A stretch of 64,000 nt of DNA. Origin: Ostrea edulis. Its lineage: Eukaryota. The notes beneath the pieces are model-generated. The model saw only the letters and a program-made list of their open reading frames with translations. It was not told where the DNA came from and made no database searches. This document shows, piece by piece, positions 1 through 64,000 of the stretch. Each line of letters begins with the position of its first letter. Within the stretch, counting starts at the first letter, position 1. Where the stretch lies: the NCBI RefSeq assembly GCF_947568905.1, contig NC_079173.1, positions 3,720,001 through 3,784,000 of the forward strand, given 5' to 3'. The position numbers and the translations under genes are program-made.

Positions 1-384
1 TGTGCTCAGCCTGGTGATGCCAAGGGACAGCTTTTATCCATGTCCTATTGTGACGGAAGACAAAAGATAACTTCAAATACAACACACTTTAAATATGAAT
101 TAAAGCTGCAACAAAGACGGATCTGATACTGGGTTATCTAGAAGAGTTGGAAATTTGTCATTTATTCGAAGTCAGTGTCACATCTGTAATTTTGGTGATA
201 ACATATTCTTTACTAACTTGTAATTTTAAACCAATGATTTGTAAATATGATTTGTCCTACCAATTTAGAAAAGTTTGATTTTGTGATCATTTGAAACAAA
301 GATATAAATACTTAATGCATATGAGACATTTATAGCAGTTTTTAAAAATACTATTGTTGATACACGTAGAAGAATGAAAAATAT

Positions 385-900
385 TTCTGATGAAAAAGTG
401 AAGATAACGAACAACGATGAAGCTCACAACTCCTAGAAGGAATACAAAATTAAGGGTTGGGCAAAGACGGATCCCTGGGCATAGCAGAGGTGCGATCATG
501 TGCCTAGGAGTAAGCATCTCAAGTCTACCGGTCACACTCACATCTCGATCGGGTAAACGGAGTAATCCGTAGTGAAAATCAGTGTGTAAAGAACAGTCCA
601 ACAACTAGTATGAAACACGTCAGACACCATTCGACCCAATGATAGGTTGTATTGGCAAAATATATTGTTATATAACGAACATAGAATTTGTGAAATGCTG
701 ACTTTCAACGAAACCCCCGTAACATCAACTTGTTTGTCAGTAACCTGACTCGATTCAAAAAGTGATCATACGTACAACAAGATCTTGCATATCGAATCAG
801 TTGAGAGAAATAAACACCATTTGCAGGTGATACTGGATATACATGCTTCTTTATACGTTTGTCACTTGTTTGGACAGGCATTCTATGGGGCAAGTTGGTT
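385..900 (-). mobile_element. 3' remnant of a Penelope-like (Naiad-type) retroelement
   Basis: Encodes PANGVYFSQLIRYARSCCTYDHFLNRVRLLTNKLMLRGF, the end of a PLE reverse transcriptase, followed directly by a 3' UTR shared with other copies. Confidence 0.7.
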
Positions 901-1776
901 ATTCCAATAATCTAAAAACCCATTTTATCTAACACATCTTTATATTATAGTACATCCTCATTGTGGAAAATGAGGATATTATATAAAATTCGACTCGCCT
1001 TTTCTTTCTTTCCAGGTACAATTTTTACCAAAAGCCAATCGATCATTTTGGCATTTATGCAAAGGTGAAGGTAACGAACAGTGAACAATTTCATAACTCC
1101 TGTAAAGACCTGTAAAGGTACTCTGCCAACATCACCATATGCAGTGTACAACACTATTAAGTGTAGACTTTAACATTCATTATATAGTTACACCCCGGAG
1201 GTCTGTGCTTTGCCCTACACAGTGCAAGGGTGGCATTGCTCGAATAAAATCTTAATTCTCTGCCCTTTTAAATTGACGCCCTTTCTTCGAAGTTGTGCCG
1301 GTTGGTTCCAAGACCCAGGAGCTGGTACGATTGGTCGATCTATGATAGCCGGGTTGTGCTTGAGATAGGTCATAACACACAATTCTCAGCTACATTACTT
1401 TCCTAGTTCTGACCTCATCCCGTCCGTTACAGTGTATATCACCTTTAATGAAATAAAAACTTCTCCATTATGCAGAATGATACTACTCTATCATACAATC
1501 TTTGATCCGCTCCGGTAATATTATGTCGCTACACATAGTAGCGGAGCGGATCAAAGATCTGATTTTAATCGGGTTGCCCGATTATATTTTTGCTACCTAT
1601 AACTATTCATCATGTTGCCCTATGCACGATAGGTCCTCACTATAAATACTGGTGTATGTCACTTTGTCTTTTCCCGTACTATAATTGATCACCAATTCTT
1701 TTTACTTTCAGTTTACCCACGCTAATCAGATTATCTTTATCAATTCAAGGCTTTACCATGGTGTTCTTGGTTTTAG

Positions 1777-1785
<9 letters not shown>

Positions 1786-1829
<44 letters not shown>
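1786..1829. repeat. (TA)n microsatellite
   Basis: Direct reading. Another lies at about 40783-40821. Confidence 0.95.
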
Positions 1830-1832
<3 letters not shown>

Positions 1833-1840
1833 TTTTTAAA

Positions 1841-2620
1841 TGAAAAGTGAAGATAACTAACTGTCATCAATCTTATAGAGAATACAAGGGTGCCTCCGTG
1901 GCCGAGTGGTTAGTGCATTGCGCTCAAAATCACGCAGCCTCTCACCTCTGTCGGCGCGGGTTCGAATCCCGCTCGCGCCGGTAAGTAAGAAAGTTTCCCA
2001 TTTTACTTTCGGAAGGTCGGTGGTCTCTTCCCAGGTACATTGTATCCGGGTTCTCTCTTTCACCAATAAAAACTGGGTTCCACCAGATAACTGAAAAATT
2101 GTTGAGTGTGGCGAAAAATAAATCAATCATATGAAGAATACAAAATTAGGAGTAGGGCAAACATGGACCCCTGGATACATCAGAGGTGGGACCAGGTGCC
2201 TGGGAGGAGTAAGCATCCCGTGTGGATCGGTCACACCCGCCGTGAGCCCTATATCTTGATGAGGTGAAAGGAGTAATCCGTAGTCAAAATAACAATCTAA
2301 AGAACGGCTTAACAATTAGTATGAAAAAGCATTTAGACCTAATGATAGGTATTTTTAAATCAAATTGTTATAACGACCATAGAATAGAGACTGTTGAAAC
2401 CCCTGTAACATCAACTTATTTGTCAATAGCCTACCTTGATTTAAAAACTTATCATACGCAGAACATGCTTGTGCGTATCGAATCAGTTGAGAGATATAAA
2501 CATCAGATGTAGGTGGTAATGGAACAGGTGTACATTGCTACATAAATGTGGGAAGTTGACATTGGAGAAGCTGAAGTCATCCCATTTCTCACAAAGTTGA
2601 GTTATCTCAAATCACACCGA
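1841..2620 (-). mobile_element. Penelope-like 3' remnant split by a SINE
   Basis: Same sequence family as 385-900; resumes after the insert at 2135. Confidence 0.7.
1888..2134 (+). mobile_element. tRNA-derived SINE, V-domain-like
   Basis: A box TGGCCGAGTGGT, B box GGTTCGAATCCC, 9-bp target-site duplication AGAATACAA at 1879-1887 and 2135-2143. A second 5'-truncated copy lies at about 26025-26195. Confidence 0.85.
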
Positions 2621-3213
2621 TTTACGTTTAGTGAAACGGTAATCCAAGAAGTGAAAGAATCTATTAACAACCATGGCTCGTATTTGTAACTGTTTTACTT
2701 ATATCTCTACAACCATATTTTATTTTAGTTGACAGCTTTTCCTTTCATTTTATTTGTAGTATACATTTTGTACATGTACCGAAGTATCAATATTTTTTAA
2801 TATTAAAATTCAACATAAATATTGAGACTGTTCCTTTAAATTAAGTTTTAAAAAAAATAAATGAAAAAAAGAAGTGTATATCTCGATTTTTCAATCAAGG
2901 CACATTTACTGAATTTCCATGCCACACACATTATTCTGAAGAAATTCACACCATATAGATTCTAAAGTTATAATTTTTTTAAAGCACTTGAAAATTCTAC
3001 AATTCATAACTCAGAATTTCGGTAATTTACCAAAAAAAGATAACCAATCCAAGGGATGTACATTACTACAAACCACTATTTACTCTGGAAGGATCCGTTG
3101 CATTCTGGCACCAGGGGGCGCATTACGCAAGCTTCATTTCCGCCGCTGCCAACTTTAGTCTCTGCATCATGTGATTGTTTGTATAAAGTTTAACGTACCT
3201 CTATGAATTTTTC

Positions 3214-3486
3214 CCTCATATGGAGACGTCACCAATACCGGTGAAGGGCTTTAGATTTAGGCCTATACTCGGCGCTTATGGCCATTGAGCAGTGAGGGTA
3301 CTGTGACAAGGGACATCCGTTTTAAGGTCATCTCCAAGGACCCGTGATATTCACACCTGATGCCGAGCGTTTGGCGATGGAACTGTCACTACATGTGTTA
3401 ACGACTTAGACTGTCGCGGCCGGGATTCGAACCCCGACCTTCCGCATGCGGGGCAAACACTCTACTTTCTAGACCACCGCGGCGGT
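3214..3486 (-). mobile_element. tRNA-derived SINE, Meta-domain-like
   Basis: Head ACCGCCGCGGTGGTCTAGA...GGGTTCGAATCCCGG; body shared with 3608-3920. Confidence 0.8.
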
Positions 3487-3607
3487 ACTCCTGCATAATG
3501 TGACAATTTTATCATATATATATATTATAGATAGAAATGGTGGATAAAAAGCAAGAAAAGGTAAAGATAATGTACAGCGATCAAGTTCATAACTACTACA
3601 TGTATAA

Positions 3608-3920
3608 ACCGACACGATGGTCTAGAGGTAGAGCGTTCGCCGCGCATGCGGAAGGTCGGGATTCGAATTCCAACCGCGACAAACCTAAGTCGTTAAAACA
3701 GGTAGTGACAGTTCCATCGTAAAACACTCGACAGCAGGTGCAAATGCCACGGGTCCTCAAAAATGACCTTAAAACGGATGACCTGTGTCACAGTAGGTGT
3801 GGCACGCTAAAAAAAACTCCTTACTGTGGTTGTAAGCTCCGAGCAAAGGCCTAAATATGAAGCCCTTCGCCGGTCTAGGTGACGTCTCTATATGAAAAAT
3901 TCTCGAGACATTAAATTAGA
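3608..3920 (+). mobile_element. tRNA-derived SINE, Meta-domain-like
   Basis: A/B boxes and the central TGTGTCACAGTAGGTGTGGCACGCTAAA motif. Confidence 0.8.
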
Positions 3921-3934
3921 TACAACCAAGACTA

Positions 3935-4790
3935 CATGTATAAGAAATACAAAATTAAGAGTTGGGCAAACACGGATTCCTGGATATACCAGAGATGGAA
4001 TCAGGTGCTTAGGAGGAATAAGTATCCCCTGTCGACTGGTCACACCCACCACGAGTCCTACACCTCGATCAGGTAAACGGCAGTGTAACGAACGGCCTAA
4101 CAATTGGTATGAAATAGCATCTGACCCAATGACAGGTTGTATTGACAAACTAGATCGTTATAAAGACCATACATTTTGGAAAATGTTGACTTTAAACAAG
4201 ACTGTTGAAACCCTGTAACATCGATTTGTTGGCGAGTAGCCTGCTTCGATTCAAAACGTGATCATACAAAGAACAAGCTCTTGCATATCGAATCAGCTGA
4301 GAGACCTACATGTAAAACACCATATGCAGGTTATAATGGAATATAATAATAATAATAATAATTGGTTTTATATAGCGCCTTTTCCAGCATATGCTGCTCA
4401 AAGCACTTTACAATAATCAATGTACATTATTACCCCGGCAGACCTTATATCAATCTAGAACTTTCTCAACCTCCTAGGAAGCATACAGTGCAAGCTGCCA
4501 TTACAAGCGCTAGAGAACTAACATTCTAAAAATATCTTTCATTGTCTATAACCAGGTACCCCTTTTACACTTGGGTGGAGTGAGGAAATTCATGTAAAGT
4601 GCCTTTCCCAAGGACACAACATCAGCCCTGCCGCGGCTAGGACTCGAACCCATGACCTTTCGGTCGAGAGTCTGACGGCCTAACCACTCGGCCACCGACG
4701 CCACAATATTGCTACAAAAATATGGGAAGTTGACAATGGAGAAGCTAAGTCGTCTCATTTGTCATAAAGTTGTTAGTTTGCTGTCATTAT
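3935..4790 (-). mobile_element. Penelope-like 3' remnant split by a CORE-type SINE
   Basis: Translates to FSIVNFPYFCSNI, then after the insert IPL*PAYGV..SQLIRYARAC. Confidence 0.75.
4345..4704 (-). mobile_element. tRNA-derived CORE-type SINE with (ATT)n tail
   Basis: A box TGGCCGAGTGG, B box GGTTCGAGTCC, CORE-like TGTGTCCTTGGGAAAGGCACTT, target-site duplication AATAT. Confidence 0.85.
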
Positions 4791-5474
4791 AGCATCTTTG
4801 TTCATTAAAATATCTAAGTATGAAGTAGATGTGGAAGACTCTGTGGTGTCATTTATTTTGAGTTCATTTAGATGTATTGAATCAACATGTGAATGAAAAT
4901 GATTATTGTTTTAAACACATCTTTAAATATATCGGAGTCAATGGGACAAATGAATGAGTTACATGTACCATACAGTTGTAGATTTCGAAACTTCACAAAC
5001 AACAGAAATACATTGCAGGATTCAGTACATGTTCTCCAAAACCATATCTTTACTCCTCACAAAAATAGTTCTCCAAAACCATATCTTTAATCCTCACAAA
5101 ATATCAACTGCTGTGAAGGCGTTTCAGATGCATTGTGCCACATATGCAAGAAAAGTGGTATGAATCAAAATGTGGATTCTCAAAATTAAAAAAAAAACTT
5201 GTAATAAACTTGTAATTAACATAGGCATAGTGACATAAATGTTGGCTGCATAATCCGAGACATGTAAAATGTCAGTTTTACCAACTGATTTACAGTATTT
5301 GGGTAATCTTAGCTTTGCTGCATAGCACAATCTCATTATACACCTATCAACAGTTTGTTCATCAAGGACAAAGGAAGATACACTTGTATGTAATAAATGT
5401 TATTTATTTGATTCTGGAATTAAAATCACAATTCTGCATATTGATGCCAGCACTTATAATAAAGCCAGTCTGAT

Positions 5475-5590
5475 CCTGCTGGCTGTTGGTTGCACTACCT
5501 GCTGGCTGTTGGTTGCACTACCTGCTGGCTGTTGGTTGCACTACCTGCTGGCTGTTGGTTGCACTACCTGCTGGCTGTTGGTTGCACTAC
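5475..5590. repeat. 23-bp minisatellite, 5 copies
   Basis: CCTGCTGGCTGTTGGTTGCACTA, perfect copies. Confidence 0.95.
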
Positions 5591-5785
5591 CCCCTTACAG
5601 TTACATAACATGTGTATATTTACCTCTCAATCACACGTACGTAATACAGAATATTTCAATAAAATACTTACAAGCTTTCGAGTTTAACTATGTACACTAT
5701 ATACATGTGTAAAAGGTATCAAATTCTATATTTTCTAGTAGTTGTATTTATTATTTTGATAAAAAGCAAAGTCACATTCACTTTC

Positions 5786-5952
5786 TCAAGTACATAATCG
5801 CCATACTTCAAAAGCTAATTTCGGTGTTATAAGGGCGGATATCAGGGATGACAGTAAGTTAACACTGTGATTGTCTAAAAGCTCCATACCAGAAATATAG
5901 TCTATATCACTCCCCGAATGTTCAACAACGCATCCTCGCCTCCTATCATATC
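5786..5952 (-). CDS. TMEM19: TMEM19 exon 6 (last coding): GYDRRRGCVVEHSGSDIDYISGMELLDNHSVNLLSSLISALITPKLAFEVWRLCT*
   Basis: Acceptor ttttacag|GA, phase 1, stop TGA at 5786-5788; matches the TMEM19 C-terminus. Confidence 0.93.
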
Positions 5953-8900
5953 CTGTAAAACAAATCACAACGAAATAAAACTCTTATCATTTTAAGAATG
6001 CTTAACTCAGACACATATTTGTTCTGTTGTCACATGTTTTTAACACTTAACTGAGTCACATATTTGTTCTGTTGTCACACATATTTAACTCTTAACTGAG
6101 TCACATATTTGTTCTGTTGTCACGTGTCTTTAACACTTAACTGTGTCACGTGTCTTTAACACTTAACTGAGTCACATATATATCCTGTTGTCACGTATCT
6201 TTAACACTTAACTGAGTCACATATTTGTTCTGTTGTCACGTGTCTTTAACACTTAACTGAGTCACATATATATCCTGTTGTCACGTGTCTTTAACACTTA
6301 ACTGAGTCACATATTTGTCCTGTTGTCACGTGTCTTTAACACTTAACTGAGTCACATATTTGTTCTGTTGTCACGCATCTATAACACTTAACTGAGTCAC
6401 ATATTTGTTCTGTTGTCACGCGTCTATAACACTTAACTGAGTCACATATTTGTTCTGTTGTAACACGTCTTTAACACTTAACTGAGTCACATATTTGTTC
6501 TGTTTTCACGCGTCTATAACACTTAACTGAGTCACATATTTGTTCTGTTGTCACGTATCTTTAACACTTAACTGAGTCACATATTTGTTATGTTGTCACG
6601 TGTCTTTAACACTTAACTGAGTCACATATTTGTCCTGTTGTCACGTGTCTTTAACACTTAACTGAGTCACATATTTGTTCTGTTGTCACGCGTCTATAAC
6701 ACTTAACTGAGTCACATATTTGTTCTGTTGTCACGCGTCTATAACACTTAACTGAGTCACATATTTGTTCTGTTGTAACACGTCTTTAACACTTAACTGA
6801 GTCACATATTTGTTCTGTTGTCACGCGTCTATAACACTTAACTGAGTCACATATTTGTTCTGTTGTCACGTATCTTTAACACTTAACTGAGTCACATATT
6901 TGTTCTGTTGTCATGCGTCTTTAACACTTAACTGAGTCACATATTTGTTCTGTTGTCACGTGTCTTTAACACTTAACTGAGTCACATATTTGTTCTGTTT
7001 TTATACGTCTTTAACACTTAACTGAGTCACATATTTGTTCTGTTGTCACGCGTCTTTAACACTTAACTGAGTCACATATTTGTTCTGTTGTAACACGTAT
7101 TTAACACTTAACTGAGTCACATATTTGTTCTGTTGTAACACGTCTTTAACACTTAACTGAGTCACATATTTGTTCTGTTGTAACACGTCTTTAACACTTA
7201 ACTGAGTCACATATTTGTCCTGTTGTAACACGTCTTTAACACTTAACTGAGTCACATATTTGTACTGTTGTCACGCGTCTATAACACTTAACTGACTCAC
7301 ATATTTGTACTGTTGTCACGCGTCTATAACACTTAACTGAGTCACATATTTGTCCTGTTGTCACATGTTTTTGACACTTAACTGAGTCACATATTTGTTA
7401 TGTTGTCACATGTTTTTAACACTTATCTGAGTCACATATTTGTTCTGTTGTCACATGTTTTTAACACTTAACTGAGTCACATATTTGTTCTGTTGTCACA
7501 TGTTTTTAACACTTAACTGAGTCACATATTTGTTATGTTGTCATGCGTCTTTAACACTTAACTGAGTCACATATTTGTTCTGTTGTCACGTGTTTTTAAC
7601 ACTTAACTGAGTCACATATTTGTTATGTTGTCACGCGTCTTTAACACTTAACTGTCGAGTCACATATTTGTCCTGTTGTCACGCGTCTATAACACTTAAC
7701 TGTCGAGTCACATATTTGTCCTGTTGTCACGCGTCTATAACACTTAACTGTCGAGTCACATATTTGTACTGTTGTCACGCGTCTATAACACTTAACTGTT
7801 GAGTCACATATTTGTTATGTTGTCACGCGTCTTTAACACTTAACTGTCGAGTCACATATTTGTCCTGTTGTCACGCGTCTATAACACTTAACTGTCGAGT
7901 CACATATTTGTCCTGTTGTCACGCGTCTATAACACTTAACTGAGTCACATATTTGTTCTGTTGTCACGCGTCTATAACACTTAACTGAGTCACAAATTTG
8001 TTCTGTTGTAACACGTCTTTAACACTTAACTGAGTCACATATTTGTTCTGTTGTCACGCGTCTATAACACTTAACTGTTGAGTCACATATTTGTTCTGTC
8101 GTCACTCGTCTTTAACACTTAACTGTCGAGTCACATATTTGTCCTGTTGTCACGCGTCTATAACACTTAACTGTCGAGTCACATATTTGTCCTGTTGTCA
8201 CGCGTCTATAACACTTAACTGAGTCACATATGTGTTCTGTTGTCACGCATCTATAACACTTAACTGAGTCACATATTTGTTCTGTTGTAACACGTCTTTA
8301 ACACTTAACTGAGTCACATATTTGTCCTGTTGTCACGCGTCTATAACACTTAACTGTTGAGTCACATATTTGTTCTGTTGTCACTCGTCTTTAACACTTA
8401 ACTGTTGAGTCAGATATTTGTCCTGTTGTCACGCGTCTATAACACTTAACTGTCGAGTCACATATTTGTCCTGTTGTCATGCGTCTATAACACTTAACTG
8501 TCGAGTCACATATTTGTCCTGTTGTCACGCGTCTATAACACTTAACTGAGTCACATATTTGTTCTGTTGTCACGCGTCTATAACACTTAACTGAGTCACA
8601 TATTTGTTCTGTTGTCACGCGTCTATAACACTTAACTGTCGAGTCACATATTTGTCCTGTTGTCACGCGTCTATAACACTTAACTGAGTCACATATTTGT
8701 TCTGTTGTCACGCGTCTATAACACTTAACTGAGTCACATATTTGTTCTGTTGTCACGCGTCTATAACACTTAACTGAGTCACATATTTGTTCTGTTGTCA
8801 CGCGTCTATAACACTTAACTGTCGAGTCACATATTTGTCCTGTTGTCACGCGTCTATAACACTTAACTGAGTCACATATTTGTTCTGTTGTCACGCGTCT

Positions 8901-11900
8901 ATAACACTTAACTGAGTCACATATTTGTTCTGTTGTCACGCGTCTATAACACTTAATTGTCGAGTCACATATTTGTCCTGTTGTCACGCGTCTATAACAC
9001 TTAACTGAGTCACATATTTGTTCTCTTGTCACGCGTCTTTAACACTTAACTGAGTCACATATTTGTTCTGTTGTAACACGTCTTTAACACTTAACTGTCG
9101 AGTCACATATTTGTTCTGTTGTCACGCGTCTTTAACACTTAACTGAGTCACATATTTGTTCTGTTGTAACACGTCTTTAACACTTAACTGTCGAGTCACA
9201 TATTTATCCTGTTGTAACACGTCTTTAACACTTAACTGAGTCACATATTTGTACTGTTGTCACGCGTCTATAACACTTAACTGACTCACATTTGTACTGT
9301 TGTCACGCGTCTATAACACTTAACTGAGTCACATATTTGTTCTGTTGTCACATGTTTTTGACACTTAACTGAGTCACATATTTGTTATGTTGTCACATGT
9401 TTTTAACACTTAACTGAGTCACATATTTGTTCTGTTGTCACATGTTTTTAACACTTAACTGAGTCACATATTTGTTCTGTTGTCACATGTTTTTAACACT
9501 TAACTGAGTCACATATTTGTTATGTTGTCATGCGTCTTTAACACTTAACTGAGTCACATATTTGTTCTGTTGTCACGTGTTTTTAACACTTAACTGAGTC
9601 ACATATTTGTCCTGTTGTCACACATCTTTAACACTTAACTGAGACACATATTTGTTCTGTTGTAACACGTATTTAACACTTAACTGAGTCACATATTTGT
9701 TCTGTTGTCACGTGTTTTTAACACTTAACTGAGTCACATATTTGTTATGTTGTCACGCGTCTTTAACACTTAACTGTCGAGTCACATATTTGTCCTGTTG
9801 TCACGCGTCTATAACACTTAACTGTCGAGTCACATATTTGTCCTGTTGTCACGCGTCTATAACACTTAACTGTCGAGTCACATATTTGTCCTGTTGTCAC
9901 GCGTCTATAACACTTAACTGTCGAGTGACATATTTGTCCTGTTGTCACGCGTCTATAACACTTAACTGTTGAGTCACATATTTGTTATGTTGTCACGCGT
10001 CTTTAACACTTAACTGTCGAGTCACATATTTGTCCTGTTGTCACGCGTCTATAACACTTAACTGTCGAGTCACATATTTGTCCTGTTGTCACGCGTCTAT
10101 AACACTTAACTGAGTCACATATGTGTTCTGTTGTCACGCGTCTATAACACTTAACTGAGTCACATATTTGTTCTGTTGTAACACGTCTTTAACACTTAAC
10201 TGAGTCACATATTTGTCCTGTTGTCACGCGTCTATAACACTTAACTGTTGAGTCACATATTTGTCCTGTTGTCACGCGTCTATAACACTTAACTGTTGAG
10301 TCACATATTTGTCCTGTTGTCACGCGTCTATAACACTTAACTGTCGAGTCACATATTTGTCCTGTTGTCACGCGTCTATAACACTTAACTGAGTCACATA
10401 TTTGTTCTGTTGTCACGCGTCTATAACACTTAACTGAGTCACATATTTGTTCTGTTGTCACGCGTCTATAACACTTAACTGTCGAGTCACATATTTGTCC
10501 TGTTGTCACGCGTCTATAACACTTAACTGAGTCACATATTTGTTCTGTTGTCACGCGTCTATAACACTTAACTGAGTCACATATTTGTTCTGTTGTCACG
10601 CATCTATAACACTTAACTGAGTCACATATTTGTTCTGTTGTCACGCGTCTATAACACTTAACTGTTGAGTCACATATTTGTCCTGTTGTCACGCGTCTAT
10701 AACACTTAACTGAGTCACATATTTGTTCTGTTGTCACGCGTCTATAACACTTAACTGAGTCACATATTTGTTCTGTTGTCACGCGTCTATAACACTTAAC
10801 TGAGTCACATATTTGTTCTGTTGTCACGCGTCTATAACACTTAACTGAGTCACATATTTGTTCTGTTGTCACGCGTCTATAACACTTAACTGTCGAGTCA
10901 CATATTTGTCCTGTTGTCACGCGTCTATAACACTTAACTGAGTCACATATTTGTTCTGTTGTCACGCGTCTTTAACACTTAACTGAGTCACATATTTGTT
11001 CTGTTGTAACACGTATTTAACACTTAACTGAGTCACATATTTGTTCTGTTGTAACACGTCTTTAACACTTAACTGAGTCACATATTTGTTCTGTTGTAAC
11101 ACGTCTTTAACACTTAACTGAGTCACATATTTGTACTGTTGTAACACATCTTTAACACTTAACTGAGTCACATATTTGTACTGTTGTCACGCGTCTATAA
11201 CACTTAACTGACTCACATATTTGTACTGTTGTCACGCGTCTATAACACTTAACTGAGTCACATATTTGTCCTGTTGTCACATGTTTTTGACACTTAACTG
11301 AGTCACATATTTGTTATGTTGTCACATGTTTTTAACACTTAACTGAGTCACATATTTGTTCTGTTGTCACATGTTTTTAACACTTAACTGAGTCACATAT
11401 TTGTTCTGTTGTCACATGTTTTTAACACTTAACTGAGTCACATATTTGTTATGTTGTCATGCGTCTTTAACACTTAACTGAGTCACATATTTGTTCTGTT
11501 GTCACGTGTTTTTAACACTTAACTGAGTCACATATTTGTCCTGTTGTCACACATCTTTAACACTTAACTGAGACACATATTTGTTCTGTTGTAACACGTA
11601 TTTAACACTTAACTGAGTCACATATTTGTTATGTTGTCACGCGTCTTTAACACTTAACTGTCGAGTCACATATTTGTCCTGTTGTCACGCGTCTATAACA
11701 CTTAACTGTCGAGTCACATATTTGTCCTGTTGTCACGCGTCTATAACACTTAACTGTTGAGTCAGATATTTGTCCTGTTGTCACGCGTCTATAACACTTA
11801 ACTGTCGAGTCACATATTTGTCCTGTTGTCACGCGTCTATAACACTTAACTGTCGAGTCACATATTTTTTCTGTTGTCACGCGTCTATAACACTTAACTG

Positions 11901-14900
11901 AGTCACATATTTGTTCTGTTGTCACGCGTCTATAACACTTAACTGAGTCACATATTTGTTCTGTTGTCACGCGTCTATAACACTTAACTGTCGAGTCACA
12001 TATTTGTCCTGTTGTCACGCGTGTATAACACTTAACTGAGTCACATATTTGTTCTGTTGTCACGCGTCTATAACACTTAACTGAGTCACATATTTGTCCT
12101 GTTGTCACGCGTCTATAACACTTAACTGAGTCACATATTTGTTCTGTTGTCACGCGTCTATAACACTTAACTGAGTCACATATTTGTTCTGTTGTCACGC
12201 GTCTATAACACTTAACTGAGTCACATATTTGTTCTGTTGTCACGCGTCTATAACACTTAACTGAGTCACATATTTGTTCTGTTGTCACGCGTCTATAACA
12301 CTTAACTGTCGAGTCACATATTTGTCCTGTTGTCACGCGTCTATAACACTTAACTGAGTCACATATTTGTCCTGTTGTCACGCGTCTATAACACTTAACT
12401 GAGTCACATATTTGTACTGTTGTCACACGTCTATAACACTTAACTGAGTCACATATTTGTACTGTTGTCACACGTCTATAACACTTAACTGAGTCACATA
12501 TTTGTACTGTTGTCACACGTCTATAACACTTAACTGAGTCACATATTTGTTCTGTTGTCACGCGTCTATAACACTTAACTGTCGAGTCACATATTTGTAC
12601 TGTTGTCACGCGTCTATAACACTTAACTGTCGAGTCACATATTTGTCCTGTTGATGAAGTGTATATATCATACGTCATTACAAAGTCATTCAGAGTGAAT
12701 AATACATCTTCATACAATAAAAACATGATTAAAACGAACTTGCTTATAATGAATTGCAGCGAAATTATTGGATATAGAGAATGTTTATAATGAATAAAAA
12801 TTGACTGTATCCAGCACCTATGCTTTACGCTTGTTGTATTATAATTACATTCTTTCAACATAAATGGGTTGTATATTGTTTAACTTTACCACTCATATGG
12901 AGACGTCACCACTGACGGTGAAGGACTGCAAAATTTAGGCCTATGCCTGGGCTTTATAGCCTTTGAGCAGGGAGGGTACTTTAATGTGCCACACCTTCTG
13001 TGACGACACAGGGCCTCGGTTTTTGCGATCTCATCCTAAGGACTGCCTCATTTAGTTACCTCTAATTACAACAAGCAAGGGGTACTGAGGACCTATTCTG
13101 ACCCGGATCCTCATGAGAATCTGTTACTTGTAATAAAGAAGAAATAGGACAGAAAAAAGCAACACTATTTGCTCTGACTACAAACATAGCGGGGCATGAA
13201 AACAAAAGCAAAGCACAGAGTCTACTAAGAATCAAAAACATAAATGTCATCGATAATATTGTTGACCTGTCACCTAATTCTGTAGCTTTTGGTTCACATT
13301 GAAACAGCACTAATCTGCTGGAACACGACCGGATTATTAAAGCACCAGGTAGTCTTAGAGTGACTGGGTATGCAGCCACTTCTGGATACGAAGATTAAAA
13401 TGTCGATTTGTTTACAGTGACAATGACAGACAGAGAAATAATAGCTTACACTGGTTCTCCGAGAGCAGAACAGGTGATGACGATACTTAAAATTTAATGA
13501 GATATGGTTATATTGTAAAATTGCTTACCTGAGTACTGAATTGTTGCTCCTAAGAACGAGTCTATGAATGAACCAATATATCCCATGAGGATCCCCACTA
13601 ACAGAATGGGCCACTGAGGGGGGCCTTTGTTTAAAAACGATTCGCTGAGCAGAAAAATCTGAGTGAGATAAAAAGCCAAGCCTACAATTCCTCCTCCTAA
13701 TACACTAAAAAAACTTCCTATCGCAGTTATGCCTCCATTCGTACCTGAAATTATATATATATGCAATAAAACACAATGCCAAAGCCATAATACATGTACA
13801 TAAAGATTAATACACGTACATAAAGATTAATACACGTACATAAAGATTAATACATGCACGCAAATCAGTTATACCAAGCGGAGCTTGAACAGTCCAAATG
13901 CCGTCTGTGAAGCAAGGCTCTAAAGGTAACATGTATGTGAAAGGAAAACAAGAAATTGGCAAAAGAAAAGTGATAATATCTCCCTACTATAACTGAAAAT
14001 TTGGTAAGCCAAAAGGGTGCGACCATTTTGTTCAACTATCGGTATCCTCTGCTGTCTCCACAGAAGGAGTTCTGCCCAATTAATTCATTAGTTCTTCCAT
14101 CAGTTATTTGAGTTTTCAATATCATTGGCAAAAAATACAAGATTCTGACATGTGCAATTTATAATTTAAACCTTCAGTTTGTTCAAAATGAGTTGTAAAG
14201 AACAAGGTACGATATTGTATACATAAAAATTGGCCCCAAAATTTTCTCTATATAAAATGTCTGGAATTAACCTTAATCAGCGTTTTAAGAAAGTAAAATA
14301 TATGCCAGGTATACTATGTCAAGAATGATATTCCTAAATGGATAGCATTGTGACATCATGAATAAGACATTTCCCACCTTTTTCTCAAAATAAGCCTGAA
14401 AACTATCAAATGTCATACATATTATTGCTCAGGAAAAGATGTGTGCATTTGTCAAGCAAATGAAAATGATATATATCGTGTATCATTTTAAGATGAAAAA
14501 CATACTTCAATATGAATTTGCTCGACGCATGCGCTGTGTGTTTTCTGAAAGGAAAACCACCTGAATTTGTGGATATTTTCATTGAAAATGGCATTTTTGC
14601 AATTTTATGCCAACTTCTAGCTCTCATCATATGACACAAATCATTTTACTGATCAAACTGAGTGAATTTTGGGTTTGCTAATCTATTCCTTATTTGAATG
14701 CCAGGGTTTGAGCTCCAAGTGAACTCATCGATATTTTGGGCCAGATGACTTTAGAAACTGTACCTACTTCTTTAAAGTTTTTAGCAAATTGGATACGACG
14801 TCACAATTTACTGTTTACGTCAATCACACCTTAAATTTGTTGTATTAAATGAAGAGGCGGATCAAATGCCTAAAGTGTTGCAAGATGTAAAATACATTTT

Positions 14901-17900
14901 CATCACTCAAATCAAATGTATGGTAACATCTAAACAATTAAGTAATCTCAAACTGTAACATCACATGTAGCATCGCCTCAAACTGTAACATCACATGTAA
15001 CATCGCCTCAAACTGTAACATCACATGTAACATCGCCTCAAACTGTAACATCACATGTAGCATCGCCTCAAACTGTAACATCACATGTAGGATCACCTCA
15101 AACTGTAACATCACATGTAACATCACCTCAAACTGTAACATCACATGTAACATCACCTCAAACTGTAACATCACATGTAACATCACCTCAAACTGTAACA
15201 TCACATGTAGCATCGCCTCAAACTGTAACATCACATGTAGCATCGCCTCAAACTGTAACATCACATGTAGGATCACCTCAAACTGTAACATCACATGTAA
15301 CATCGCCTCAAACTGTAACATCACATGTAACATCACCTCAAACTGTAACATCACATGTAGCATCGCCTCAAACTGTAACATCACATGTAGCATCGCCTCA
15401 AACTGTAACATCACATGTAGCATCGCCTCAAACTGTAACATCACATGTAGGATCACCTCAAACTGTAACATCACATGTAACATCACCTCAAACTGTAACA
15501 TCATATGTAACATCACCTCAAACTGTAACATCACATGTAACATCGCCTCAAACTGTAACATCACATGTAACATCACCTCAAACTGTAACATCACATGTAG
15601 CATCGCCTCAAACTGTAACATCACATGTAACATCACCTCAAACTGTAACATCACATGTAGCATCGCCTCAAACTGTAACATCACATGTAGCATCGCCTCA
15701 AACTGTAACATCACATGTAGCATCGCCTCAAGTCTCCGTGAACCCTTTCTAGTTTTATATGAAGGCCAACACAAAAAATCTTTAATATTTGGATGTTACT
15801 GGGCATCAAGCACCAGAGGAATTTCATAAATAACTGTAAACATTCATTTTTAAGTGCGGAACTTATCTAAGTTAAGTCTGTGGTCACATAAACTCTGCGT
15901 AATTTTATACCAGCAGACTTTAAGTATGTAAGCTATTGATTTCATGTAAGCCACACAAAGTCAGTGGACTAGCTTTCATACCTGTAGACAAAACCAAAAA
16001 TGATAATCCGTGAAATTATGACTCCCGAGTCCGTGAAATTCTATAAGCCTTCAGTATATATACAAGTGAGAGGATATTTCTATTTCTAATTTACCGTACT
16101 TTACTGCATGATTTTATGATCATCACTTAATTGGGATGCAACAATGACCATTTCATGCTTCGCTCCGTCCAGCGGTCACACTGTCACACAATTATTATAT
16201 GAAATGTTTTTCAATGAAAAAAAGTCTTAATTAAGAAGTGTATATACATGTACAGTATATGTGTAGTGATTTTAAAATAATTTATCAAAGAATGTACACA
16301 GACACAGATAAATGGACATTGATTAATATAACTATAGATGCCCTTTGGCCAATAAATATCTACAATCTTTTTCTTTAGTTATAAAACTTCTCATTCTTTA
16401 ACTCGTCCATTTTACTGACCATCCGATGAACTACAACACACAAACTCTGTTATTATCTGTACAGAGACTCACCTCGAGGGACTTTCTGAAAAGTTGTAAT
16501 GAGTCTGGGTTCAGTATTCCTAGAAAACACAGAACCAAGCTCTGAGGAGAATGTGTCCCCGCATGAACAGGCAAGAGCTCCGAGGACGGCCATAGCTAGC
16601 CAGGATGGGGAATACTGATGAGAAAAGTCTATAATAACTTCCTTACACCCCACATGGAACATGTACTGCACGGCAAAGATTGCTGCGATACCACCATTGC
16701 ACATGACTTGAACCCAATTCCTTTGACCACCTACAAGTAAAAGAAAAGCTGTATCCACGTCTTTGTGATTATCTTGGTATCAGGTGACTTATATCTGTCT
16801 AAAGCAGTTTCATCTTCTGAATTTTAATAAACTTAAACAATTTCTAACAGTGGTATTTTACTGAACATATAAACATAGAGATTGGTATGAATAGAAATTA
16901 TAGAAGTTAAATTGCATATAATGATTTGTAAAATAATTTGCATTGATAAGAAATAAAGGCGTAAACTTTAATTGCTACCAACTTATCATTTTTGATTGTT
17001 GTGTTTGTGATGTCACAAAGACACATCAATGTAAACAAAGCATTGAAAATATTGTTTTGTTTAATGAATTATCATGTTAATTCAATGGACAAATTTCTGA
17101 TTACAAAATATTTCTACATATATATTATTACTACAGTAACTTGATCCGAAGAGTCGGATCATGTCTCGTTGACAGGCGCGCATAATCAGATCACACGAGA
17201 CGCGAAGCGTCAAGTTTGATCTGATAATCCGCGCCTGTCAACGAGACGTGATCCAACTCTTCGGATAAAGTTACGTAGTAATGATAAATTTATTACATTA
17301 ACCCCTTCTGCATTTTAAATCCACATTTATAAGATGATAAATGTAATGCAAATTATCAAAAACACAGACATACCATGAAATTATGTTTTGTGTATGCAGT
17401 TTTGCTTTAATTTGTGACGCGGTCAATATTTTCCACAAAAAACGTTGCGTTGATGCATTGTGATGTCATTGTGACGGCATCAGTTTCAGAGAATACTGAT
17501 ACGAAATCAGAAAACCACAGTGTGGTGATCCGGAAAACCGAATAACACTCTGTGAAATCCACAGTATCAAAGAACGATGCATTGATGGGCATATAATAAA
17601 TTTGAATATCAAAATTTATCACTCATATGGGGACCTCGATCACCATTGCCGGTGAAGGACTGCAAAATTTAGGCCTGTGCTCGGTGCTTATGGCCTTTGA
17701 GTAGTGAGGGATCTTTATCGTGCCACACCTGCTGTGACACGGTACCTTGATATATGACCATAATGACCCTGCGCCCTTGACTAGATTCCCTACATCTTGG
17801 GTTGCGAAATTCCCAATAATTTGGTACATTCTTTTCTGCTTTTCTTAAATATGTAGTTTTTATACTGTATCAACGAAATTAACGAAATCTTTCAAATGAT

Positions 17901-20900
17901 AGAGATATTTAATAATTATGAACCTGGTATTAAAACCTCTGCCTGGGATCCGGAAATTTACCGGTACGACTTTGGTAACCAGGCTACCTGCTCCCTCTAA
18001 ATATTCATTTACAGTCTTGTACTTTCAATTATCGTTATAATTATCAATTATGTATCAAAAGCATTAAGGGGATGTTATTTAAATTAACATCAACACTATA
18101 TGCCAAGATTGGCACTGTCCTGAGCTCAGAACCTCTATCCCAGGGATCATGAAATTCACAATTTTCTGCTCTAAATGACTATACATATTTAGTTTTTCTT
18201 ATACATGTGCCATTTTAGAAAAGAAGATTTTCGAAAATTGGTAAATTTTTGGCAGTATTTGCTCCATCCCCAGGGTGCAAGAGTCCTGAAATTTACAATT
18301 TATGTCCCCCTGTCTAAAAGATGCTTCCTACCAATTTTGAAAAGAATTGGAAGGGCAGTTATCAAGAAGAGTTCTGATACTCTATCACTTTGGAATAATC
18401 TTAGCATGCATATTTTCAGAAAAACATCAAAAAGAATTGGTTTTAATGTTAGTAATGTTATTTTTGGTGAAACGCCTCTCAGTTTGTGTAATAAAGTTGT
18501 TAATTTCATAATTCTGTATACCAAACAATATATTTTCAATTGTTCAAAACAAAACAAAATTCCTCATATTACTGGGCTGATACATTATCTTTCTTTCAAA
18601 TTCAAAGTTGAAATATTTGTAGCAATTGAATCCTGTGAAGTTTTGAAATTTGACAGACTTTGGGAAAACTGGAAAACTATTTTTGGTCTGTAACCTAGAA
18701 TAAAAAGTATTGAACCAATAATGCTGAATTAGTAGTGTGAAAGAGTGTGAGATGGTGTGAGAATGTATAAAATGATTAATATGTATCTTCATTACTATTA
18801 CTGATGATTATGTGAATATGGAAAAAGAATAAATTATAAAAAAAAAAAAAAAAAAAGAAGAGTTGAAAAATTTCAATTGTTAACTCATAACGGACGATGA
18901 TGGATGCAGACCATATTGCAATAGGTGTCCTGATTGAGTGACTCTGGTGACCTAAAAAGCTTATATACATATCTAACGGCTGAGCTAAATATCAAAATAG
19001 TTCAAGGCATTGTCTAAATTTAAAACAAACATGACATGTGAATATAGTTCTGATATTTCCAAACACCGACAAGCAATTCAAAGTGCATGATCAGAATGTG
19101 TGTGTTGTATATAACTGAATACTGTAGCTGAATATTTATAACTGAATACTGTAGTTGAATATTTATAACTGAATACTGTAGTTGAATATTTAAAACACCC
19201 AACATTTACTTACCATCCTTGTAGTTATGTTCCAGTTTTTTCTTCTGGTCAGCCTTGTACTTTGTGACCTTTGATCCCACGACAAAGAACGTAAAAAGAG
19301 ATGCGAAAAAGCACAGATTGCTGATGGTGAGAATGAAGCCCACGACGAGACCTGCAACGATTTATTGCCGAATATTTATATTCATGTCTGATGCAAAACA
19401 TACATTCACGTGCCTCTGTTAGGAAAGATCATCCTTACACTGATGTGTTTGTGAAACACTATGTCACCGGGGGCAACAAAGAAACATTAAACAAGGTCAG
19501 AAACTTTGGTACCAAATGAAAGATTTTGTCACAAGAAATGTACACATGAAATATAAGAGCTCTATTATTCACCATTCTAAAGTTATGAGCAAAGTTAAAT
19601 TTAAATCTTTGAAATGAAGTCAAGGTCACAAGGTCAAAGATCATGGTATTAAGGTAGCTCCATCCTCATGTGGCTTATCAATATTAATGGTTAAAAGTGG
19701 AAAAACTTTATTAATTTCCACTCAATATAGTTTAATTTAATCTATAACCAAAGAAAATGTATATGTTGCCACCTTAGATGTCAGACATACAAAAACAGAA
19801 GTATACATCAACATCAGAAAATCACACATTTTCGGTAAACAGAATAATAAAAATAGATAAAAACTTGTTGAAATGAGAAAATTTGAATATCAACAGTTTT
19901 AAAAAACTGTTAATTCATAAATATGTATAGATTAATTGTGGATATTAGGGAAACCAATTAATGTTTAATAGACATCCAGTAGAGGAAATTCCAGCATAAG
20001 AGTTATTGCCCTAATTGACAACATATTCTAAATCATAGATAATTGATTATCTATGGTAAATATAAACTTTTTCAGTATTAATAGTTTACCAGATTTTTTT
20101 ATTATATCCAGTGAATAAAATTCCTCTAAGAGATATATTTCTATCATGCACAAAGTTTAATTTATTGAGATTTTTGCAAAAACCTATGATATCACATGAG
20201 GATCGATCAACCTTAAATGAAAGGTCTCGTTCTAAGAAATTTATAATACATGACATCAAAACATAAACCGTGACATCACACACCACTCCTCTTGCCCTGG
20301 CCATGATCGATAAATTATATTCCATTTTACATTCATAGGCCTTATATCGCACACTGCATAATCTGCATTATTTAGAGAACCACAAGACTAGGATGAAACT
20401 GAGATAATCTAGTTAATCTCAGATCAATGAATTGTGACTTTGCAAAGTTCGTTAAAGACTGAATAGATGCCCCGGATTACAAGAAAGTGGAATGGTAAGA
20501 CATTGTAGTTTTTTTTGTGGAAAATTTCCAAAAACTAGCCCAAGGTCAAATTCAAGGTCACAAGGTCCACAAATCCGGTATCATTAGAAAGGTCTTCGCA
20601 CAAAAAAGCATTTGCTTAATATAAAAATAGTACCTCTTACGATTTCAAAGATATGGCTTATATTCAAATTTTCTAAGAGTAGGTCAAAGGTCAATGTTAT
20701 GGTCACCAGGTCAAAGCTTTTGGTGTCAATGGAAGAGACTTGCCACACGGAATACACATACTAAATATGAAAGCTCTGTCTCTTATGGTGTAAAACATAT
20801 GACAAACGTTAAAGTTTTTGTCACAGACAGACAGATGGACAGACAAAACAGGTCAAATACTATATGCCCCAGAATCTTGTGGACATACAAATCAAGGTGT

Positions 20901-22713
20901 ATAACAATCTGAGATGTCAACTGTGATTACCTGCTGTAGATTTATCAGTCTTAAAACCTGGATTACCTGCTATTACACCAGATCGATCCAGACTTTTCCT
21001 CTTCAATCCCCAGCTTGCAATTCCAACTGGTGCCAATATGGCCATCATCCATCTTAACGGCGAGACCGGTACTGAGTCTACAGAATTAAATGAGGTGTTA
21101 CACTGTACATCAATAGACACTATTAACCCTTTAAGATGGACCTATATCCACCAAAACATTGTGCAAGCAAAATACTCCTCCTAGGCACCTGATCCCACCT
21201 CTGGTATATCCAGGGGTCCATGTTTGCTCAACTCTCTATTTTGTATTGCTTATAGGAGTTATGAGATTGATCACTGTTCGTTATCTTCACTTTTCATGTT
21301 TTATTGGGAAAGTTTTAAGCTGGATTGCTACACCAAACTTTATTTCGATGAATTATTAAAGCAATCCAATATAATGTAAGATTATGAACACAGGCAATAA
21401 TTTTATATGAATATTTTTGTGTTTCTTCTGGATTTTTAAATTATTCTATTTACAATTTCGAGCTTTTTAAAGTCCAGATTAGAGCATCTACCCAAGTCTT
21501 CTTGGCATGTTTTATTAGATTTATATAATATTGCATCAATCACAGCGAAATATGGATGCGAAAATCTATTATTTGCAAACAATTAAAACACATTTCTTTT
21601 CACGTTTGGTGCCGTGACCAGGATAAATGTAAAAGAAAGGGTTCGATTGCTGGTAGCCAGATAGCTAGGTTGGTAGAGAACAAGATTGGAGATTCAGGGG
21701 GTCCGGGTTCGAATCTCTCTCTGGTCTGTTGCAATTTCTCCCTTCCTGCTACATTTGGTGCCGTAGACCAGCCCCTGGAACTGACAGGTGAAAATGCCTG
21801 CCAGGGGATAAAGATCCTGGGTTGATGTCTTGTGAAGACAATTCAAGGAGGAAGGAATGTAGGAATTAGACCGGTTAGCATGGCCATATAGTTCAGTTGG
21901 TAGAGCACCTGACTAGACATTCAGGAGGCCCGGGTTCAAATCCCAGTCTGGTCTGTTGCATTTTCTCCCTTCCTGTCACAATTTGATTATACATATGCAT
22001 TAATTAGATTAAGTGATTGAATTGTATATCATACGTAGCAAAATACCCAAGATAACCAGAAAATATTAACAAAATACTCTTAATTCATCTGAAAAGCAAA
22101 TACTCATTGATTTAAAAATCAGGGGGTATAAATACTTTTTGTGGTAAAAATGTATTTAGAGCTCTGCAGTATAGACATTCATAAATCCCTTCTGACATGC
22201 ACACATTGTCAATACAATCATTAAAATTTGTTGGATTATCTAATTTTTAACAGAAAAATAAAGAATTTCTGTTTGTCTGTGATAACAAAATTAAATCATT
22301 TAAAAAAAATTAACTAGATTGTTATACAAATGATTTCTGAAGGTTGTTTTGAAAAACAGTATTTTGTTTGAAATGTGTATGGATTGTTTTAGTTGGGTTT
22401 TTTTTTGGGGGGGGGGGGGTTTACCAAGGGGTGTAGTTTGTTTCACAGTTAAGGGTGCTGGAGTACAGGCGCTTGTTTCGGTTATGCCATTTAATGACAC
22501 AAAGCTTACGACGTGCACTGTATATGAAACAATTGTCTGTGGGACGGAGCCGGAGGCTGAGAATAGCAGAATCTGAGAAATGTCACTTTTAAAATTAAAC
22601 TGGATTTGTTAAAGAAAAACATTCTTACCATTATAAACGTAGCCATATACTATGGTACCAAGCCAGCAAATTAAACTGACAGGTGCAACTAACCCCAGTA
22701 CTACCAGCCACAT
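5786..22713 (-). CDS. TMEM19: Transmembrane protein 19, complete 6-exon gene model, 975 nt CDS, 324 aa
   Basis: Six exons join in frame through phase-1 GT-AG introns. Peptides such as GQRNWVQVMCNGG, LACSCGDTFSSELG, GTNGGIT, SFIDSFLGATIQYSG and LLDNHSVNLLSS match the TMEM19/DUF92 family as I recall it. Confidence 0.95.
6000..12651. repeat. 42/45-bp satellite, about 150 copies, in TMEM19 intron 5
   Basis: TTAACACTTAACTG(TC/TT)GAGTCACATATTTGTYCTGTTGTCACGCGTCTW. Confidence 0.97.
12888..13110 (-). mobile_element. Meta-domain SINE-like fragment
   Basis: Shares the 3' body with 3608-3920 and is collinear with 33017-33275. Confidence 0.7.
13529..13744 (-). CDS. TMEM19: TMEM19 exon 5: GTNGGITAIGSFF...FLGATIQYS
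   Basis: Acceptor tttcag|GT, donor CAG|gtaagc, 216 nt, phase 1/1. Confidence 0.95.
13790..13860. repeat. 20-bp repeat, 3-4 copies
   Basis: TAATACACGTACATAAAGAT. Confidence 0.85.
14940..15732. repeat. 30-bp minisatellite, about 26 copies, in TMEM19 intron 4
   Basis: CATCRCCTCAAACTGTAACATCACATGTAR. Confidence 0.97.
16473..16730 (-). CDS. TMEM19: TMEM19 exon 4: GGQRNWVQVMCNGG...RLITTFQKVPR
   Basis: Acceptor cttgtag|GT, donor GAG|gtgagt, 258 nt, phase 1/1. Confidence 0.95.
17136..17274. repeat. 139-bp imperfect palindrome
   Basis: GTAACTTGATCCGAAGAGT...GACGCGAAGCGTC...ACTCTTCGGATAAAGTTAC. Confidence 0.9.
17622..17742 (-). mobile_element. Meta-domain SINE 3' fragment
   Basis: TGTCACAGCAGGTGTGGCACGATAAAGATCCC...GGCCTAAATTTTGCAG on the minus strand. 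Confidence 0.7.
18100..18960. mobile_element. Helentron-like non-autonomous fragment interrupted by a LINE piece
   Basis: GGTCATGAAATTCACAATTT-type body; 3' end GACGGACGA...GGTCACCTGAG-like at 18890-18960. Confidence 0.5.
18372..18858 (+). mobile_element. 5'-truncated L1/Tx1-type LINE ORF2 C-terminus with poly(A) tail
   Basis: LWNNL...VIFG...NFIILYTKQYIFNC...W motif typical of L1/Tx1 ORF2 ends; A-run at about 18837-18856. Confidence 0.7.
19110..19192. repeat. 27-bp repeat, 3 copies
   Basis: TATAACTGAATACTGTAGYTGAATATT. Confidence 0.85.
19214..19351 (-). CDS. TMEM19: TMEM19 exon 3: GLVVGFILTISNLCFFASLFTFFVVGSKVTKYKADQKKKLEHNYKD
   Basis: Not in the ORF track, read by hand. Acceptor ttgcag|GT, donor ATG|gtaagt, 138 nt, phase 1/1. 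Confidence 0.95.
19455..19650. mobile_element. Helentron-like central repeat fragment
   Basis: AAGGTCAAGGTCACAAGGTCAAA unit shared with other copies. Confidence 0.5.
20520..20890 (+). mobile_element. Helentron-like non-autonomous element, 3' part
   Basis: AAGGTCA-rich repeats, GACA microsatellite, terminal TATGCCCC...GGACATA hairpin. Confidence 0.55.
20967..21077 (-). CDS. TMEM19: TMEM19 exon 2: DSVPVSPLRWMMAILAPVGIASWGLKRKSLDRSGVIA
   Basis: Acceptor ctgtag|AC, donor CAG|gtaatc, 111 nt, phase 1/1. Confidence 0.93.
21170..21295 (+). mobile_element. Penelope-like 3' UTR fragment
   Basis: ACTCCTCCTAGGCACCTGATCCCACCTCTGG...GTTATCTTCACTTTTCA. Confidence 0.7.
21645..21982 (+). mobile_element. 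Tandem tRNA-derived repeat, two tRNA-like heads about 230 bp apart
   Basis: A/B boxes at about 21651 and 21880; same family as 63545-64000. Confidence 0.75.
22629..22713 (-). CDS. TMEM19: TMEM19 exon 1: MWLVVLGLVAPVSLICWLGTIVYGYVYN
   Basis: ATG at 22713, hydrophobic N-terminal helix, donor ATG|gtaaga in phase 1, matching exon 2. Confidence 0.85.
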
Positions 22714-22939
22714 TGTTCTACTTTCACTTTGAGGTTTGTCTCGGGGTTCGGTGCGAAGGGTTTCGGTCCACGACAAGTTCGGCCCATCAAACTTTTTGTC
22801 CCCCTACCCGTGGAAGCTTGATTTAAACAAAAAATCATCAAGGTATAATTACTGTATATCATCTAAGATATTACTATAGCAAAAATTAATGAAAACGATA
22901 AATAAATAATTAAAAACACAAAGTTCTCAGAGAGGAAAA

Positions 22940-23048
22940 CAAGGAAGGTTCTCTTTAGAGAAGTGGACAAGCATAGCTTACATCCATGTAATAGACAAGG
23001 AAGGTTCTCTTTAGAGAAGTGGACAAGCATGGATTACATCTAATAGAA
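22940..23048. repeat. About 56-bp direct duplication
   Basis: ACAAGGAAGGTTCTCTTTAGAGAAGTGGACAAGCAT occurs twice. Confidence 0.85.
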
Positions 23049-23073
23049 ACCAACTACTTCCAAATATTTGAAA

Positions 23074-23105
<32 letters not shown>

Positions 23106-23174
23106 CAACTCAATTACAATTCCATTTCTCAATCGCCCCATCCCCGTTACATAACCATGAGAAAGCAACTCCTG

Positions 23175-23850
23175 GGAATACCTTGAACGGCGAAGATAAC
23201 GAACAGTGATCAATCTCATAACTCCTATAAGCAATACAAAATAGATAGATGGGCAAACACGGACCCCTGGACACACCAGAGGTGGAATCAGGTGCCTATA
23301 ATAATAATAATAATATCCTTTATTTATACAGGATTGCACAATTAGTTGTATAAACTAGTTTACATTGTGGTCCTGTCTATAACATATATACATATCGAGA
23401 ACATAATATATCAAAAAGCATGGAAATATCACAATTTATATACATACAGATAAGAACTAAATGAAAAGAGACAATAAACACACGAGTATCATTGAGGGTC
23501 AAAATAATGTTTTAGATAGGTTGATTTAAAAGATGTGGTAGTTGTACATTTTCTTATAAAATCTGGTAACGAGTTCCATAAAATTACTGCTGAAATGATA
23601 AAAGATCTTCTAAAATATTCTGTTTTGGTTCTTGTAACATAGATAAAATTTGTAGAGCTCTGTCTTGTATTTCTTGTGTTTACCTCATTCACAAATCTAA
23701 AAACATGTAAATACTCTGGAGTCATATGATGTAAAACTTTAAACATAAGAATAATTTTTCGATAAATAAAATAGTCAATCAAAGGCATCCATCTAAAATT
23801 TGATAGCATGCAAGAAGTTAGGAGGAGTAAACATCGATATCCCCTGTTGA
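23175..23850 (-). mobile_element. Penelope-like 3' UTR fragment split by a CR1/L2-type LINE piece
   Basis: CAGGTGCCTA at 23290 continues as GGAGGAGTAA at 23821. Confidence 0.7.
23298..23818 (-). mobile_element. 5'-truncated CR1/L2-group LINE with (TTA)n tail
   Basis: ORF 23489-23809 ends with ILWNSLPDFIR...SFK, typical of the L2/CR1 ORF2 C-terminus. Confidence 0.75.
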
Positions 23851-23909
23851 AGTGTGGAGTCGGTTTTATCTCCAGGAAAGTGTCAGCGAATTGTTTTTAC
23901 TGACTAATG

Positions 23910-23970
23910 TCCAATCAGAAAACAGTGGGCGGAGTCTAGTACAATATGATACAATATGACGTAATGACCC
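23910..23970. promoter_or_regulatory. CCAAT, GC-box and CRE-like cluster about 1.2 kb upstream of the TMEM19 ATG
   Basis: CCAATC, GGGCGGAG and TGACGTAA within 60 bp. Motif presence only; could be carried by a transposon. Confidence 0.25.
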
Positions 23971-24712
23971 TGCAAACACGACCTTAGAAATGTACATGAT
24001 ACATTAATGTTTATATCGCAGTAAACGTCCTAATGTAATTAATATCTTCATAAGACATCTTTGAATAGTATTTTCTCAATATAGAAATAGCTTAATTATT
24101 TAACACTTGAGAATCTAATCTATAAGGTCATCTTTAAAAATATTAGAAATAAGCTATAGGCCTATTTCAAAAGTTAAAAATACATGTACGCTTAAGCATA
24201 ATTATAATTTACTTATCAAATAGACTTTATGCCTTTTGATGTTTTATATCTTTACTACAAGTGTGTTGAGCTAATTGCTATAGGCCTAATAGAATTGAAC
24301 GCAAATTGTAAGCTATAAGAAACTTGGCTAGAAATACTAAATGAATCTCCAGAATCATACCCAAATGCTGAAGATACAAAATCCAAATAGATTTCACAAG
24401 AATGAAGACAACCAGTGACACCGGACAAAATGTGTACACCCAAGAAAACAATCCAAACACGACCACCGGTCCAAGTCACGTGTCAGGATTTAACCAATAG
24501 ATCACCGTAATTTTGGAAATACAAATGTAGTTCATTAAAGAAAATGTAAAATAACTTTATAATCAAACTTATTTGTAAAACTTTTATCAATGCATTAACT
24601 TGCATATATTTATCAATACTCAGAGATAAAATCCGAATTTTATGATTATGTACACGAAATTTTTGCTTTGCTACCAGAAAAATGGGGGGATTAACGTGAT
24701 AGAAACGGTTAT

Positions 24713-25109
24713 CAGGGGCGGACCCAGGAATTGCAGTTACGGGGGCGCCACTTTATGAGGCAGGAGACCCCCAACATCAGGGGGTCAGGGGGCTTCGCAC
24801 CCAGAAGCTCATGGATTTTACAGATTTTATAGAGCTTAAGATATATCTTCTATTTAGTCATTTTATAAGGTGAAATTAATGAAATGACGCAAATTTTAAG
24901 GGTTTTTGGAAAAAAAATTAAGTTCTCCCAATAAAATAATTCAAGAAATCAAAAAAAAAAATTCATTCATTTCTTTGGGTATGGAAGAAATTACTGCTTC
25001 TTTTATCGTTTAGTACATTTTTCTAAACAAGATACCACGATTTACCTTAAATTTGAAAATTTTAGTGGGGGGGGGGGGGGGGGTTCGCCCCCTTAAATCC
25101 GCCATTGGT
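24713..25109 (+). mobile_element. MITE-like element with CAGGGGCGGA...TCCGCCATTG ends
   Basis: Imperfect terminal inverted repeats. Same family in reverse at 62290-62740; a shorter relative at 29770-29940. Confidence 0.65.
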
Positions 25110-26024
25110 TACGACAGTAGGAGCCACTTTATTGAAATATCGAGTGGTTTTATCGGACAAATGAATTTCCACTCGGCAACAAGAAAATAATTGATACACT
25201 GAATGAATTAGTAAAAGGGTTATAACAATGCTTGGCAAGGATGCCTAGCTACTGGTATTTATATATGTAGAACTGAAATGTAATATTTAAGTGTGTACTA
25301 GGAATTAATTTCAATTCATTAATTGATTCACCAAGCATGTTGGCATACTATCATGTTACACAACATGAGATATATAATGACAATAAACTAAATACTAACA
25401 GTTCATTTACATATATGTAAATACAAGTATATATTTGACATGTACCTGTGATATTAGACTGCATGTATGCAATTTAGTATTGCATCTTCAACAATAGTTT
25501 TACAAAACTGACAAAAAACGACATTCTTTTGGAATACATGGTTTTCAATATCTACCAGTTTCAATTTCTAAAGGGTGGGCAGATATTCTTAGTTTTGTTA
25601 ATCTAGAGCGTACTACTTTCGCAATTGGAAATTTCAAATAGTCTTGTAATTCATAGTTCTTTCTAATTTTACTGTAAAATAGCAATTTTCTACGTTTAGA
25701 GAATTCAGAATTTTGCAGTTGCATGTTAATATTATCAGTATATAGTAATTAAATTAAAGAAAAATAATACGAAATATATACATTTTATTGTAAATAAACA
25801 TACAATCTTTGGAAAATAAAGTATGTACTCGCTGATATTGATACTCTTTTTCATTTGTATTTCATGTTTATATAGTATGTAATTCAAAAGAAATATTTAA
25901 AGTTTGTACAAATCGTCCAATACAAATCTTTGCCAAGTTTTTTCTTTTTCTAATCATCATTTGCAGCTGTTTTGAACTCCTCACATTTTCACCCACTCCT
26001 AATGTGAATATTATATTGAAGGAA

Positions 26025-26195
26025 AAGATCCCGCTCGCGCCGGTAAGTGAGAAAGTTTCCCAGTTTACTTTCGGAAGGTCGGTGGTCTCTTCCAAGTTAC
26101 ATTGTATCTGGGTTCTCTCTTCCTCCAACAAAAATTGGGCGCCACCAGATAACTGAAAAATTGTTGAGTGTGGCGGAAAACATCAATCAATCTAA
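26025..26195 (+). mobile_element. 5'-truncated V-type SINE
   Basis: Near-identical to 1965-2130. Confidence 0.8.
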
Positions 26196-26299
26196 GAAAA
26201 TGTCAAATATCATGTGAAAATTTGTGTGCTTTTCATGAAATACTTATTACAGTGTGTATTTATCAATGTGATTTGATCAAATTTTTATGCTGTCTGGTT

Positions 26300-26545
26300 T
26301 CTTACCATTAGTAAGCCCTTCGTTACACACTGAATTTGACTACGGATTACTCTGATGACCAGATCAAGATAAAGGGCTCACGGCGGGTATATAACCTCGG
26401 ACGATAAGGGCTACATACTCCTCCTACAATGGAGGCACCTAATCCCACCACCGGTATGTCCAGGGGTCCATGTTTGTCCAACTCTATATTTTGTATTCTT
26501 TACGGGAGTCATGAGATTGATCACTGTTCGTTTTCTTTACCCTTT
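26300..26545 (+). mobile_element. Penelope-like 3' UTR fragment
   Basis: TACGGATTACTC...GGGCTCACGGCGGGT...GAGATTGATCACTGTTCG. Confidence 0.65.
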
Positions 26546-26739
26546 GAAAGTGAAGTATTTTTGTAATAAAATTCAACCACATATCTGTAGTTTAGGCAGA
26601 TTTTGCACACGTATTTGACAGTATAGACGCACCATGTAAGTGAAATATCGCAGACATAATTATGCCTTGTTACCTTATCATCAGAAGTTAGAGTTTGTTT
26701 GTAGATCTTCAAAGTTTAAGAATAAAATGATTACAAACA

Positions 26740-28080
26740 GGTTTAAAAGACTAAATATAATATTGAACGCAAAAGCAGTACTTTATTTGTGCCTCTGAAA
26801 TGCGTTTCAGGTGAAAAACTAATGTTTTTGACATAATGACTATTTATGGATTTATTTATGGGGCACTTTTAAGTGCAAAAAGGTTTTGAACATATTTTAT
26901 TGATCAAATCAAAAGGATTGGGAACAAGTTCTAACAACTTTCAAGTCCCTCTCTTAAGATTTTACAATATGTCATGCAAGGTAATAATTAACAGGTAAAA
27001 TGTACAATGATTAAACGAATCTACAAGTTTCTTCTATAAATTTATGAACAAATGAAAAAAATATTTATATTAGTTTGCAGAGGCAAATTGACATCACCGC
27101 ATAATAACAATTTTACATCATTATTGACCAAGTCAAGCATGGAAAGGCGATTAAAAGGATTATTTCTAGCTCTAGAGTAATTTTCACAAGCGAATAAGAA
27201 ATGGTAGACATCTTCGTTAAAATTTCCACATGTACAAAACGGAGAATTTGTAATATTTCGTTTATAAAGATCATAATTAAGTATACAGTTGTGTCTTAGC
27301 TTTGTATGAACAATGTAGATATATCGTTTTCCAATATGATGGTGGTCTTGTCATTATATTTTGGCGGAATGAATTGATTGAGATGGCTTCTCTGGGTTCT
27401 ACATTTAATAAATTCCAGTTTTACAGAGTCAGGTACAAATCAGTTTTTGAATAACTCTCATCTGCATTTTAGAATATAAAACTTATCTTTGTTCCTAGTA
27501 TCATAAAGGGATATATTTTCATGTTTATGTGGAATAATTTCATTTAAATAATCAGAGGCGTTACCATTGCAAATTTTAAACATGGTAGTCATTTTTGCGA
27601 TATAACGTTTGCCAGTCTGTTTCTGCATAGAGCTGGGGATTCTCTAGATACAAACATAGGAAGACCAGTAACGATTCTATCTACACATAATTGTACTTTT
27701 TCAAGTTTATCAGTATCGTGAACAGAACAGCCATCCCAAACAATTGAAGCATATTCGAGAGTAGGTCTAATAAAAGCTGTATGTAAAATTTTGACAGATA
27801 TCGATGTTTTCTACCAATTTTGAACTTAAGCTTTTTTAAAAGCCCCAATTTTTATAACATAGTAGTATAGAGTGGAATTGAGTTATCTTTTTGCGAAAAA
27901 TGAACAGCTTTAGTCTTGGATAGATTGAATTTGAGTAACCACTTATTTGACCATTTTTCTAATGTATGTAAATCATAATCATATATGCAAAAAGGTCATG
28001 TTTAGAACACCGTATTCAATAACAGGCATTGTGACCCTACTTTTTCTTTTTAATTTCGTAATTCTCCTTCAATGTGGAAA
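26740..28080 (-). mobile_element. Degenerate CR1-type LINE ORF2 3' fragment
   Basis: Hand translation gives WSNKWLLKFNLSKTK, FIRPTLEYASIVWDGC and KLRHNCILNYDLYKRNITNSPFCTCG..EDVYHFLFAC, interrupted by stops and frameshifts. Confidence 0.8.
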
Positions 28081-28369
28081 TCAATAGCACACTTCTCCAA
28101 AAATTTACATTGCTCCAAATCTCACGTGCGATCCTCTTTACATCTTCGCTAGTCAAGGATTTACGATCCGATCCGCTTATTTGAGAAGCGGAGCGGATCG
28201 TAAGCCTTTTGGCTAGTAATTATCGTGAGTTCATTATTTACCAAATATGGAGCGTCATTATGATCAAAGGGTGCATTGGCTGTTCCGTTTAATGTAACGA
28301 ATAGGTTAGCCATACATGATATTCTAATACTTTGTTTATATTTTTAAGAAATACATAAAAATATAAACA

Positions 28370-28610
28370 TAAACAATAAAATGTCTTTCTTTGTTGTTTC
28401 ATAGGTTTTTATAGTCGGTTAAAAAGCTCTACAGAGCTTGTGTTTGATATGTTGAATATATATAGTGCCATATTAAACCCGCTCACGCGAGTTACATGTA
28501 CGATTTTTTTCTGCAACTCGCGTTAGCGGGTTATGCAATTTTTTGCTGCAATGGTTGCTGTAACCCTCATCACCCGATGAAACAACAAAGAAAGCATTTT
28601 ATTATTTAAA
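28370..28610. mobile_element. MITE with about 25-bp terminal inverted repeats and an internal hairpin
   Basis: AATAAAATGTCTTTCTTGTTGTTTC / GAAACAACAAAGAAAGCATTTTATT; internal AACCCGCTCACGCGAGTT / AACTCGCGTTAGCGGGTT. Confidence 0.65.
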
Positions 28611-29107
28611 TCGTACCACAAATTCTTGTCTTGGTGTCCTACATTGTAAAATAGGTGAAACAGTTGTCTAGCACTTTAAAATTATTTTAATACCTTATTC
28701 TACTTTTATGTGGAGACAATGAATAAATCCCTGAAGCCCACCACACCAATGTTTGTGTCCCCTTGATATTTATTTATATCAGATTCCCTGGACTTGTGAG
28801 TATAATAAAACACTTCATTCATAGTTGCATCTTGCTGTTGAACCCCCCCCCCCCCCCCCCAACCCCCCAAGTTGCAAATTTGAATGTACAATGCAAGACA
28901 AAAATGAATATGGGTTTATGATTTTCGAAAACTACACATTTCAAAAGAAATAAGTGAAAACGTGTGTGTCTCTTATCCATGTACATTTTAAAAACGTATC
29001 TAGAAATAAAAATAATCTTCACAACCCACATCATTTTGAGAAATATTGTATGGCAATGCTTTGATTGTAAAGATTATTTTCACATACCAAACACGTACAG
29101 TAATTAA

Positions 29108-29442
29108 GGTAGCTCACTACACTAAAGCTTATACTCTGTATGACACCATGTCACAAGATGGCGATTTAAATGTTTTGTGAAATTATTTGTATCGATCGAT
29201 CTGTTTGTCTATCATTGTAACCCAGTGGTGAAAACATTGGACTGGTGAAACACAGATCTTGAGTTCAAATCCCCAGAGTCTTTTGTTCATATGTGTTGAA
29301 ATAATTTTTCTGAAAATCATGTTTTTATCCAAATTTGTACATTTTTTGCATGTATATTTATTGTTTATCATCATACCTTTTATAATTAAATCAATTCGTA
29401 CAGATTTGAGAAACTATTTCTGGGTGTAGTGATCGAGCCACC
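29108..29442. mobile_element. Non-autonomous Kolobok-type DNA transposon
   Basis: TTAA on both sides, GG...CC termini, inverted ends GGTAGCTCACTACAC / GTGTAGTGATCGAGCCACC. Confidence 0.7.
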
Positions 29443-29769
29443 TTAACCTTTAATAGTCTGGAGAGATAGACAAAGAAAAATTGAATATTAAATTTTATTT
29501 GTGTATAAAATGTTACAAAATTGTCCAACAATGAAAAATAAAGCTATGATGGTAGAAATATCTAAAAACATAAAGCACTTTAAAATCTTCTTTCACAGCA
29601 GTGACAACACAACAGTATAAAACTAACAAAATCTGCATACACAAAAATTGATTATGCATAAGTTGTCATTTCAAAATAGCACTTAATCTTCAATCATTTT
29701 AATTTGTTTTATATTTGAATGATTAGTTGATAGCTTGTAATACAATAGGTACATATCAGATACAATTAA

Positions 29770-29940
29770 CTGCAGAGGTGGATCCAACGGGGTTGGGTTG
29801 GACCCCCCCCCCTCAACTTCCTTCAGAAAGTTTTGCTTAAAAATGGTAAAAATAATGTATTTTGAGGGTGGAACCCCCTTGAAAACCAAAATCAATGAAA
29901 GAGCCCTCTTTTTCAAAAATTCCTGGATCCACCCCTGCAC
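29770..29940. mobile_element. Short MITE of the CAGGGGCGGATCC type
   Basis: GCAGAGGTGGATCCA ... TGGATCCACCCCTGC inverted ends. Confidence 0.6.
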
Positions 29941-32116
29941 TGCTTCATATACATACAGAGTTTAATCACTTGTCTCAATGAAACACAATTTATCTTTTTT
30001 CTTATGGTGAACAATGAAATAAAACTTGAGACTTTACTGATAAAAATCTGACTGCTTTGATCTTTCAGTCTACTTGTACTGTAACAGTCTAAAAGTTATA
30101 TACAACCCAAGGTATAGTTACAAATGCATAGGCTATACACAATAAATTTTGATTTCAGGTGTGTCAAAAATTTACAGCTACCTTACAAAACAGCTACAAT
30201 CCATAAACAACTGATGTCAAGAAACGACAAAATTTCTCATGTCAACACTGATCTGTTGTTAACTTCTGTTGTTGACTTTCGGAGAAGAAAGTGCTGGACT
30301 TTTATCACAAACGGATCACACCGAGGTGCATAGTGACGTAAAAATTTATTGCAAGACAGCACTTACATCGTAACAACCGTGTTATTCACACCCACTACAG
30401 TAGCAATTGCTATATATACAAATCAATTTGTCAACATTGTACAATCCACAATAAAGCATGTCACAAGGAGTCTTGTATAAACTTGCATATCTATGTTAAA
30501 TATTCCTGTAATAAATCTAAAGTTGCATAAAACATTACATTATTTTCTACTCTTCTATAACACAGTGACTGTCAGACTCTTTACTTAATTAATGATGGTA
30601 AGGTGATTACAAAGGCCACAGATGGCCTTTGTTTAAATTCCACAATTATTGACATTCAGTAGTGCTTATGGGCCCCAACAACCTTATCACATGCATGTAT
30701 CACTTAGTATAGACATCCCAAGCTGACAACCTGTTCAAGCTGGAAAAAAACAAAAAGGACCCGACCCAAATGTGTATGCACTATATGCTCTCAATAAAAA
30801 TAACTGTTTTTCTTCCTCTTCAAAAGATGCTGTGACTCAGCCAGACTTCTTACATAAAATTACTGCACGATTGATCCCATCTGCTTTTATATGAGGTTTT
30901 CTCAAAAGAATTATTTCCTATGACCTTGAGATTAAATGTTTTAAAGGATTGACATGATCAATGAATAACGAGTTGTCTCCGATACAGGACACAGGATAAA
31001 GCATGCATGTCATTGATTGTATCGCAAAACATTAACCCTTCAAATCGGAGATTCAGTTTACGTCACTGCAGACGAATATTCTGCACAATGTAGCATTTTT
31101 CAATTGTGACAGTCCTAGAGAACAAAATATGTGTCTAATTACTCATATCAAACCCTGTACATTTCACGTGACTGTTCCTAACATGTAATAAGATCAGATA
31201 TACTTGGATGTACTAATGACAAAATAGACATCCCGCTAAAGAATTCAAAGTCATTAATTTTGTGCATATATTAGTGCTAAAATTAAGTAAAATATCAAGA
31301 TGACCATATCAAAACACATTCCTAGATGTATATCAAATCTATTCCAGCAAAAATTGTCACCTTTAAGGACACAGAACCAAATTTTAATTTTTTAGTTCTA
31401 CGCAGAAACCTTTCTATGCGAATGTAATTAAAAATGTGGTCGTGATGGTAACTGATCGACACATTCAAATATTAAACAAGTCTTGTTTTGCATAGAAAAA
31501 TACCAAGTTTTTTAAATACATAAAATTGTATTACATATATATATATATACATGTAGTGTAAATATATATTATGTTTGCAACATGCTACACATGTACTTCT
31601 GATGTTAATTAATTCTTTATAAAAAATGTTTTGCTACAGCCCTTTTGTCAATTAGGTTTATCCTGAAGTACGTCAATTTTCCTTTCAATTTCAATGAATA
31701 TTGGTCGGTTAATATAAAATATGATTGTAAACTCTGAAATCCATATCTACAACTATACAATTCTTTCAACTTATTTCACTCATCAAAGCTATAGGCCACT
31801 TTGTCATTTATCAACTGTTAAGCAATAACAAGTTAGATTGATCATCTTTGAAGTGACCAACACATACACCATCAGCACTAATAACCTGTGTATGAATTTT
31901 AAAAGTACAAAACAAACAAAACAAAGAAAATAGTTAAACAAAACAAACAAAACAAAGAAAATAGTTAAACAAAACAAACAAAACTATACGATTTCCTTAA
32001 CATACATGTACCAAAGGTACAACAAAATAGTATTTTTGAAGAGTTGGTCCCCGAAAATTGTTTTTACATCCATTTCAGACAGGAATACCTCCTCCACTTC
32101 TGCAGATACATCCATT

Positions 32117-32317
32117 TCAGACAGGAATACCTCCTCCACTTCTGCAGATAGACTTCTGACAATACCACAACAGGTCATCTCGCCCATGCTCTGTAACCTC
32201 AACAACTTTAAGGTACACCCTGTAGTTCTGGTGACAATCTATTGGTCTCTCCTGTAGATCCAATGGAGTGTTGTCCATAAAACAAAGCGTCAGCATGTTA
32301 ATTCCATCAGTCTCCAT
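32117..32317 (-). CDS. MAP3K14: Kinase gene last exon: METDGINMLTLCFMDNTPLDLQERP...LLWYCQKSICRSGGGIPV*
   Basis: Acceptor cttccag|ATG, phase 0, 201 nt; resembles the second half of the NIK C-terminal domain. Confidence 0.85.
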   Translation of the reverse strand: METDGINMLTLCFMDNTPLDLQERPIDCHQNYRVYLKVVEVTEHGRDDLLWYCQKSICRSGGGIPV

Positions 32318-35300
32318 CTGGAAGAGGAACAAACACTGAAAATTAATTATGTCCCTAAAAGAAACCCAAGAAGAGGCCAAAATGCCAGAACGGTCACCTG
32401 AGTATCTTCAATGGACAGCTCATTCAAACAAAGTGTTTAAAATAATTGTTTAAAAATTAAAATAAATGGTCCCCAATCTTTATCTTTCCCAATTCATTTT
32501 TTTTAATGTCCAAGAGTAAATGATCATTTTACAAAATTCATGTGCTGCATTTTTACTTAACGACCACCTAGCCTGTAATTACTCCCCAGGATCATGAATT
32601 GTTGTAGATTTACACGCTCCATAACATTGGGCCACATTGCTCACCTGAGTCACCTTGACCCTGTTGTTTTTCAGCAAAAATCTTAACCCCATATCATGGC
32701 TCCCAACCTAACCCCAAAGGCCACAATATAACTGTGAAACAAGGTCAAAAGATCAATGACCATGGTATGAAATGTAAGGTCTTGTTATAAGGAATCTATA
32801 CAAATTTTGAAAGCTAGTCCTTTATACCTTAGATATTGTCTACCTTGTAAGGTTTTCTTAGAAGTAAGTCAAATTCCAAAGTCAAAGCCACAAGGTGAAA
32901 ACTTTGGTACCAAAAGAAAGGTCTATCAATGTCACAATACATGTAAATGCACACATGAATTATTTTTTAATTAGTTAATTAGTTTTAGTAGAATAATTCC
33001 TCATTAATAAATCCTGTGGGGATCCAGGTTAGAATAGGTCCTCAGTACCCCTTGCTTGTAAGAAGAAGAGACTAAATGGGGAGGTTTTTCGGATGAGACC
33101 GCAAAAACTGAGGCCCCGTGTCACAGCAGGTGTGGCACGATAAAAATCCGTCCTTGCTCTAAGACTGTAAGCACCGAGAATAGGCCTAAATTTTGCAGCC
33201 CTTCACTGGCAGAGGTGACGTCTCCACATGAGTGAAACATTCTCAAGTCAGACATTAAACAATAGACAACCAACCAACCTCATTAATAACACGCATAAAA
33301 GCTCTGGATAAAGGATTTTTAAAAAAAAATTTGAATTAAAGTCTTAATTGCTGTTAATAATACATTGTACATGCTAAGATTCACCTTCATCACACAATGT
33401 TGAAAAGTTCTCATAAACACAATCAATAAAGATAAATACCATGCGAAAGTTCTCCTCTACAAAGCTTTTCCACGATTTGTTACTGTATTCATACGACAGC
33501 TTTGTTGTGAAAGTTTTCCCATCCAGCTTCAAAACTTCCACTTTGATACTTTTATCTGAAATGTCAGATGAAAAACATCAACCTTTGTTACTTTTATCTG
33601 AAATATTAAATACGTCCATCCAATTTCACTTTGTTACTTTTATCTGAAATATTAAATAAGTTCATCCAATTTCACTTTGTTACTTTTATCTGAAATGTTA
33701 AATACCAAGTAACTAATAAAAAGTAAATCACTTTGTTACTTTGATCTGAAATGTTAAATACCAAGTAACTAATAAAAAGTAAATCACTTTGTTACTTTGA
33801 TCTGAAATGTTAAATACCAAGTAACTAATAAAAAGTAAATCACTTTGTTACTTTGATCTGAAATATTAAATACCAAGTAACTAATAAAAAGTAAATCACT
33901 TTAAAAACATGTTGTAGTTGTTGCTTGTCATTCAGAAATCCATTAAATACTTTCTCACGACAAAATCAGTCCACGAATTTCTTATGATACTTATGAAGCA
34001 TCATTTGGCCTGGTATGGTATTACATCAAAATATCTTTATCTTGAATATGGGTTAAATCTTCAATAACCCTGCTTATGTCAAAGTCGATCGCCCGTCCCG
34101 GCCATAACCCCCATGTATCGTAAATGACTTTATAAACTCCTGTGATATCTTAAAATTGGTAGTCTCGAATACCCTGCTTATGTCAAAGTGTCTTCAATGT
34201 CCCAAGCCCTTAAAGACCGAGGAAATAAGCACCGCCTTCAATTTTACCTGGTCTGTAAACCCCTGTCAATCAGGAGAAATTTAGCTTCAGATTGGATGCT
34301 AGAAATTGATGGACATTTAGTTACTAATCCGTGTGTATACATTGTCCACCTCGTCTCTCGATCGAGGCGTCCGTGAAATGTTTTGATGTTTACCGCGTAG
34401 TATGCCAGCTCAATTGAGAAAGTTTTGATAAGAAAATTATGGCTTTGTATTACATCTTTAGTCACAAAATATAATGTATTGAGTCGAAAATCTTACATAT
34501 AATTACATCAATTATAATAAATTATGATGGGTTGTGTTTAGGAAGAGGTGCAATAGAAAATTATGGATGGTTAGAACATAATTTACATGGGCATGGATTT
34601 TATGCTCAAGAAACTGTACCGACTCTCATTGGAAATGTCGTGTTTATATACTATTATCAAAATTTTAATTATGAGTAAATACGTCATTAAAATTCTGTTT
34701 ATATTCAGTTGAAATTTTATCAGCGTCATTTTACGACGAAACATGGCAACAAAAGTAACCTAAGTAACCGCCAACTCTATCAGAAGAGAAACTTTTGTGG
34801 CCAGAAAATCCCGGTGTGCCGTCCAGAAAAAATAAATCTAACAGAAAAAAACTTTATAAGAAATTCTGGACTATGTTGAGTCATCGTGGGGTGTGGGACG
34901 ATGATCGTTATATCGCCAGAAAATCCGCCGCAGTACGAAGGGATTCTCGTAGGAATCTGTATGTTTGGCAGACGCACGGATACAAGAGAGACATCATGCC
35001 TCACTGTGTTAACCTTGAAAGACAGCCTTACATGGGACATTTGTGGCAGTAAAGAACAGACTAGCTGTAGATAGTTTACTTTATTTCATCATGATTATAA
35101 TTAAGAATTTTCTGCCTAATTTTTCAATGGCTAACGTCCTCAACTACAAAATAAATTTATCGTGCTTTAACATGTTTGATTCTTTAATTTTTTTATCAAT
35201 ATTTTGAATAACATGCACAAGAAAAATAATTGCACTTATGATTTATCTTACGAAAACGTACAGGTAACACGGGTAACACCCCGTGTATTCAGGAAGCTAT

Positions 35301-38300
35301 ACAAAAGCTACCATTCTTCCCTCGGGGCTTCACACCTGCTTAAAATTACCTCCGCCCCCAACTAAACTTACCTGAGGTAAACCGACCGGTCGAAAAACTC
35401 GGTCTTTAATTCATCTGGTTTATCACATAGTGCAGTCAGCTAATCATACCTAGTATTGTTCCTTTACACATTCTCGCCCGTGGCTGGTCACATCATTTAA
35501 CTGTCAATTGTTAATTACCCCATTACCTAACATCCCCCCCCCCCCCCCCCCCCTGCAAGGTTTAAGGTAATTTGTATTCAGCGTAGTTTTCAAACATGAA
35601 ATGATTTAATTCACAGTTAATTATAAATAAATAGATCCGATATTATGGATAATTATAAATAAACAGATCCGATATTATGGATAATTATAAATAAACAGAT
35701 CCGATATTATGGATATGTTGGATGATACTCTATAATCGTTATTAAAAAGTTTGATAAATAAATCCAAAGATTTTCAATGTGCACTTGAAGTTAATAATCA
35801 TGAAAACGATAATGTATTTAATAATATACACTATATCATCAACACGTAAAATAAAGAAAATGAGATTCAAAGTGAGCAGAAATTAAAGTGAAATTCAATG
35901 TGATGTCAAAAGATGTCGCAAAATCGATGATTTAACTAGTTTTAACGTCTAGAAATAATTGAAGAGCAATGATTTCTTTATTTTGTGTGTACCAATGTCT
36001 CGTCTACATTACAATGCACAATTTACAGTCGTACTGATTTCACTAACCATTGATCTCGGTGTTCACGTATTTTTCCAATACCAATTGAAGGCTGCATTCG
36101 AATTCCTCCTCCTCTGTAAGAGAGGGCTGTAGTTCCTCTTTACCTGGTGATGCGTCAGGGTCCAGGTTCTACAAAAGACACAGAAAATGGAGAGGTCTGA
36201 TGAACAGTTGAATTACATCAAAACAGTTAAATTACATCACAACAGTTAAATTACATTACAACAGTTAAATTACATCACAACAGTTAAATTACATCACAAC
36301 AGTTAATGGGGAGGTCTGATGAACAGTTAAATTACATCAAAACAGTTAAATTACATCAAAACAGTTAAATTACATCACAACAGTTAATGGGGAGGTCTGA
36401 TGAACAGTTAAATTACATCAAAACAGTTTTAAAATACATCACAACAGTTTTAAAATACATCACAACAGTTAAATTACATCACAACAGTTAATGGAGAGGT
36501 CTGATGAACAGTTAAAATACATGATCACAAGCAGAGCTTGCTTTCTATTTTGAATTCCTTTCCGTCAAATTTTTGAGAAGATAATTTTGAAACTAACCAA
36601 CTCTTGTATGGGGTCTTCACTGTGCTGTGATAAGTCTCGGATTAACTTCTCTGTAACAATAAATAAAAATCAATTAATTATAATGATACAAAAACGTAAA
36701 GGAAAGAATTCCTATAAAAACATCAACATAGATTTACATGAAATGCTCGACCAACCCAATGACAACCCCCCCCCCCCCCAAGTAATTTTCCTTATGCAGA
36801 ATTCAAACGTCCCATATTGTGGCCCCAACCTAGCCCCAAAAATTCACGACACAATTACCCATAATGAAATCACAAAAATTCACGACCCAATTACCCATAA
36901 TGAAATCACACAATAAGGGGATGCCTCAATACTCTCTTGCTGTTCTGGAAAAGAAGACTTTTAAAAAAGATTTTCTTTCCTGTATACATGCATTATAATA
37001 AATTCTATCCATGCTAGCCCAAAGTAAAAAAAACAAACAGAGGCCGTCATGGGCCACATCGCTCAAATTATTTACCTTAGCCCTGCTGTTTTTAGCTATT
37101 ATGATTTTTAAGATGTTTTTGCATTCTCTAATCCCATGAAATATTTTGACCCCATTTTGTGACTCAACCTAGCCCCATTATGGGTCACGATATAACCATG
37201 GTACAATGTCAATAAAAAATCATAAGGAATCTATATACACAAAAAAACCTTAATCTTATGCTTGTCTTTTCTTGAATCTATTCTTTGTCAGGAATCTTTC
37301 ATTCAAATTTCAACTTTTCTGGTCCAGTGGTTCTCGTGAACAATTTTAAATGTCCCTACCCTATTTTTGCCTTTTCTTGATTATCTCCCCTTTGAAGGGA
37401 GCATGACCCTTTATTTGAACAAACTTGAATTCCCTCTATTCAAAGATGATTTGTACCAAGTTTGATTCAAATTGGCCCAGTGAGTCTGAAGATGAAGATA
37501 AAAATGCAAAAAGTTGACAGACAGATGGACAGCTAGATGATAAGACAAGAGGTGATTAAAAAAGCTCCTTTAAAAACATGGAATGACATTTTCACTCACC
37601 ATATTCTTCATCTTGTTCTTTTTGGCTTGTGGGGGAGGAAGACCTCGGGGTAGAAACCTTGGGCTGCAGCAGACTGAATGGCGTCTTGGGCTGATTCACC
37701 TGGGGAGTGTAGAACTTAGGAGGAGTTAAAGGACTATACGGTAAACCAACATCTGGGTTTGAAAGTCGGTATTGAACTTTTGAAGGTTTTGACGGATTTT
37801 TAACATCCACATGTAAGTTATGTTTCCGTTGGTTGGGTTTTTTGAAATTCCTCGGTGGTGGAAGAGCTTTGCTAGGGTCTGTGTCTATAACCACCATCTG
37901 TCTACTAGGGTCTATTGTAAAGGGCATGATGGGACCTGGGGCCACCACCTCTCCTTGAGACTCACTGGATTCCTGTCCACTCAGATTGAGACTTGTATTA
38001 TCTTTGATAGACCCTTCAGATTTGTTTATGCTGAAGTCTTGAGACTTATTTGTTGATGGTGTCTCATCGACTGCGAACAGATCGTCGTCATTGATGTCGT
38101 AGTCATCATCAAACATGGTGTTTTTGCGAGGTAAGGCAGGATTCACAGCTGCCATCCTTGATAACGGTTTCACACGATCTCCTACATCCGTAATTCCTGA
38201 ATCGCCTTTTCTCTTGTCTGATGGAGCGTGAAAAACGTTCTCATCTGATGCAGCATTTGGAACTTCCTCCACTGGAACCTCTACCTCCACTGGAATCTCT

Positions 38301-40779
38301 TCAACCGGAGTGTGGAAGCTCTCGCTCGACTTTGATTTGGAAGTCGACTCAAACTCAAACAGGATGGAGTTGGGAAGATTGCCATTGACTGTGCTGTTGC
38401 TGTTGTTGGTACTGTCGGTGGGTATCTCTAACATCGTCATTAAGGGATCCGGGAGAGCTAAGCTGGAGGAGTGTCTCGATATACTACTCGTTTCATCACT
38501 TCTGGTGGAAGATCCACTACGTGAACTGCTCCTTCCATCATTCTCCTCAATAAGGGTCTGAATGATTCTTTCCTGGTTGAATTCACTGCTGCCATGACTA
38601 CCGCTGTTGAGGTGGGAACTCTGGGAAGCCACACCGAGAAGATCACTGCTGCTGCTGGTTTTCGAGAGCTGCTCATTTAAAACTTGTGTATGGAGCCGGT
38701 CTATGTCTGTTTCTTCTGTTTCTTCCAAAAGGTTAGTAAAGGCAGGCAAGCTGTCACTGAAATTCGGAGGAATTTCAACCTCTTCTGCAGTTATATTGTT
38801 GCTTGGGTGGTCCATGCATGTCTCTATACCATCAAAGAGTGGAAGCACTGTTAAATTTGTGTCTATGTGAGGGAAGTCATTCAGGCTATTCACATCATGA
38901 AGATAAAGAGTCTTAAAATCGTTTGTAATATCTGACAATATATCCTTTGGGGTAGCCAAAATAGACTTTTTAAAGCTTTCGAAATTAGGGTGTTCACTTT
39001 TCGAGTCTTTAGAACTTTTATCAAAGTCTGGGTCATGAAGCTTGGAAAAAATCTCAGTAGTGTGCCTGGGAGAGACTTTGTTTTCAACCTTGACTGAATT
39101 CAACACTGTTTCTACGTCATCCTCCAGTTTCACTGACGTGCCCAAGATATTGGTAATACTTTGTTGAATGACCACACGACTGTCAAACATTTCAAAGTTC
39201 TCGTGATTATTCAAACTGTGCTCCACTTCCTTCATAATCCCATCTGTTGGTTCAATCTGTTTATTGGATGGCAGACGCATATCATCCTCCACGGTGTTCC
39301 CAGAATTCAGAACCGAGTACAGATTGTCTCCAAATTCATCTGAAAAAGACACAAGATAATCCCTGTCAAAACCGCAAGCCTTACATTCACAGTCACGTAC
39401 CAATTGATTTTCTTTTTGTAATGTTTTGGTCCTTTTTACCGTGAAGCAAAGTGTTATACGATCAAACCTCATTATCTCAAACTCGTTGGCTCTGAGAAAA
39501 AAATTAAAAGAGATATCCAAGAATTCGAGATTTAGAGGGTAAAATATTTAAAGAATAAGTAGTGGGGACTTCCGAATCGATGGTATTCAAGATACTGAAG
39601 TTCGACTGTAATTTTTTTTATAATTCTGTTCTATTGTTTATTGTATTTTTTTTTTACTCAATTAGGTATGCTACGCAGCAGTATACAGTTATTGACTGGG
39701 TTGAAGGACAGCAGTATACAGTTTTTGACTGGGTTGAAGGACAGCAGTATACAGTTATTGACTGGGTTGAAGGACAGCAGTATACAGTTAATGACTGGGT
39801 TGAAGGACAGCAGTATACAGTTATTGACTGGGTTGAAGGACAGCAGTATACAGTTATTGACTGGGTTGAAGGACAGCAGTATACAGTTATTGACTGGGTT
39901 GAAGGACAGCAGTATACATTTATTGACTGGGTTGAAGGACAGCAGTATACAGTTATTGACTGGCTTGATGGACAGCAGTATACAGTTATTGACTGGGTTG
40001 AAGGACAGCAGTATACAGTTATTGACTGGCTTGATGGACAGCAGTATACAGTTATTGACTGGGTTGAAGGACAGCAGTATACAGTTCTTGACTGGGTTGA
40101 AGGACAGCAGTATACAGTTATTGACTGGTTTAAGGACAACCGCTGTTTTGTTTGATCCAAATACGGATCTGTTGGCCCAAATCCTTAGGCTGTTGTCTAG
40201 GGACCCACTCTATAAAAATTCTTCTTCTTCTTGATGAAATGTAAGTAATATAGAAAAGAATAATAATGCTGTTTTAATTAAACTATTTCCTCAGCTCAAA
40301 TAAGTCACGAAAATGTCAGGACTTTGTGACACAACACTTTGTTAAAATAATGTTGCAGTACGTAACCATCGTGAAGCGCAAAGTTTACAGAAAATGATTG
40401 ACAGGTGTAGATCAAAGACAAACATGCACATAACTCCACCTACTAATGAACTGAAAGGCAGCATGCTGCATCATCTCCTTCGCAGTTGGTCGATCTTGCG
40501 GTTTTTTCTCTAACCCAATTTGAATCAGGTTCCATAACTCCTGATGAATGTTCTTTGGAATGTCTTCTAATGGTGCTGGCTTGGTGGCAATCTATAAATA
40601 ACACAGGCTCAGTGGGTTCCATATTAATTATCTAAACTATCTATATCTCTATCTATCTATCTCTCTTTCTCTATAAATATATATATATATCCAAATGTGA
40701 AAAATTGCCTCAATGTCTGGTAATCAATAGGTAAAAAATATGATTTACAACATGTTGCCATATCTTATTTAATTTTTTA

Positions 40780-40824
<45 letters not shown>

Positions 40825-42719
40825 CACACTCGGAGGGTTCCGTATTCATTTTCTAAATATTTTGAATAATAAATGATCCCCTAACTCAAACATCTGTGCA
40901 TCAAAGGACCCCATTGGAAATAAGCTTTTGAGCTTTCATGGGTGATCCTTGGTATTTATGTTTGTATGTATATTCTGAATAAACACGGCTTACTTGTGTG
41001 TCTCAATTAGGAAAAGAGCGAAAACTATGGAAGATACAAGTTATCCATTGATTTTTGACTCTTGATGTAGGAAATAATATAATTTTATATCTATCATCAT
41101 CTGTAACTTTCGTAGTCAATATAGATCAGCAAAACTTTAACTTGGGTCGAAAATCCAGTGAACTGAGTGAGGAAGTTAAAAATCTAATCGTAACTCTAAG
41201 AGGCGAGAATCAAAAAACTTAGGAAATCGCTCGCCTGTTGAATATTAGTGAATCTACCCTTAGATTTGTTTGAAAGAAATTTATTCAATAGGGAAATGTG
41301 GAAAATTTACCATGAAATGGTAGACCTCGAAAGTTGTTGCACAATGATGAAAACTGAGTTATATGGGAGGTCAACAGACTCACAATTAAGTGATAGAGTG
41401 ACTTAGATTTTCAGCATAACTACAATTTCAATAAAAAATTCAACTTGCTAAATATTTCAGCACATCTCAGACCTACAACATACTCACTGATCCGTTACCT
41501 CACACCCCAATACAGACCTACAACATACTCACTCTGATAAATATCTATTAAAATATTCTTTACCAAGAAATGTATGGCCGTCGCACTAGGGTACCGCTTC
41601 ACCCATGGGGGGTCCCCACTAAGAATGTGAACCAGGACACATATGGCTGCCCAGAGGTCGGATTTGAAGGCGTGTCCACTGCTCTCGGCTTTCTCTGGAC
41701 TGAAGTGAGTGGGTGTGCCCACAAGACTAGAGACTTTTGAGGTCTGCCTTCGAGCCACACCAAAGTCAGCTAGGACTATCTCTTTGCCATCTTCTCTCAT
41801 GAGAATGTTGTCAGCTGTAAAAAAAAAAATCAATATTGAATGGCAGATCAATCAGGGGGCAGGTACAGTGTAAAAACAAAATCATTCTCTTAAACAAAAA
41901 AATCATAATTTTCATCAAGATTATTATGTATAGTTAAGAACATGTACTACTTTAATTTAGCATATAAATATCAAGATAATGGTTGAACTCCCGAAAAATG
42001 AATTATACAAGGTTTTTTTTTCTCCCAAAAAGAACCAAGAGGCCCATGGGCCACATTGGTCACCTAACCCTGCTGTTGTTCCGCTGTTGTAATATTTTTA
42101 AGGATTTTTTTTTTCCAATCTTCATTCCAATGAGAAATTTTTACCCCATATTGTGACCACAACCTCGCCCCAAAGGGTCATGACATAACCACGATACAAG
42201 GTCAAACATGTCACGAGGAATCTATACGCAAAATTTGAAAGTTCTACCTTAACAGTTCAGAAGATATTGCCTTAGTCATTTTTTTTCAAATAGGCCAAAC
42301 TTCAAGGTCAAGGTTACAAGGTTAAAACCTTAGGTACCTTCACTCATTGAAACGTAAGCAGCTGTAAGTGAAGTACCACAAATATCGACTTATACCTAGC
42401 ACTCAGGGCCATAACAGTGGGGGTTCTATATCATACCAACACCTGCTGTGACGCAGGACCTCAGATTTTAAGGTTATGTCCGAACGACCACTGAATCTTA
42501 CTTCTAAATGCTGAGTGTTTGGTGAAGGAGCAATCACTACCTATTTTAGTGTCTTGAGTTTGATGCGGCCATGGCACGAGTGGGGCTCAAACTCACGACC
42601 TCCCGGTTACGAAGCGAATGCTCTACCACTGAGCTACTCACAAGGAATGCATACATCAAATATGAAAGATATATTGCTCACCATTTAAAAGTTATGAGCA
42701 AGGTTAAAGTTCTGAAATG

Positions 42720-42752
<33 letters not shown>

Positions 42753-45700
42753 ACATCATGACATTAAATAAAATTTCTTGCCATGAGGAATCCATAAACA
42801 AAAGTCCTACCTTAAATACTTCAGAGGATATTGTCTAGGTAAGGTTTTCTTAAAAAGTAGGTCAAAGTCCAAGGTCAAGATCACAAGATTGAAAAATTTA
42901 GTATCAAAAAAGGTCTAACCCCAAGAAATGCACATATGAAATATGAGAGTCCTATCATTCACCATTCAAAAGTTATGAGCAAGGTTAAAGTTTTGAGGTT
43001 TGGGTCAAATTCCAAGGTCAAGATCACAAGGTCAATCATGGCATCAAATGAAATTTCTTGCAATAAGGAATCTATATATATACAAAATACAAAAGCCCTA
43101 CCTTTAAATATTTCAAAAGATGTAGCTTAATTAGGTTAAGTTTTCTTAAAAGTCCAAGGTTAAAAACTTTAGTACTAAAAGAAAGGTCTTATCCCAAGGA
43201 AAAGTGAGAGTCCTTTCACTCACTATTCAAAAGTTATGAGCAAGGCTCGAGTTTCTGAAATACAGACAGGACAAAACACTATGCCCACGACATTATTCAC
43301 GGAGGCATAAATAGAACTGGGATCCACACAACTTGGGAATTTTATATGCATTTTGATATGATTTAGCGTGGCCTTGCTACTCTTAAAAAGAATTTGCTTT
43401 TATTAATTTTCCAAACATTCCAACATTAAGCTTTGATCTCCTATTGTGGTCCCACCCCAACCCCCAAGGACCCCAGCATTGAAAAACTTGAATTTGCACT
43501 ACCTGCAGGTGCTTGTGTATTAGTAGGACTCATCATGGCACTATTGCTCTTAAAGGGACATGGACACAATTTCGGTGGGGAAAAAATTAGATGATGAATC
43601 AATATTGTAATATTCTAGTATCTGATATGTGTGAAACATAGCAAGAAACCTAACCTCAAAAGCTGATGCAAAGATGTATTTGAAACATCTTAATTCTTCG
43701 TGTTAACACATTATGTGTCTAAAAATTCATAATGGCACCAATGTTGATGGCTTTGGTGAAAAAAACTTTAAGAAATAAATTATTTCAGTTCTTTTTTCTT
43801 TCAAAATGCACCTAAATTGATTTATCATTAACCTAGTTGAAATGTTGAATGCTTTTGACATACTCTTAAAAACCTTGGTGTTCTCACACCCACATGCATA
43901 ATGAAGCTTATTCAAATGTACATCTCCTTCGATATTTATGTTCGATTTGATTAAACATTTCAATACTACAGTATTATAGGAATAAAATGAAACAAAAATC
44001 TCTATTAAAACTACAGTTGTTGAAATAAAAATAAATTATATAGTTTCAAAATACAGCCAATCTGTTTGCACACTTTCCTTCCAAAATGAGCCGAGTGCAG
44101 ACCATGTGACTATCTCATTTGCATACTACATATGCAGATGCTATTTTCCCAATCATTCTCTACTAATTCTGATGTACAAGAACGCTTTCTTACATTTTAT
44201 GTCCTCATGAATGACTGCTTTTTTTTCCAGGTAAATCAGAACTTTTAACAGTTGATGAAACAACTGCAAAGCTTTTTTCTGACTCAGACGTCTCTTCAGG
44301 GTCTTCTGGGCTTTTATGATGTCAGTAAGATTTCCTCCTACAAAAGACATAAAATTTGACAATTACATATTCCATCAACTGATTGAATAACATTTGTATC
44401 TATATCAGTACATGTTGAAGATGACCCCCTTAAATGACTTTCAATTTTTTAAAGCACTGAAAGTTTATTTTGATTGTACAATAAATGCAACATCTTTTAT
44501 ATAAAAAAATATTGATGATCCAAAGCTATCAATCACAAATGTTTAACTATTTGAAGTTCTGGTTTTTGAAGTTCTGGTTTTTGAAGTTGGTTGTTTTTTT
44601 TTTTTTTACAATAAAGTACATTTTTGAACTATTATCCCTTCTGCTAGTATAGAGAGCTTAGTAAAATCTAACTCAATTACAGCATTATTATATAATTATA
44701 TGTACATTGTATATCATATAATTATATGTACATTGTATATCATATAATTATATGTACATTGTATATTATATAATTATATGTACATTGTATATCATATAAT
44801 TATATGTACATTGTATATCATATAATTATATGTACATTGTATGTACCTATCACAGAAAAATCTAGAAATAGAAACCATGTTCTCTAATGCGTTCAATATT
44901 TTCTAAATGAAAAACAATAATAACGATAAGTGGTACTTTCAGTGAAATATCTAGAAAGCTGACCCGTCAAAAAGGGCCCCACTAAGGTGCCTGACGGACA
45001 AACAGATGAAAATATTTAATCTTCCCAAGGAAACTTAAGTTATCATGTGTCAAGATGTAGGGTTGACAGACAGACAAAAATCGAAAGGGGACTTCCTTTG
45101 CCTAATGGAGAATTATGTACAAAATTTACAAGAATCTTTTAATGTAAGCGCAAGACTTGGTTATTCCATGCTACAATCTTATTTCAAAATTTAAAAAAAA
45201 ATTGAAGTCCCATAACTCTGCTGTAACAACAAAGATGACAAGATCTGAAAATCACAAGGATTCTTCATCTTCCTAATCCGAGTATTAGCTTTGAATTCTA
45301 TGTCCTCAATTTACTGCATGCCATAGAAAGAGCTATATAGTGAAAAATTCCAAGTCCCATAACTCTGTAACCACAAAGCCAATAACTCTGAAAATTGAAA
45401 GGGGGTCTTCATTAACGAAATCTGCGTACTGTAAATTCCTAAATATATGAGAGGAATTTATTATCGCACAATTTCGCTAGAAGCATCACTCGCGAATTAT
45501 AATTGCTCGCTTTTATTTTAATATTGCTATAAATATATGAAAAGACTGTTGATCAACAGAGCACTCGTGAATTTATCTTCTCGCGATTTAAAGTAAACAA
45601 GTCATTTCGCGATTATAAATACTCGCGTAAAATAAGAAATCTACAGTATTATGCATAAAATTCATGAAACTCTTTCCATGAAAACTTAAGGTAATGTGTG

Positions 45701-48700
45701 CCATTGAAAGTGTTGACAGACGGGCACAGTGATTACTGTAGGGCACCTGTCATATGGCGGGGCCCTAAAAGACAAAGAGCAAATTAATGATAAAAAAGTT
45801 TAGCATCTGATGTCACGTTACAAGACATGGTACAGAAGTCACTGATATTATCTTGGTTTCTCATACAAGAAATAATGATGCTTGAAGAGAGAAATAACAA
45901 GTGATCTAGAAGATAATTCTAAAACTCTAATACGAATCCTACCAGAAATGAATTCCGAAATGATGTAAATCTTCTCCTTTCTGCGAAGTGCTCCGTGGAA
46001 TTTGACGATGTTTTGATGCTCCAGATCGGACCAGATCTTGATTTCGTCCTCCCGGTACTTGGAAATGTGAATCTGTGACACAATTATCAATATTATTCAG
46101 TACCTAAGTAAATGTGAAATGTGAATCTGTGACACAATTATCAATATTATTCAGTATCTATGTAAATGTGAAATGTGAATCTGTGACACGATTATCAATA
46201 TTATTCAGTACCTATGTAAATGTGAATCTGTGACACAATTATCGATATTATTCAGTACCTATGTAAATGTGAATCTGTGACACAATTATCAATATTATTC
46301 AGTACCTATGTAAATGTGAATCTGTGACACAATTATCAATATTATTCAGTACCTATGTAAATGTGAAATGTGAATCTGTGACACAATTATCAATATTATT
46401 CAGTATCTATGTAAATGTGAATCTGTGACACAATTATCAATATTATTCAGTACCTATGTAAATGTGAATCTGTGACACAATTATCGATATCATTCAGTAC
46501 CTATGTAAATGTGAAATGTGAATCTGTGACACAATTATCAATATTATTCAGTATCTATGTAAATGTGAATCTGTGACACAATTATCAATATTATTCAGTA
46601 CCTATGTAAATGTGAATCTGTGACACAATTATCGATATTATTCAGTACCTATGTAAATGTGAATCTGTGACACAATTATCGATATCATTCAGTACCTATG
46701 TAAATGTGAAATGTGAATCTGTGACACAATTATCAATATTATTCAGTATCTATGTAAATGTGAATCTGTGACACAATTATCAATATTATTCAGTACCTAT
46801 TTAAATGTGAATCTGTGACACAATTATCGATATTATTCAGTACCTATGTAAATGTGAATCTGTGACACAATTATCAATATTATTCAGTACCTATGTAAAT
46901 GTGAAATGTGAATCTGTGACACAATTATCAATATTATTCAGTATCTATGTAAATGTGAATCTGTGACACAATTATCAATATTATTCAGTACCTATGTAAA
47001 TGTGAAATGTGACACAGTATTATCAATATTATTCAGTACCTATGTAAATGTGAATCTGTGACACAATTATCGATATTTTTCAGTATCTATGTAAATGAAT
47101 GTATATGGGTACGTCTTTTACAAAAACGATAAAATCCAACTCAAGAAATGTATAATCTTGCTCAAAATCAAGAAAGAGAAGAACTCTTCGGTTGTACAAC
47201 CTTGCTTCTGATCCTTTAGTATATACCATATATGCAGAATATTTAACGAGAATTTAATTTTGGCTTTATTAGTGACATTGTTGAGATCGCTAAAATTGAA
47301 TATAGCTAATATTTATTCCATATCTTTTTTTTAAATTCTGAAGTCGGTAAAATTAGCTAAATATATACCCATAATTTATGGACAAATCGCTAAATTTCTG
47401 TCTCACTAAAAATACTACTTATACGGTATTACACAAAATAAAAATGTTCAAATCAAAGATTTCCTAAAACTTATAAATGTCTTTAAATTTCTACATGTGG
47501 TATAAAATTGATCCAATTGCATGCATTGACAAAATCAATCACAAGCTATAATACATTTACAGCTGAGATTTAACCTCTAACCTTTTTTATACAGAACTGG
47601 TACTCTGTATTATAGTCACTGGCCAGGTGACAATTCCCAAACATTCCTCTCCCAAGGTGCACGAGTCGTACCCATTGGAAATCCTTCTGATAACGATGAC
47701 CCATGATAATCAACTTTCCCTGTAATTAAATTGCTCACTTTGTAAATACACTAGCTGTCACACAATCCTCAACGATAAGGTCAAGCTAATTATGTTCATA
47801 CCCAAGCAGGCAGCAGAGAAACTCTTGATGGGCTGTTTACAATGCATATCTATCATCTCAAATGTTCCCAGTGTTAAAATCTTGTGTGTATTTTTATCAC
47901 CTCAAATGTTCCACATGATAAAAATCTTTTCGTTTTTTATCATTTCAATTTTCCACATGTCAAAAATCTTGTGTGTATTTTATTACCTCAAATGTTTCAC
48001 GTGTTAAAATTATTTGGGTATTTTATTATCTCAAATGTTCAACATGTTAAAAATCTTGATGTAAAACAATAAAAATATAACTGATCATTCAATGTAGATA
48101 GCCAACATTTTGACTTTCTGAATGCATGAATAAAAGCAATATTTTAGCCTTAAATCTGTGTTATGTAAACAAAGACTTGAGTCTTTTTATGAATACAAAC
48201 AAACCAGTGAAACGTTAATTTTGTAATATAAAGCATCTTAATTTTGCATACTAAAGAAGATTCCACTAGGACACCGTACGAAAGAACAAACGCAAGCGCT
48301 AATATGACAAGTACATAAATAGTGTGATTCAGCGCCAAACTGACCCCGAAATGGACAGCGGGACAAGCACCAGACAACTGAGAGGTCACCGTGTTCTATT
48401 GGTTGGACTAACAGAAAGCTGTTTTTCTTACTTTACAGTCAGGGTAGATAACACCTTCCTCCTTGACACTCTTCTGCAGCAGTTTGCCGAATGTTTTGTA
48501 CTGTTGTCGGAGGTCCTCCCAGTACTTGATAACCTCCAATAAAACATCTCTGTAACCATACACTACCTCCCCTGTAAACACAAAACAATGTTGTCAGTAT
48601 CTGAAAACCTTTCGGTGTTTTCCCACTTATTTCCAAGATGTTGGATATTTTTAAAGAATATTAAAGCCCCTTGTTTCTCATGTCCCAGTAATCTGAGATT

Positions 48701-51700
48701 CAGGGGCATCTAAAATATTTGGTCTGTTTGTCTGCAAAAATTTAACCTTAGCCATAACTTTTGAATGGATGATGATAGGGATTTCATATTTCACATGTGT
48801 ATTCTTTGTGACAAGACATTTCTTTTGGATTTTCTACTTTGACCTTGGAGTTTGACCTACGCTACTATTGAAAAATTCATTAAACTTGGTCATAGCTTTT
48901 GAGCAGTTAGTGCTAGGGCTTTCATATTTCACAAGTGTATTCTCAAAAATACAATCACCCTTGGATGACAAAGTAATTTTGAATAAACAAACCATAATCA
49001 TGTGACAAGTCCTTTCTTTTGGTACCAAAATGTTGACCTCCTGACCTTGAAGTAATGGCCGAGTTTTAAATTTTCAGAAGTAGGCCATACTTTTAGAAAT
49101 TTAAACCTCGGCCACTATGTTTGACTGCTTAGAGATAGGGCCTACATATTTCACATACATATTCCAAGTAGGATCTTTCTCCGGGTACAAAATTTACTTT
49201 GCAGCCATACAGGAGCATAAATGTTTTACAAACACATCTTGTCATATCCTAAAATGAAATTATTCCTCACTATCAAAAATACAATCACCCTTGGACGACA
49301 AAGTAATTTTGAATAAACAAATCATAATCATAAAGAACCACTAATAGTAATTTCGCTTTTGCCTTCTAATCATTAGAGAAACCTAACACCTATCCCTGGG
49401 GACCTCTAATCATTAGAGAAACCTCTCACCTATCCCTGGGGACCTCTAATCATTAGAGAAACCTCACACCTATCCCTGGGGACCTCTAATCATTAGAGAA
49501 ACCTCACACCTATCCCTGGGGACCTCTAATCATTAGAGAAACCTCACACCTATCCCTGGGGACCTCTAATCATTAGAGAAACCTCACACCTATCCCTGGG
49601 GACCTCTAATCATTAGAGAAACCTCTCACCTATCCCTGGCGGTCCTGTGGGTCTCTCTTTCAGAGAGTGGAACTCAATACCGGTAGGCCAAGGATGACTT
49701 CCCTCATTGATGCTCTTCAATTGATTGCCGTAGGTTTTATCTAGAGAGAAAGGTTCTGAAGAAATCGAGGACTGAGATTCACTTTCAGAGGGGTATTCTT
49801 TCTCCACAGCAACAGCAGAAATATCGGGGAAAGCATCAGACTCAACATCAAGAATTTTATTTGCAGATTGTTCTTTGAAGGACACTTTGCGGACCAATTT
49901 TCCCTCTACAGGTGGCCTGGTCTGTGCATTTGTTCTTGGTATAGTAAATGACGGCGGTGGCCTGGTCTGTTCATTTGTTCTTGGTATAGTAAATGATGGC
50001 GGTGGCCTGGTCTGTTCATTTGTTCTTGGTATAGTAAATGATGGCGGGGGTCTTGTTACCAGGGGGGAGGATGGGTGTGTTATTATTCTATCCACAGATC
50101 CAAATCGAAGAAGAGGCTTCTTTGGTCTTGGCTTTGGTGTACGAAAATTTTGTCTTGACATCTCTACGATGGTTCCATCCTCCAATTTCTTTACAATGGG
50201 TTCCGACCTGGATGTCCTCTCCGGAGGCGGTGGTTCATATTTTTCTGGCAAGTTCAGGCTTCTATCCGATTGGTCTTCGTGAATGATGGTTAGTGATGGC
50301 ATGTATGCTGTGCTGAGGCGTTTTGGGACCGGTGGTGGATTAACTGGACTCCCTGTTCCATATCCTACCATATTTGGATTTATGCTAATTAAACTTGTCA
50401 TGGAAAAATAGTTTTCTCCTCCATCCTCCAATTTGGTCTCGGAAATCTCTTTTTTACTTTGGATGTATCCCCCCATGTACTTCTTCAGCTTTCTCCATAT
50501 CTTGTCTTCTTTGGTGAAGATCAGCATGGGATCCTCGTTGATCAGAAACGAGATCTTCCGACAGACCAGCACGGGACAACTGGTACTGCTGTCGCTGGCC
50601 CTACAGAGGAGCACGTGCTGCTGAACTAGACGAAAGAGCTGAGTGCAAAGGGTACATTTCTGGACCTCGCTGCTATAACTGCTGTTACAATTGCCGAAGT
50701 GAGAGGTCAAAGCTGTCAAGCAGGAACATATCTGACAAAGTTCAAGGTCATTATCGGACTGCTTTCGTAGACAGAGCACTAGGCATGGATTGATGTCCTC
50801 GATGAAACCCTTGATATCTATCATTAAATCTGGAGGAATATTCTGTAGGGTAAAAATAACAAAAGAAAAATGAAAATAGTAGGTGAAGTTTTAAGCAATA
50901 TCAGGTGCGTCACTTTGGTGTCAGAAATTTTTGACATTTTTTTTGAAATTTTTTCCCTAAATGTCTGTCATAGGCTCTAAGAAGGCTTGATCGCAAAAAT
51001 TACTTGCAGGGAACCAGTTTATCACAGGTGAATCGCAAAATAAAGTAGCCGCAAATAAAGGTTAGGTTTACAGTAATTATTTCTACAATAGAGTGTTATA
51101 AGTTACACTATGTGGTGATAGTAACACCTTAGCTGGTTACCTGATCCAGATTAAGCAACAGTCCCAGAAAATCGGACAATTGAGCCTGTCCATTTCGTAG
51201 CTGACCGTGTGTTTTCCTGCGGTACTTATAGTTCTGATCCACTTCCTGGTTCGTCGAGTTTATTCCCTTAGATCTCGTGAACAGGTCCCTGCTTGGTCCT
51301 CTGCCGTTGAGTGGTGGGTCCTCCTAAATAAAAGGCATAAAACGCCCAATGTACATATCCGTGTACACATACAGGAGTATGAAATCAATGTACATATCTG
51401 TGTACACGTACAGGAGCACGAAATCAATGTACATATCTGTGTACATGTACAGGAGTATGAAATCAATGTACTGTACATATCTGTGTACACGTACAGGAGT
51501 ACGAAATCACATATCCGTGTACACGTACAGGAGTACGAAATCACTTGTTAAAAATATTTCTTATTTCACAAAAGTATATTTTAGAAAATTTCAATGCCGA
51601 CAAAAGCTGATAATACTCTATCATTCTTATTCATAATTTGTTCCCTTTCCTTGTCATCCATTTCCATGAAATGTTCACTTCCTCAGAGTGAGCACACATC

Positions 51701-54700
51701 TCCCTCAGATTTTGATTTCCTCAGAATGAGCACATACTGTAAATGTATTACATTTGGCTGTGTATTCTATTTAGCGCCTTTGGCGGAACGCAGCTTCCGC
51801 TAAATCAAGTACATCGCTAAATGCCATCCGTAAATCTAGATGTTTAAAGTAATTCAGGAATGCGCTAAATCAAATATACGCTAACTTGTTGAAAAAACGA
51901 TTTCCGCCAAATATCGTATACGCCAAATATAATACGTTTACAGTATCTCCCCCAAATTTCCTCAGAATGAGTACATATCTCCCCCTAATTTCCCACAAAC
52001 CTTTTCATCTCGGTCTTTTTCATCATCATAATTCCTATTTTCTTTTTCACTCAGATCATCCCCATTGGATTTCTGTTAAACAAATACTTGCATGAATAAA
52101 AATACTCAAAATAGAAATACTCACACAGAAAATAGTCCCACAATTAGAAATACTCACACAGAAATAGTCCCACAATTAGAAATACTCACACAGAAATAGT
52201 CCCACAAATAGAAATATTCACACAGAAATAGTCCCACAAATAGAAATATTCACACAGAAATAGTTCCACAAATAGAAATACTCACACAGAAATAGTCCCA
52301 CAAATAGAAATACACAGAAATAGTCCCACAAATAGAAATATTCACACAGAAATAGTCCCACAAATAGAAATACTCACACAGAAATAGTCCCACAAATAGA
52401 AATACACAGAAATAGTCCCACAAATAGAAATATTCACACAGAAATAGTCCCACAAATAGAAATATTCACACAGAAATAGTCCCACAAATAGAAATACTCA
52501 CACAGAAATAGTCCCACAAATAGAAATATACAGAAATAGTCCCACAAATAGAAATACTCACACAGAAATAGTCCCACAAATAGAAATACACAGAAATAGT
52601 CCCACAAATAGAAATAGTCCCACAAACAGAAATACTCAAATAGAAATTCTCACACAGAAATAGTCCCACAAATAGAAATAATAGAAATACACACACAGAA
52701 ATAGTCCCACAAATAGAAATACTCACACAGAAAAAGTCCCACAATTAGAAATATTCACACAGAAATAGTCCCACAAATAGAAATATTCACACAGAAATAG
52801 TCCCACAAATAGAAATACTCACACAGAAATAGTCCCACAAATAGAAATACACAGAAATAGTCCCACAAATAGAAATATTCACACAGAAATAGTCCCACAA
52901 ATAGAAATATTCACACAGAAATAGTCCCACAAATAGAAATACTCACACAGAAATAGTCCCACAAATAGAAATACACAGAAATAGTCCCACAAATAGAAAT
53001 ACTCACACAGAAATAGTCCCACAAATAGAAATACACAGAAATAGTCCCACAAATAGAAATACTCACACAGAAATAGTCCCACAAATAGAAATACACAGAA
53101 ATAGTCCCACAAATAGAAATAGTCCCACAAATAGAAATACTCAAATAGAAATTCTCACACAGAAATAGTCCCACAAATAGAAATAATAGAAATACACACA
53201 CAGAAATAGTCCCACAAATAGAAATACTCACACAGAAAAAGTCCCACAAATAGAAATACTCACACAGAAATAGTCCCACAAATAGAAATACACAGAAATA
53301 GTCCCACAAATAGAAATACTCACACAGAAATAGTCCCACAAATAGAAATACTCACACAGAAATAGTCCCACAAATAGAAATACACAGAAATAGTCCCACA
53401 AATAGAAATACTCACACAGAAATAGTCCCACAAATAGAAATATTCACACAAAATATTTCATTTAGCTGTATTGCAATTTATATTTCCAGCCATCTAGTTA
53501 CTATTAATCAAAACGAAATAGATGGAATCAATTTCTAAATCTGTGGTAAAATAATACAATGTTCGTTTCAAAACAAAACATGTAATAGGCGTAAAATACT
53601 GTATATTGGGAAATATTCGCCCCATTTTATTTTTGTCCCATTTGCTCTCGTTGTCACCGGGCGAATTTAAGAGAAAGTGTTTTCTCTCATTTATCACAAC
53701 TATGTCTGGGCAAATTTAAAACAGGGTGAAACTGTCTGCAAGTGTAGAAATAGGGCGAAAATAAAACAGGGCGAAAATAACACGGGGCGAAAATAACTCT
53801 TTATATAGAACCATATAACCACAAAAACAGCATTTTTTTGCGAAGTACTATCATCCAACTGGCAAGTACAATTGTAGTAAACTTGACCTCCACATAAGTC
53901 CATGACCTTTAACCTTTAGCCACATAGCTATGACCATTCAATTCACTGTGCATGAAGTTTTTAACTTATATAGTTTGAAAATTATGACTATCGTTAATCT
54001 TGTGGTCAAAGTCAGAAAGACTGACCAAATTAAATACCTCCACCTCCCGCCCATCCTGATACTTAATCTAAAAGACGACAAAATTACATAAAAAAAACTA
54101 ACCCTGCCTCCATAGGCATTGTTATTATTTCCGTCACTGTCCATGGGTTCAATCCATTGAGATTTATCTCCCCTTCTGGCGGTCAAAGCGAGAATCCGGC
54201 CATCAGTGGCGCTACATACACTTACATCAGGCTCATTCCCTGTTCTCTGTGACCTTTTCTTCCTTTGTACTATTAAAAAAAATAAAGAATCATGAGTACA
54301 TTATAAGGATTATATAGGGATTATTTATGGGATTATATATGGGATTATACATGGGATTATATAAGGGATTATACATGGGATTGTATAGGGATCATATATG
54401 GGATTATATAGGAATTATATAGGGATTAAGCCAAAGATAATTCTGACATTTACATACCTCTTACTGATGTGTGTGCAGCCTGATATTTCATGCACATATG
54501 TCGATTGTCTGCCATTGTCTTGGGTATCCAGGCAGATAGCATTATTTCCAATCCACCGATGAAATTCTGAATTTCTTTGAATTTGTTTTCTGTAAACATT
54601 AAAACAGAAAACAAGATGTAAATGACAGAATATTTATCTTATTTTACACTATGTATTGGAATATTTACATACACTACGTATTGGAATATTTACATACACT

Positions 54701-57700
54701 ACGTATTGGAATATTTACATACACTACGTATTGGAATACTTATATACACTACGTATTGGAATATTTACATACACTACGTATTGGAATACTTACATACACT
54801 ACGTATTGGAATATTTACATACACTACGTATTGGAATACTTACATACACTACGTATTGGAATATTTACATACACTACGTATTGGAATATTTATATACACT
54901 ATGTATTGGAATACTTACATACATTACGTATTGGAATACTTACATACATTACGTATTGGAATACTTATATACACTACGTATTGGAATATTTATATACACT
55001 ACGTATTGGAATATTTATATACACTAGGTATTGGAATACTTATATACATTACGTATTGGAATATTTACATACACTATGTATTGGAATACTTACATACACT
55101 ACGTATTGGAATATTTACATACACTACGTATTGGAATACTTACATACACTACGTATTGGAATATTTATATACATTACGTATTGGAATACTTATATTTCAT
55201 AATATGAGTACATTGCTAGAGAATGGCTTTAGACATAATACATTAAGGAGTGATTTCAAACAGACTCCCTGCAATGGAAACAAGATAGGGTGAGCCTGTT
55301 TGAAATCTCCTTCCCCTTACAGCTGGTACTCTTGGAATTTTATATCATCAAAAGAACATCCTATACTTGTTCCTATTTCCCCTGCCAGCCTCCCCGATTC
55401 ATCCTATACTTGTTCCTATTTCCCCTGCCAGCCTCCCCGATTCATCCTATACTTGTTCCTATTTCCCCTGCCAGCCTCCCCGATTCATCCTATACTTGTT
55501 CCTATTTCCCCTGCCAGCCTCCCCGATTCATCCTATACTTGTTCCCATTTCCCCTGCCAGCCTCCCCGATTCATCCTATACTTGTTACTATTTCCCCTGC
55601 CAGCCTCCCCGATTCATCCTATACTTGTTCCTATTTCCCTGCTAGCCTCCCCGATTCATCCTATACTTGTTCCTATTTCCCCTGCCAGCCTCCCCGATTC
55701 ATCCTATACTTGTTCCTATTTCCCTGCTAGCCTCCCCGATTCATCCTATACTTGTTCCTATTTCCCCTGCCAGCCTCCCCGATTCATCCTATACTTGTTC
55801 CTATTTCCCTGCTAGCCTCCCCGATTCATCCTATACTTGTTCCTATTTCCCCTGCCAGCCTCCCCGATTCATCGGAGGTATAAAATATTAAAGTTGAAGC
55901 CTAAGTATCTAATCATTAATCTGTACCCCCCCCCCCCCCCCCCCCCCCCCCATTAAATTCATTGTTTTCTTTTCCCTTCGATTCCGTATCATCTATAAAT
56001 TCAAATTACATGCACACCTGCTAGCTCTATGTTTTCCTGAAGATCAGTCATCCACTTTGTAAGACTTCCTCCGAGCCTGTCGACATTTACCTCGCTGTCA
56101 CTATCTATGTCTCCTTTCTCTGCAGACCATTCTGTTTCCTGTTTCCTGCAGACTTCCTTATTCACTTTCAATCCTTCTCGCATTTCTTTTATTTCTTTGG
56201 TTTCGTAAATTGTGTCTCTTTGGATCAGGTTCTTCTCGTCCGTTTTCAATTCTACAATTATTACCATTCAGTGTAATCTTGATGAGAATGCAGTGAGAGG
56301 ATTGACAAGTAAAATAAAACAGTTCTAGTGTAGCATCACGAGCAGTCAACTCATTATCAAACTATGTATGTTTAGAAACAAGCAAGATCTTTATAAATAC
56401 CCACTTTTATAAATGTAAGTCATTTTAAAAAATTTTCAAGCGAATTTACGTCTTTAATTTATCAAAGTAACAAATCCTCATTTATAATCAATGTAAATTC
56501 TTTGAATTATTATATTTTATTAATGTAGCAGAAAAAAATTTCTTTTCATTACTTCTAATGAATGGGCATTCTGTTGACAGAGTTGTGTCCCTTAAAGAGG
56601 GGAGGGATGCAAGGCTCAACAACTCCCCCACCAGGTTTCCCAAATCCCCCATGTGTTCCTCAGCACTCCTGCTAAAATCACGCAACAATATAGAACTATC
56701 GTAACTCAATCTGTAATCATGTAACAATTATATAGAACTATCGTAATTCAATCTGTAATCACGTAACAATTATATAAAACTATCGTAATTCAATCTGTAA
56801 TCACGTAACAATTATATAGAACTATCATAATTCAATCTGTAATCATGTAACAATATAGAACTATGGAATTCAATCTGTAATCACATAACAATATAGAACT
56901 ATCGTAATTCAATCTGTAATCACATAACAATATAGAACAATTGTAATTCAATCTGTAATCACGTAACAATTATATAGAACTATCGTAATTCAATCTGTAA
57001 TTACGTAACAATTATATAGAACTATCGTAATTCAATCTGTAATCACGTAACAATTATATAGAACTACTGCAATTCAATCTGTAATCACGTAACAATTATA
57101 TAAAACTAACTCAATCTGTAATCACGTAACAATTATATAGAACTATTGTAATTCAATCTGTAATCATGTAACAATTATATAGAACTATTGTAATTCAATC
57201 TGTAATCATGTAACAATTATATAAAACTATTGTAATTCAATCTGTAATCACGTAACAATTATATAGAACTATCGTAACTCAATCTGTAATCATGTAACAA
57301 TTATATAGAACTATCGTAACTCAATCTGTAATCACGTAACAATATAGAACTATTGTAATTCAATCTGTAATCACGTAACAATTATATAGAACTATCGTAA
57401 TTCAATCTGTAATCACGTAACAATTATATAGAACTATCGTAATTCAATCTGTAATTACGTAACAATTATATAGAACTATCGTAATTCAATCTGTAATCAC
57501 GTAACAATTATATAGTACTACTGCAATTCAATCTGTAATCACGTAACAATTATATAAAACTATCGTAATTCAATCTGTAATCACATAACAATATAAAACT
57601 ATTGTAATTCAATCTGTAATCACGTAACAATTATATAGAACTATTGTAATTCAATCTGTAATCACGTAACAATATAGAACTATTGTAATTCAATCTGTAA

Positions 57701-60700
57701 TCACATAACAATTATATAGAACTATCGTAATTCAATCTGTAATCACGTAACAATTATATAGAACTATCGTAATTCAATCTGTAATTACGTAACAATTATA
57801 TAGAACTATCGTAATTCAATCTGTAATCACGTAACAATTATATAGTACTACTGCAATTCAATCTGTAATCACGTAACAATTATATAAAACTATCGTAATT
57901 CAATCTGTAATCACATAACAATATAAAACTATTGTAATTCAATCTGTAATCACGTAACAATTATATAGAACTATTGTAATTCAATCTGTAATCACGTAAC
58001 AATATAGAACTATTGTAATTCAATCTGAAATCATCGTAACAATTATATAGAACTATTGTAATTCAATCTGTAATCACGTAACAATTATATAGAACTATTG
58101 CAATTCAATCTGTAATCATGTAACAATTATATAGAACTATCGTAATTCAATCTGTAATCACCGTAACAATTATACAGAACTATCATAATTCAATCTGTAA
58201 TCACGTAACAATTATATAGAACTATCGTAATTCAATCTGTAATCATGTAACAATATAGAACTATCGTAATTCAATCTGTAATCACGTAACAATATAGAAC
58301 TATCGTAACTCAATCTGTAATCACGTAACAATTATATAGAACTATTGTAATTCAATCTGTAATCACGTAACAATATAGAACTATTGTAATTCAATCTGAA
58401 ATCACCGTAACAATTATATAGAACTATTGTAATTCAATCTGTAATCACGTAACAATTATATAGAACTATTGTAATTCAATCTGTAATCACGTAACAATAT
58501 AAAACTATTGTAATTCAATCTGAAATCACCGTAACAATTATATAGAACTATTGTAATTCAATCTGTAATCACGTAACAATTATATAGAACTATTGTAATT
58601 CAATCTGTAATCACGTAACAATTATATAGAACTATTGCAATTCAATCTGTAATCACGTAACAATTATATAGAACTATCGTAATTCAATCTGTAATCACGT
58701 AACAATTATACAGAACTATCATAATTCAATCTGTAATCACGTAACAATTATATAGAACTATCGTAATTCAATCTGTAATCATGTAACAATATAGAACTAT
58801 CGTAACTCAATCTGTAATCACGTAACAATTATATAGAACTATTGTAATTCAATCTGTAATCACGTAACAATTATATAGATCTATCGTAATTCAATCTGTA
58901 ATCACGTAACAATTATATAGAACTATCGTAATTCAATCTGTAATCACGTAACAATTATATAGAACTATTGTAATTCAATCTGTAATCACGTAACAATTAT
59001 ATAGAACAATTGTAATTCAATCTGTAATCACGTAAAAATATAGAACTACCGCAATTCAATCCAAAATTACATAACAATATAGAACTATCGTAATTCAATC
59101 TGTAATCATGTAACAATATAGAACTATCGTAATTCAATCTGTCAATCTCTAAAGAAATGTATTGATTCCGCTTTCCATGATTTCTGAATTTTAAGCATTA
59201 ATTATTAATATAAGATGCAAATTTTTATCATACCATATAAGTGGAATTATTTGTGAGACATAAATTTAGCGATTTTTTCCATTAAAACGGGTATATATAT
59301 TTAGCGAGAGTTAATTCTAGCGACTTTATAATTGATAACTATTACCTCCGATATGAAATCAATCGTTAGCGATATTCAAATTTAGCGATCTCATCACTGT
59401 CGCTAATAATGCCAAAATTAAATCCTTGCTAAAAATTCTGCTTAATATACAGTAACTTAATTGTCTGAAAATCAAAATAATTCAATACCTCACTTAGATG
59501 AAATCCATTACCTATCCTCACTAATAAGCACAAGTTTTAACCATGTTGAAAAACAAAGGTTTTAGATCTCTATATACAAGTAGCGTTACATGAAATAAAG
59601 TAATAAATTTAGGAATTCTACTTTTTTCTGACAGGATATAGTACTGATATGCTTGACAGATTGTCTAGACACGGTGTACTGACTTTTGCCTGCAGGGAGG
59701 ATGATCTCGGACACTTTGTACGACCAGAGTCAGCTCGTTCTCGGGAAATAAACGCCTTGATGGACTCTGTTGTATGATGCATTTGTTTGGTTGGCTCTCT
59801 ACGATATCAACATTAGGATCTCTATTTGGTTTAAAGCTTTTTCTCTCATCCTCTCCGAACCCGTCGTTAACATTTTCAGTGTAGTCAGTCCTTCAACAAA
59901 AATTTGAAATACATCAGATTATTTTGATATTTTTTTGGTCAGCATTTTGAGCTATGTGGTATAGTAGCAGGTTATATGTGACTAGTGACTATGTGGTATA
60001 TAGTCGCAGGTTATATGTGACTAGTGACTGTGGTATATAGTAGCAGGTTACAAGTGACTAGTGACTATGTGGTATATAGTAGCAGGTTACAAGTGACTAG
60101 TGACTATGTGGTACAGTAGCAGGTTACATGTGACTAGTGACTGTGGTATATAGTAGCAGGTTACAAGTGACTAGTGACTATGTGGTATATAGTAGCAGGT
60201 TACAAGTGACTAGTGACTATGTGGTACAGTAGCAGGTTACATGTGACTAGTGACTATGTGGTATAGTAGCAGGTTACATGTGACTAGTGACTATGTGGTA
60301 TAGTAGCATTTACATGTGACTGTGGTGTAGTAGCAGGTTACATGTGACTAGTGACTATGTGGTATATAGTAGCAGGTTCCATGTGACTAGTGACTATGTG
60401 GTATATAGTAGCAGGTTCCATGTGACTAGTGACTATGTGGTATATAGTAGCAGGTTACAAGTGACTTGTGACTATGTGGTACAGTAGCAGGTTACATGTG
60501 ACTAGTGACTATGTGGTATATAGTAGCAGGTTCCATGTGACTAGTGACTATGTGGTATATAGTAGCAGGTTATATGTGACTAGTGACTATGTGGTATAGT
60601 AGCAGGTTACAAGTGACTAGTGACTATGTGGTATAGTAGCAGGTTACATGTGACTAGTGACTATGTGGTATAGTAGCAGGTTATATGTGACTAGTGACTA

Positions 60701-62043
60701 TGTGGTATAGTAGCAGGTTACATGTGACTAGTGACTATGTGGTATATAGTAGCAGGTTATATGTGACTAGTGACTATGTGGTATATAGTAGCAGGTTCCA
60801 TGTGACTAGTGACTATGTGGTATATAGTAGCAGGTTATATGTGACTAGTGACTATGTGGTATATAGTAGCAGGTTCCATGTGACTAGTGACTATGTGGTA
60901 TATAGTAGCAGGTTACATGTGACTATTGATTATGTGGTATATAGTAGCAGGTTCCACGTGACTAGTGACTATGTGGTATATAGTAGCAGGTTACATGTGA
61001 CTATTGATTATGTGGTACAGTAGCAGGTTACATGTGACTTGTGACTATGTGGTATATAGTAGCAGGTTATATGTGACTGGTAATGACCTCTAGATTGTCA
61101 GATTTTGACTATAATAAATGCAATGTGGCTTTCTTTGTGATACGTGTGCACTAGCTTATACATATTCACTTTCATATATCTACAATCAATGAGTTTGTAC
61201 AAGATACAAGATATTTTATTGACCAATCAAGGGCCGCAGAAGGCATAGTTGACAAAAGAAGTATAATTTAAACATTATTTTTATAGAACCTCAACAATAT
61301 TGCTCACTACATAATCATAATCATGCATCACTGTCTCTATTGTTGATGATGAAATATCATTATACTTTTTTTTTGTACATTTGTACATTGTATATTTGAG
61401 ATAGATTGGCAGTGGATTGTACACAAATTTCAGACATTTTCATTGGTTGTTATACATGTACCTTCTGTTCTGACAGTTTTCATTGGTTAATGTACACATA
61501 CGATTATTCTGACAGTTTTCATTGGCTGTTATACATGTACCTACTGTTCTGACAGTTTTCATTGGTTACTGTACACATACGATTATTCTGACAGTTTTCA
61601 TTGGTTGTTATACATGTATCTTCTGTTCTGACAGTTTTCATTGGTTACTGTACACATACCTATATTCTGACAGTTTTTATTGGCTGCCATTCTTATCTTT
61701 CTAATAGTTTTCATTGCTTACTGAACCTACTATTCTAATCATTGGATGATGTGCCTTAGTAACTATTCTGATCATTGGATGATGTGCCTTAGTAACTATT
61801 CTGATCATTGGATGATGTGCCTTAGTAACGACTCTGATCATTGGATGATGTGCCTTAGTAACGACTCTGATCATTGGATGATGTGTCTTAGTAACTATTC
61901 TGATCATTGGATGAACAGCTTGAAGTAATGCCTACCTTTTGGTTACATGTTTCTTTGGCTGGAAATATTCACTTTCTTCGCTTTTCTTCACGTTCCAGTC
62001 ACACATCACTTCCTTGGGAGATGTTTCTTTTCTTATATCCAAC
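32117..62043 (-). CDS. MAP3K14: MAP3K14(NIK)/MAP3K8-like Ser/Thr kinase with N-terminal TAZ-like zinc finger; 19 coding exons in window, 5' end outside
   Basis: All kinase motifs are present in spliced exons: LGRGMFG, FCIKK, EDEIK, IHEDIKSDN, LADFG, GTPTHFSPE, KSDLWA, DRPTAKE. The pre-kinase segment and C-terminal domain resemble NIK; subdomains IX-XI resemble Tpl2. Intron phases are consistent across all 19 exons. Orthology between MAP3K14 and MAP3K8 is not resolved. Confidence 0.8.
32625..32960 (+). mobile_element. Helentron-like element, 5' part
   Basis: GGGCCACATTGCTCACCTGAG start followed by AAGGTCA repeats. Confidence 0.55.
33017..33275 (+). mobile_element. Meta-domain SINE-like element
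   Basis: Collinear with 12888-13110. Confidence 0.7.
33440..33555 (-). CDS. MAP3K14: Kinase gene exon: DKSIKVEVLKLDGKTFTTKLSYEYSNKSWKSFVEENFRM
   Basis: Acceptor atttcag|AT, donor ATG|gtattt, phase 1/0; resembles NIK NGVKVQIQSLNGE as I recall it. Confidence 0.85.
33583..33902. repeat. 46-bp then 56-bp tandem repeats containing a splice-acceptor copy
   Basis: All units share CTTTGTTACTTTKATCTGAAATRTTAAATA. Confidence 0.9.
34214..35405 (+). mobile_element. Kolobok-type element with a remnant accessory (KolX-like) ORF
   Basis: TTAA|AGACCGAG ... CTCGGTCT|TTAA; internal ORF 34795-35052 KKFWTMLSHRGVW...RDIMPHCV...QPYMGH. Confidence 0.6.
35620..35715. repeat. 32-bp repeat, 3 copies
   Basis: TATAAATAAACAGATCCGATATTATGGATAAT. 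Confidence 0.85.
36048..36168 (-). CDS. MAP3K14: Kinase gene exon: NLDPDASPGKEELQPSLTEEEEFECSLQLVLEKYVNTEIN
   Basis: Acceptor ttttgtag|AA, donor ATG|gttagt, phase 0/1. Confidence 0.8.
36185..36522. repeat. Compound repeat: 19-bp AACAGTTAAATTACATCAC units punctuated by GAGGTCTGATG
   Basis: Direct reading. Confidence 0.85.
36598..36650 (-). CDS. MAP3K14: Kinase gene exon: EKLIRDLSQHSEDPIQEL
   Basis: Acceptor gttacag|AG, donor TTG|gttagt, phase 1/0; needed to reconcile the phases of the flanking exons. Confidence 0.8.
37036..37570 (+). mobile_element. Helentron-like non-autonomous element
   Basis: AACAGAGGCCGTCATGGGCCACATCGCTCA start; GACAGACAGATGGACAG...AAAAGCTC end. Confidence 0.55.
37600..39491 (-). 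CDS. MAP3K14: Kinase gene large exon (about 630 codons), acidic, Ser/Pro-rich and probably disordered
   Basis: Within the 642-aa ORF; acceptor ttttctcag|A, donor ATG|gtgagt. The exact acceptor is ambiguous by 2 nt (see findings). Confidence 0.85.
39678..40138. repeat. 36-bp minisatellite, about 13 copies
   Basis: CAGCAGTATACAGTTATTGACTGGGTTGAAGGA core. Confidence 0.95.
40440..40591 (-). CDS. MAP3K14: Kinase subdomains X-XI: IATKPAPLEDIPKNIHQELWNLIQIGLEKKPQDRPTAKEMMQHAAFQFI
   Basis: Read by hand; acceptor tttatag|ATT in phase 0; donor at 40440 or 40444. Confidence 0.88.
40822..41400 (+). pseudogene. Tc1-like transposon 5' remnant with a decayed transposase N-terminus
   Basis: From 41142: (L)GRKSSELSEEVKNLIV...EIARLLNISESTL...NVENLP*NGRPRK, i.e. 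paired-like HTH and GRPR motif with stops; begins at a (TA)n tract. Confidence 0.7.
41564..41814 (-). CDS. MAP3K14: Kinase subdomains VIb-X: SDNILMREDGKEIVLADFG...GTPTHFSPE...GDPPWVKRYPSATAIHFL
   Basis: Acceptor ttttacag|CT, donor TTG|gtaaag, phase 1/0; contains DFG and SPE. Confidence 0.93.
42034..43310 (+). mobile_element. Helentron-like element with central AAGGTCA tandem repeats, containing a SINE
   Basis: CAAGAGGCCCATGGGCCAC start, several central repeat units, GACAG...TATGCCC...GGCATA end. Confidence 0.65.
42341..42637 (-). mobile_element. tRNA-derived Meta-type SINE
   Basis: Head GTAGCTCAGTGGTAGAGC...GAGTTTGAGCCCC and GCGTCACAGCAGGTGTTGG core. Confidence 0.7.
44194..44337 (-). CDS. 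MAP3K14: Kinase subdomains V-VIb: GGNLTDIIKAQ...LIYLEKKAVIHEDIK
   Basis: Acceptor ttttgtag|GA, donor AAT|gtaaga, phase 1/1. Confidence 0.93.
44690..44845. repeat. 26-bp minisatellite, about 6 copies
   Basis: TATAATTATATGTACATTGTATATCA. Confidence 0.9.
45427..45648. mobile_element. TACTGTA...TACAGTA MITE
   Basis: Inverted ends with TA flanks; inserted in a Helentron-like fragment at 45050-45770. Confidence 0.65.
45943..46072 (-). CDS. MAP3K14: Kinase subdomains III-V: IHISKYREDEIKIWSDLEHQNIVKFHGALRRKEKIYIISEFIS
   Basis: Acceptor gtcacag|ATT, donor CTG|gtagga, phase 0/1. Confidence 0.92.
46060..47095. repeat. 47/54-bp minisatellite, about 21 copies, overlapping a splice acceptor
   Basis: ATGTGAATCTGTGACACAATTATCRATATTATTCAGTAYCTATGTAA. 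Confidence 0.95.
47582..47719 (-). CDS. MAP3K14: Kinase subdomains I-II: GKLIIMGHRYQKDFQWVRLVHLGRGMFGNCHLASDYNTEYQFCIKK
   Basis: Read by hand; acceptor attacag|GG, donor AAG|gttaga, phase 0/0; contains the Gly-rich loop and catalytic Lys. Confidence 0.92.
47850..48062. repeat. Degenerate repeat of about 60 bp, 3-4 copies
   Basis: TCAAATGTTCMACATGTTAAAAATCTT recurs. Confidence 0.65.
48432..48571 (-). CDS. MAP3K14: Pre-kinase exon: GEVVYGYRDVLLEVIKYWEDLRQQYKTFGKLLQKSVKEEGVIYPDCK
   Basis: Acceptor tttacag|GG, donor AAA|gtaaga, phase 1/0. Confidence 0.87.
48660..49230 (-). mobile_element. Helentron-like element fragment
   Basis: TTGACCTTG repeats, GTCTGTTTGTCTG, terminal GGGGCATC hairpin arm. 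Confidence 0.5.
49375..49645. repeat. 40-bp minisatellite, 6-7 copies, overlapping a splice donor
   Basis: ACCTATCCCTGGGGACCTCTAATCATTAGAGAAACCTCWC. Confidence 0.95.
49630..50842 (-). CDS. MAP3K14: Large exon (404 codons) with a TAZ-like zinc finger and a Pro-rich repeat region
   Basis: Covers the 403-aa ORF; acceptor ctacag|AAT in phase 0, donor ATAG|gtgaga in phase 1. A weaker in-phase alternative donor lies at 49681. Confidence 0.85.
51141..51323 (-). CDS. MAP3K14: Exon: EDPPLNGRGPSRDLFTRSKG...QLSDFLGLLLNLDQ
   Basis: Acceptor tatttag|GAG, donor CAG|gtaacc, 183 nt, open, phase 0/0. Confidence 0.8.
51340..51545. repeat. Degenerate repeat of about 39 bp, 5 copies
   Basis: AATGTACATATCYGTGTACACRTACAGGAGTAYGAAATC. 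Confidence 0.8.
51735..51945. mobile_element. TACTGTA...TACAGTA MITE
   Basis: TACTGTAAATGTATTACATTTGGC versus the reverse complement TACTGTAAACGTATTATATTTGGC. Confidence 0.75.
52085..53455. repeat. Modular 28/32-bp satellite
   Basis: AAATAGAAAT(ACTC)ACACAGAAATAGTCCCAC. Confidence 0.95.
53597..53810. mobile_element. TACTGTA-type MITE
   Basis: TACTGTATATTGGGAAATATTCGCCCC start; repeated GGGCGAAAATAA near the end. Confidence 0.55.
54226..54269 (-). CDS. MAP3K14: Exon: VQRKKRSQRTGNEPD
   Basis: Acceptor tttaatag|TA, donor GAT|gtaagt, phase 1/0. Confidence 0.72.
54298..54428. repeat. GGGATTATATA degenerate repeat
   Basis: Direct reading. Confidence 0.8.
54458..54589 (-). CDS. MAP3K14: Exon: ENKFKEIQNFIGGLEIMLSAWIPKTMADNRHMCMKYQAAHTSVR
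   Basis: Acceptor tttacag|AA, donor GAG|gtatgt, phase 1/1. Confidence 0.78.
54640..55195. repeat. 25-bp minisatellite, about 22 copies
   Basis: ATAYTTAYATACACTACGTATTGGA. Confidence 0.95.
55347..55872. repeat. 42/43-bp minisatellite, about 12 copies
   Basis: CATCCTATACTTGTTCCTATTTCCCCTGCCAGCCTCCCCGATT. Confidence 0.95.
56018..56251 (-). CDS. MAP3K14: Exon: LKTDEKNLIQRDTIYETKE...WMTDLQENIELA
   Basis: Inside ORF 56001-56267; acceptor ttgtag|AA, donor CAG|gtgtgc, phase 1/1. Confidence 0.75.
56553..56668 (-). CDS. MAP3K14: Exon: SAEEHMGDLGNLVGELLSLASLPSLRDTTLSTECPFIR
   Basis: NAGNAG-type acceptor tttagcag|G, donor GAA|gtaatg, phase 2/1. Confidence 0.72.
56675..59145. repeat. 39/42-bp satellite, about 59 copies, abutting a splice acceptor
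   Basis: AATCTGTAATCACGTAACAA(TTA)TATAGAACTATYGTAATTC. Confidence 0.96.
59684..59890 (-). CDS. MAP3K14: Exon: TDYTENVNDGFGEDERKSFKP...SVRDHPPCRQ
   Basis: Read by hand; 207 nt, open, acceptor ttgttgaag|G, donor AAA|gtcagt, phase 2/2. Confidence 0.7.
59952..61082. repeat. 37/39-bp minisatellite, about 29 copies
   Basis: GTGACTATGTGGTA(TA)TAGTAGCAGGTTACATGTGACTA. Confidence 0.95.
61420..61915. repeat. Two adjacent arrays: degenerate about 40-bp (61420-61700) and 33-bp in 5 copies (61735-61912)
   Basis: TTCTGACAGTTTTCATTGG core; CTGATCATTGGATGATGTGCCTTAGTAACKAYT. Confidence 0.9.
61936..62043 (-). CDS. MAP3K14: Most upstream exon found: LDIRKETSPKEVMCDWNVKKSEESEYFQPKKHVTK
   Basis: Acceptor attgtag|G, donor AAG|gtaggc, phase 2/2. 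It is an internal exon, so the start codon is further upstream. Confidence 0.68.
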
Positions 62044-62289
62044 CTACAATATCATATGTATAGTCATTAACATACAGATAAAGAAGAGTGGAGAAAATGA
62101 CAAAAATCATTGTCGAAAGTGTAACCTGTGACCTTTCATCTGAGAAAGAAATTGTCAGATTTGAAGACAGGGCCGTTTTCAGTATTCAGTGGTTCTGGCC
62201 TCAAGACCATAAACTGAGAATATTCTTAAGTCTAAATTTCAAATCCTGCTAACTTTTGAAATAATTTTCATAAACAAATAAGATTTTCA

Positions 62290-62740
62290 GCAGTGGCAGA
62301 TTTAAAGGGGGGCGCAGCCGACGCGCGCCCCTGCCTAAAATTTTCAAATTCAAGGTAATTCGTGGTCTCTTGTTTACAAAAATGTAAACGATAAAAGAAG
62401 CAATTGATAATTTCTTCCACTCTCTGAGTAATAAATGACAAAAATTTTTGATTTATTGAATTACATGTACTTTTATTGGGAGAAATTACATTTTTTCCAA
62501 AAACCCTTAAAATTTGCATCATTTTCTTGATTTCCCACTATCAAAAATGACAGAAAATAGTAAAAATTGCTACATAGGAGACATATTTGAAGCCCTATAA
62601 AATCTGTAAAATCCAGGAGCATCCGGGGGCTTCCTGTATACCCACTGGGTGCATCAAGGCAGCCCCCTGCCCAGCTGCCTCATAAAGTTGCATCCACCCC
62701 CCCCCCCCCCAAACCGCAATTCCTGGATCCGCCCCTGTTC
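62290..62740 (-). mobile_element. MITE-like element, same family as 24713-25109
   Basis: CAGTGGCAGATTTAAAGGGGG ... AATTCCTGGATCCGCCCCTG. Confidence 0.65.
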
Positions 62741-63544
62741 AGTATATGTTTGCATTTAAATTTTTGATAAACCTTCAGTTTTTTTTAAACATCTGTTCTA
62801 GATAAATATCAAGATATAAGTAATCAAAATTTTGACTTAAGTCTATTCTCAATTTACGGTCTTGGGGCCAGGTCTGTCATCCACAACGAATCATTTACTT
62901 TCATACAATAAAGTTTTTTGCAATCAAACAAACTTTACATTAGAGAGAGGTTGAAGGATCCAGTATGTATAAACTTTATTCATGTTCATTGGTGATTTCA
63001 CATGTTCAGTTGTTTGATAATTTTCATAGGAAATGGTGGATGACTTTGGCAGCTATATAAATAAGTATCATAGTCATTTCAGTTTTTTTCTTATTCTCTC
63101 ATACATGTCTCTTGAAATACAATTTGGATTTCAAACTGAGAATTAAAAAATCCAATCAATAGAGATTCAATTAAAGCCCACAAAATTCTAAAACCTGAAA
63201 TTTACTTCTACAAAAGTTTTCATTATATATTTCACACGTCTTTCATTTTTAGATTTTTACTCGCTTGAAAACATGTTTTTTGCCGTGATTTCCTGTTGAT
63301 TGGCATACAGTCTGGCACTTAATTCATATAGACAAAAAAGGCATGTGACTACATTCATATCCTGTTCACAAAATCATGACAGCAATGTGAAAGAATCAAG
63401 TGTTTTGTAAATTAAAATACACATTTCGTAGCTTCCTTGTTTCAATGATCACCACCTACACTCACCCACAAGCCACCAATCTGTCATAAAAACACTATGT
63501 CTGAATCAGCATAATTTTATACTTCATGAAATGCATTGCTGTAT

Positions 63545-64000
63545 CAAACTGTTACCTGAAAGGGAGAAAATGCAACGGACCAGACCGGGATTCAAACCCG
63601 GGCCCCCTGAATCTCTAGTCAGGTGCTCTAGCTACCAACTGAGCTATCTGGCCACCGGCGATCGAATCCGGCTGACCGCTCCTCCCTCCTTTAATAAATG
63701 TCTTCACACTTGGAAGACATATCAACCCTGGATCTTTATCCCCTGGCAGGCATTTTCACCTGTCAGTTCCAGGGGCTGGTCTACCACAACAAATGTAACA
63801 GGAACCCGGGCCCCCTAAATCTCTAGTCAGGTGCTTTACCGAGATAACTGGTCACCGGTCATTGAACCCGGCTGACCGTTATACATTCCTCCCTCCTTAA
63901 ATGTCTTCACACTTGAAGGATTGTTTATCCCCTGGCAGGTATTTTCAAATGTCACTTCCACGGGCCTCAGCTACGACATCAAATGTAACAGGAAGGGAGA
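63545..64000 (-). mobile_element. Tandem tRNA-derived repeat, at least 2 units, runs off the window edge
   Basis: Two GCACCTGACTAGAGATT heads with the spacer repeated; matches 21645-21982. Confidence 0.75.

What the first reader, a model, noticed from the sequence alone, without database searches (positions are those of the whole stretch)
50550..50790. TAZ-type zinc finger fused to a NIK/Tpl2-family kinase
Seen: H-x3-C-x10-C-x2-C (HFGNC...CTLC), then TQLFRLVQQ, then H-x3-C-x8-C-x4-C (HVLLC...CPVLVC), with a Cys-rich first site (CLVLC...CQICSC) where His seems replaced. This mirrors CBP/p300 TAZ2 (H...C...CPICKQLIAL..YHAKHC...CPVPFC). Known: TAZ domains occur in CBP/p300 and plant BTB-TAZ proteins and bind transactivation domains of factors such as p53, STATs and RelA; vertebrate NIK and Tpl2 have none. 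Inference: this MAP3K may dock directly on transcription-factor activation domains, a signalling architecture I do not recognise from described families.
Basis: partly seen in the sequence, partly recalled or inferred. Interest (0 to 1): 0.78.

Follow-up and report, generated by a model that had tools for sequence, protein, structure and literature searches.

The report
TAZ2-like zinc domain in mollusc NIK kinase
An oyster-type gene for a NIK-like signalling kinase carries, about 350 residues ahead of its kinase domain, a cryptic zinc-binding domain with the fold of the CBP/p300 TAZ2 domain; this combination is conserved across molluscs, is not annotated in any database entry I saw, and I found no paper describing it.

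Summary
On the minus strand, exon 50842..49630 encodes C-x3-C-x11-C-x2-C, H-x3-C-x10-C-x2-C and H-x3-C-x8-C-x4-C, separated by helices.

Pfam does not detect the window's own copy. A 19-sequence family profile hits only p300/CBP TAZ2 among PDB sequences (E 1.9e-6 to 3.7e-3). Fourteen of 19 members give zf-TAZ hits at E<=1 (best 1.2e-5).

An AlphaFold2 model (pLDDT 80.6) superposes on CBP TAZ2 at Z 9.4, 2.2 A over 87 of 87 residues. The next unrelated chain scores Z 3.5.

The fusion is real:
- A spliced transcript-like contig from a close relative joins the upstream exon, this exon, a bridging exon and the first two kinase exons.
- A nine-exon model with only AG/GT sites gives one 1416-codon ORF.
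- Every full-length mollusc protein that carries the module (oysters, scallops, mussels, unionids, gastropods, a chiton) also has a Pkinase domain.

The kinase is closest to MAP3K8 and MAP3K14. Its pre-kinase extension matches NIK only.

Function is inferred. It is probably a peptide-docking or autoregulatory module. Its core lacks TAZ2's strong positive charge, so binding of acidic activation domains is not assured. I class it as a new domain architecture built from known parts, of moderate to high interest.

The parts
50543..50830 (-). TAZ2-like zinc-finger core, exon residues 5-100. Three predicted Zn sites: C20/C24/C36/C39, H48/C52/C63/C66 and H76/C80/C89/C94.
   Evidence: Family profile against PDB sequences hits TAZ2 only, E 1.9e-6. 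AlphaFold2 model residues 5-100 superpose on CBP TAZ2 1f81 at Z 9.4, rmsd 2.2 A, 87/87 residues. ESM-feature neighbours are zf-TAZ clusters.
50453..50542 (-). Family-specific C-terminal extension of the module, residues 101-130. It contains a conserved amphipathic helix, IW116RKL119KK121Y.
   Evidence: W116 is present in 18/19 and K121 in 19/19 members. Predicted helix 112-129. It has no counterpart in the 87-residue TAZ2 core.
49630..50842 (-). Large coding exon of 1213 nt. It holds the TAZ2-like module followed by a conserved, mostly Pro/Ser-rich linker.
   Evidence: Acceptor cag|AAT and donor G|GTGAG. 59-71% identical ORFs in related species. Covered by the spliced contig.
49911..50047 (-). 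In-frame 45-bp tandem repeat, three copies, encoding PPPSFTIPRTNEQTR. Copy number varies between species.
   Evidence: Tandem Repeats Finder. The spliced contig of the close relative lacks 49911-50000, which is two copies. Orthologues have one copy.
51141..51323 (-). Upstream coding exon, ending ...LSDFLGLLLNLDQ in phase 0. It is joined directly to the TAZ exon.
   Evidence: Conserved in the Magallana gigas contig L001. Contiguous with the TAZ exon in the spliced contig. AG/GT sites.
48432..48571 (-). Bridging exon encoding the NIK-type pre-kinase N-terminal extension (EVVYGYRDVLLEVIKYWEDL...EEGVIYPDCK).
   Evidence: Spliced contig. The orthologous stretch of P0005 hits only NIK/MAP3K14 in the PDB, E 2.5e-8.
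47582..47719 (-). Kinase exon 1: glycine loop GRGMFGNC and beta3 lysine FCIKK.
   Evidence: Pfam Pkinase profile positions 3-33. Spliced contig.
45943..46072 (-). Kinase exon 2.
   Evidence: Pkinase positions 46-85. Spliced contig.
44194..44337 (-). Kinase exon 3, ending in the catalytic loop HEDIK.
   Evidence: Pkinase positions 82-126. AG/GT sites and open frame.
41564..41814 (-). Kinase exon 4: SDNILM, DFG and SPE motifs.
   Evidence: Pkinase positions 127-207, E 7e-14. Best PDB hit is MAP3K8.
40440..40591 (-). Kinase exon 5, the end of the kinase domain.
   Evidence: Pkinase positions 228-262. Open frame.
37595..39491 (-). Long, low-complexity C-terminal coding exon.
   Evidence: Open frame continuous with the kinase exons. 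Aligns to Saccostrea P0005 residues 1304-1945.
32120..36141 (-). Three further 3' coding exons (36049-36141, 33437-33571, 32120-32362) encoding a conserved C-terminal region of unknown fold.
   Evidence: tblastn of P0005 residues 1970-2105, 61-69% identity. No Pfam family. Only weak ubiquitin-like hints from ESM features.
51998..62045 (-). Further 5' coding exons of the same gene, corresponding to P0005 residues 212-553. They are poorly conserved.
   Evidence: Collinear tblastn HSPs at 62045-61935, 56670-56623, 56246-56025, 54590-54462 and 52075-52001. Conserved block 51998-52087 in L001.

Best explanation
The stretch encodes a divergent TAZ2-fold zinc-binding domain: four core helices held by three Zn sites. 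Site 1 is remodelled from HCCC to CCCC with shifted spacing. Sites 2 and 3 are canonical HCCC. The domain sits in the N-terminal regulatory region of the mollusc NIK-like (MAP3K14-like) serine/threonine kinase.

The gene has at least 17 exons on the minus strand, from about 62 kb to 32 kb. The order of its parts is:
1. a disordered N-terminus;
2. the TAZ2-like module plus a family-specific amphipathic helix;
3. a Pro-rich linker of about 300 residues;
4. a NIK-type pre-kinase extension;
5. a kinase domain with all catalytic motifs present;
6. a long disordered tail;
7. a small conserved C-terminal domain.

Shown here: the domain's identity, the fusion, and conservation of both across Mollusca.

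Inferred: like other TAZ domains, the module acts as a rigid scaffold whose hydrophobic grooves clamp a short amphipathic helix. That would let it either recruit a partner or substrate to the kinase, or hold the kinase's own regulatory segments, in the manner of the N-terminal negative-regulatory domain of vertebrate NIK. The core is near neutral rather than strongly basic, so the bound peptide need not be an acidic activation domain.
For: Sequence evidence:
- A family profile (A4, 19 sequences) searched against 177,635 PDB sequences gives 15 best hits that are all p300/CBP TAZ2, E 1.9e-6 to 3.7e-3. The next hit is at E 1.7. All four ligands of Zn2 and all four of Zn3 align.
- Fourteen of 19 members hit Pfam zf-TAZ at E<=1, best 1.2e-5. 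Three fragments scored E 2.5e-4 to 7e-3 as whole ORFs.
- ESM-feature neighbours are zf-TAZ clusters only (0.90, 202/256). Nothing usable remains once PF02135 is excluded.

Fold evidence:
- AlphaFold2 with A4 gives pLDDT 80.6 and pTM 0.74.
- The nine best Foldseek hits are all TAZ2.
- VIA-align against 48,161 representative chains gives TAZ2 at Z 8.3, 7.5 and 7.0, and the next chain at 4.9.
- A second look at Foldseek's list gives 13 TAZ2 entries at Z 9.4 to 5.4, and the next chain at 3.5.
- The five best ESM Atlas rows are all zf-TAZ clusters.

Fusion evidence:
- Spliced contig X1 record 1 has contiguous record coordinates across six exon pieces.
- A nine-exon AG/GT model gives one ORF of 1416 codons.
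- Saccostrea XP_061185770 maps collinearly onto the window from 62045 to 32120.
- All eight long hits of the exhaustive search carry Pkinase about 300-450 residues downstream of the module.
- A local hmmsearch finds the module in 10 of the 12 mollusc proteins recovered by kinase similarity, including a chiton. The exceptions are one splice isoform and one partial model.

NIK affinity:
- The kinase domain scores 2.5e-39 against MAP3K8 and 1.1e-38 against MAP3K14. The next family scores 1.9e-32.
- The pre-kinase extension hits NIK only, E 2.5e-8.
Against: - The window's own copy gives no Pfam hit even at E<=10. No single-sequence or three-sequence profile hit in the PDB was found either.
- Foldseek E-values are weak, 0.085 to 0.95. 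That is usual for a small helical domain.
- Zn site 1 does not align ligand-for-ligand with TAZ2. Some family members lack one ligand at C24, C52 or C89.
- Zinc binding and peptide binding are untested.
- The core charge is +2 in the window and -7 to +5 across the family, against about +13 for p300 TAZ2. This argues against a simple copy of TAZ2's acidic-TAD binding mode.
- The run that yielded the spliced contig is only guessed to be RNA, and it comes from a close relative, not the same species.
- A memory-based pattern for the vertebrate NIK TRAF3-binding motif was found in none of the 17 full-length members checked.
Confidence: 0.88

Rival explanations
1. Trans-docking on transcription-factor activation domains. 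The TAZ2-like module would bind the amphipathic activation domain of a Rel/NF-kB, STAT or p53-type factor. That would bring the NIK-like kinase directly onto its transcription-factor substrate.
For: The fold and ligand pattern are those of TAZ2, whose known role is binding activation domains (established knowledge; PDB titles list complexes with STAT1, p53, p63, p73, C/EBP, MEF2 and E1A-type TADs). The kinase is NIK-like. Vertebrate NIK acts on the NF-kB precursor p100 (established knowledge).
Against: The strong basic charge that TAZ2 uses for acidic activation domains is absent. No partner was tested. Sequence identity to TAZ2 is only about 20%, so the binding surfaces need not be conserved.
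Confidence: 0.3
2. Intramolecular autoregulation. The module binds a helix of the same protein and gates activity, stability or partner access. Candidates are the conserved adjoining W116-x2-L119 helix or a segment of the long tail. This would be analogous to the N-terminal negative-regulatory domain of vertebrate NIK.
For: - The module is always followed by a conserved amphipathic helix, with W116 in 18/19 and K121 in 19/19 members.
- In the superposition on the TAZ2-p53TAD fusion 5hpd, the aligned range runs from model residue 5 to 118 and ends at chain residue 3023. I read that number as lying in the fused p53 part. This is a hint only.
- Crassostrea virginica has an annotated isoform (X3) that splices out the module and the linker but keeps the kinase. 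That is what one would expect of a detachable regulatory region.
- Vertebrate NIK has an N-terminal autoinhibitory region (established knowledge, not tested here).
Against: Model coordinates could not be inspected, so contact between the helix and the TAZ groove is not shown. Aligned ranges give only first and last residues. The isoform is a computational RefSeq model.
Confidence: 0.3
3. The Cys/His pattern is a different zinc module that resembles TAZ only superficially, for example a MYND, ZZ or PHD-type finger or a lineage-specific treble clef.
For: There is no Pfam hit for the window copy. Site 1 is CCCC with a C-x2-C knuckle, which is not TAZ-like.
Against: No other zinc-finger family appears above noise in any search. 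PHD_4 and Zn_ribbon each hit one of 19 members, at E 0.3-0.44. The PDB profile search lists only TAZ2 below E 1. The ESM search finds nothing once zf-TAZ is excluded. The predicted fold is all-helical and superposes on the whole of TAZ2.
Confidence: 0.04
4. The TAZ exon and the kinase exons belong to separate genes, and the fusion is an annotation or assembly artefact.
For: No RNA run of this exact species was available. The run with the spliced contig is only guessed to be RNA.
Against: The contig's exon-only coverage has exact exon-to-exon junctions. All splice sites are canonical and there is one continuous ORF. Independent gene models in more than a dozen mollusc species have the same architecture. 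On an environmental contig, a TAZ-like ORF is followed on the same strand by a Pkinase ORF.
Confidence: 0.03

Closest known systems
TAZ2 (CH3) domain of CBP/p300 (Pfam zf-TAZ, PF02135)
   Same: The four-helix fold is predicted to be the same (Z 9.4, rmsd 2.2 A, 87/87 residues). Zn sites 2 and 3 have the HCCC ligands in the same positions, H-x3-C...C-x2-C and H-x3-C...C-x4-C. The helix between them (TQLFRLVQQ) corresponds to KQLIAL of TAZ2.
   Different: Identity is about 20%, and the window copy gives no Pfam hit at all, so it is below the gathering score. Site 1 is CCCC with the first two ligands shifted along helix 1 and a C-x2-C knuckle. Net charge is near zero rather than about +13. A conserved extra helix follows the core. 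The host protein is a kinase, not an acetyltransferase.
NF-kB-inducing kinase NIK / MAP3K14 (vertebrates)
   Same: The kinase domain is among the two best PDB matches (1.1e-38). The NIK-specific helical extension just before the kinase domain is recognisably conserved, and only NIK is hit (E 2.5e-8). There is a long N-terminal regulatory region with a Pro-rich stretch and a long C-terminal tail (sequence; the comparison with NIK domain maps rests on established knowledge).
   Different: The exhaustive module search returned only mollusc or unnamed proteins, so vertebrate NIK shows no detectable TAZ-like module. The mollusc protein is about twice as long, roughly 1300-2200 residues. Orthology was not tested by a tree.
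Tpl2/COT (MAP3K8)
   Same: It is the best single PDB match of the kinase domain (2.5e-39; 5.5e-11 for exon 4 alone).
   Different: The match covers the kinase core only (query 54-302) and does not include the pre-kinase extension. Tpl2 is a short protein without zinc fingers (established knowledge).
Plant BTB-TAZ (BT) proteins and small nematode TAZ-only proteins
   Same: These are other cases where a TAZ domain sits outside CBP/p300. They appear as structural and feature neighbours.
   Different: Their partner domains are BTB, ZZ or none. No kinase was seen in any TAZ cluster listed.

Membership tests
zf-TAZ (PF02135) / TAZ2 domain | Scores above the Pfam gathering threshold (25 bits). | tested here: not met
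   The window copy gives no hit at E<=10. Whole-ORF relatives scored 17-22 bits. Fourteen of 19 excised modules hit at E<=1, best 1.2e-5.
zf-TAZ (PF02135) / TAZ2 domain | Significant sequence similarity to bona fide TAZ domains at the profile level. | tested here: met
   Profile A4 against PDB sequences gives 15 hits, all p300/CBP TAZ2, E 1.9e-6 to 3.7e-3. The next hit is at E 1.7.
zf-TAZ (PF02135) / TAZ2 domain | Three zinc sites of HCCC type at helix-loop-helix junctions. | tested here: inconclusive
   Sites 2 and 3 are HCCC and align ligand-for-ligand. Site 1 is CCCC with altered spacing. All 12 ligands are present in the window, but some members lack one. Metal binding itself was not tested.
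zf-TAZ (PF02135) / TAZ2 domain | Four-helix TAZ fold, TAZ2 type rather than TAZ1. | tested here: met
   The predicted model (pLDDT 80.6) matches TAZ2 at Z 9.4 to 5.4 in 13 entries and TAZ1 at Z 4.4. Unrelated chains score 4.9 or less.
zf-TAZ (PF02135) / TAZ2 domain | Binds amphipathic transactivation-domain peptides. | not testable with these tools
   Only an indirect caution is available: the net core charge is +2 against about +13 in p300 TAZ2.
NIK / MAP3K14 | Kinase domain closest to NIK among kinases. | tested here: inconclusive
   MAP3K8 at 2.5e-39 and MAP3K14 at 1.1e-38 are tied, six orders of magnitude ahead of the rest. No tree was built.
NIK / MAP3K14 | NIK-specific N-terminal helical extension packed before the kinase core. 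| tested here: met
   P0005:980-1100, which corresponds to window exon B plus the start of kinase exon 1, hits 11 PDB sequences. All are NIK, best E 2.5e-8, and the alignment begins about 45 residues before the glycine loop.
NIK / MAP3K14 | Catalytically competent kinase motifs. | tested here: met
   GRGMFGNC, FCIKK, HEDIKSDN, DFG and SPE are all present in the spliced ORF.
NIK / MAP3K14 | TRAF3-binding degron and C-terminal IKKalpha/p100-binding region. | tested here: inconclusive
   A pattern recalled from memory for the TRAF3 motif matched none of 17 full-length members. The C-terminal region has no family match.

The most novel reading that the evidence does not exclude
Molluscs would have wired a TAZ2-type peptide clamp directly into their NIK-like kinase. 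In this reading the kinase is targeted, or kept in check, through a helical motif. That motif would be either the activation domain of a Rel/NF-kB-type factor or the protein's own conserved W-x2-L helix acting as a built-in pseudo-ligand that a partner displaces. This would be a way of regulating NIK unlike the TRAF3/cIAP degradation switch of vertebrates. It would also be the first case I know of where a TAZ domain serves as a kinase-targeting or autoinhibitory module.
Probability: 0.25. Interest if true: 0.78.

Novelty: new variant of a known kind. Interest (0 to 1): 0.62.

Why it matters
In animals, TAZ domains have been treated as a hallmark of the CBP/p300 co-activators. NIK is the gatekeeper of non-canonical NF-kB signalling.

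A survey of the Aplysia immune gene set could not identify a NIK or Tpl2 orthologue from domain annotation (PMC9334734). The proteins found here are labelled 'uncharacterized', or carry automatic MAP3K2 or MAP3K8 names.

Recognising them as NIK-like kinases with a cryptic TAZ2-fold domain has three consequences:
- It gives mollusc immunology a candidate NIK.
- It adds a new host context for the TAZ fold.
- It offers a concrete, testable handle on how such a kinase is recruited or restrained: a 130-residue module, its ligand cysteines, and a natural isoform that lacks it.

It also shows that the Pfam zf-TAZ model misses a whole phylum-wide subfamily.

Tried and rejected
- Pfam on the exon and on the 100-residue module gave nothing at E<=10.
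- phmmer of the module, and of the three-sequence profile, against PDB sequences gave nothing. Only the 19-sequence profile worked.
- The first AlphaFold2 run with three sequences gave pLDDT 47.5. I did not use it for fold search.
- The word search with the exon found only four ORF fragments, because full-length relatives fall outside its length window.
- Seven paper searches found nothing on a TAZ-kinase architecture or a characterised mollusc NIK. The single co-occurrence of zf-TAZ and Pkinase was an unrelated plant RLK paper.
- The scan's earlier notes had nothing under 'TAZ zinc finger kinase'.
- An apparent 10-nt mismatch between the spliced contig and my donor site for the upstream exon was my own indexing error. 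The true donor is at 51141|51140.
- Other zinc-finger families were considered and rejected.
- I could not submit the full spliced protein to the remote tools because it has no reference. Orthologue P0005 served as a proxy.
Zn-site geometry and the position of the extra helix could therefore not be measured.
- The species of the window was not determined. It is about equally distant, roughly 58-60% protein identity, from the Saccostrea and Magallana orthologues.
Full report
**What is in the sequence.** The stretch 50550-50790 lies on the minus strand, inside a 1213-nt coding exon at 50842..49630. The acceptor is cag|AAT and the donor is G|GTGAG. Numbered from the first exon residue, the translation holds three sites:
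- C20-x3-C24-x11-C36-x2-C39 (plus C41);
- H48-x3-C52-x10-C63-x2-C66, followed by TQLFRLVQQ;
- H76-x3-C80-x8-C89-x4-C94.

**Is it a TAZ domain?** Single-sequence methods fail.
- Pfam gives no hit for the exon or the module even at E<=10.
- phmmer against PDB sequences gives none.

A language-model feature search gave the first lead. Its three nearest clusters were all zf-TAZ (0.90, 0.88, 0.88). With PF02135 excluded, nothing usable remained.

An exhaustive HMMER search of 1.84 billion representatives, using a three-oyster profile, found only 17 relatives at E<=1e-3. I aligned their modules into a 19-sequence alignment, A4.

That profile, searched against 177,635 distinct PDB sequences, returned 15 hits below E 0.004. 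All were p300/CBP TAZ2 (best 1.9e-6), and the next hit was at E 1.7. All four ligands of Zn sites 2 and 3 aligned residue for residue.

Scanned one by one, 14 of the 19 modules hit Pfam zf-TAZ at E<=1, best 1.2e-5. The window's own copy did not.

AlphaFold2 with three sequences was useless (pLDDT 47.5). With A4 it gave pLDDT 80.6 and pTM 0.74, and an all-helical model. The fold searches all point to TAZ2:
- The nine best Foldseek PDB hits are all TAZ2. Probability is up to 1.00 and TM by target is up to 0.79, though E-values are only 0.085-0.95.
- VIA-align against 48,161 representative chains put three TAZ2 entries first at Z 8.3, 7.5 and 7.0. The next chain scored 4.9, and TAZ1 scored 4.4.
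- On Foldseek's own list, 13 TAZ2 entries score Z 9.4 to 5.4. The best is 1f81, at rmsd 2.2 A with all 87 residues aligned to model residues 5-100. The next chain scores 3.5.
- The five nearest ESM Atlas models are all zf-TAZ clusters: CBP-like acetyltransferases, nematode TAZ proteins, and plant ZZ-TAZ and BTB-TAZ proteins.

I therefore take the module to be a divergent TAZ2-fold domain. It differs from TAZ2 in four ways:
- Site 1 is CCCC, with the first two ligands shifted along helix 1 and a C-x2-C knuckle.
- Identity is about 20%.
- The core is near neutral. Net charge is +2 in the window and -7 to +5 across the family, against about +13 counted on the p300 segment printed.
- A conserved extra helix follows the core, IW116RKL119KK121Y, with W116 in 18/19 and K121 in 19/19 members.

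**Is it fused to the kinase?** Five exons downstream on the same strand carry Pfam Pkinase pieces in profile order.

No run on record as RNA held the stretch. However, one contig of run X1 lies on the window as an intron-less form with contiguous record coordinates. The contig is 4794 nt, at depth 46, from organism A, and is about 94% identical to the window. Its kind is only guessed to be RNA. It covers 51141-51325, 50001-50842, 49629-49910, 48431-48570, 47582-47718 and 45942-46072. Its depth is zero in the unique intron bins.

So the upstream exon, the TAZ exon, a bridging exon and the first two kinase exons sit on one spliced molecule.

A nine-exon model with AG/GT at every internal junction reads as one ORF of 1416 codons.

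The Saccostrea echinata protein XP_061185770 (P0005, 2105 aa) maps collinearly on the minus strand from 62045 to 32120. The gene therefore spans at least 30 kb of the window.

**How widespread is it?** All eight long hits of the exhaustive search have Pkinase about 300-450 residues after the module. They come from Saccostrea, Argopecten, Mytilus, Haliotis, Patella, Lottia, Littorina and Batillaria. All are named 'uncharacterized', 'hypothetical' or 'protein kinase domain-containing'.

Searches seeded with the kinase region added Magallana gigas, Crassostrea virginica, Saccostrea cucullata, three more scallops, two unionid mussels, Littorina littorea, Elysia and the chiton Liolophura.

A local hmmsearch with A4 finds the module in all of these except two. 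One is a partial Elysia model. The other is C. virginica isoform X3, which uses an internal donor after ...CLVICLKKQSG and skips the rest of the exon. Unrelated kinases in the same file gave no hit.

On an environmental contig (L002), a TAZ-like ORF is followed on the same strand by a Pkinase ORF.

No precomputed Pfam annotation of any member lists PF02135. The architecture is thus old within Mollusca, from chitons through gastropods to bivalves, and it is unannotated. Whether it exists outside molluscs is open. The module search used an oyster-only profile, and several hits are unnamed fragments.

**What kind of kinase is it?** The kinase domain of P0005 matches MAP3K8/Tpl2 (2.5e-39) and NIK/MAP3K14 (1.1e-38). 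Both are well ahead of every other family, the next being 1.9e-32.

The stretch just before the kinase core corresponds to window exon B, EVVYGYRDVLLEVIKYWEDL...EEGVIYPDCK. It matches only NIK entries (11 sequences, best 2.5e-8), over the N-terminal extension seen in NIK crystal constructs.

The catalytic motifs are all present. I read the gene as the mollusc NIK-like kinase. Orthology was not tested with a tree.

A pattern I recalled for the vertebrate TRAF3-binding motif was not found in any member. That is a lead only.

**How it probably works.**

Shown: a TAZ2-fold module, most likely zinc-stabilised, is a conserved part of the N-terminal region of an apparently active NIK-like kinase.

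Inferred: TAZ domains are rigid scaffolds that clamp short amphipathic helices. I see two readings of comparable weight.
- Recruitment in trans of a partner or substrate.
- Intramolecular regulation, either by the adjoining W-x2-L helix or by the long tail. This would be analogous to the autoinhibitory N-terminus of vertebrate NIK.

The near-neutral charge argues against simple copying of TAZ2's affinity for acidic activation domains.

Two observations fit a detachable regulatory module. One is the C. virginica isoform that lacks it. The other is the superposition on the TAZ2-p53TAD fusion, where the aligned range runs on to chain residue 3023, which I read as lying in the fused p53 part. Both are weak.

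**Comparison with the known, and novelty.** The parts are known: the TAZ2 fold and a NIK-like kinase. The combination is not. I found no paper on it in seven searches. No TAZ cluster listed by the Atlas searches carries a kinase. An Aplysia immunome survey could not identify NIK or Tpl2 orthologues from domain annotation (PMC9334734).

I class it as a new variant of a known kind: a new domain architecture and a divergent TAZ subfamily.

**Limits.**
- Zinc and peptide binding are untested.
- The transcript evidence comes from a close relative, and from a run whose RNA nature is only guessed.
- The fold is a prediction.
- Model coordinates could not be inspected.
- The spliced protein of the window itself could not be sent to remote tools, so orthologue P0005 stood in for it.

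Noticed in passing
window 49911-50047 (-): An in-frame 45-bp tandem repeat of three copies encodes PPPSFTIPRTNEQTR inside the linker after the TAZ-like module. The spliced contig of the close relative lacks two copies, and other species have one. It is therefore a recent copy-number variation within a coding exon.
   Followed up: partly
P0046 (Crassostrea virginica isoform X3), residues about 728-760: This annotated isoform uses an internal donor after ...CLVICLKKQSG and joins directly to the pre-kinase exon. That removes most of the TAZ-like module and the whole linker but keeps the kinase. No GT donor at the equivalent place in the window was evident by eye in the sequence.
   Followed up: partly
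window 49560-49640 (-): The donor-site motif CCAGGGATAGGTG(A/T)GAGGTTTCTCTAATGATTAGAGGTC occurs twice in tandem just after the exon. This gives a second, near-identical GT site about 50 nt downstream.
   Followed up: no
window 32120-36141 (-) and P0005:1960-2105: A C-terminal region of the same kinase, about 140 residues, is conserved at 61-69% identity to Saccostrea. It has no Pfam family, and ESM features give only weak ubiquitin-like hints (best 0.83). Its fold is unknown.
   Followed up: partly
window 13497-16779 (-): Two exons of a DUF92 (PF01940, TMEM19-like) integral membrane protein gene, E 3e-17 and 1.3e-24. This is the downstream neighbour of the kinase gene on the same strand.
   Followed up: partly
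window 8.4-12.9 kb, 14.9-15.8 kb, 39.66-40.21 kb, 52.2-53.4 kb, 54.6-55.9 kb, 60.3-61.9 kb: There are many long tandem-repeat arrays with periods of tens of bases. Several lie inside introns of the kinase gene and create long spurious ORFs in several frames.
   Followed up: no
window 48064-48260 and 48655-49245: Intronic segments have very high summed contig depth in all genomic runs, up to about 8e5, with many joints. I take these to be high-copy interspersed repeats.
   Followed up: no
ESM Atlas row 6: An arthropod cluster of RFX-type winged-helix proteins was a structural neighbour of the TAZ-like model (TM 0.55 by query over 93 residues). It carries no zf-TAZ annotation. It could be another hidden TAZ-like helical module or a chance match.
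   Followed up: no
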